A stretch of DNA of 32,211 bases from a virus (Duplodnaviria; Heunggongvirae; Uroviricota; Caudoviricetes). The stretch spans positions 327,353 through 359,563 of the IMG/VR virus record IMGVR_UViG_3300042549_004104; one strand, given 5' to 3'. The notes beneath the pieces are model-generated. The model did no database searches. It was not told the origin of the DNA and saw nothing but the letters and a program-made list of their open reading frames with translations. Shown piece by piece: positions 1-32,211 of this stretch; position 1 is the stretch's first letter; every line of letters starts with the position of its first letter. Made by a program: the position numbers and the translations under genes.

Positions 1-48
1 GATTCCAAAACAAGGTGTGACGGAAGCAAGATATTACAGGAGGTAATT

Positions 49-432
49 ATGTACAGTGCAAAAGTGTTAGATCATTATGAGAATCCTCGTAATGTTGGTA
101 GTTTTAATATTGACGATGACAACGTTGGCACTGGTATGGTTGGTGCTCCAGCTTGTGGTGATGTGATGAAATTACAGATTAAAGTAAAAGATGGGATCAT
201 CACCGATGCACGTTTTAAAACGTATGGATGTGGCTCAGCTATTGCAAGTAGTTCGCTAGTTACAGAGTGGGTTAAAGGCAAGACATTAGTCGAGGCAGCA
301 ACTATTAAAAATTCGGAAATCTCTGAAGAACTTGCTCTCCCTCCAGTTAAAATACATTGTAGTATCTTAGCAGAAGATGCTATCAAAGCCGCAGTAGAAG
401 ATTATAAAAAGAAACATGATATCATTATCTGA
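49..432 (+). CDS. iscU: Fe-S cluster scaffold protein IscU
   Basis: YSAKVLDHYENPRNVG start, three conserved Cys (APACGD, GCGSAIAS, KIHC) and the LPPVK HscA-binding motif; SD-like GGAGG upstream. Confidence 0.96.
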   Translation: MYSAKVLDHYENPRNVGSFNIDDDNVGTGMVGAPACGDVMKLQIKVKDGIITDARFKTYGCGSAIASSSLVTEWVKGKTLVEAATIKNSEISEELALPPVKIHCSILAEDAIKAAVEDYKKKHDIII

Positions 433-739
433 CAAAGCAAAAACAAAAATAGAAACTCTATTAAAGAGTTCCCAGCATGCTGGGATTCGTATAGGGGTGA
501 AAACAACTGGTTGTAGTGGTTTAGCATATGTATTAGAATATGTAAAAGAATACGTTGATGATCCTACTACTATCAATTATGCTCAACCTAACTTTTGTGT
601 ATTAGTGGATAAAAAACACAATGTATATCTAGAGGGTCTTACAATGGATTATGTCCGTAATGGACTAAATGAGGGTTTTGAGTTTCAAAACCCCAATGAA
701 CGTGACCGCTGTGGATGCGGAGAAAGTTTTAGAGTATGA
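416..739 (+). CDS. iscA: A-type Fe-S carrier IscA
   Basis: [16 protein letters not shown] and C-terminal [16 protein letters not shown] motifs; overlaps the iscU 3' end. Confidence 0.92.
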
Positions 740-1059
740 TAACAATCACCGAATCAGCAAGTTTTAAAATAGCAGATATTATAGCGGAAGAGAACAATCC
801 CGACTTAAAATTACGCATGTTTGTGCAGGGCGGGGGATGCTCAGGATTCAGCTATGGATTCACCTTAGACGAGATAAAAAATGAAGATGACTTTGAAGTT
901 TCAGCAGGTTCCACAAGTGTCCTGGTTGACGCAATGTCGGCTCAATATCTTCAGGGCGTAGAAGTTGACTATGTAGAAACTCTAATGGGAGCAGAATTTA
1001 AAATTAAAAACCCCACAGCAGTTAGTACATGTGGATGCGGGAGTTCATTCGCTGTTTAA
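736..1059 (+). CDS. erpA: A-type Fe-S carrier, ErpA-like
   Basis: [28 protein letters not shown] and [14 protein letters not shown] motifs; ATGA overlap with iscA. Confidence 0.85.
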
Positions 1060-1067
1060 GATAAATA
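1060..1067 (+). promoter_or_regulatory. T4-type late promoter-like motif GATAAATA
   Basis: 7/8 match to TATAAATA, 17 nt upstream of a structural gene. Confidence 0.55.
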
Positions 1068-1084
1068 CATAATAGGGACATAAA

Positions 1085-2647
1085 ATGGCAATTTCCGGAC
1101 AACAAAATATCAATATCGGGGCAGAAAACACTCAAACAGGTAGTGACAGTCTTTACACCGCCTTTAATAAAGTACAAGATAATTTTACAAAATTATTTGG
1201 TAATTCTAGTAATTACAACACATTCAATGCGGGTGCAGGAATTGCAGCCGGTAACGATAGTGCAAATGGAATTGTTACTATAACTAATACAGGTGTTACA
1301 AGTTTAACTGCAGGCACAGGGATAGCTATTTCATCGCAAACAGGTAATATTATAATCTCAGCTAGTGGTAATGGAAATGTAGGAGTAACGTCAGTAGATA
1401 TAACCAGCAATACACTTACAATTAGTGGAAATACAATTGTAAGCTCAGGAACATTTACAGTTGATTTACCAATACTAGAAACAACTGCGACATTTGCTCC
1501 CGGTGATTATATTGCACCTTCTGTTACTGTAGATGAAACAGGTAGAATCACTGCAATTGCAAATACAGAAAGCATCGGTACAGTTACCAGTGTAGCTTTA
1601 CAAGCAAATGGTTCCGGACTAAGTGTTACAAATAGTCCTATAACAAGCAACGGTGTTATATACATTGAAAATACCGGAGTCACAAAATTAAACCAAGGAC
1701 GAGGAATACTGTTAAGCGGAAGCAGTGGCGAGATTAGTATATCTACTACCACTGGTGGTCAAGGAAGTGTGACAGAAGTAGAATTCTTTAGTAATAGCTT
1801 AACTATTACTGGTTCTCCTGTAACAACAACAGGTAATGTAAACATTGATTTACCTAATAACATATCAGTTTCAGGAAACATTACAGCAAATTATCTTATC
1901 GGAAATGGTAGTCAACTAACTGGTATTACTAGCACTTATTCAAACACAAATGTAGCGGCATATCTACCAACGTATACCGGTAATATCACCGGTAACTATT
2001 TTATAGGCAATGGTTCAACATTAACAAACATAACAGGTAGTAACGTAAGTGGTTATGTGCCAAATTCAAATATTGCAAATACAGCAACTACAGCAACTAC
2101 AGCCGGTACAGTAACAACTAATGCACAACCTAATATTACTAGTGTAGGTACATTAAGTAGTTTATCAGTAACAGGTAACATAAGTGCTGGTAATTTAACA
2201 GGTACTACTTATGTAGCAGGTACATTAACAACCGCGGCTCAACCTAATATTACTAGTGTAGGTACATTATCAAACGTTACAGTATCAGGAACAGTTACAA
2301 CAACAAATGCAAACGTATCTGGTAACTTAGTTATGGGTAATACTTCAACTTTGTTGTTCAATGCATTCAGTGATCCATCTAAACAAGTAGCTTTGCAAGC
2401 CCCGGATAATTTAGTGTCTGGTAATTTGATTGGTTGGTTTTTACCTAACACTCAGGGTAACGTAGGTGAATTCTTAACTAACACCGGTGGTAATTCTGAG
2501 TTAGAATGGAAAACAGTCGCAACAACTGCTCCGGGAGCAAACAATTCTACTGGACAGGCAGGTCAAATTGCATTTGATAGCGGTTACATTTATGTTTGTG
2601 TTGCTACAAATACCTGGAAACGAGCATCATTGGCTACTTGGCCATAA
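1085..2647 (+). CDS. Virion structural / tail-fibre-baseplate-like protein (520 aa)
   Basis: N-terminal INIGAE..TGSDSLYTAFNKVQDNF resembles T4 gp9/gp10-type N-termini; T/G/N/S-rich repeats (NAQPNITSVGTL x2); C-terminal GQIAFDSGYIYVCVATNTWKR typical of phage tail proteins. Confidence 0.72.
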   Translation: MAISGQQNINIGAENTQTGSDSLYTAFNKVQDNFTKLFGNSSNYNTFNAGAGIAAGNDSANGIVTITNTGVTSLTAGTGIAISSQTGNIIISASGNGNVGVTSVDITSNTLTISGNTIVSSGTFTVDLPILETTATFAPGDYIAPSVTVDETGRITAIANTESIGTVTSVALQANGSGLSVTNSPITSNGVIYIENTGVTKLNQGRGILLSGSSGEISISTTTGGQGSVTEVEFFSNSLTITGSPVTTTGNVNIDLPNNISVSGNITANYLIGNGSQLTGITSTYSNTNVAAYLPTYTGNITGNYFIGNGSTLTNITGSNVSGYVPNSNIANTATTATTAGTVTTNAQPNITSVGTLSSLSVTGNISAGNLTGTTYVAGTLTTAAQPNITSVGTLSNVTVSGTVTTTNANVSGNLVMGNTSTLLFNAFSDPSKQVALQAPDNLVSGNLIGWFLPNTQGNVGEFLTNTGGNSELEWKTVATTAPGANNSTGQAGQIAFDSGYIYVCVATNTWKRASLATWP

Positions 2648-2665
2648 CATATTATCCATATTAGA

Positions 2666-2687
2666 CTAAATACTCAATAGGAGTATT
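2666..2687 (+). promoter_or_regulatory. Late promoter-like CTAAATA overlapping an RBS-occluding hairpin
   Basis: aatactc-aatag-gagtatt 7-bp stem contains the AGGAG SD of the 2696 gene and the 3' half of the late motif. Confidence 0.6.
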
Positions 2688-2695
2688 ATAATAAC

Positions 2696-5600
2696 ATGGT
2701 AACAACCCCACCACAAACACTTGTAAATGTAAGTGCCGATCCTGCACTTAACACTATTTATCCAGCGACAGCGCAATCTATTCCAGCTGTCACTAACGCA
2801 TCAATATACATAACCGACAAAACTGAGTACATTACTAACATTATCAACAGTGCTGTTGCCGGTGGTGAAACTGATGAAGTACAGTTCAATGTTAATGATA
2901 AACTTGTAGGAGATAGCGGATTATTGTACGATATGGATACTGATACATTGACGGTATCAGGCAATGTCGTTACGGGTAATCTAAAAACAAATAATTTATT
3001 GTATGCAAATGGAACAGCATGGAGTTTCAGCGGGGGTAATTCTACATATAGTAACAGTAATGTTGCTAATTATCTTGTCACTTACACTGGTAATATAAAT
3101 GCAAACATTGTTGTTGCTACTATACTCAGTGGAAACCATAATGGTAATGGTTCCGGTTTAACAAGTATACCGGGTGCTAATGTTACCGGATATGTACCAA
3201 ATGCAACAAATGCAAATTCAGCAACTACAGCGGGTACTGTAACAACTAATGCACAACCTAATATTACAAGTGTTGGTACACTAACTGGGCTAACAGTAAC
3301 TGCAACTATTAGTGGTAACATAACAGGAAACGCAAACTATGCAAATACTACTGGTTCTGCAACAACTGCGGCTACAGTAACAACTAATGCACAACCTAAT
3401 ATTACTAGTTTAGGTACCTTAACTAGTGTAATAGCATCCGGTAATGTTACTTTACAATCTAATGCACAATTATCAATATCAAATACTACAGAAAGTACGA
3501 CTACCACAACAGGTGCATTGAGAGTTGTAGGTGGTATTGCAAGTCAGGGTAATATTCATGCTAATCATATTCATGCATTCAATTCATTAAATGCAGGGCA
3601 ACATTTGTTTGCAGGTAATAATGCACAAGGTTCTAGCTTCCAAAGTCAAGTTATAGTAGGTAAAGATACTGCAACTGCATATGTTCAATCTGCAATGGTT
3701 AATAGTGCAGATACAGGTAGTGCTGATTGGATTGCATACGGTGAAAGTGGTGATGATGAACAAGGTTGGAATGACTTTGGTTACACTGGTACTAACTTTA
3801 ATGACGCTAACTATACAATTACTAAAGCCAGTGACGGATATATCTTTACTCAAGGGATGAGTGGTCAAGGTGGTAACCTTGTATTAGCGACCGGCGATAT
3901 AGGTGCTGTATCTTATCGTGACATTGTTTTTGCAACTGGTGGATTTGCAAACACTAATGAAAAATTACGTATATCACACGCTAGTAATACTGTTATGCCT
4001 TACAGTAACGCAACTATGCATTTAGGTAATAGTACACGTTATTTTGCTAATATGTTTGTTAGTAATATAACAGTGTCCTCAAGTATTATCTCTCCGACAC
4101 TTGTAACAGCTGGTGGTTCAAGTCTGTTCCAAAGATCATTACTTGATACTGGTCTTAATGTACGAGGTGATCCTTTAGGCGGTTCTATATTTATTTACGG
4201 TTATGGAAGCGATGGTAATGGTACCGGTGCTAGTGAGATAGACCTTGTTTCTACTTCAAATAGGGTAGATATTTACTCTGAATGGGGTACTGCAAATCAA
4301 TCTAAGTGGTCTTTTAGAAATGTTGATGATGGTTCAGGTGGTAAGTTTGGAATATTTGAAACTCCGGATATATCAATAGGTTCTGTTGGTAACAACGATC
4401 AAATTACAAGTAATGATGATACTCACAACATTTTAGTAGGTAACAAGGATCTATCATCATTTATAATGATAGGTGGACCGGACGCTTCAGGTACAGATGG
4501 TGTTTACCCTATTAAAAATACAGTAAAAATACATTCTAATGCGGCATTCGGTGAAGGGCCGGGACTTATTTTATTCAAAGCCGGTGATGACTTTGCTTCT
4601 CCAAACGCAGTAGCCAAACTAGAAATGGGAGACATTGCTGACAAAAATCACAGTTTCCCACCTACAGGTAATGCAGTGTTAGAATTGACTAGTACTATAT
4701 CTATGTACGGTGGTCTAGTGTCTTACGGTGATATTACTATACCGGCTGGTCATAGTTTAGGTATTAGAAGCAATATAATATTTCAAGATGGATCAATTCA
4801 AAATACTGCTTACACAGGATCCGGTAGTGCCAATACAGGCAATGTAACATTTAATGATATCAACATCATTGGCACAGGTAACTTACGTTTGCAACCAGAT
4901 GAAACTGATAGTGATGCATATTTAGACATCTATTTAACTAGTGGTCCAGATATTCATATTGCTGGCAACGGTGAAACAGTCATTCTAGGTACTGATGACT
5001 TTGCGAATGTAACCGTCAATGTTGATGGTAATGTTTCCATACAAGCTGGTGATGCCAATGGCACACATACTTGGAAGTTTGAAACAGATGGTAATATAAC
5101 TATTCCGGGCGATATCATTGGTACTAGTACCATAAACATCGACAACCGTGCTTCAGGCAACTCCGCAGATATCAACTTGTACGCAGCCGATGACATCACT
5201 ATACAAGGTCGTGATCGCGGTGCAGGATCCAGTTCTGAAGGTGGCGACATCAATATTTTTGCCGGTAATTCGGCTGTAGATAGTGACAGCAGCGGCGGCG
5301 ATATTCAAATCTACGCCGGCAACGGTGGAAACGCCAACGTTGACTATAGCGGCCAAGGCGGATTTATTACCATAGCAAGCGGACGCGGCGGCAATGCTTC
5401 CACTGGCGTTGGTAACTACCCTGCCGAAGATGGTGGTGAACTCACACTTCGTGCTGGTAATGCTGGCAACAATAATGGCAACATTGATAGAGGAGCTGAC
5501 GGTGGTTTTGTATACATCGAAGCCGGCGATAGCACTGGCAACACTATTGACGGTGGTGGCATCGCCCTGACCACAGGTTTAGGCGGTGCCAATGCTCTAG

Positions 5601-7831
5601 CCGGCAATGTAGAGATTAATATTCCCAGCAGTGATTTAGGTGCTGGCGGTACCTGGATTTTTGACGGTTATGGTAACTTGACATTACCGGGTAGTATTGT
5701 AACTCCTAACGGCGTTACTGCTGTGATTGGCTATACAACTGGTACAGCCGGGGCTCCGTTAACAATCACTGCTGGCGATGGCGGTTCTGCGGCAACTGGT
5801 TGGAATGGCGGAGAAGGTGGTAATCTAACGATTGCTGCGGGTGATGCTGGATCTGATATAGGTAACCCAAGTTGGGGGAACACAGGCGGTACTCTTGTAT
5901 TAAGAGGTGGAAACTCAACACAGCCATATCACGGTAGTGATGTTCAAATTCATAGTGGTAACTCTGTAGCATCACCTGGTTTAATATCGTTGCACACTGG
6001 CACAAATCAATGGACATTTGATAAAAACGGTACTACAACATTACCCAACAATGCTATTATCATTGCACCGAATACAAATGACTTGACACTAAGGGTAACA
6101 GGTGAATATAATATCTGTACTATACAAACTGCGGGCAGTGGGTATAGCGGTAGTATTACATTACCGACTACAACAACAGGTGGTAATGGCTCGGGAATGA
6201 CTGTAAATTTTGGATATGGCATAAGCGGTCAATTGACCAGCGTTAGTGTAAGTGATCCTGGCACAGGTTATTCAAACGGAGATATTATTGGAGTAGACGG
6301 TGGTAGTGGTACATTCGTACTAACTAATTATAATCCTGCAGTCAATGGTGTTGCTCCTAATAATAATACTGCGCCAGCTGATTGGATATTTGACACAAAC
6401 GGAAATATAATATTACCAACTAATTACTCAAGTATTAACTATGCAAATGGTACTAGCATATTAAGTGGATTGAGTGGCGGTGCCAATACAGGTGATTTCA
6501 CATTCTCCACTAACACTATGTCGTTGACACCAGGTGATGATATGGTAATTAGTCTTGATGATGAAGCAGAGGATGGTTATGTTTTAGAACAGAATGTGAC
6601 GATGGGTGTAGGTAATGTTAGTACACGGACACGCTTGGGTACAAGTGACTTTACTATTGAAACGGACGTTCTAGGTGTAGGTCATCAATTCTCATTTAAC
6701 AGTGACGGATCTTTTGATGTTCCCGGAAATATTACAACATTTGATGTTAACATTGCATTAATCGCAATGGATGCAGGTAGTCACCCTACAGCAAGTTTGA
6801 AATCTGTCAGTAACGTAAATGATCCAAACGTGTTTAGTACTTTTGACGCTACACCAACAGGTGCAAACATTAAAGTGTATGACGGTGGGTCTAGTGGTGG
6901 CACAGAATATGCTTGGCAGTTTGGTGATGACGGTAGTCTAACTACACCAAGTAGCTTAGTGATTGGTTCAAGATCTGGCGGTGGTTCACTTTTACAACAA
7001 AATGATGCCGCTCTAGACATTATAGGAGAAGGTAGTAGTGCTGGTGTCCAGCTGGGCTGGGCAGCAAATTTAACTGCACCTGATAATGTTGCACTAATAG
7101 CAATGAATTACCCAGGTGGTGGCGAAGGAAATGTATTGATTGCTGTAGGTAATAACGCAACTACAGTAAACTACTGGCTCTTTGACAATACCGGTAACTT
7201 GACATTGCCTACAGGTGGTGCATTAACTACTACAGGTAATGTAACTGGTAATTTCTTTATCGGTAACGGTAGTCAGTTAACAGGTATTGTTGCCGCGGCA
7301 GGTAGTAACATTGCTAACGGTAACAGTAATGTATCTATCGCAACAGCAAACGGTAATGTAACTATAACGGCAGTCGGCAATACGACTATGACAGTTACTG
7401 GTACTGGTGCTAATATCACTGGAACATTGAATGCTACTGGTAATATCAGCGGTGCTAATATTTCAGCTACTGGTACGTTGACTTCAACTGGTAAAATTGG
7501 TTATGCATCAGGTTCTACTGTTACTCAAACTTCTAATAGAGGTAACGGGGTGAATATCAATGCATTAGCAGGTACTATTATTACTGTAAGTGCTAGTATG
7601 GTAGCCGATGAGATAAGTGTATTCTCAGTAACAAACAATCAAGTTGATACTAACAATGATATTGTGCTAGTCCAAGTTGTTAGTCCAAATTTAGGAAATT
7701 ACAATGTTATTGCTAACCCTAATTCAGGTATAGGTGGTTTCTACTTGACTTTGCAAAACATCAGTGGTTTCTCAATAAGTGCAGAAGCAGTTACTATTAG
7801 ATTTATGGTTATCAAGGCACCTAATGCGTAA
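2696..7831 (+). CDS. Long tail-fibre / adhesin-like structural protein (1711 aa)
   Basis: G/T/N/S-rich, modular, repeated W-x-F-x3-G-x3-P junctions, shares NAQPNITSxGTL and GNGSQLTGI repeats with the upstream gene. Confidence 0.72.
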   Translation: MVTTPPQTLVNVSADPALNTIYPATAQSIPAVTNASIYITDKTEYITNIINSAVAGGETDEVQFNVNDKLVGDSGLLYDMDTDTLTVSGNVVTGNLKTNNLLYANGTAWSFSGGNSTYSNSNVANYLVTYTGNINANIVVATILSGNHNGNGSGLTSIPGANVTGYVPNATNANSATTAGTVTTNAQPNITSVGTLTGLTVTATISGNITGNANYANTTGSATTAATVTTNAQPNITSLGTLTSVIASGNVTLQSNAQLSISNTTESTTTTTGALRVVGGIASQGNIHANHIHAFNSLNAGQHLFAGNNAQGSSFQSQVIVGKDTATAYVQSAMVNSADTGSADWIAYGESGDDEQGWNDFGYTGTNFNDANYTITKASDGYIFTQGMSGQGGNLVLATGDIGAVSYRDIVFATGGFANTNEKLRISHASNTVMPYSNATMHLGNSTRYFANMFVSNITVSSSIISPTLVTAGGSSLFQRSLLDTGLNVRGDPLGGSIFIYGYGSDGNGTGASEIDLVSTSNRVDIYSEWGTANQSKWSFRNVDDGSGGKFGIFETPDISIGSVGNNDQITSNDDTHNILVGNKDLSSFIMIGGPDASGTDGVYPIKNTVKIHSNAAFGEGPGLILFKAGDDFASPNAVAKLEMGDIADKNHSFPPTGNAVLELTSTISMYGGLVSYGDITIPAGHSLGIRSNIIFQDGSIQNTAYTGSGSANTGNVTFNDINIIGTGNLRLQPDETDSDAYLDIYLTSGPDIHIAGNGETVILGTDDFANVTVNVDGNVSIQAGDANGTHTWKFETDGNITIPGDIIGTSTINIDNRASGNSADINLYAADDITIQGRDRGAGSSSEGGDINIFAGNSAVDSDSSGGDIQIYAGNGGNANVDYSGQGGFITIASGRGGNASTGVGNYPAEDGGELTLRAGNAGNNNGNIDRGADGGFVYIEAGDSTGNTIDGGGIALTTGLGGANALAGNVEINIPSSDLGAGGTWIFDGYGNLTLPGSIVTPNGVTAVIGYTTGTAGAPLTITAGDGGSAATGWNGGEGGNLTIAAGDAGSDIGNPSWGNTGGTLVLRGGNSTQPYHGSDVQIHSGNSVASPGLISLHTGTNQWTFDKNGTTTLPNNAIIIAPNTNDLTLRVTGEYNICTIQTAGSGYSGSITLPTTTTGGNGSGMTVNFGYGISGQLTSVSVSDPGTGYSNGDIIGVDGGSGTFVLTNYNPAVNGVAPNNNTAPADWIFDTNGNIILPTNYSSINYANGTSILSGLSGGANTGDFTFSTNTMSLTPGDDMVISLDDEAEDGYVLEQNVTMGVGNVSTRTRLGTSDFTIETDVLGVGHQFSFNSDGSFDVPGNITTFDVNIALIAMDAGSHPTASLKSVSNVNDPNVFSTFDATPTGANIKVYDGGSSGGTEYAWQFGDDGSLTTPSSLVIGSRSGGGSLLQQNDAALDIIGEGSSAGVQLGWAANLTAPDNVALIAMNYPGGGEGNVLIAVGNNATTVNYWLFDNTGNLTLPTGGALTTTGNVTGNFFIGNGSQLTGIVAAAGSNIANGNSNVSIATANGNVTITAVGNTTMTVTGTGANITGTLNATGNISGANISATGTLTSTGKIGYASGSTVTQTSNRGNGVNINALAGTIITVSASMVADEISVFSVTNNQVDTNNDIVLVQVVSPNLGNYNVIANPNSGIGGFYLTLQNISGFSISAEAVTIRFMVIKAPNA

Positions 7832-7848
7832 CTAAAATAATCGTCCAT

Positions 7849-7875
7849 AAAAAAAGCCCCTTACGGGGCTTTTTT
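7849..7875. terminator. Bidirectional intrinsic terminator
   Basis: AAAAAAAGCCCC-TTAC-GGGGCTTTTTT between convergent gene blocks. Confidence 0.9.
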
Positions 7876-8095
7876 ATTTTCCTAGTCTATACAGCATGTA
7901 AGCGGTATATTTAGTTTGACACATTGATACAACGTCTTGATAGGGCCATTCTAAATAAAAAGGACATCCACCGTCTTTCCATGAACTAGTTTTCATAAAG
8001 TGACGTAACGCCTTTAAATCTTCAACTTTACTAGGATCAAATTTTCTGCGGCGTAATGCATAATCACTTAATATAGTCCAATTATCAATAGCCAT
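7874..8095 (-). CDS. Hypothetical protein
   Basis: 73-aa ORF coupled to the upstream ORF by a TAATG overlap. Confidence 0.7.
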   Translation of the reverse strand: MAIDNWTILSDYALRRRKFDPSKVEDLKALRHFMKTSSWKDGGCPFYLEWPYQDVVSMCQTKYTAYMLYRLGK

Positions 8096-8283
8096 TAATC
8101 ACGTTCCATTTCACTGGCTTCTACAATAACCTTATTTACGTCATCCAAAGTAGGGCACATAATCTTTGCAGTCTTCCAATCGTCATCGTGGTCACGACCG
8201 GACACTTCAACCATATATCCATTATCATAGAAATACACGGTTACACTGTCACCGGCTTTTTTCAATTTAGTAATTACTTTCAT
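8095..8283 (-). CDS. Hypothetical protein
   Basis: 62-aa ORF with AAGGA SD. Confidence 0.7.
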   Translation of the reverse strand: MKVITKLKKAGDSVTVYFYDNGYMVEVSGRDHDDDWKTAKIMCPTLDDVNKVIVEASEMERD

Positions 8284-8309
8284 TTTGTTTCCTTATTATA
8301 AATGGTTAT

Positions 8310-8326
8310 AGGGGCATTGCGCCCCT
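8310..8326 (-). terminator. GC-rich hairpin, possible terminator or processing site
   Basis: aggggc-attgc-gcccct just after the 8334 stop; weak U-tract. Confidence 0.4.
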
Positions 8327-8333
8327 TAAAATA

Positions 8334-8693
8334 TCACTCAGTTGTTTCTGGCGCAGTAGCCTTAACTGATGTTTTTGCACGTGCCTTGATAGAGTCAAGG
8401 CTTGGCTTAGTAACTTTAACCTTAACTTCGCCTTTGCTTGATTCCTTAACACGATCAACAAGAGCATCGCTCAATGTTGCTTGATCGGAGGGACTTTGAA
8501 AATCTGCATGTGCTTGCAAATATTTAAGAGCCTCAATCTTATCCATCTCTGAGGGCAATTCAACGAAATCACAACGAGTGGCTCCGCCCTTTGTGAATTG
8601 CTTGACACGACGGACCATGTCATCTGTGAAACGAACCTTAGCGTTACCGTTGTGAACAGTAATACCTGCGACTTTGAAAGTTTGATTAGCCAT
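8334..8693 (-). CDS. Hypothetical protein (119 aa; start moved to MANQ)
   Basis: AAAGGA SD before the ATG at 8693; the longer ORF start overlaps the promoter. Confidence 0.75.
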   Translation of the reverse strand: MANQTFKVAGITVHNGNAKVRFTDDMVRRVKQFTKGGATRCDFVELPSEMDKIEALKYLQAHADFQSPSDQATLSDALVDRVKESSKGEVKVKVTKPSLDSIKARAKTSVKATAPETTE

Positions 8694-8751
8694 TTGTATT
8701 CCTTTAAAAAATATAGCTAGTTGATAAAATATGCTTTTCAGCACAGTTATA

Positions 8752-8780
8752 ATGATAACACAAAGGGTTATTGTTGTCAA
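8752..8780 (-). promoter_or_regulatory. Sigma70-type promoter
   Basis: TTGACA-17-TATCAT. Confidence 0.75.
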
Positions 8781-8807
8781 CCATTTGTGTTACCAAAATC
8801 TTGTTAA

Positions 8808-9218
8808 TTAACCCAAAGTGTAGGGCTTGTTCCATTTGCCGATGTGTACTTCAACATACCAACCTACGTTAAAGTAGTCGGATTGGATATCACTTTTGTC
8901 CCAATTACCATCGTTCATTGCTTCCATGATTTCGGTAAGGAATGCCTTAGCATCACCGTCATAGTGTTCATGGAACCAGTAAGGGTTGATAGAATCGTAA
9001 GCATTTGTGTTAGGCTTGAAACCACGTGCGACTTGATAGTGATCGGAACCACACACACGATTGGAATTAGCGATAAAGTCAATTTTACCTGACTTTAAGG
9101 TCAATGACAATGTAGAATGATGACGGACACTCAGTGAACCCTTGATGCCAAACTTTTTCAGCACATCCTTGACTTTAGGGGCAATTTCTGATTTGCGTTC
9201 CTGAGACATGTAAGCCAT
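8808..9218 (-). CDS. Conserved-looking phage hypothetical protein (136 aa; start MAYMSQ)
   Basis: CAGGAG SD; directly downstream of the 9252-9280 promoter. Confidence 0.75.
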   Translation of the reverse strand: MAYMSQERKSEIAPKVKDVLKKFGIKGSLSVRHHSTLSLTLKSGKIDFIANSNRVCGSDHYQVARGFKPNTNAYDSINPYWFHEHYDGDAKAFLTEIMEAMNDGNWDKSDIQSDYFNVGWYVEVHIGKWNKPYTLG

Positions 9219-9225
9219 TTGTTTC

Positions 9226-9265
9226 TCCTGTTGTTTACTGTTTAAGATTCTATTATATACCCAAA
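9226..9265 (-). repeat. 40-bp exact direct repeat (promoter/leader/SD), copy 1; copy 2 at 12453-12492
   Basis: tcctgttgtttactgtttaagattctattatatacccaaa identical in both places. Confidence 0.9.
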
Positions 9266-9280
9266 TCCATTTACTGTCAA
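9252..9280 (-). promoter_or_regulatory. Sigma70-type promoter
   Basis: TTGACA-17-TATAAT, perfect consensus. Confidence 0.88.
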
Positions 9281-9609
9281 GCCAATTTGAAAGATTTAAT
9301 GAATTCAGGACCAACATCCAAGCTAACAAAAGTATCACCTTGCATACCCTGCTCAGAATAAGAAACATCAGTATCCAACTCTATGCGATTAAGTAATACT
9401 TTTAAATCATTAATGAATTGCTTATCAGTATAGATAAGACCATCCGTGTCAACGTCCCAAGTATTAGTATCAAAATGAACACGGAGCTCACCAAAATCGC
9501 CCTCGTCATTTACATACGAAAGTTCTAATCCAGTCACAAGTACTGTCTTAGTGACATTGGACCAGTAGCCAGAACCATCAGTGCTCAGGGGTGTTTTAAC
9601 GTTAATCAT
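9277..9609 (-). CDS. Hypothetical protein
   Basis: 110-aa ORF with AAGGAG SD, below the 9641-9669 promoter. Confidence 0.75.
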   Translation of the reverse strand: MINVKTPLSTDGSGYWSNVTKTVLVTGLELSYVNDEGDFGELRVHFDTNTWDVDTDGLIYTDKQFINDLKVLLNRIELDTDVSYSEQGMQGDTFVSLDVGPEFIKSFKLA

Positions 9610-9640
9610 TTGCTAGCTCCTTTAATCAATCAATACACGT

Positions 9641-9669
9641 AGTATAGCACTATGTCCATTTATTGTCAA
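9641..9669 (-). promoter_or_regulatory. Sigma70-type promoter
   Basis: TTGACA-17-TATACT. Confidence 0.85.
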
Positions 9670-9693
9670 ATTTTGGTTAATTTCTTTTTAGTA

Positions 9694-9805
9694 TGTCAGA
9701 GTTCTAGGCCTATATCAGAATCGGTCCTAGAGCACCTGACACACAAATGAATACTCAAGTATTCATTTTTATTAAGAAGTTATGTATAAAAAACCTTGCA
9801 AGGTT
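9694..9805. repeat. Cluster of three inverted repeats in an intergenic region
   Basis: Interrupted hairpin 9694-9741; 11-bp dyad aaatgaatact-ca-agtattcattt 9745-9768; 14-bp palindrome aaccttgcaaggtt 9792-9805. Confidence 0.65.
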
Positions 9806-9823
9806 AATACTTTACTTTTAGTT

Positions 9824-10894
9824 TCAAAAAGCATCGTACAGATGGTACGTTTTCTTTTCAATTTTTGTCAGTGTAACAGTGGTTCCGTTGTCTTGAAAAG
9901 TGAATTCACCTTTACGACCATCAACATGAATTAATGCATCAGGCTTGAAAGTCTTCCAAATGTATTCGCTGTCCTCATCATCTGGATCACTATCAAATTC
10001 AACTTCAACACCTTTTGGTTGTAGTGGATTACCTTGAAACTTGTCACGATTACCACCACTTTTAACTTCTTTACCGTTGTGTACAATTTTCATTGTATAC
10101 TCAGTACCATTATCAAACTCAGGTTTAGCGTTAAGCATTTCAAGTGCCTCTTGCGGAGATTCGTTATAGCGATTCATTTCTTCAACAATTGCCTTCAACA
10201 TGTCAAAATTGAATTCAGCAAACAAACTACCAATATTTACCATGCTGTCAATATTCTTTAGGCTTGCATCCTTAAGGTTGTCATAACAGTATTCACGGAT
10301 AAATGTTTCATCTAACCCTTTGAAATCTAACATATAGTAAATACGACCGGGCCGATTACGCATATGCTGGTCGATACGCCACTTGTCATTACAAGTCAAC
10401 ATGAACAACTTCTTAGTCGGGAACACACCATCCAACAATGTCAAAATGGCTTCTTGTTCATCACGTTCATTGTAGGTCTTTTCAAATTCATCAAACAGAA
10501 TAGCACAAGGCTGTTCAATGTTCTGAATGAAGGTGTTAAACTTATCGCCATTCCAAGGGGCATTAATAACGATTGTAGGGATACCCTGTTTAGCCAATTG
10601 GATAGAAACATTTTTAGTAAGCAATGTTTTACCACTACCTTTTTCACCGGTCATCATTACACCGGTTGCGTTATCACGATCCATAAAGGTTCGGATAATC
10701 TTGTCAGTGTGTTTTAGACAATTGCCATAGATTTTATTTGGGATAGTAAAATTATCAATACCCTCCAAGTACAATTCACCGGACATTTCATTTATCTTAA
10801 TGACATAGTTACCGGCAGGCAACAGACGATGAATGTCCATTGCCTCATCGCTAGCAACACGGTAAGTATTACCAGACTTCAAAAAATAGCTCAT
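9824..10894 (-). CDS. AAA+ family ATPase
   Basis: Walker A GEKGSGKT, Walker B ILFDEFEK, sensor TCN and RNRPGR arginine-finger region. Confidence 0.88.
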   Translation of the reverse strand: MSYFLKSGNTYRVASDEAMDIHRLLPAGNYVIKINEMSGELYLEGIDNFTIPNKIYGNCLKHTDKIIRTFMDRDNATGVMMTGEKGSGKTLLTKNVSIQLAKQGIPTIVINAPWNGDKFNTFIQNIEQPCAILFDEFEKTYNERDEQEAILTLLDGVFPTKKLFMLTCNDKWRIDQHMRNRPGRIYYMLDFKGLDETFIREYCYDNLKDASLKNIDSMVNIGSLFAEFNFDMLKAIVEEMNRYNESPQEALEMLNAKPEFDNGTEYTMKIVHNGKEVKSGGNRDKFQGNPLQPKGVEVEFDSDPDDEDSEYIWKTFKPDALIHVDGRKGEFTFQDNGTTVTLTKIEKKTYHLYDAF

Positions 10895-10903
10895 TTCACA
10901 CCT

Positions 10904-11041
10904 TTAAAAAAAATATTGCAATACTGAAAGTGTATTCAGCACAAAACAAAGACCAGCAACAAACCAAGCAAAGGAATAGGTTTCAGAATCTATAACCCAC
11001 TTAGCCGCCCATAATGCAAAGAGTAAGTTAAGTACAACCAT
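10904..11041 (-). CDS. Small membrane protein (45 aa, not in ORF track)
   Basis: Hand-translated MVVLNLLFALWAAKWVIDSETYSFAWFVAGLCFVLNTLSVLQYFF; fills the gap. Confidence 0.55.
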   Translation of the reverse strand: MVVLNLLFALWAAKWVIDSETYSFAWFVAGLCFVLNTLSVLQYFF

Positions 11042-11042
11042 A

Positions 11043-11216
11043 TTATGAATTCAATGTTGCAAAAGGACTTAATTCTTCTTCATTCGGTTCCATCTGTTCA
11101 AGTGTATCATACACCCACACAATAGGGATATCAAGCATTTTGGCGATTGTTGCAGGGTGTGTTCCTTCTTCAATCATCATTTCAATATCTAACGACAGAT
11201 CAGCCATTTTACTCAT
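11043..11216 (-). CDS. Hypothetical protein (57 aa, not in ORF track)
   Basis: Hand-translated MSKMADLSLDIEMMIEEGTHPATIAKMLDIP...; GAGGAG SD. Confidence 0.65.
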   Translation of the reverse strand: MSKMADLSLDIEMMIEEGTHPATIAKMLDIPIVWVYDTLEQMEPNEEELSPFATLNS

Positions 11217-11379
11217 TTTCTAACTCCTCAAGTCTATACTCTGCTAATTCATCAATCATGGTATCAATTGACACAAGGTGATCTTGTACAAAATCTAAAT
11301 CACCCAATGTATCAATCATTAGTTCTTTGGCTTCTTCCAATCTTTCGATTGCCAATTTCATTTTTTCTGCATTGGTCAT
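11209..11379 (-). CDS. Hypothetical acidic protein (56 aa, not in ORF track)
   Basis: Hand-translated MTNAEKMKLAIERLEEAKELMIDTLGDL...; overlaps both neighbours. Confidence 0.6.
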   Translation of the reverse strand: MTNAEKMKLAIERLEEAKELMIDTLGDLDFVQDHLVSIDTMIDELAEYRLEELENE

Positions 11380-11591
11380 TTTGAATTACTCACACTAGTT
11401 TTAAACAACAATCCACACAGTATTGCCAAGCCCCAAGCCTGCAACCAGGACACTTCACGCACCCCGTCAACTGCACCAACCAAACAATAGTTCCACAGCA
11501 TGTACACCGGCCAACTTAGTAAGAAACTAAGTAACAATAGTCCTGCAATAGCAATGACAATTGCCCCAATCATAACAGCAATTTTTTCCAT
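11376..11591 (-). CDS. Small membrane protein
   Basis: Two hydrophobic segments; 71 aa. Confidence 0.7.
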   Translation of the reverse strand: MEKIAVMIGAIVIAIAGLLLLSFLLSWPVYMLWNYCLVGAVDGVREVSWLQAWGLAILCGLLFKTSVSNSK

Positions 11592-11596
11592 GATTA

Positions 11597-11869
11597 TTAC
11601 TCCGAAAATTCGTACATGTATTGAGCAACGCTAGGATCCAACTTGATGAGGTCTTTAGCGGCACCAGTCAATGCACGATAACGGGCTTGCACTTGACTAC
11701 GGGGCAGTTCGCCGTCACAGGAAAGATTCTCAGGGCTCAGTGCAGAGTCAATACTTTGTGCAACACGTTTGCGACCCTCAGCCGTTTTAACTTCATAGAC
11801 CACAACGTTACCACTGAACAATGAATTCCAACTGTTTTGCTGGGAGATGTATGCGTTAAGTGCTTTCAT
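11597..11869 (-). CDS. Hypothetical protein
   Basis: 90 aa, AAAGGA SD, below the 11903-11931 promoter. Confidence 0.75.
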   Translation of the reverse strand: MKALNAYISQQNSWNSLFSGNVVVYEVKTAEGRKRVAQSIDSALSPENLSCDGELPRSQVQARYRALTGAAKDLIKLDPSVAQYMYEFSE

Positions 11870-11902
11870 TTTTGATTCCTTTAATCAACTGTTTAAGATT
11901 AT

Positions 11903-11931
11903 ATTATATACCCAAAGTGATTTATTGTCAA
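11903..11931 (-). promoter_or_regulatory. Sigma70-type promoter
   Basis: TTGACA-17-TATAAT. Confidence 0.88.
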
Positions 11932-12194
11932 GCCTTATAGGTAGAATAATTTCGGATTTTGCTTTGACGGTTGGTGTGACTTTCGTTGAATTTAATTTCA
12001 TAACCACGCACACGGAGAGCACTAATCAATATTGATAAGTCACAATCCTCTTCCAGAAATGCATTCTCACCCTTTTGATAACTGTAAGTACTAATTTTGT
12101 CGGCAATACCAAGTGTCAGTAACCTAGCTTTGGGAAAACGTGCCCAAGCATGACCGGGATCTGCAAAAACTTTGATGGAGATTTTCTTAGTCAT
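11928..12194 (-). CDS. Hypothetical protein
   Basis: 88 aa with FADPGHAW and FLEEDCD motifs; AAGGA SD. Confidence 0.72.
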   Translation of the reverse strand: MTKKISIKVFADPGHAWARFPKARLLTLGIADKISTYSYQKGENAFLEEDCDLSILISALRVRGYEIKFNESHTNRQSKIRNYSTYKA

Positions 12195-12203
12195 GTTTGT
12201 TCC

Positions 12204-12446
12204 TTAGATGTAAAAACATTCACCACGCTTATCGGCACCGATAGCATCATAGACACATTCACGAACCATTGTGTCCATTGCCTCACCAAACATGTCAGGA
12301 TTAGAATCAGCCAATTCACGCAACGCCTGAAAAGTCTGTTTCCAAGAAAGATTTTGACTTTTGGCAGTTGTCACAATACCGTGAACAGCCATGTTACCTT
12401 CGTCAGAGAACATACCATAAGTGATATCAAGTGTGATTGTAGTCAT
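12204..12446 (-). CDS. Hypothetical protein
   Basis: 80 aa, CAGGA SD, below the 12479-12507 promoter. Confidence 0.72.
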   Translation of the reverse strand: MTTITLDITYGMFSDEGNMAVHGIVTTAKSQNLSWKQTFQALRELADSNPDMFGEAMDTMVRECVYDAIGADKRGECFYI

Positions 12447-12452
12447 TTCGTT

Positions 12453-12492
12453 TCCTGTTGTTTACTGTTTAAGATTCTATTATATACCCAAA
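12453..12492 (-). repeat. 40-bp exact direct repeat, copy 2
   Basis: Identical to 9226-9265. Confidence 0.9.
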
Positions 12493-12507
12493 CTGATTTA
12501 TTGTCAA
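12479..12507 (-). promoter_or_regulatory. Sigma70-type promoter
   Basis: TTGACA-17-TATAAT. Confidence 0.88.
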
Positions 12508-12524
12508 ATTTGGGTATGTTGTTT

Positions 12525-12827
12525 TTACGCAACTTCCAACATGCTAGCTGGAACTCTCCATGTAGAACCAAACAGACTACCTGACTTTTGCTCACTCACA
12601 AGGATATACTTTCTGTTTACCTTTTTAACGGTACCAGTGACAATCATACCTGTGCGGCTATTTGTAAATTTGACAATAGTACCAACATTCATGGCACGTT
12701 TGTTTTGATTGGCAATGCTAGCACGGGCAAACTTGATAGCATCATTAATGCTATTCAGTTCATCATTGGTGAAATTACCGAACATGATAGCTTGGTTGAC
12801 TTGTTGAATCTGTGAGAGTTTTTCCAT
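12525..12827 (-). CDS. Hypothetical protein with SH3/KOW-like C-terminus (start MEKLSQ)
   Basis: AAAGGAG SD; VGTIVKF...TGTVKKVNRKYILV...WRVPASML beta-barrel-like pattern. Confidence 0.65.
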   Translation of the reverse strand: MEKLSQIQQVNQAIMFGNFTNDELNSINDAIKFARASIANQNKRAMNVGTIVKFTNSRTGMIVTGTVKKVNRKYILVSEQKSGSLFGSTWRVPASMLEVA

Positions 12828-12862
12828 TTGTCGCTCCTTTGAGTTAATCAATCAATATACGT

Positions 12863-12891
12863 AGTATATCAAACTTTGGATTTATTGTCAA
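12863..12891 (-). promoter_or_regulatory. Sigma70-type promoter
   Basis: TTGACA-17-TATACT. Confidence 0.85.
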
Positions 12892-13006
12892 CCAAAACTT
12901 CGTTTGTGACAATGACACCACCGTATGCTTTTTGATATGTTTCCGCAACTGCACGGATGAAGAAAGTGAATACTTTACCATTACTTGCAATCAACGTGAA
13001 TTTCAT
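12869..13006 (-). CDS. Hypothetical protein (45 aa, not in ORF track)
   Basis: Hand-translated MKFTLIASNGKVFTFFIRAVAETYQKAYGGVIVTNEVLVDNKSKV; AAGGA SD. Confidence 0.6.
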   Translation of the reverse strand: MKFTLIASNGKVFTFFIRAVAETYQKAYGGVIVTNEVLVDNKSKV

Positions 13007-13032
13007 ACCAATTCCTTACTGTCAATACAAGT

Positions 13033-13061
13033 ATTATATACCCAAACCGATTTATTGTCAA
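13033..13061 (-). promoter_or_regulatory. Sigma70-type promoter
   Basis: TTGACA-17-TATAAT. Confidence 0.88.
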
Positions 13062-13065
13062 CCTG

Positions 13066-13221
13066 TCAGGAATCTTGATTTTTGCGGTGTTTTTCGTTGC
13101 GTTTATACAACGTCTTATTTTGTACTACTTTTTGTTTAAAAGGCGTACCAACTTGGAACAACATCTTGTGGTGACGTTGTTTGGGTTGCTCAATAGTGAA
13201 TGATAAGAGTTCTTTTTTCAT
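13066..13221 (-). CDS. Small basic hypothetical protein (start MKKELL)
   Basis: K/R-rich 51 aa directly below the 13229-13257 promoter. Confidence 0.55.
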   Translation of the reverse strand: MKKELLSFTIEQPKQRHHKMLFQVGTPFKQKVVQNKTLYKRNEKHRKNQDS

Positions 13222-13228
13222 AGCCTTT

Positions 13229-13257
13229 AGTATAACAGAACCCTTATTTATTGTCAA
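13229..13257 (-). promoter_or_regulatory. Sigma70-type promoter
   Basis: TTGACA-17-TATACT. Confidence 0.82.
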
Positions 13258-13259
13258 AT

Positions 13260-13490
13260 TTACCGACCAGTGCTGTAGTGAGTAGCTTTTGGTCCTTTTG
13301 AAATAAAAGTTCTACCATACAAATCGCCTTGATACTCATCACTTTGAGTAGAATATTTCAGTACCAATTTGATACTTTTATTCAGACTAATACTCAACAT
13401 AACCTGAGGCTTAAACTCAAGTACGTCAGCGGTTACGGTTTGACCATTGTCAACACATTTAACTTGTGCAGTTTCATCATACCGTATCAT
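13260..13490 (-). CDS. Hypothetical protein (start MIRY)
   Basis: GGAG SD; overlaps the upstream gene end. Confidence 0.65.
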   Translation of the reverse strand: MIRYDETAQVKCVDNGQTVTADVLEFKPQVMLSISLNKSIKLVLKYSTQSDEYQGDLYGRTFISKGPKATHYSTGR

Positions 13491-13791
13491 CTTCCACTCC
13501 AAAAGTAAATTCAACACTTAGATGTTTGATTGACTTTACTGTAAAACTTCTCCACTCTTTGATATCAGTGTCAAATACTCGCATAGTAGTTTCGGATTGT
13601 TTGCGAGGTTTACTACCTTCTTTGATTTCAACTTTAGGAACAATATCTGGATTAGTTGTGCAGTTCATTACACGTTCAGTACCATCTTTTTTAGTAAAGG
13701 TAACGGTAACCGTTTCTGTTTGTAATACTCCTCGCAACCAATGGTCAAGATTGTTCCAATCTTTGTCTGTCCATTCAGTGTTGATATTCAT
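13477..13791 (-). CDS. WYL_2/DUF2693-like SH3-fold protein
   Basis: VTFTKKDGTERVMNCT...VFDTDIKEWRSF pattern. Confidence 0.65.
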   Translation of the reverse strand: MNINTEWTDKDWNNLDHWLRGVLQTETVTVTFTKKDGTERVMNCTTNPDIVPKVEIKEGSKPRKQSETTMRVFDTDIKEWRSFTVKSIKHLSVEFTFGVEDDTV

Positions 13792-14258
13792 TCTTCTTCC
13801 TGTTCTTTCCAGGTTGTAAAAAAGTTTTTGATTTTTGTCTTTTCATCCCAAGAACTACCGTAGTCATTGTCCTTATCACATAAAGCCAATGCTTCTTCTT
13901 TAGTCACAACACGATGGCTAACAATCTGTTCACCAATATGTTCTTGACTAAATTCTTTAGCTTCGTTCATTGTAACAGTATCTAATGCCCATTCGGCTTT
14001 ATCTTTACCATACTTGTCAATGCCAACGGGCACTTCGACCATATAGCGTTCACGGAATGTACTTACACATTCAACCAATACCCACTGTGTGTCTTTCTTT
14101 TCTTTCTTAGTCAAGGTAAAACTCCCATCTTTATTTGTTTTAAATTTAAGTGTATCACCGATTTCCCAACCTAGTTCATCACACATACCTTCTGGCAGCG
14201 GGAGAATCAAATCACCTGTAACAGGATCTTCTTCAATATATACTGTTTGTTTTTTCAT
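13788..14258 (-). CDS. AbrB/MazE-like DNA-binding domain fused to an unknown domain
   Basis: N-terminal GDLILPLPEGMCDELGWEIGDTLKF swapped-hairpin signature. Confidence 0.6.
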   Translation of the reverse strand: MKKQTVYIEEDPVTGDLILPLPEGMCDELGWEIGDTLKFKTNKDGSFTLTKKEKKDTQWVLVECVSTFRERYMVEVPVGIDKYGKDKAEWALDTVTMNEAKEFSQEHIGEQIVSHRVVTKEEALALCDKDNDYGSSWDEKTKIKNFFTTWKEQEEE

Positions 14259-14267
14259 TTTCTTTCC

Positions 14268-14555
14268 TTACGTTAACATACGAATTAAACCAATGGAGTC
14301 GATTGTTGTGAGCAAGAGGTAGTTCCCAAGCATACCAAACGATCGGCGAGTATAACTAGCCCAAGCGTACATAGCACAGCCTGCAATCCAGATAGGATAA
14401 AGAGCCAGTAAAGGGGGAGTTGGAACAGTGAGGGCCATTGTAATAGCACATCCAATACTAATGCCCCAAGCAACAAGCTCAACGCAAAACCGAAATTTGT
14501 TAGTTTTGTAATCACTCTTTATCCAATCAATAATACCAAATAAAATGTTGTTCAT
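14268..14555 (-). CDS. Membrane protein
   Basis: Three hydrophobic segments in 95 aa. Confidence 0.7.
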   Translation of the reverse strand: MNNILFGIIDWIKSDYKTNKFRFCVELVAWGISIGCAITMALTVPTPPLLALYPIWIAGCAMYAWASYTRRSFGMLGNYLLLTTIDSIGLIRMLT

Positions 14556-15109
14556 CCAACGTCTACTGCGTAATCTTCTGCTAACTTTTTACGGTCATGT
14601 TCATCAATAGCAGTACGCAATACTTTCTCAACCATTTGGTTCAGTGTAATATCACGTTTGTGCGCTTCCATGCACAATTGTAACATAACATCATTTTCTA
14701 ATTCAATAGGTACTTGAACACGTTTATCAAAATCTTCAATGCCATTAAAGATTGCCTTTGCTTTTTCTAAAAAGTCTTCCTCAGTCTCAAGGTCTACCCA
14801 CTTAACATCATCCCATGCTTTGCGCCATTTGACCTTGCGTGACTTAGCCTCAGCTATCATAGCATCTTTATGTTCGGGATTCAACCAACGATAAGGTTTC
14901 ATATCTTTATCTTCACCAAACCAATTATTTGTTTTGATGGTCACGTCTGCCTCATAAATTTCTTGTGTCTCAGTACTGTAAAGTACAGACACATAGGCAA
15001 ATTTGCTTTCGTAATTTAAATATCTTGCGTTTGGATAGCAGTTCCAACCATACTCGCTACCTTCAATAATTTGATGGTCTGTTATTTCATTTACTTGTTT
15101 TAAGTGCAT
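14552..15109 (-). CDS. Hypothetical protein with C-terminal ribbon-helix-helix/HicB-like motif (start MHLKQ)
   Basis: AAGGA SD; VPIEL...EAHKRDITLNQMVEKVL pattern. Confidence 0.6.
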   Translation of the reverse strand: MHLKQVNEITDHQIIEGSEYGWNCYPNARYLNYESKFAYVSVLYSTETQEIYEADVTIKTNNWFGEDKDMKPYRWLNPEHKDAMIAEAKSRKVKWRKAWDDVKWVDLETEEDFLEKAKAIFNGIEDFDKRVQVPIELENDVMLQLCMEAHKRDITLNQMVEKVLRTAIDEHDRKKLAEDYAVDVG

Positions 15110-15305
15110 TTTCTTTTTCCTTATAATAGTCAATAATAGGTTCAATGTTGTTATTATATATTTGTTCCATTGTTTTGTAAAGCATTTTGGCATCCTGCTC
15201 AGTCATACCTGACGTCCAGGGAGGATCATTGTCTGTTTTACGCAACCCATAATCGTGTCTGTACGTCATACACATATCATGTATAATTTGTTCTTTAGTT
15301 ATCAT
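15087..15305 (-). CDS. Hypothetical protein (start MITKEQ)
   Basis: Overlap-coupled ORF in the operon. Confidence 0.65.
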   Translation of the reverse strand: MITKEQIIHDMCMTYRHDYGLRKTDNDPPWTSGMTEQDAKMLYKTMEQIYNNNIEPIIDYYKEKENALKTSK

Positions 15306-15519
15306 GTAGCTTTTTACATTCATTAATTACAAAAGTTGGATAATTTTCTTTCATTGATAGTACAGTTGGGCAATGAAATTCAACAGTAATAGATTCGGCA
15401 TCATAATTATCTTTGGTTATAAAACTCCATGCCAATTGTAATACAAATACTACTCCTATCACAACTAAAATAGGAGATAACAAACTAGCGAAACGGCTGG
15501 GGCCGGGAAAATTATACAT
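15295..15519 (-). CDS. Single-pass membrane protein
   Basis: N-terminal hydrophobic helix; AAGGAAG SD. Confidence 0.65.
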   Translation of the reverse strand: MYNFPGPSRFASLLSPILVVIGVVFVLQLAWSFITKDNYDAESITVEFHCPTVLSMKENYPTFVINECKKLHDN

Positions 15520-15779
15520 TATACTTCCTTATCAATGTTAGTACCCTTCATTTTGAAGGAATTTTGCTGTGCCTGTTCGTAATAGATACCATCTATTAAT
15601 TTCTGAAATTGTTCGTGCATAAATTTGTTACGTTCTAATTTATATTCTTTAATTTTGTCGTCCATTGTTGATTTGGTTTGAAATTCCCGATGCTGTCGTT
15701 CTATATTATCTAATACCGCTTTTTGATTACGTATATTGTCAAGTACTAATCTTGCATTATCTTGTGGACTGATTTTCAT
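15519..15779 (-). CDS. Hypothetical coiled-coil protein
   Basis: Helical, charged ORF; start uncertain (15779 or 15803). Confidence 0.6.
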   Translation of the reverse strand: MKISPQDNARLVLDNIRNQKAVLDNIERQHREFQTKSTMDDKIKEYKLERNKFMHEQFQKLIDGIYYEQAQQNSFKMKGTNIDKEV

Positions 15780-16053
15780 GTGTTGCCCAATCGTTTTTGT
15801 CATAATCCCAATGTCTACTATCGTATAGCTGAAACATTAATTCGTATCCAAGCAAACCCAATTCAAGTTTAATACCTGCATGGTCATATTGTCTTGTCCA
15901 GTTCAACTGTAAATTCAATAGATGTAAGTTATCATTGATAAATTGAATTTCAAAAAATTTGTTTTTGATAGGAGTCTTCCATGTACGATAAAACAATGTT
16001 TTGAATTTGTCATTCGACCAAGGATATCCGATTGCGAAGGTTAAATTAATCAT
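15757..16053 (-). CDS. Hypothetical protein
   Basis: 98 aa directly below the 16060-16088 promoter. Confidence 0.65.
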   Translation of the reverse strand: MINLTFAIGYPWSNDKFKTLFYRTWKTPIKNKFFEIQFINDNLHLLNLQLNWTRQYDHAGIKLELGLLGYELMFQLYDSRHWDYDKNDWATHENQSTR

Positions 16054-16059
16054 GTAGTT

Positions 16060-16088
16060 ATAATAACATGAATTTGATTTAAAGTCAA
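16060..16088 (-). promoter_or_regulatory. Sigma70-type promoter
   Basis: TTGACT-17-TATTAT. Confidence 0.6.
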
Positions 16089-16097
16089 ATATTTTGG

Positions 16098-16235
16098 TTA
16101 TGTGAGAAGGTTGTTGATAGTGTTTATTGCTATTCGGACAGTGTCCAAATTTAAATTTAATCTGGATGATATTTCAAACATGTCCAAATTCCTTGTTAGT
16201 AGTTCCCTAACTTGCAATAGTGTATCTCTGTGCAT
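16098..16235 (-). CDS. Small HTH-like protein (45 aa, not in ORF track)
   Basis: Hand-translated MHRDTLLQVRELLTRNLDMFEISSRLNLNLDTVRIAINTINNLLT; GAGG SD. Confidence 0.5.
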   Translation of the reverse strand: MHRDTLLQVRELLTRNLDMFEISSRLNLNLDTVRIAINTINNLLT

Positions 16236-16271
16236 ATATATTTAACGCCTCAAGGTCGAGTTCCGTTGACA

Positions 16272-16553
16272 TTACATTTTCAACATTGCCCACATTGCTG
16301 TTTTTTCTAAATCAGTTTGAAACTCTGGATAGATTTTATCTAAATCTGATTTAGGGATATTCTTGTACCCTTTACTTTCTTTTTTAAGAAACATGTCCTC
16401 AGCCTCCCAAATTCCTGCTATAACCATTTTTGTTTGTAGTTTAGCTCCTCGGCGCCCCCAAAATGTCATACACTTAGTTCCATCTAATCGGAGAATGCCC
16501 CACACTTTATCGTGATTATCTTTTTTACACCAACCAATATATTCGTATTTCAT
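16272..16553 (-). CDS. WGR-domain-like protein
   Basis: TFWGRRGAKLQTK...KKESKGY signature. Confidence 0.65.
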   Translation of the reverse strand: MKYEYIGWCKKDNHDKVWGILRLDGTKCMTFWGRRGAKLQTKMVIAGIWEAEDMFLKKESKGYKNIPKSDLDKIYPEFQTDLEKTAMWAMLKM

Positions 16554-16918
16554 TCTTCAATTTCCTCTACTGGTTTATCAGGGATATTTTCTGTATCACC
16601 GTCATTAGCAAACACAAACCCCATACTTGCCATTGTTTCCATTTCAGCAGGTGTGCAGTGGGCACGAAACACAAATAATCGCAATGTGAGATTGTCCTTA
16701 CTATAGTAGATTCTATAACTAACCCGTTCCACATTCAATACTTGAGCAAGATCGACTCCATTAAAACTTTCGGGCCAGTCATCATCAACGCTATTACGTG
16801 TCTTTTCAAAATAAAAATCTTGCATACGGTGTGTGGCCGCTATCTTGGCGTCCGCTAGCTTTTGCTCACACCATGCAATCTTGCGGTCCAGCATTTCTGT
16901 TGTAATTTCATTGGTCAT
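16550..16918 (-). CDS. Hypothetical protein
   Basis: 122 aa, AAGGA SD. Confidence 0.7.
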   Translation of the reverse strand: MTNEITTEMLDRKIAWCEQKLADAKIAATHRMQDFYFEKTRNSVDDDWPESFNGVDLAQVLNVERVSYRIYYSKDNLTLRLFVFRAHCTPAEMETMASMGFVFANDGDTENIPDKPVEEIEE

Positions 16919-16939
16919 TCTTTTGGTTCCTTAGTTAAT

Positions 16940-17203
16940 TCAGCTAAAAACAAATATCCAGGCATTGATAATAAACCAAACTGTTGCACAAGACATAATC
17001 ACAATCAATGCATCCAGTGCAATGATTTCGGGTCCAGGGGGCTTAGGACCATATTGCTTGACCCAAGAAGCCTGACTAAGAGGTTTTACTTCTGCTGGAC
17101 CTAAATGTAAATCAGCGGGTTTTATTGCCTTAAACTCATTCATTATTTCATCGGTCATGTCCGGCAAGTCATCATTAAAATCATCTTTTGTACTCATGTT
17201 CAT
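16940..17203 (-). CDS. Hypothetical protein with C-terminal TM helix
   Basis: Acidic N-terminus, hydrophobic C-terminus. Confidence 0.6.
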   Translation of the reverse strand: MNMSTKDDFNDDLPDMTDEIMNEFKAIKPADLHLGPAEVKPLSQASWVKQYGPKPPGPEIIALDALIVIMSCATVWFIINAWIFVFS

Positions 17204-17421
17204 ATCGGATCCTTAATTCCAAAGTGGATATCTTGGAGGCATTGTGCCGCATCATCATAGCCGTTGCTACGCAGAGTCCGAATGTTGTCTTGAACAATCA
17301 ACTCGGCGAACTTTTTGACCTTATCATCATTGATGACAGATTTAGAAAATGTAGGATCATAATATGTTTTATATTCAAACACATCAGCCTGTTCAGCAAG
17401 TTTTTTAAGATTTTCATTCAT
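17200..17421 (-). CDS. Phage hypothetical protein (KFAELIV family), paralog 1
   Basis: MNE.L..LA...KFAELIV; shares a 23-nt exact repeat with the next gene. Confidence 0.72.
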   Translation of the reverse strand: MNENLKKLAEQADVFEYKTYYDPTFSKSVINDDKVKKFAELIVQDNIRTLRSNGYDDAAQCLQDIHFGIKDPI

Positions 17422-17669
17422 TCTTCAACTCCGAAATGTTCTTTGATCGTTTTAGCACACTCTCTTTGTCCTTCACGGACTGCTTCATTTGCCTTGACAC
17501 TATCTAACCAATCACTGCATGTGTCAGCACGATGATTGATAATATCAGCACATTTAAGAACAATCAACTCGGCGAACTTTTCTACATCAAATCCAAGGGC
17601 TCTCATCGCCGCCTTGTTTATCATGTCATAGCCAGCAGCCTTTGCCAGTGTCTCAATTCGCTCGTTCAT
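17418..17669 (-). CDS. Phage hypothetical protein (KFAELIV family), paralog 2
   Basis: MNE.I..LA...KFAELIV...IKEHFGVE. Confidence 0.72.
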   Translation of the reverse strand: MNERIETLAKAAGYDMINKAAMRALGFDVEKFAELIVLKCADIINHRADTCSDWLDSVKANEAVREGQRECAKTIKEHFGVEE

Positions 17670-18007
17670 TATTTTACTCCGAATGTGTTTAATGCTGGTT
17701 GCAATGTGTTAATCAATTCTGTCTCACGTGCATGAGCAGGACGCTTGCCTCGTACAATTTCAACAACGCCGAATACAAAACGCTCGGCACCTTGTTCACG
17801 CAAGGCACGTGACAAACCCCAATCTTTGTTCTCAGTCACGGCACGTTGCATGTGTTTTTGCATGCGGCGTGTCAATGTCTTGCGAACATTACCTGCGTAG
17901 CAAACAGCAGTCAGACCAATGTAATACTCAAGTGTTACAGTATCTTGAATGTAATATATCACTTGATTGCGGTCTGTTCTGCGTTTGCGGGTGATTTTCG
18001 AGTTCAT
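17669..18007 (-). CDS. GIY-YIG family nuclease (stand-alone catalytic domain)
   Basis: VIYYIQ...YYIGLT, RRMQKH, E..LIN...PALN. Confidence 0.75.
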   Translation of the reverse strand: MNSKITRKRRTDRNQVIYYIQDTVTLEYYIGLTAVCYAGNVRKTLTRRMQKHMQRAVTENKDWGLSRALREQGAERFVFGVVEIVRGKRPAHARETELINTLQPALNTFGVK

Positions 18008-18013
18008 GTAAGT

Positions 18014-18042
18014 ATTATATACCCAATGTGATTTATTGTCAA
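18014..18042 (-). promoter_or_regulatory. Sigma70-type promoter
   Basis: TTGACA-17-TATAAT. Confidence 0.88.
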
Positions 18043-18059
18043 CTATTGGGTATACTACT

Positions 18060-18272
18060 TTACTCTACATATCCCATGAACATTTCAATGTCGTACCAAG
18101 CTACTGCTTTAGTATTCAATTCATAAACAAGCACAGGGTATGCATTAGTATTAACTTTATCAAAGTTAACAAGTTTCTCAAAATTAGATTGAGACAGTTC
18201 TTCATCAGACTGGTCCATGAAAGTCACAAACGCTTTGTTAGTGTTCACAAACATATCAATATCGTAAGACAT
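18060..18272 (-). CDS. Hypothetical protein (start MSYD)
   Basis: AAGGG SD; below the 18302-18330 promoter. Confidence 0.65.
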   Translation of the reverse strand: MSYDIDMFVNTNKAFVTFMDQSDEELSQSNFEKLVNFDKVNTNAYPVLVYELNTKAVAWYDIEMFMGYVE

Positions 18273-18301
18273 AATTGGCCCTTTCAAGTGAATAAGATGC
18301 T

Positions 18302-18330
18302 ATTGTATACCCAATCTGATTTATTGTCAA
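18302..18330 (-). promoter_or_regulatory. Sigma70-type promoter
   Basis: TTGACA-17-TACAAT. Confidence 0.82.
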
Positions 18331-18770
18331 TTACTTGTTGTAAGAATGTCTAATGCCTGTTGTAGTACTTTTGTTTGCTTATCGTAAGCATCCATTTCCC
18401 AAGGAAGGTTCATATATTCTTCATAAGGCATATCATCAGGGAGTTTTGTTGTAATCAATATGCCATGCCAATAGCAGTTGCCATTGTGTTTGATTTTAAG
18501 TGTGCCTTTGTGTTTTTGATGTACATGCACTAACTCATGTGCAAGAATCTTTGGTAACTCATCTAAAGGTACATCTAAGTTTATACCTATTCTATTGATA
18601 CGTAACATATCAATCCCACCATAAACATTCTTACCCAAGTCATATAAACAAACTTCAAGTAAAGGAGGTAATTCAATTACTTGGCTTATGGCTTCTGCAA
18701 ATGAATCAATGATAGATTCATGTTTATAACTACGTTTGTTGTTTTGATAAAAATATCTTATGTTAAGCAT
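18327..18770 (-). CDS. Zincin-like metallopeptidase
   Basis: LAHELVHVHQ (HExxH) and PWEMDAY third-ligand motif. Confidence 0.75.
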   Translation of the reverse strand: MLNIRYFYQNNKRSYKHESIIDSFAEAISQVIELPPLLEVCLYDLGKNVYGGIDMLRINRIGINLDVPLDELPKILAHELVHVHQKHKGTLKIKHNGNCYWHGILITTKLPDDMPYEEYMNLPWEMDAYDKQTKVLQQALDILTTSN

Positions 18771-19593
18771 TGATTATTTTTAAACTTTTTTCAACATACC
18801 GTTGTCGTTCTTTTTTGGTTTTGGCACCTAGCACAGTTATATTATATACTTGTTCATTAGCAACAACTAACATTGTGATACAAAAACCGGCTGCATTAGT
18901 GAATCCAGTTTTTATTGTAAATATACCCTCATGACCAAAATACGTGCTTGTCGGATGTGTATGAATTCTTGTAGTTACTGTAGAACTTTGACTAGCCTTC
19001 TTAGGTTGTTTAACGTGACGTTTCTTTTTATTTTTCTTTTTAATGACGTTTCTATTTTTAGTAGCAGTAACATAACTTGCCGGGGTCATTGCTGATGTTT
19101 TAACAATATCATATTGACTTACTGTTTTAGTTAATGTTACAATATCTCGGATGCTACTAAAATTTAACGAACTTAATCCAGTAGGATCTACAAATTTCGT
19201 ATCATACATTTTTAAAATTTTGGCATTCTCATTCATTTTGTGAATAAACATATCTTTACCACCGGGATAGTTTTCTGCTAAGGTAATAGATGCCAAGTTA
19301 TCACTACTGATAAGTGATAGTTCAATTAGTTCAAGTCTGGACAATGTCATGCCTTTAACCAACCTAGTGTTTGTGGTCCTAGGACTAACTACACGTAGAT
19401 TCTCAGTCAAATCTTGGTCTGCATTCAAGACTGTGTAAACAGTCATTAATTTACTAATGCTAGCAATGCTTACTTGTTCGTGGTCAAGTGAACCTCTAAT
19501 CACTGTATCATTTGTTACATTGTAAACTACTGTGTTAGCCTCTGCAAATGCAAACAGTGGTAAGAAAAGTAATGTTAATAAAATTTTGCTCAT
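18763..19593 (-). CDS. Peptidase S11 D-Ala-D-Ala carboxy/endopeptidase (PbpG/PBP7-like)
   Basis: Signal peptide; ASISKLMT (SxxK), SDN (SxN), KTG triad. Confidence 0.88.
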   Translation of the reverse strand: MSKILLTLLFLPLFAFAEANTVVYNVTNDTVIRGSLDHEQVSIASISKLMTVYTVLNADQDLTENLRVVSPRTTNTRLVKGMTLSRLELIELSLISSDNLASITLAENYPGGKDMFIHKMNENAKILKMYDTKFVDPTGLSSLNFSSIRDIVTLTKTVSQYDIVKTSAMTPASYVTATKNRNVIKKKNKKKRHVKQPKKASQSSTVTTRIHTHPTSTYFGHEGIFTIKTGFTNAAGFCITMLVVANEQVYNITVLGAKTKKERQRYVEKSLKIINA

Positions 19594-19677
19594 AACATAT
19601 TTAGTATATCACAAAACCGTCACAATACTAGATACAATGGACGCTACCTTACAAATAAATAAGACCTGTATAGCCGT

Positions 19678-19701
19678 AAAAAAAGGGGCCTAAGCCCCTT
19701 T
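19678..19701 (-). terminator. Intrinsic terminator
   Basis: Minus strand AAAGGGGC-TTAG-GCCCCTTT-TTTT right after the phosphoesterase stop. Confidence 0.85.
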
Positions 19702-19709
19702 AAGTTCTA

Positions 19710-20312
19710 TTACATTGCAGGTCCGTTGCCTTGCTTAAATCCTACTTCCCCGCCCTCGTCTTTGATGCGTTTCATTACATCTTCAAACAAGATAGGACGA
19801 AAGTCTGTTTGTTCTACGCATACGCAATGATATCTTGGATCAATTTCATCACTGTACAACATAGTACCGGTCTTAACGTCATACCCTCGAGGCTTCTTAA
19901 CACGATTACTGTGCAAATGACCATGAATGTTGACTCCAAAACGTCCCAAACTTTCTTCATGTACAGGGATATGACTCAATATCATACCGTTCATAACATG
20001 ATAAGCTCGCAATTCACGAAAGTGTTCACGATATTCCTCGTCACGGAAAATGTCATGATTGCCACGAATCAATACCTTATCCCCATTCAAACGATGTAAG
20101 GTCTTCAATGCTTTACGATTGATAACTACATCACCTAAGTGATATACTTTATCAGAAGGCTTGACAGTTTCGTTCCATGCTTTAACCATAGCCTCATCCA
20201 TTTCATCTGGATCAGTCCAGGGGCGCAATTTTGTTACGCCATCGTCACGGGTGAACTTACAGACACCCATGTGTCCGAAATGTGTGTCACTTACTAAAAA
20301 TACTGATGGCAT
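19710..20312 (-). CDS. Calcineurin-like metallophosphoesterase
   Basis: SDTHFGH, HLGDV, RGNHD, SHIP and HGHLH motifs. Confidence 0.9.
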   Translation of the reverse strand: MPSVFLVSDTHFGHMGVCKFTRDDGVTKLRPWTDPDEMDEAMVKAWNETVKPSDKVYHLGDVVINRKALKTLHRLNGDKVLIRGNHDIFRDEEYREHFRELRAYHVMNGMILSHIPVHEESLGRFGVNIHGHLHSNRVKKPRGYDVKTGTMLYSDEIDPRYHCVCVEQTDFRPILFEDVMKRIKDEGGEVGFKQGNGPAM

Positions 20313-20336
20313 AATAACTCCTTAATCAATACATGT

Positions 20337-20365
20337 ATTATATACCCAAAACAATTTATTGTCAA
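20337..20365 (-). promoter_or_regulatory. Sigma70-type promoter
   Basis: TTGACA-17-TATAAT. Confidence 0.88.
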
Positions 20366-20562
20366 CTTTGGGTTGTAGTACTTTCTATTACTTTTAATTT
20401 ATCTATTGGAACGATTCTGAAACATCCTTCAGTTTTGTCACCTTCTATTGCAGTTACAACTCTGGATTCACCTTCCCACAGTGATGGGATAGCAGGACCT
20501 GCATCAAACCAAATAGTATCTGGTTTCATGTCGTAATGCTGTCTTGTCAATACAAATTTCAT
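20362..20562 (-). CDS. Hypothetical protein (start MKFVL)
   Basis: ATGA overlap with the upstream gene. Confidence 0.6.
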   Translation of the reverse strand: MKFVLTRQHYDMKPDTIWFDAGPAIPSLWEGESRVVTAIEGDKTEGCFRIVPIDKLKVIESTTTQS

Positions 20563-20774
20563 ACTCGTTCTTTCTTTACTCGTCCGATGCGACTTGCCTT
20601 GTTCCAATCGTAAGCAACACCATCTGGGCACTTACCATCAGCAACACTATCAACACCAAACTTACCACAAATCTCAAACTCAGTACCCTTGATTGTGACA
20701 AAAACATTCAATGCCTTAGCATGTGACATTGCCAAATCAAGTGTTGCAAATTCTTTTTCTTCTATCTTATACAT
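20559..20774 (-). CDS. Hypothetical protein
   Basis: 71 aa, AAGGA SD. Confidence 0.7.
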   Translation of the reverse strand: MYKIEEKEFATLDLAMSHAKALNVFVTIKGTEFEICGKFGVDSVADGKCPDGVAYDWNKASRIGRVKKERV

Positions 20775-20783
20775 TATTTTCCT

Positions 20784-21095
20784 TTACGCTACAAACCAAC
20801 CATCATCTTCATCTTTGTATTCTATTGATTCGTTACCATCGTAATCATCAATTCTAAACAGTCTACCTTCTTTGATCCATAAAACTTCTAAGTCACGCAT
20901 CCCACCCAAATATATGCTAGGATATTTTAGTGTCATAAAAGTTTCTAATTCATCAAACCGATTTTCTATCACCATGTTAACGATAGCTGGATCAAATAAG
21001 ATTTCAGGATACTCAGTATTCCAAGTATACCATCCAGCACCAAAACCAGGGCTATACAACACTGCTACCTTACCATCAACTACTAATTTTTCCAT
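20784..21095 (-). CDS. Conserved-looking phage hypothetical protein
   Basis: VAVLYSPGFGAGW...YDGNESI pattern. Confidence 0.75.
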   Translation of the reverse strand: MEKLVVDGKVAVLYSPGFGAGWYTWNTEYPEILFDPAIVNMVIENRFDELETFMTLKYPSIYLGGMRDLEVLWIKEGRLFRIDDYDGNESIEYKDEDDGWFVA

Positions 21096-21562
21096 TATAA
21101 ATCATTCTTAAAGTTACGCCAATCATCAATGTTTGGCTTTTCATTCTCATCATATGTCCAACCCAATGCCTTCATCATACGATGCTTGACTAGCAGGTTA
21201 GGGCTACGAAATCTTCCAGTATCTTGAAAGCCCATCATCACGCCTAATTCACATACTGCACCACTGCGACATATACCTGCAAAACAATGAACCACAACAT
21301 TCATTCTGTTTTCTAGTGCATGTTGTAATAGTCTTACCAACTCATTGGCTTGCTCCTGACTACAACGCATAGATTCATCTAAACACTTGTCATTTTTTTC
21401 AATGTCTAAGAATTCAAAGTTATGAATTTCCTTAAACTTGTGTGCAGGTGTTGGTCTCCAACTTGCTGGATCAGCAATACTTATCAACATACTGTTCTCA
21501 CCAGCATCATGATGGAACTTGATTGGCATGTCACTAGCGGCTACATTTTCTATCCAAGGCAT
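21095..21562 (-). CDS. Cys-based (CX5R) protein-tyrosine/dual-specificity-type phosphatase
   Basis: VVHCFAGICRSGA P-loop. Confidence 0.82.
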   Translation of the reverse strand: MPWIENVAASDMPIKFHHDAGENSMLISIADPASWRPTPAHKFKEIHNFEFLDIEKNDKCLDESMRCSQEQANELVRLLQHALENRMNVVVHCFAGICRSGAVCELGVMMGFQDTGRFRSPNLLVKHRMMKALGWTYDENEKPNIDDWRNFKNDL

Positions 21563-21580
21563 TTTTTAACTCCTGATAGT

Positions 21581-21609
21581 ATTATAAACGATTTGGGATT
21601 TATTGTCAA
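21581..21609 (-). promoter_or_regulatory. Sigma70-type promoter
   Basis: TTGACA-17-TATAAT. Confidence 0.88.
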
Positions 21610-21618
21610 GCGCAAAAG

Positions 21619-21707
21619 AACACCCTAGTTGCGCTAAAAAGTATTAATATATAAAGAACTTGGAGTTAGTAAACTCCATGATATGCGATATGTTTATCTA
21701 GGGTGTT
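21619..21707 (-). ncRNA. Candidate structured RNA A (10-bp closing stem)
   Basis: aacaccctag / ctagggtgtt perfect inverted repeat; inner hairpin tggagtt-agta-aactcca; non-coding. Confidence 0.45.
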
Positions 21708-21788
21708 TATATAAGCACACAATATCTCTTTCGCTTAGTAGAGCCTGTCTTATCGGGCAGGGTACTGATATGGTATACTTATATAAAC
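21705..21788 (-). ncRNA. Candidate structured RNA B (16-bp closing stem)
   Basis: Minus strand GTTTATATAAGTATAC pairs with GTGTGCTTATATAAAC using two G-U pairs; inner stems. Confidence 0.5.
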
Positions 21789-21807
21789 AGATGCCCTCAG
21801 GCATCTG
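21788..21807 (-). terminator. 8-bp hairpin after the TROVE-like gene (terminator or processing signal)
   Basis: cagatgcc-ctca-ggcatctg, followed on the minus strand by TTTAT. Confidence 0.55.
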
Positions 21808-21824
21808 CTTTGCTACTATTTAGC

Positions 21825-23252
21825 TTACGCTAAATCGTAACGATCCTTCATAACGGTCTTCAACATGATTGCTTCTGGTGAGAAGTCATCCAAGTTACCA
21901 GACAGAATGCTTTGAGCAATTGCTGGGCTAAATCCTGAGACTAGCGCAACTCCACTCTTGTCAAACTTAACTGGACTGTTACCGTATGCGGCGTTCAAGT
22001 TCCAGAACACAACCTTTGGGATTGTGTAACCAGCACCTTCGTACTTACGTGCAATCATTTCAATTGCGGAGTCATCGTGAGATACTCCAGCATCAAATTG
22101 CATGTCACTGAAGATAACGATAGTACCTGGCATTTCTGCTTGAGGAACATTGTTATCAACTGCTGTCTTAAGCACCAAATCAAATGCCTTGTTCAAGTCA
22201 GTGTTAGCGACTTCACCAGTGTTCATTTGGTCAATCTTTTGATTGATGTTACCCTGTAGAGTAACCAGCTTTGGAGTACGACTGAAAGTTAGGAACGTGT
22301 CCTTAAACTTACCAGTGTTCTTATCTGCAAAGTACAATCCCAATGAGATTGCAACATTCAAACAACTCAAAGTACTCTTGCTACCATAACCACCTGCACT
22401 ACAAGTCATAGAACCTGAACTATCAACCATTGGCAATACGTTAGCGTCACCGATGAAGTTTGGCAGTGCATCCCATTGGGATTGCATTGCGTCCAATTCA
22501 GTCTTAGTCATTGCACCACGACCGTACTTGTTGATAGCACCCTTCAACACATCGTATGGGAACACTGCGCCTGCGTTAATCTTAGCACCATCTTCGCCCT
22601 TAACTAACTTAGTTACGTATTCAGCATAGGTTGTACCATGACGACCAAATGCCTTCTTGTAACGTGCATGTGCCACTGAAGGAACATGGTTGTAGTTGAT
22701 GTTATCCCAATCGTTACTACACATTTGTGTTTCAACAACATTGGTTAGTGCAACTAGGCTCTTACGATATTGCTTTGGAGTCATTCCAAAGAATTCACGG
22801 ATTTCACGTGCAACATCACCCTTACGAGGAGTCCACTTTGCAGCCAATCCATTACGTGCCCGCAATGCATCGCCTAACATAGTGTATGCTTGTTCCTTAA
22901 GAGTCTTAGTCTTAAAAACTAACAAATCATCGTAACGACCTAATTCTGGAATCTTAACCAATAGACGGCTAGCGTCTTCTGGGTTAGTTAATTCCAAGTG
23001 AATTAGAACTTGACGGAACAATTCACGTTCGCCGGATCCACCACGTGCATCACGTGCCCATTGGACAATACGTAATGCTAGGTCAGAGTTTTCAACATAA
23101 GCCGCAGTGAATGCGGGTATGATGTTCTTGCCACGGCTTGCACCGATGTTATAGAACAAGTCAACGCAAGCATTTGCGGTTGACTTACGTGCCTTCATAC
23201 CGTTAGTGGTACGGGCTTCTTGGTTTGCTACTGCTTCTACAAATGTTGACAT
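21825..23252 (-). CDS. TROVE/Ro60-like RNA-binding protein with C-terminal vWA domain (DUF2828-type)
   Basis: RDARGGSGERELFR, GRYDDLL and AAKWTPR in the helical domain; vWA MIDAS VDSSGSM...ANTD...IFSDMQFD; VFWNL. Confidence 0.8.
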   Translation of the reverse strand: MSTFVEAVANQEARTTNGMKARKSTANACVDLFYNIGASRGKNIIPAFTAAYVENSDLALRIVQWARDARGGSGERELFRQVLIHLELTNPEDASRLLVKIPELGRYDDLLVFKTKTLKEQAYTMLGDALRARNGLAAKWTPRKGDVAREIREFFGMTPKQYRKSLVALTNVVETQMCSNDWDNINYNHVPSVAHARYKKAFGRHGTTYAEYVTKLVKGEDGAKINAGAVFPYDVLKGAINKYGRGAMTKTELDAMQSQWDALPNFIGDANVLPMVDSSGSMTCSAGGYGSKSTLSCLNVAISLGLYFADKNTGKFKDTFLTFSRTPKLVTLQGNINQKIDQMNTGEVANTDLNKAFDLVLKTAVDNNVPQAEMPGTIVIFSDMQFDAGVSHDDSAIEMIARKYEGAGYTIPKVVFWNLNAAYGNSPVKFDKSGVALVSGFSPAIAQSILSGNLDDFSPEAIMLKTVMKDRYDLA

Positions 23253-23283
23253 AGTGTACTCCTTCCTTGTGTGTGTTATGCAA

Positions 23284-23339
23284 CAGGATGCGCTTTGGTT
23301 TCATTTATCGTTGAAATTAAAGTTGCTGAAAGCATCCTA
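23284..23339 (-). ncRNA. CAGCAA closing-stem element 1 (56 nt)
   Basis: TAGGATGC-TTT-CAGCAAC...GCATCCTG; begins at the predicted TSS and ends 31 nt before the TROVE-like ATG. Confidence 0.65.
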
Positions 23340-23346
23340 AAAAAGA

Positions 23347-23375
23347 ATTATATCACTGTTTTGATATAATGTAAA
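23347..23375 (-). promoter_or_regulatory. Sigma70-type promoter for element 1 and the TROVE-like gene
   Basis: TTTACA-17-TATAAT. Confidence 0.75.
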
Positions 23376-23390
23376 TTGATTTTGGGTTAA

Positions 23391-23630
23391 CGGGATGTTC
23401 GTGCTAATTTGTTTATTTTCTGGTCTGGCCAATCATAGCACCCAGACCCTATCAACAATTCATGTTGACTATCTAGTACTTGTGTCTGTCACTAGAAACA
23501 TAGAATGTCTTTCCATTCTGTCAACTATTCCATCATCGCTTAGTTTTCTAAGAACCCAAGAGTGTTGCCACTGTCTTCCGACCAACTTCTGTAGGATTAA
23601 GCTGTAGTTTAAATTGCTGAAATCATCCCA
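23391..23630 (-). ncRNA. CAGCAA closing-stem element 2 (240 nt, multi-hairpin)
   Basis: TGGGATG-ATTT-CAGCAAT...CATCCCG; five consecutive inner hairpins. Confidence 0.65.
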
Positions 23631-23641
23631 TGAAATGATTA

Positions 23642-23808
23642 CAGGATCGTTGTTGACTGCTTTTATTTTACACAGGCCATCACTCTGTGCTTGTTAGTCT
23701 TGCTTCAATAATACCCTTCAACGCTCGGTGTTTTTAAGCACTCTGCTCCAGTTACTACCACAGTGTCTAACAGTCCATAGTTGTTTATGAATTGCTGTAC
23801 CGATCCTA
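23642..23808 (-). ncRNA. CAGCAA closing-stem element 3 (167 nt)
   Basis: TAGGATCG-GTA-CAGCAAT...CGATCCTG; compensatory GC to CG swap relative to element 1. Confidence 0.65.
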
Positions 23809-23831
23809 AAATTTAATCATTCAATACGTGT

Positions 23832-23860
23832 ATTGTATATGATTTTGTGTTTACCGTCAA
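23832..23860 (-). promoter_or_regulatory. Sigma70-type promoter upstream of elements 3 and 2
   Basis: TTGACG-17-TACAAT. Confidence 0.72.
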
Positions 23861-23880
23861 TATATTTTGGGCAAACTGAT

Positions 23881-23956
23881 TGGTGGAGGATACAGGGATC
23901 GAACCTGCGACCTATTGCTTGCAAAGCAACCGCTCTCCCAACTGAGCTAATCCCCC
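23881..23956 (-). tRNA. tRNA-Ala(TGC)
   Basis: Full cloverleaf, anticodon TGC, encoded CCA. Confidence 0.95.
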
Positions 23957-23963
23957 AAATGTA

Positions 23964-24194
23964 TTAATAAAACTTTTTACTCTTAGGCTTCTCATCTTTA
24001 ATACGTTTAAGATATTCACGACCTACCAAACCTTCTTCAATTTCTTTAAGTGCAGTTAACGTAACACCGTGATTAGTTTCTAGTTTAGGACGATGCCCAC
24101 TTTTTAACTCACGTACTCGTTGGCTTGCAATTAAAATCAAGTCATATCTATTTCCTACAGCATTCGCTGCCTTTTCACTACTGATGCGTGGCAT
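23964..24194 (-). CDS. rpoZ: RNA polymerase omega subunit
   Basis: VGNRYDLILIASQRVREL...ALKEIEEG signature. Confidence 0.85.
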   Translation of the reverse strand: MPRISSEKAANAVGNRYDLILIASQRVRELKSGHRPKLETNHGVTLTALKEIEEGLVGREYLKRIKDEKPKSKKFY

Positions 24195-24204
24195 TATTTA
24201 CCTT

Positions 24205-24918
24205 TTAAAAAATTGTATTGTGTGAATTTGTAACTGTGTTATCAACATTATAATAATACAATGCTAGACTTTTACGTGTTACATCATCTGGCGTGTTCAA
24301 TGGATGGGGATGACCATGCCAGGGTTTACCAGTAGTATTAAAAATAACACATCTATTAAATATAGGTGCAATTTTTTGTACACATTGTGTTTTATCGTTA
24401 TTCCATAATTCTAAATGACCACCCCAGTCATCATTCCAATCTTTGTTGAGATAAATTAATAAGTTTAATTTTCTTGCTAACTTAGTACGAGATTCAATAT
24501 TAAAATCCACATGTATACCCAATTTTCCACCTCGTTGTATTTGATGTAGTCCCCCTCCAATTAATCTAGTATCTGCTACTAATCCGGGAACACTAGTCAA
24601 TACTTCTAACCAATCTAAAATATATCCAGAATTTAATTCTTGTAATACATTTCTTGCAATTTGCGGAATTTGCACTTCATTCTTAGAACCAAGTTTAATC
24701 TCATTGTTGTTATTAAACGTCCACCATTCCATACCACCCGGCTTAGGAAAATCTTCTAATATAGAATCAAGTATTTCAGGGGGCAAAAAATTGTCAATTA
24801 CAATATGCGGGAAAGGATCGTTATCATTATATTCTTGTTTAGCATTATTCATCCATTCCTTAGAAAAATACTTGTCTATAAAATATTCTCTAAAGTCAAC
24901 TAAATTATATTCTTCCAT
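24205..24918 (-). CDS. 2OG-Fe(II) oxygenase (prolyl-hydroxylase-like)
   Basis: PFPHIVIDNFL, GGGLHQ, HVDFN (HxD), WHGH, RKSLALYYY. Confidence 0.85.
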   Translation of the reverse strand: MEEYNLVDFREYFIDKYFSKEWMNNAKQEYNDNDPFPHIVIDNFLPPEILDSILEDFPKPGGMEWWTFNNNNEIKLGSKNEVQIPQIARNVLQELNSGYILDWLEVLTSVPGLVADTRLIGGGLHQIQRGGKLGIHVDFNIESRTKLARKLNLLIYLNKDWNDDWGGHLELWNNDKTQCVQKIAPIFNRCVIFNTTGKPWHGHPHPLNTPDDVTRKSLALYYYNVDNTVTNSHNTIF

Positions 24919-25506
24919 TTAACTTGTTCTTTCTAAGATAGTTAAACCATTATTATGAGTAAAACGTTCTTTCAAAGACCAATTTTTATTTTCTTGTAAA
25001 AATTCTTCTACTGCGGGCCATAAGCCTCGCATACGCATTACTTCCATGTTACCGTTAGCTGGATTAATCATTAATGTAGAACCACTCTCACCTAACTCAC
25101 CAAACGTAGTTGTATCATGTAGTATGATATATTTTCTAGCTTTATTGCTGTGTAGTTTGAATTCTACTTTTAATTGGTCGTATACATGCCAGGTATCAAT
25201 AAACAATAAATCAGTTTCTTCAATGTTTAAGTCTGGTTTAGAAGTATCTGCTTGAATAAATTCAAAATCAATACCTGCTTGTTCTGCTAATTCACTTGCA
25301 AGTTGTATTGGACAAGGTTGAATGTCAATACTAACTAAACGTTTTGGTTTAGATTCCAAGAACGCCCATGTACTTACTACAGTTCTTACACCCATTTCTG
25401 TAATATGCTCACATTCGCTTGCATATTTTTTAATTGTTTCTAGGTGTTCGTTGATGTCACTTGGGCTTTTTACTCTTACTTGAAATTGTTCTGATATTGT
25501 TGTCAT
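24919..25506 (-). CDS. Class I SAM-dependent methyltransferase-like protein
   Basis: EMGVR..VST, SIDI, DLLFIDTWH, IILHDT and NNGLTIL motifs. Confidence 0.75.
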   Translation of the reverse strand: MTTISEQFQVRVKSPSDINEHLETIKKYASECEHITEMGVRTVVSTWAFLESKPKRLVSIDIQPCPIQLASELAEQAGIDFEFIQADTSKPDLNIEETDLLFIDTWHVYDQLKVEFKLHSNKARKYIILHDTTTFGELGESGSTLMINPANGNMEVMRMRGLWPAVEEFLQENKNWSLKERFTHNNGLTILERTS

Positions 25507-25525
25507 AATTTAATTTTAAAAAATT

Positions 25526-25599
25526 TGGAGCGGGTAGCGAGAATCGAACTCGCAAATAATCCTTGGCAAGGATTCAGGTTACCTTTACATCATACCCGC
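25526..25599 (-). tRNA. tRNA-Gly(GCC)
   Basis: Cloverleaf, anticodon GCC, CCA. Confidence 0.92.
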
Positions 25600-25605
25600 T
25601 TATTC

Positions 25606-25680
25606 TGGTACCTGAACACGGTTTCGAACCGCGGACCCTCTCCGTGTAAAGGAGACGCTCTACCCCTGAGCTATCCAGGC
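25606..25680 (-). tRNA. tRNA-Val(TAC)
   Basis: Cloverleaf, anticodon TAC, CCA. Confidence 0.94.
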
Positions 25681-25690
25681 AAATATTCAT

Positions 25691-25855
25691 TTAACCACCC
25701 TGTTCAGAGTCTTTAATCTCTGTGTTAATTTCTTCATTTAACTCTTTTTTTTCTTGTACTTCTTCTTTAATGTCACGTTGAAATATAGCATCCCACCGAT
25801 TATCATATTCAGCTTGTGTTACACTAAATGGTCTTGGTCTACTACCTTTACTCAT
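25691..25855 (-). CDS. Hypothetical protein (54 aa, not in ORF track)
   Basis: Hand-translated MSKGSRPRPFSVTQAEYDNRWDAIF...; AGGA SD. Confidence 0.65.
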   Translation of the reverse strand: MSKGSRPRPFSVTQAEYDNRWDAIFQRDIKEEVQEKKELNEEINTEIKDSEQGG

Positions 25856-25874
25856 AACTTATTCCTAAAAATAA

Positions 25875-26006
25875 TTAACGACCTTGTCCGTGATACGCTT
25901 TAAATGTTTTGCGTCGGGCTTTATTCATGCTACTTGTTTTAGCTTTACCACCTTGGCATGTACGCTTACTAACTACATGACCTTTTGTATTACGACCTTG
26001 TGCCAT
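25875..26006 (-). CDS. Small highly basic protein (43 aa, not in ORF track)
   Basis: Hand-translated MAQGRNTKGHVVSKRTCQGGKAKTSSMNKARRKTFKAYHGQGR; TAATG overlap with ppiC. Confidence 0.65.
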   Translation of the reverse strand: MAQGRNTKGHVVSKRTCQGGKAKTSSMNKARRKTFKAYHGQGR

Positions 26007-26278
26007 TATCCTGTCCTTTGAATCAAATGATAACCAAACTGAGTTTGAACGGGTTGACTTAACCCACCTACTTCTAAATCAAAGGTAGCATCTTCGAATG
26101 GCTTAACCATTTGTCCACGACCAAAAGCTCCTAAGTCACCGCCATTGCGACCACTTGGACACTTGCTGTGTTGCTGTGCCAGTGTACTAAAATCTTCACC
26201 ATTGTTTTTAACTTTGATGTATAGATCCATTGCATCACTAAGTGATTCTACTAAAATATGTTTTGCTCTTACTTGCAT
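26006..26278 (-). CDS. ppiC: Parvulin-type peptidyl-prolyl isomerase
   Basis: RAKHILV, FSTLAQQHSKCPS, GGDLGAFGRGQMVKPFE, QTQFGYHLI. Confidence 0.93.
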   Translation of the reverse strand: MQVRAKHILVESLSDAMDLYIKVKNNGEDFSTLAQQHSKCPSGRNGGDLGAFGRGQMVKPFEDATFDLEVGGLSQPVQTQFGYHLIQRTG

Positions 26279-26296
26279 TATTTTCCTTTAAATTTT

Positions 26297-26373
26297 TGGT
26301 CGGAGTACAAGGATTCGAACCTTGGACCCCCTGGTCCCAAACCAGGTGCGCTACCAGACTGCGCTACACTCCG
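26297..26373 (-). tRNA. tRNA-Pro(TGG)
   Basis: Cloverleaf, anticodon TGG, CCA. Confidence 0.95.
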
Positions 26374-26612
26374 ATATTTCTCTTCCTTAAAATCATTCCG
26401 ACATATGTGCCACAAAATGCACCTAAGCCTGCTGGAATAAGTAACCAATAGTTCGTAGTGTAATTTATAACTGCTACACAAGCAGTTACAAATACAACTG
26501 TTGCCCATATACTAGCTTTCATTACTCGGTCATCTTGTATAGCTTTCAAGTAGTAAGTATAACAGATATCAGTAAAAAATACAGCAAAAAAGGTTATAAT
26601 ATATTCTAACAT
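26364..26612 (-). CDS. Small membrane protein
   Basis: Three hydrophobic segments; last 10 nt overlap the tRNA-Pro 5' end. Confidence 0.7.
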   Translation of the reverse strand: MLEYIITFFAVFFTDICYTYYLKAIQDDRVMKASIWATVVFVTACVAVINYTTNYWLLIPAGLGAFCGTYVGMILRKRNIGV

Positions 26613-26621
26613 TTAAATGAT

Positions 26622-26696
26622 TGGTTGCAGGGGACGGAATCGCACCGCCGATCTCTAGCTTATGAGACTAGTGAGATACTACTTCTCCACCCCGCG
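26622..26696 (-). tRNA. tRNA-Met(CAT), initiator-like and atypical
   Basis: C1:A72 mismatch, anticodon CAT; lacks the three consecutive G-C anticodon-stem pairs; T-loop TGCGATT. Confidence 0.8.
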
Positions 26697-26714
26697 ATAT
26701 ATTTATTATGTTCG

Positions 26715-26789
26715 TGGTACTCGCTAAAAGATTTGAACTTTTGACCTCTACTATGTCACAGTAGCGTTCTTCCCCTGAACTAAACGAGT
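26715..26789 (-). tRNA. tRNA-Val(GAC)
   Basis: Cloverleaf, loop GT-GAC-AT, CCA. Confidence 0.85.
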
Positions 26790-26792
26790 TTA

Positions 26793-26963
26793 TTAGGTTT
26801 TGCGAAACTCTACTTTCATTCCCTGAGCAATATTGAATGAATTTAGTAAGCCGGCTTCTTTGTCAAGATTGATTTGCTTAAAGAACAAGGCAGGCTCATA
26901 TTTGTCGCTGTCTACTGTTACCGTTTTGTATAATTTATCGTTGATAAAAATTTTAATTTGCAT
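26793..26963 (-). CDS. Hypothetical protein (start MQIK)
   Basis: 56 aa; late-like GATAAATA at 26972-26979. Confidence 0.6.
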   Translation of the reverse strand: MQIKIFINDKLYKTVTVDSDKYEPALFFKQINLDKEAGLLNSFNIAQGMKVEFRKT

Positions 26964-26982
26964 AGTAACAGTATTTATCATT

Positions 26983-27059
26983 TGGTGCCCAAGGAGAGAC
27001 TCGAACTCTCAAAATACGGCTTCTAAGACCGGCATGTATACCAATTCCATCACCTGGGC
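26983..27059 (-). tRNA. tRNA-Leu(TAG) with short variable loop
   Basis: Anticodon TAG, 77 nt, 5-nt variable region, CCA. Confidence 0.82.
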
Positions 27060-27064
27060 ATATC

Positions 27065-27151
27065 TGGTGCGAGTACCCGGAGTCGAACCGGGATGACCTT
27101 GCGGCCGACAGATTTTAAGTCTGTTGCGTCTACCTATTCCGCCATACTCGC
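27065..27151 (-). tRNA. tRNA-Leu(TAA)
   Basis: Cloverleaf with long variable arm, CCA. Confidence 0.94.
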
Positions 27152-27158
27152 AAAACTT

Positions 27159-27232
27159 TGGAGCGGGGTAAGAGAATCGAACTCTCAGCATTAGCTTGGA
27201 AGGCTAAGGTATTACCACTATACGAACCCCGC
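27159..27232 (-). tRNA. tRNA-Gly(TCC)
   Basis: Cloverleaf, anticodon TCC, CCA. Confidence 0.94.
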
Positions 27233-27244
27233 ATAAATATCTTT

Positions 27245-27409
27245 ATGCACACATACGATGCTATCACTGATTCAGGATTATATATCCATCTGTCAATGAG
27301 TAACGATTCCACTTGTTACATCATAGTGCATAATATTTACTCTCATAAAACTAGAATGAAATTCTTTACTGATACTGAATCAGCAATTTACTTCATCCAT
27401 TCACTATAA
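27245..27409 (+). CDS. Hypothetical protein, counter-oriented (start MHTY)
   Basis: 54 aa; late-like CATAAATA at 27232-27239; ATG inside the hairpin gcataaa-tatc-tttatgc. Confidence 0.55.
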   Translation: MHTYDAITDSGLYIHLSMSNDSTCYIIVHNIYSHKTRMKFFTDTESAIYFIHSL

Positions 27410-27820
27410 CTCAACTTCACACCAATTACTGTCACCCATAAGTTGAACAGCAGTTGTAAATTTATGATGTATACCTAGTGCTGACCAACTGTTAGGATGA
27501 TTCATTGAAACCCAATGAACGTTCTTAATTGTGTCTAAGTATACATAATAAATCTTACCATGTACAGGCTTAAAGGTAATACTGATATTATGCATCATGT
27601 CACTTACTTTCATTCTATTAGCCAGATTTTCAGCCTGACGTTTTAGAACTTCAACTTGTTCCATGATTCTATCATACTCTTGTTGAGCATGAAGTCTACC
27701 AGCATTATATATTATGTCCTTTTCTCTATAAACATCGACAGGGGCAAAAGCAGGACTACCTAACTCCATTGGATAAGGTAAACTGCTACGCTTGTCAGCA
27801 TCTTCTTTTGATAAGTCCAT
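27404..27820 (-). CDS. DUF2452-like protein (start MDLSKE)
   Basis: LPYPMELGSPAF, QEYDRIMEQVEVL..QA, FKPVHGKIYYVY pattern. Confidence 0.65.
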   Translation of the reverse strand: MDLSKEDADKRSSLPYPMELGSPAFAPVDVYREKDIIYNAGRLHAQQEYDRIMEQVEVLKRQAENLANRMKVSDMMHNISITFKPVHGKIYYVYLDTIKNVHWVSMNHPNSWSALGIHHKFTTAVQLMGDSNWCEVEL

Positions 27821-27831
27821 AATATAAAATT

Positions 27832-27908
27832 TGGTGCGCTCAGAGGGACTCGAACCCCCGGCCAAGAAATTATGAGTTTCCTGCTCTAACCAACTGAGCT
27901 ATAAGCGC
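27832..27908 (-). tRNA. tRNA with CAT anticodon, probably Ile2 (lysidine type)
   Basis: Cloverleaf; GAGCAGG..CTCATAA..TTGG resembles Ile2 more than elongator Met. Confidence 0.85.
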
Positions 27909-27919
27909 AACATGATACT

Positions 27920-27948
27920 ATTATATATGAGTTGCTAGTTGTTGTCAA
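27920..27948 (-). promoter_or_regulatory. Sigma70-type promoter
   Basis: TTGACA-17-TATAAT, 11 nt upstream of the tRNA. Confidence 0.85.
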
Positions 27949-28670
27949 CTATTCTGGCTATCTTCTATCTTTTTAAGATAAGTTTTATAGCTATCTAATA
28001 CTACTTTATTAAAATTTTTATTGGGTTTACCATGACTAATTATATGAATTCTAGGTATGTCACTATTATTTGTTACACTATGTATATGACTTAAATTCAT
28101 TAAAAAAGCACTACCTTCATCCTTAAATGGAACTATTCCAACATCTTCCATTTTAAACTCACATCCAATTGGATTATTTAATGATATATTAATTGGTCCT
28201 AGTATACTAAAAGGTATATCATTATGGGGTTGTATGTATCCTTTTGGGTCTAACCACATAAACCTTAATCTTTGATAATCTGTTTGTGGGAAATATTCTT
28301 TAAAATATCTAACAGTTTCAGGGCATCTTTCTATGATTTCAGGAATCCATTTATAGTCAACTTCGGATTCATGCTTGCCTTTATTGTCATCATATTCATT
28401 ATAATTTTCTGTTCTGTGTAATGACTCTCCGTGAATACAAACACTTTTCCAACCTTTATGTCCATAATCTCCTTTATTGGAAATTTCTTTCTCATGTAAC
28501 TCATCTTTATCTCTGTGATGAACAAACAGGTCTTTTACAGCCAATGCTTCATTTAACATAACTTGATATGGACAATCTGGAAGTATTATTTCAAAATAAG
28601 GTAGTTCACTTTTCCAAAGTATCCAATAAACAAATTCTTCATCAGTTAAAGAGTTTTTTCTTGTAATCAT
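27945..28670 (-). CDS. Aspartyl/asparaginyl beta-hydroxylase-family 2OG-Fe(II) oxygenase
   Basis: GWKSVCIHG, RLRFMWLDPKGYIQPHND (HxD), HSVTNNSDIPRIHII. Confidence 0.8.
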   Translation of the reverse strand: MITRKNSLTDEEFVYWILWKSELPYFEIILPDCPYQVMLNEALAVKDLFVHHRDKDELHEKEISNKGDYGHKGWKSVCIHGESLHRTENYNEYDDNKGKHESEVDYKWIPEIIERCPETVRYFKEYFPQTDYQRLRFMWLDPKGYIQPHNDIPFSILGPINISLNNPIGCEFKMEDVGIVPFKDEGSAFLMNLSHIHSVTNNSDIPRIHIISHGKPNKNFNKVVLDSYKTYLKKIEDSQNS

Positions 28671-30052
28671 TGTTTTTCCCCTAACAGTAAATTAAATTTA
28701 CCAAATGTATCAAATCCACATATTTGTAAATTATTATTGTTTTTGTATAAACCATCAATAAAAGTGTTATACAATTTTTCAACATTGTCAGGATGATAAT
28801 ACCTTACAGTCATATTGGTATAAAAAATATTACTGATCCATATTAAATTATTTCCATTGTGTTGATTCATAATTTCGTACAACAGAGTAGGATCTTTAAT
28901 AGTGTCACACTGAATAAATTTATGATCTAATTTTTTATATCTATTCCAAAAATCTAACCATTTTGATAAACCACCAAAATGTTCTATTATTTTTTCCCAT
29001 TCATTTTGCCAAAGAACATGATTATTATGAAACCACGTAGGTAAAAACTCATTGTTTATGTTATTCTTGTAGTGCTCTATCACATTTATATAATCAACTC
29101 CATCCCAATTTTCTAAAAGATATTTTTTAAAATTCAAGGAATGTATATTAATATCAAAATATACAAATGTAGTTTGATTATTCCAATTACATTTGTCTAA
29201 TAGAATTAGAGGCATAAATCCTGCCGCTACGCAATATATACTGTCTAGTAGTGTTTCTTTGTTGTAATCTAATTCTAATATATCAGGACAAGTGTTAAAG
29301 ACAAATACATCTTTATCAAAGTTTGATATGTTTGTTTTTTCAATATATTCTCGTTGATTTACTTCAACTGGTAAACCAGTGTCATCCCCATTTAATACTT
29401 TTTCTAGGTCATTGCGTAATTCAGGATAAAGATTACTTATATTATTTCTTATCTCGGAAGAAAAATTTCCTATAATCTTGTTATGTTCTATAAAAGTTTT
29501 AACTAAACCCCATCCATTATGCAATAGACCTGTGTAATTTCTTACACCTTCAGTCCTTTTAATATATTTTGGGGTATAATCACCGTGTGCGTTTTCATTA
29601 CTTCTTACAATGCACGGTAACTCTAATTCTACAACGCTTGCCCCTAAATTAAATTTAGGTTTATTGACTTCAATATAGTCTTTTATATTGATAAGCATAC
29701 ACTGAGTATGTAAATAGTAAAATCCTTTATTTATAGGATAGTCATCTATTATGTGACCAACTATGCTATAATTGTTATTTTTTGCATGTTCTATAATTTT
29801 TGATAATATTTCTGGATCAGTTGCTGTATGTCCGTAATTAATAATATATGCGTAATCAGAGTTTTGTTCTACGGCTTTTTCTAAAATATAATTTATATCA
29901 TTATGGTCAACAAAAAAAATTTCAGTATTGCTATTATTAATTATTTTTGCCCGATCAATATTGTTGTAAAAATTTGTAATCGCTTTAATATGTGTTTGAT
30001 ACTGTAAACTTCTATCTGAAATTTGATTATACAATCCAAATGTTATTTTCAT
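28667..30052 (-). CDS. Hypothetical protein (461 aa, AT-rich; possible transferase)
   Basis: Long ORF coupled to the hydroxylase by an ATGA overlap; no motif recognised with confidence. Confidence 0.7.
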   Translation of the reverse strand: MKITFGLYNQISDRSLQYQTHIKAITNFYNNIDRAKIINNSNTEIFFVDHNDINYILEKAVEQNSDYAYIINYGHTATDPEILSKIIEHAKNNNYSIVGHIIDDYPINKGFYYLHTQCMLINIKDYIEVNKPKFNLGASVVELELPCIVRSNENAHGDYTPKYIKRTEGVRNYTGLLHNGWGLVKTFIEHNKIIGNFSSEIRNNISNLYPELRNDLEKVLNGDDTGLPVEVNQREYIEKTNISNFDKDVFVFNTCPDILELDYNKETLLDSIYCVAAGFMPLILLDKCNWNNQTTFVYFDINIHSLNFKKYLLENWDGVDYINVIEHYKNNINNEFLPTWFHNNHVLWQNEWEKIIEHFGGLSKWLDFWNRYKKLDHKFIQCDTIKDPTLLYEIMNQHNGNNLIWISNIFYTNMTVRYYHPDNVEKLYNTFIDGLYKNNNNLQICGFDTFGKFNLLLGEKQ

Positions 30053-30055
30053 AAT

Positions 30056-30075
30056 ATACCTTTAAGGTATTTATA
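30056..30075 (-). promoter_or_regulatory. Late promoter TATAAATA overlapping an RBS hairpin
   Basis: Perfect TATAAATA (30068-30075); ATACCT-TAA-AGGTAT covers the AGG SD. Confidence 0.65.
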
Positions 30076-30103
30076 GGAAAAATAACATATAGATTTTTTA
30101 TTA

Positions 30104-30195
30104 TGGTACCCCCGGCGAGAATCGAACTCACATGAACCAATTATCTGTTGCTTACGGGATATAAATCCGCCGTTTTACCGTTAAACTACAGGGGC
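30104..30195 (-). tRNA. Atypical tRNA-like RNA, apparent anticodon TAT, 22-nt variable arm
   Basis: Acceptor, D and T arms and CCA intact; A31:C39 mismatch; long extra arm containing AAGCAACAG. Confidence 0.65.
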
Positions 30196-30203
30196 ATATA
30201 AAA

Positions 30204-30260
30204 CAGGATGCTTATTTTTCAATTAAAAGTTGAATTTTTTGAGTTGCTGGACGCATCCTA
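30204..30260 (-). ncRNA. CAGCAA closing-stem element 4 (57 nt)
   Basis: TAGGATGC-GTC-CAGCAAC...GCATCCTG; same stem as element 1, inner TTCAA/TTGAA hairpin. Confidence 0.65.
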
Positions 30261-30265
30261 AAATC

Positions 30266-30273
30266 TATAAATA
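30266..30273 (+). promoter_or_regulatory. T4-type late promoter
   Basis: Perfect TATAAATA, 4 nt before an ATG. Confidence 0.6.
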
Positions 30274-30277
30274 CTAC

Positions 30278-30487
30278 ATGATTCCCTATTCAGCACAACC
30301 TAAAGTTGACGCCTTGTATAAGGCTTTTAGCAACGTGCCATATAGAGAAACTAAGTCACACGTACTTCCAAGTAGTAAATTTGAACTAGATCCATTGTTT
30401 CAAAGTGTGAAACAAGAATTTATTAATGAGTACATTGTAGAAGAAAAGCCCTTCATTCTATCAGGACCTGAATTCAACAATCTTTGA
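30278..30487 (+). CDS. Hypothetical protein, counter-oriented (start MIPY)
   Basis: 69 aa filling the gap between element 4 and tRNA-Trp. Confidence 0.55.
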   Translation: MIPYSAQPKVDALYKAFSNVPYRETKSHVLPSSKFELDPLFQSVKQEFINEYIVEEKPFILSGPEFNNL

Positions 30488-30488
30488 T

Positions 30489-30562
30489 TGGCGTCCCACC
30501 AGGGACTCGAACCCCGACCAACGGTTTTGGAGACCGCTATGCTGCCATTACACCAGCGAGAC
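30489..30562 (-). tRNA. tRNA-Trp(CCA)
   Basis: Cloverleaf, anticodon CCA, 3' CCA. Confidence 0.93.
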
Positions 30563-30571
30563 ATTATTGAA

Positions 30572-30788
30572 TTTGTAAGTAGTTGCCCCATCGTTATAGC
30601 AACCATTCACCCGTGTAATAAAGCCGGCCGGGACTCGGTACGTCACTTGGGATACTAGTCCAGTATAGTCTCCTTTACAGACCCCTGCAGTTCCCCGCAG
30701 GGTGGGAGTTGAACCCATTAACCTTTTACTGCTTTGGTCCTTCGAAGAAACCTAGACAGCGTGACATTCTCTTGCTGACACTTACAAA
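30572..30788 (-). ncRNA. CAGCAA closing-stem element 5 (217 nt) with T-loop-like arm
   Basis: TTTGTAAGT-GT-CAGCAAG...ACTTACAAA 9-bp stem; inner TGGG-TTCAACT-CCCA, GNRA-capped 7-bp hairpin, GTCAC/GTGAC pairing. Confidence 0.6.
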
Positions 30789-30791
30789 ACT

Positions 30792-30867
30792 TGGCGGTCC
30801 TAGGGGGTAACGATCCCCACTCTTACGGCGTGACAGGCATGTGTGCGTCCGTGAACACCTTGAGACC
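30792..30867 (-). tRNA. Degenerate/atypical tRNA-Asp(GTC)
   Basis: Anticodon GTC and CCA present; anticodon stem CATGC/GCCGT has only 2 pairs; T-loop ATCGTTA. Confidence 0.6.
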
Positions 30868-30876
30868 TAAATTAAT

Positions 30877-30927
30877 CAAGAGCTTGTAGACTAAACTACA
30901 ATTTACCGGTTTCTAGACGAACTCTTA
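30877..30927 (-). other. Spacer stem-loop element
   Basis: TAAGAGTT/AGCTCTTG closing stem with inner TGTAG/CTACA hairpin. Confidence 0.35.
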
Positions 30928-30931
30928 AACT

Positions 30932-31018
30932 TGGTGGAGACGACTGGAGTCGAACCAGTAGTGCCTTTCGGGCGGCGGATTTACAGTCCACTGGGGTTAC
31001 CAATTTTCCTACATCTCC
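30932..31018 (-). tRNA. tRNA-Tyr(GTA)
   Basis: Cloverleaf with long variable arm, CCA. Confidence 0.94.
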
Positions 31019-31028
31019 AAAATCTTTT

Positions 31029-31114
31029 TACCATATAGAAACACACTGGCTGTTGCTTGTCATTGTCTTTAACTACCTCTCGGTGGCGGTAGACCAGTAT
31101 GTTTTTATATGGTA
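31029..31114 (-). ncRNA. 21-bp stem element that pairs with the tRNA-Lys 3' end
   Basis: TACCATATAAAAACATACTGG / CCAGTGTGTTTCTATATGGTA (1 mismatch, 1 G-U); inner CTACC/GGTAG hairpin. Confidence 0.5.
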
Positions 31115-31183
31115 GGGGCACAGAGAATCGAACTCTGATTGACCGGTTAAAAGCCGGATATTCTACCTTTGAATTATACCCCC
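31110..31183 (-). tRNA. tRNA-Lys(TTT)
   Basis: Cloverleaf, anticodon TTT, CCA. Confidence 0.92.
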
Positions 31184-31186
31184 ATA

Positions 31187-31261
31187 TGGTCCCTCCACTC
31201 AGATTTGAACTGAGACTTCTCGGATTAAGAGTCCGGTATGCTACCGTAACATCTTGAAGGG
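31187..31261 (-). tRNA. tRNA-Lys(CTT)
   Basis: Cloverleaf, anticodon CTT, CCA. Confidence 0.9.
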
Positions 31262-31267
31262 ATGGAT

Positions 31268-31357
31268 CGTAAATATTTTCTTTTACGTGCCATCCAGGAC
31301 CATACGGGGGTCTAGGATGACACTATCGTTTCATTGAACGTTTCATGTCATTTCCTT
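31268..31357 (-). promoter_or_regulatory. Mini-ORF MKRSMKR* (31323-31346) with SD and downstream hairpins
   Basis: AAGGA-6nt-ATG; stop abuts the GTGTCATCC/GGATGGCAC hairpin (31287-31323), followed by the CGTAAA/TTTACG hairpin. Confidence 0.45.
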
Positions 31358-31370
31358 TGGTTAAAAAACT

Positions 31371-31448
31371 TGGAGTATCGGGTCAGATTTGAACTGACGG
31401 TTTTTCGGATTTGCAATCCGATGCAATGGGCCGCTCTGCCACCGATAC
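31371..31448 (-). tRNA. tRNA-Cys(GCA)
   Basis: Cloverleaf, anticodon GCA, CCA. Confidence 0.9.
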
Positions 31449-31456
31449 ATAATACT

Positions 31457-31548
31457 TGGCGTTGAGTGTGGGATTTGAACCCACGGCCCATATTACTACA
31501 GGCGACACCTTAGCAGGGTGTTGATTTAAGCCACTCATCCAACTCAAC
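31457..31548 (-). tRNA. tRNA-Ser(GCT)
   Basis: Cloverleaf with long variable arm, CCA. Confidence 0.92.
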
Positions 31549-31555
31549 ATAAATT

Positions 31556-31634
31556 TGGCGCACCGCACGGGATTCGAACCCGTGATCTCCGCCGTGACAG
31601 GGCGGCGCCTTAGGCCAGACTGAGCTAGCGGTGC
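31556..31634 (-). tRNA. tRNA-Asp(GTC)
   Basis: Canonical cloverleaf, CCA. Confidence 0.95.
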
Positions 31635-31639
31635 AATAA

Positions 31640-31714
31640 TGGTACTCGGCAGGGGAATCGAACCCCTCTTACATACGTGAAAGGCATGTGTCCTAACCGA
31701 TAGACGAGCCGAGC
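31640..31714 (-). tRNA. tRNA-Glu(TTC)
   Basis: Cloverleaf, anticodon TTC, CCA. Confidence 0.94.
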
Positions 31715-31715
31715 A

Positions 31716-31958
31716 TACTATATGAAAATACATTAGGGTGTTTAACAGAAATAACAGTTTTGATCCTGCCCTACCGTGCCGTCCACGGACTTGTCTGTTA
31801 ACCACATTACAGCCTGATTTCCCCGTCACGTTCAACTGCATAGCCTAAGCTATCGTTCATACGCTTCTTGTACTACTAGCAGAGCCAACCCGTCAGTTGG
31901 TAATCCTCTCTAATAGATACCTAACGGATCAGGTAACCTAATGCGTTTTCATATAGTA
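31716..31958 (-). ncRNA. Candidate 243-nt multi-branched RNA with 22-nt closing stem
   Basis: TACTATATGAAAACGCATTAGG / CCTAATGTATTTTCATATAGTA; inner TGATCC/GGATCA, CCAAC/GTTGG, ATAGC/GCTAT and CCGTG/CACGG stems. Confidence 0.55.
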
Positions 31959-31993
31959 CCCTGAACTTAACAGGGACTATATGACAATTAATT

Positions 31994-32005
31994 TTTTAAA
32001 GAACA
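31994..32005 (-). promoter_or_regulatory. boxA-like antitermination element
   Basis: TGTTCTTTAAAA versus rrn boxA TGCTCTTTAACA (10/12), in the tRNA-operon leader. Confidence 0.55.
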
Positions 32006-32110
32006 GTTGGCTGAGACCGGCTCATTTAATGTTTCCTGCTTAACTTTTTGCTATTGCTAGCGTGTCTCGCTTTTTGAAACAACCTGTTGATTTCTCAACT
32101 CATTAAATGT

Positions 32111-32139
32111 ATTATACATCTAATCGGATTTGTTGTCAA
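32111..32139 (-). promoter_or_regulatory. Sigma70-type promoter of the tRNA operon
   Basis: TTGACA-17-TATAAT. Confidence 0.88.
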
Positions 32140-32211
32140 ACTATTTGTGTTGTATTTTTACATCACTAACATTTCTTCAACTCACCTATGAATCAATCTC
32201 TCAACTCATTA

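What the first reader, a model, noticed from the sequence alone, without database searches (positions are those of the whole stretch)
21825..23808. Candidate new RNP system: Ro60/TROVE-like protein with a tandem array of CAGCAA closing-stem RNAs
Seen: three elements lie in tandem directly upstream of the 475-aa gene (23642-23808, 23391-23630, 23284-23339), and two more lie in the tRNA operon (30204-30260, 30572-30788). Each has a 5'/3' closing stem with an invariant CAGCAA on the 5' strand just inside it. The stems covary: AGGATGC/GCATCCT, GGGATG/CATCCC, AGGATCG/CGATCCT, AGGATGC/GCATCCT, TTTGTAAGT/ACTTACAAA. Four share an outer U-G pair and the same register, while the inserts differ widely (total length 56-240 nt). 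Known: Ro60/Rsr proteins (helical TROVE ring plus vWA MIDAS) bind Y RNAs at a conserved 5'-strand motif next to a 5'/3' closing stem, and the rest of the RNA is a variable effector module. Inference: these are a phage family of Y-like RNAs with a CAGCAA protein-binding handle, loading different payloads onto the phage protein. I cannot match them to a named RNA family from memory.
Basis: partly seen in the sequence, partly recalled or inferred. Interest (0 to 1): 0.9.

Follow-up and report, generated by a model that had tools for sequence, protein, structure and literature searches.

The report
Partner RNAs of phage Ro60-like protein
A 360-kb lake phage encodes a ring-shaped Ro60-like protein and at least seven small RNAs sharing one "handle" (a closing stem plus CAGCAA); the pairing recurs across unrelated phages and bacteria, so it is probably an undescribed cousin of the Ro60/Y-RNA particle.

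Summary
Each has a terminal 5'/3' helix followed 2-4 nt later by CAGCAA. Two more copies lie among tRNAs just past the window end.

- **Protein.** The 475-aa protein (Pfam DUF2828 + DUF7788) models at pLDDT 92. Its best structural matches are Ro60 proteins (Foldseek probability 1.0, TM 0.63).
- **RNA structure.** Across 25 diverse elements, all 8 closing-stem pairs show compensatory changes, while CAGCAA never varies.
- **Association.** A covariance model gave 20 hits in five phages that carry the gene, 18 of them within 4 kb of it. It gave none in five tRNA-rich phages that lack the gene. In 80 prokaryotic genome and MAG loci, all 32 hits are on the gene's strand.
- **Expression.** In lake metatranscriptome contigs, E1 and E2 are about 100-fold deeper than the ORF and the spacers. 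E3 sits at mRNA level and starts at a conserved promoter, so it is the gene's leader.
- **Databases.** No Rfam family reaches threshold. The best matches are Dictyostelium Class I RNA for the short elements and, in other phages, YrlA for the long ones.

Direct binding has not been tested. This scan has already reported the same RNA-protein pairing on many other genomes. I found no paper that defines the RNA family. Verdict: a real, new variant of the Ro60/Y-RNA kind.

The parts
21825..23252 (-). Gene for a 475-aa Ro60-fold protein (helical ring domain plus a vWA domain with a MIDAS motif)
   Evidence: Pfam DUF2828 7.6e-26 and DUF7788 1e-40. AF2 pLDDT 92.3. Top Foldseek hits are Ro60 2i91/1yvp, Rsr 2nvo and phiLo Ro60 9l5y, probability 1.0, TMq up to 0.63. 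D277, S279, S281 and D383 are invariant and T351 is invariant across 70 homologs.
21788..21807 (-). Terminator-like hairpin (CAGAUGCC-ugag-GGCAUCUG, then UUUAUAU) 17 nt after the stop codon
   Evidence: Read by eye. The consensus scan did not list it.
23284..23339 (-). E3: 56-nt handle RNA forming the 5' leader of the Ro60-like mRNA. It has P1 (8 bp), an asymmetric loop carrying CAGCAA, P2 (CUUU/AAAG) and a hairpin.
   Evidence: R1 70.7 bits and R2 54.2 bits. Covariation in P1 and P2. Present at the same place in nearly all of 80 related loci. RNA-contig depth is like the ORF's.
23347..23375 (-). Sigma70-like promoter (TTTACA-17-TATAAT, preceded by TG). Its -10 box ends 8 nt before E3.
   Evidence: Matches 11 of 12 consensus positions. 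The same boxes sit at the same distance in most of 44 distinct relatives.
23391..23630 (-). E2: 240-nt handle RNA with a large payload of unknown structure
   Evidence: Handle read. In relatives the stem becomes UUGGAUGA/UCAUCCAG or UAGGAUGG/CCAUCCUG. Metatranscriptome contig depth is about 2e3-1e4, against 30-430 for the ORF. R2 does not reach it.
23642..23808 (-). E1: 167-nt handle RNA with a conserved, structured payload
   Evidence: R2 23.1 bits, E=0.007, full span. An 18-sequence alignment gives 28 predicted pairs, 13 with compensatory changes. Contig depth is about 1e4-4.5e4.
23832..23860 (-). Sigma70-like promoter (TTGACG-17-TACAAT). Its -10 box ends 24 nt before E1.
   Evidence: Matches 10 of 12 consensus positions. 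A consensus match only.
23881..23956 (-). tRNA-Ala(UGC), the last tRNA before E1
   Evidence: ARAGORN and Rfam.
30204..30260 (-). E4: 57-nt handle RNA occupying a slot in the tRNA array, 8 nt before tRNA-Ile(UAU)
   Evidence: R1 54.4 bits and R2 50.4 bits. Rfam RF01414 27.8 bits over the full-length model.
30572..30788 (-). E5: 217-nt RNA with a different closing stem (UUUGUAAGU/ACUUACAAA), the same gu-CAGCAA register and a T-arm-like hairpin (GGGUUCAACUCCC). It ends 9 nt before tRNA-Trp.
   Evidence: In relatives the stem changes on both sides: GUAAGC/GCUUAC and GAGAGU/ACUCUC. R1 and R2 do not find it, so it is the least certain member.

Best explanation
The elements are genes, plus one mRNA leader, of a family of small non-coding RNAs that act as Y-RNA-like partners of the Ro60-fold protein encoded beside them.

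**Shown**
- Every RNA has a constant handle: a terminal 7-9-bp helix formed by its two ends, 2-4 unpaired nucleotides, an invariant single-stranded CAGCAA, and a G after the 3' strand.
- The handle encloses an interchangeable payload, ranging from a 30-nt hairpin to about 200 structured nucleotides.
- The RNAs lie on the gene's strand, next to the gene or in tRNA slots.
- E1 and E2 accumulate far above the mRNA.

**Inferred**
- The RNAs are transcribed with the tRNA operon or from their own promoters.
- Enzymes that mature the neighbouring tRNAs release them.
- The protein ring binds the handle, as Ro60 binds the conserved stem of Y RNAs.
- The payloads, some of them tRNA-like in other phages, bring the ring to host tRNA- or RNA-handling enzymes or substrates.
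- The likely role is RNA surveillance or repair, or a counter to host defences that attack RNA.
- The same handle at the 5' end of the protein's own mRNA (E3) would allow feedback control or loading as the mRNA is made.
For: **Fold.** Ro60 structures are the top hits in PDB and in Swiss-Prot AFDB, and the MIDAS residues are conserved.

**RNA structure.** P1 is 100% paired in 49 relatives, and P2 switches C-G to U-A. Across 25 diverse elements all 8 P1 pairs change on both sides. The covariation score is 0.568, against 0.167 for shuffles and 0.07-0.12 for slid controls.

**Association.**
- Elements lie beside the gene in FelixO1, Aeromonas LAh_9 (8 in tandem), Enterococcus, Mycobacterium, Campylobacter, Bacillus, Klebsiella and Synechococcus phages.
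- Whole-genome scans gave 20 hits in five phages with the gene, 18 of them within 4 kb and on its strand.
- The same scan gave 0 hits in T4, T5, D29, phiKZ and LP65, which lack DUF7788.
- In 80 prokaryote loci, all 32 hits are on the gene's strand and 27 lie within 1 kb.

**Expression.** In four lake metatranscriptomes, contig depth is about 1e4-4.5e4 over E1 and 2e3-1e4 over E2. It is 30-430 over the ORF and 3-90 over the spacers.

**Context.** Genes for RNA-end chemistry lie nearby.
- Serratia phage BF has an RNA ligase next to the gene.
- Dysosmobacter has an RNA-ligase-like protein (below Pfam's cut-off) and an AAA_33/HD kinase-phosphatase.
- This window has a DSP-type phosphatase and a Metallophos protein downstream.

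**Literature.**
- The TROVE-type Ro60 of Thermus phage phiLo binds Yrl RNAs encoded upstream of its gene and engages host PNPase (PMC12135203).
- Bas63 gp130, a Ro60-like protein of a FelixO1-type phage, counters the ppl defence system (bioRxiv 10.1101/2024.10.10.617714).
Against: - No binding experiment or complex model exists for this protein family with these RNAs.
- Sequence methods do not place the protein in TROVE. Pfam gives DUF2828 and DUF7788, and the profile against PDB Ro60 reaches only E=0.025, within the vWA part.
- Known Ro60-binding motifs of Y RNAs and YrlA are absent, and no Y_RNA or YrlA match at E<=10 was found in the window.
- Serratia phage BF showed no element within 2.5 kb of its gene.
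- The covariance models miss E2 and E5.
- Expression rests on assembled contigs of relatives that are 88-99% alike. Contigs cannot give strand, RNA ends or exact levels.
- The control set is only five phages.
Confidence: 0.72

Rival explanations
1. The elements are structural or processing modules of phage tRNA operons. They would act as spacer hairpins guiding RNase P, RNase Z or RNase E, or as stable by-products. Their link to the Ro60-like gene would reflect only that this gene usually sits beside tRNA arrays.
For: E4, E5 and the two extra copies occupy tRNA-like slots, 4-11 nt from flanking tRNAs. The closing helix of 7-8 bp followed by an unpaired G resembles an acceptor stem. The gene lies next to tRNA arrays in FelixO1, Klebsiella, Enterococcus, Campylobacter and Bacillus phages.
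Against: Five tRNA-rich phages without the gene have no elements. Aeromonas LAh_9 carries eight tandem copies directly upstream of the gene where few tRNAs are present, and the Mycobacterium phage has copies directly downstream of the gene with no tRNA adjacent. A processing signal does not explain an invariant single-stranded hexamer, nor a copy at the 5' end of the gene's own mRNA.
Confidence: 0.12
2. The handle is mainly a cis-regulatory operator. The protein, or another factor, binds E3 in the leader to control translation, and the other copies are decoys that titrate the regulator rather than effector RNAs.
For: E3 starts at a conserved promoter and ends about 18 nt before the ribosome-binding site in nearly all relatives. 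Its depth in RNA contigs is like the mRNA's, not like that of E1 and E2.
Against: Most copies are far from any start codon. They carry large conserved, covarying payloads and accumulate about 100-fold above the mRNA, which fits RNAs with a role of their own. This rival still requires protein-handle binding, so it overlaps with the main explanation.
Confidence: 0.1
3. The elements are DNA-level repeats, such as miniature mobile elements or recombination sites with terminal inverted repeats, not RNAs.
For: They are multi-copy, have inverted-repeat ends and carry variable inserts.
Against: The outer pair is a conserved U-G wobble, which pairs only in RNA. All copies are on one strand: 32 of 32. 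There is no transposase, and no target duplications were seen. The stems diverge by compensatory changes while an internal hexamer stays fixed. Depth in RNA libraries is high and sharply local.
Confidence: 0.03

Closest known systems
Ro60 (Rsr, TROVE) with Y RNAs. This covers bacterial and mycobacteriophage YrlA/YrlB (Rfam RF02553; Chen et al. 2014, PMC4201824) and Thermus phage phiLo Ro60 with Yrl1/Yrl2 (PMC12135203).
   Same: The protein is a ring of helical repeats plus a vWA/MIDAS domain. The RNAs are encoded beside the gene. Each RNA has a stem formed by its two ends next to a conserved motif, plus a variable and sometimes tRNA-like module. In other phages the long CAGCAA elements give sub-threshold YrlA matches through a T-arm followed by a D-arm. 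RNA-repair genes lie nearby.
   Different: The protein belongs to Pfam DUF2828/DUF7788, not TROVE, and only the fold matches. The handle is a helix plus single-stranded CAGCAA, not the bulged helix or the CGAA/GNCGAA motifs of Y RNAs. There are many copies per genome, 7 here and up to about 10 elsewhere. Many are only 50-65 nt with no tRNA-like part. One copy is the mRNA leader.
Dictyostelium Class I RNAs (Rfam RF01414; Kjellin et al. 2021, PMC7919456)
   Same: Both have a short stem joining the 5' and 3' ends, then a few unpaired bases, then CAGCAA; the Dictyostelium motif is CCUUACAGCAA. The rest is variable and A/U-rich, the 3' end is CUG(U) with the C pairing to a 5' G, and the length is about 55-60 nt. 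RF01414 is the only non-tRNA family that matches E3 and E4 over the full-length model. It matches eight more elements in Aeromonas, Klebsiella and Synechococcus phages.
   Different: All scores (22-30 bits) are below the gathering score of 41.5. The linker is usually 1 nt shorter. The phage stems extend by two further pairs (A-U and U-G). Class I genes have a DUSE promoter and were reported only in Dictyostelia. Their known direct binder is the RRM protein Rnp1A/CIBP. I could not test whether Dictyostelium encodes a DUF2828/DUF7788 protein.
Bas63 gp130, a Ro60-like protein of a FelixO1-type phage (PhageMaP preprint, bioRxiv 10.1101/2024.10.10.617714)
   Same: A phage protein with a Ro60-like structure, encoded directly upstream of a tRNA array. 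The authors suggest that some of the annotated tRNAs may be Y RNAs. It has a measured phenotype: it counters the ppl defence system.
   Different: The preprint does not define the RNAs. I did not compare gp130 with this protein directly. The link is by phage type only: FelixO1's homolog is 38% identical to this protein.

Membership tests
Ro60 / TROVE-vWA proteins | Ring of alpha-helical (HEAT-like) repeats closed by a vWA domain | tested here: met
   AF2 model with pLDDT 92.3. Foldseek probability 1.0 to 2i91, 1yvp, 2nvo, 9l5y and 9nen, TMq up to 0.63 over about 440-470 residues.
Ro60 / TROVE-vWA proteins | Sequence match to the TROVE domain | tested here: not met
   Pfam returns only DUF2828 and DUF7788. 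The family profile against PDB Ro60 chains reaches only E=0.025-0.11, and only in the vWA part.
Ro60 / TROVE-vWA proteins | MIDAS motif (DxSxS...T...D) in the vWA domain | tested here: met
   D277, S279, S281, T351 and D383 are invariant in 70 homologs at 40-57% identity.
Ro60 / TROVE-vWA proteins | Binds Y RNA on the outer surface of the ring | not testable with these tools
   No protein-RNA modelling or experiment was available.
Y RNA / YrlA (Rfam RF00019, RF02553) | Reaches the Rfam gathering score | tested here: not met
   No Y_RNA or YrlA match at E<=10 in window 23200-32211. Long elements in other phages score 27-40 bits, against a gathering score of 69.
Y RNA / YrlA (Rfam RF00019, RF02553) | Architecture: a 5'/3' stem carrying the protein-binding site plus a variable module, encoded next to the Ro60 gene | tested here: met
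Y RNA / YrlA (Rfam RF00019, RF02553) | tRNA-like domain (T-arm with GNCGAA, plus a D-arm) | tested here: inconclusive
   In the window only E5 has a T-arm-like hairpin. The payloads of E1-E4 show none. Klebsiella KP2025 elements do have a T-arm followed by a D-arm.
Dictyostelium Class I RNA (RF01414) | Reaches the Rfam gathering score (41.5 bits) | tested here: not met
   E3 scores 22.5 bits and E4 27.8 bits. Other phages score 22.6-29.6 bits.
Dictyostelium Class I RNA (RF01414) | Short 5'/3' stem with a conserved 5' G pairing to the C of a 3' CUGU | tested here: met
   E1, E3 and E4 read (UA)GGAU...AUCC-UGU. The features are taken from PMC7919456.
Dictyostelium Class I RNA (RF01414) | 11-nt motif CCUUACAGCAA next to the 5' strand, with T3, C6, C9, A10 and A11 invariant | tested here: inconclusive
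   CAGCAA is invariant and a U precedes it in the linker. However, the linker is 1 nt shorter in E1, E3 and E4, so the alignment needs a gap.
Dictyostelium Class I RNA (RF01414) | Length 42-65 nt, DUSE promoter, restricted to Dictyostelia | tested here: not met
   E3 and E4 fit the length range, but E1, E2 and E5 are 167-240 nt. The promoters are sigma70-like and the source is a phage.

The most novel reading that the evidence does not exclude
The CAGCAA-handle RNAs of phages and bacteria and the Class I RNAs of Dictyostelium are one ancient RNA family. Its common ligand would be the DUF2828/DUF7788 Ro60-like protein, which also occurs in eukaryotes (DUF7788 entries with eukaryote-type architectures). 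That would define a third branch of Ro60/Y-RNA particles spanning viruses, bacteria and eukaryotes. It would also give the orphan Class I RNAs a candidate protein partner, perhaps the uncharacterised pull-down protein DDB_G0281243.
Probability: 0.15. Interest if true: 0.95.

Novelty: new variant of a known kind. Interest (0 to 1): 0.8.

Why it matters
Ro60/Y-RNA particles are a classic RNA-surveillance system and a human autoantigen, yet few partner RNAs are known outside animals and a few bacteria. Here a much larger protein family has the same fold: about 6,000 clusters at 50% identity and about 700 sequenced phages, including FelixO1, Listeria, Staphylococcus and Campylobacter phages, some of which belong to groups used in therapy or biocontrol. 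It comes with a simple, easily recognised RNA handle and swappable payloads.

- **Annotation.** Hundreds of "intergenic" or "odd tRNA" regions in phage genomes would become annotatable.
- **Experiments.** The handle gives a direct target for binding tests and mutagenesis.
- **Function.** The pairing may explain how phages protect or exploit tRNA metabolism against host defences.
- **Dictyostelium.** The resemblance to Class I RNAs gives a testable lead for an RNA class whose function has been open since 2004.

Tried and rejected
- **Single-sequence AF2 fold.** It was useless (pLDDT 38.6), so I replaced it with an alignment-based model.
- **Nucleotide search of phage records.** blastn with the locus found only weak matches inside the ORF.
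- **Literature on the protein family.** Searches for DUF2828, DUF7788, PF11443 and UCP015417 found nothing on function. A search for DDB_G0281243 found only the Class I preprint, which calls its function unknown.
- **Dictyostelium homolog.** I could not establish whether Dictyostelium encodes a DUF2828/DUF7788 protein. The AFDB cluster hits carry no organism names, and the homology searches list only the closest phage relatives.
- **Relatives of the E4/E5 neighbour gene.** Only one identical contig turned up, so E5 relatives were fetched by a DNA pattern instead.
- **Weak R2 hit at 26914-26972(-).** It lacks CAGCAA and overlaps the start of an ORF, so I rejected it.
- **First genome-wide stem+CAGCAA script.** It was too permissive, giving 110 hits that were mostly chance 7-bp stems.
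- **Alignment A3.** MAFFT left the 3' ends of diverse elements ragged, so pair counts used the model-fitted alignment A5. That choice leans towards the modelled structure.
- **Terminator scan.** It did not list the hairpin after the gene, which is read by eye only.
- **Complex prediction.** Not used, because it cannot take RNA.
Full report
**Setting**

The window is the last 32 kb of a 359,563-bp IMG/VR virus record, rated complete by CheckV. All genes around the finding are on the minus strand. Nineteen tRNA genes lie at 23881-31714. Fifteen more lie in the first 4.6 kb of the record, which would continue the same array if the genome is circular or permuted.

**The observation**

Read on the minus strand, the five elements are exactly as described. 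Each has a helix formed by its first and last 6-9 nucleotides, then 2-4 unpaired bases, then CAGCAA.
- E1, E3 and E4 begin UAGGAU and end AUCCUG.
- E2 has GGGAUG/CAUCCC.
- E5 has UUUGUAAGU/ACUUACAAA.

A regex over the whole genome finds this design only at E1-E4 and at two further copies, genome 4170-4230(-) and 4322-4430(-). Those two sit between tRNA-Arg, tRNA-Glu and tRNA-Ala with spacers of 4-11 nt. E4 and E5 likewise end 8-9 nt before tRNA-Ile and tRNA-Trp.

**The protein**

ORF 21825-23252(-) matches Pfam DUF2828 and DUF7788.
- Folded alone it gave no usable model.
- With 70 homologs at 40-57% identity, the model reached pLDDT 92.3 and pTM 0.91.
- In the PDB the best matches are Xenopus and human Ro60, Deinococcus Rsr and the Ro60 of Thermus phage phiLo. 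All have probability 1.0, with TM up to 0.63 over nearly the full length. Plain vWA domains follow far behind.
- Swiss-Prot models give Ro60 of mouse, human, Xenopus, C. elegans and Deinococcus, and Tetrahymena p80.
- The MIDAS residues D277, S279, S281, T351 and D383 are invariant.
- By sequence the link to Ro60 is marginal: E=0.025, in the vWA part only.

So this is a Ro60-fold family that Pfam keeps apart from TROVE. It is large: 5,983 clusters at 50% identity and 702 phage records. In those records it is annotated "RNA-binding protein" or "Ro-like RNA binding protein".

**RNA structure and conservation in close relatives**

Eighty related viral contigs (76-96% protein identity) carry one to four elements upstream of the gene.
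- *The short element.* The 53-63-nt element is almost always present and ends about 30 nt before the ATG.
- *Pairing.* In 49 distinct short elements P1 is 100% paired, with G-C to A-U, C-G to G-C and A-U to G-C exchanges. A second helix after the motif, CUUU/AAAG, switches C-G to U-A. CAGCAA is invariant.
- *E2-type stems.* They change to UUGGAUGA/UCAUCCAG and UAGGAUGG/CCAUCCUG.
- *E5-type stems.* They change to GUAAGC/GCUUAC and GAGAGU/ACUCUC.
- *The E1 payload.* It is itself conserved and structured: 28 predicted pairs, 13 with compensatory changes. I could not name its fold.

**Association with the protein across distant phages**

I fetched the gene's surroundings from ten unrelated phages at 33-46% protein identity. 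Stem-plus-CAGCAA elements lie on the gene's strand beside the gene in nearly all of them:
- FelixO1: 3-4 copies among the tRNAs.
- Aeromonas LAh_9: 8 in tandem.
- Enterococcus VRE9_2: 1.
- Mycobacterium DuncansLeg: 2-3.
- Campylobacter F341: 2.
- Bacillus MrDarsey: 5-6.
- Klebsiella KP2025: several.
- Synechococcus BUCT-ZZ01: at least 1.
- Vibrio K575: doubtful.
- Serratia BF: none.

The stem sequences are all different, the hexamer never changes, and a G follows the 3' strand.

Model R1 was built only from this phage's relatives. It still finds elements in Aeromonas, Mycobacterium, Klebsiella and Synechococcus phages at E of 1e-5 to 2e-4. On the resulting 25-sequence alignment:
- all 8 P1 pairs change on both sides and 93.8% of cells are paired;
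- the covariation score is 0.568, against 0.167 for shuffles and 0.07-0.12 for slid partners;
- the caveat is that this alignment was fitted to the model;
- P2 is only 60% paired at this distance, so it is a feature of the local group.

**Specificity**

Model R2 was run over whole genomes.
- It gave 20 hits at E<=0.01 in five phages that have the gene (556 kb). Eighteen lie within 4 kb of the gene on its strand, and several were not in the training set.
- It gave none in T4, T5, D29, phiKZ and LP65 (752 kb). These carry tRNAs but no DUF7788.
- In 80 loci from prokaryotic genome assemblies, many of them MAGs and possibly prophages, there were 32 hits. All are on the gene's strand and 27 lie within 1 kb of the gene.
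- Cultured Clostridia have them too: Dysosmobacter, Hominicoprocola and Anaerotignum.

In the window itself, R2 scores E3, E4 and E1 but not E2 or E5.

**Expression**

I laid contigs from four lake-water metatranscriptomes, from four separate studies, on 22900-24000. They come from relatives 88-99% alike. Summed contig depth was:

| Region | Depth |
|---|---|
| E1 | about 1e4-4.5e4 |
| E2 | about 2e3-1e4 |
| tRNA-Ala | about 6e3-2.4e4 |
| ORF | 30-430 |
| Spacers | 3-90 |

Such sharp local contrasts cannot come from contaminating DNA. E1 and E2 therefore behave like stable RNAs at tRNA-like levels.

E3 has the depth of the mRNA. One contig runs from E2 through E3 into the ORF. Contigs cannot give strand or true ends, so this is supportive evidence, not proof of discrete species.

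**Transcription units**

- A strong sigma70-like promoter (TTTACA-17-TATAAT with a preceding TG) ends 8 nt before E3. It is kept at that distance in most of 44 distinct relatives. E3 is therefore the first 56 nt of the Ro60-like mRNA.
- A second promoter-like site lies 24 nt before E1.
- A hairpin followed by a U-run, seen by eye, follows the stop codon.

The local unit is therefore (tRNA-Ala)-E1-E2-[promoter]-E3-gene-terminator.

**Comparison with known RNA families**

At gathering thresholds Rfam finds only tRNAs. At relaxed thresholds two families recur.
- *Dictyostelium Class I RNA (RF01414).* It is the only non-tRNA family that matches E3 and E4, at 22.5 and 27.8 bits over the full-length model. 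It also hits eight elements in three other phages at 22.6-29.6 bits. All are below the gathering score of 41.5. The published definition of Class I RNAs fits E3 and E4 closely apart from a 1-nt shorter linker. That definition is a 5' G, a 6-bp terminal stem, CCUUACAGCAA, a variable rest, a 3' CUGU and a length of about 60 nt (PMC7919456). Those authors found no Class I RNAs outside Dictyostelia. The pull-down partners were Rnp1A/CIBP, GuaB, NdkC and the uncharacterised DDB_G0281243. I could not test whether Dictyostelium has a DUF2828/DUF7788 protein, so homology and convergence both remain open.
- *YrlA (RF02553).* Long elements in Klebsiella and Mycobacterium phages give sub-threshold matches of 27-40 bits, driven by a T-arm followed by a D-arm. 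This ties the family's architecture to bacterial Y RNAs.

**Mechanism**

Shown:
- a Ro60-fold protein;
- a covarying handle with an invariant single-stranded hexamer;
- strict linkage to the gene in strand and position across phyla;
- high RNA abundance for E1 and E2;
- a handle at the 5' end of the protein's own mRNA.

Inferred:
- the ring binds the handle;
- the RNAs are cut out by the tRNA-maturation machinery;
- the payloads direct the particle to RNA substrates or host enzymes.

Neighbouring genes point to RNA-end chemistry.
- Serratia BF has an RNA ligase.
- Dysosmobacter has a ligase-like protein and an AAA_33/HD kinase-phosphatase.
- This window has a DSP-type phosphatase and a Metallophos protein.

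Published work on TROVE-type phage Ro60 (PMC12135203) and on Bas63 gp130 (bioRxiv 10.1101/2024.10.10.617714) makes RNA surveillance, repair or counter-defence the most likely role.

**Novelty**

The protein's likeness to Ro60 is already reflected in phage annotations and in one preprint, which also guessed that Y RNAs hide among the tRNAs. I found the RNA family itself in neither Rfam 15 nor the papers I could search.

This scan's own earlier notes report the same pairing on well over a hundred other genomes, including the Class I resemblance. I reached both points from the data before reading those notes, and I re-tested them here. I rate the finding a new variant of the Ro60/Y-RNA kind.

Noticed in passing
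window 30789-30931 (-): An unannotated stretch between tRNA-Tyr and E5 ends in a T-arm-like hairpin (GGGGAUCGUUACCCC), an acceptor-like 3' strand and an encoded CCA that abuts the E5 handle. Relatives keep CCACCA at that spot. ARAGORN calls no tRNA there, and Rfam gives only a 15-bit permuted-tmRNA hit. It may be a tRNA-like or tmRNA-like RNA.
   Followed up: partly
window 23781-23797 (-), the CAGCAA of E1: Abundant metatranscriptome contigs of E1 relatives end in ...TTGCTG followed directly by Illumina adapter sequence (table 7). Many cDNAs therefore end at the C of CAGCAA. This could be a real 5' end, a reverse-transcription stop at a modified base, or an artefact.
   Followed up: no
window 30104-30195 (-): tRNA-Ile(UAU) is 92 nt long with a long extra arm, which is unusual for an isoleucine tRNA.
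   Followed up: no
window 23964-24194 (-): A 76-aa ORF matches RNA polymerase Rpb6/omega (PF01192, E=1.7e-11), an uncommon gene in a phage.
   Followed up: no
window 24205-24918 (-) and 27945-28670 (-): Two oxygenase-type genes are interleaved with the tRNA genes: a 2OG-Fe(II) oxygenase and an Asp/Asn beta-hydroxylase-like protein. They could modify RNA or protein.
   Followed up: no
L144 (Dysosmobacter segnis) 3700-11100 and L143 (Hominicoprocola fusiformis): In cultured gut Clostridia, CAGCAA elements precede a DUF2828/DUF7788 gene. It is followed by an aminotransferase, an RNA-ligase-like protein (below Pfam's cut-off) and an AAA_33/HD kinase-phosphatase, which looks like a cellular RNA-repair cassette.
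   Followed up: partly
window 21095-21562 (-) and 19710-20312 (-): A dual-specificity phosphatase-like gene and a calcineurin-like phosphoesterase gene lie just downstream of the Ro60-like gene. They are possible RNA end-healing enzymes.
   Followed up: no
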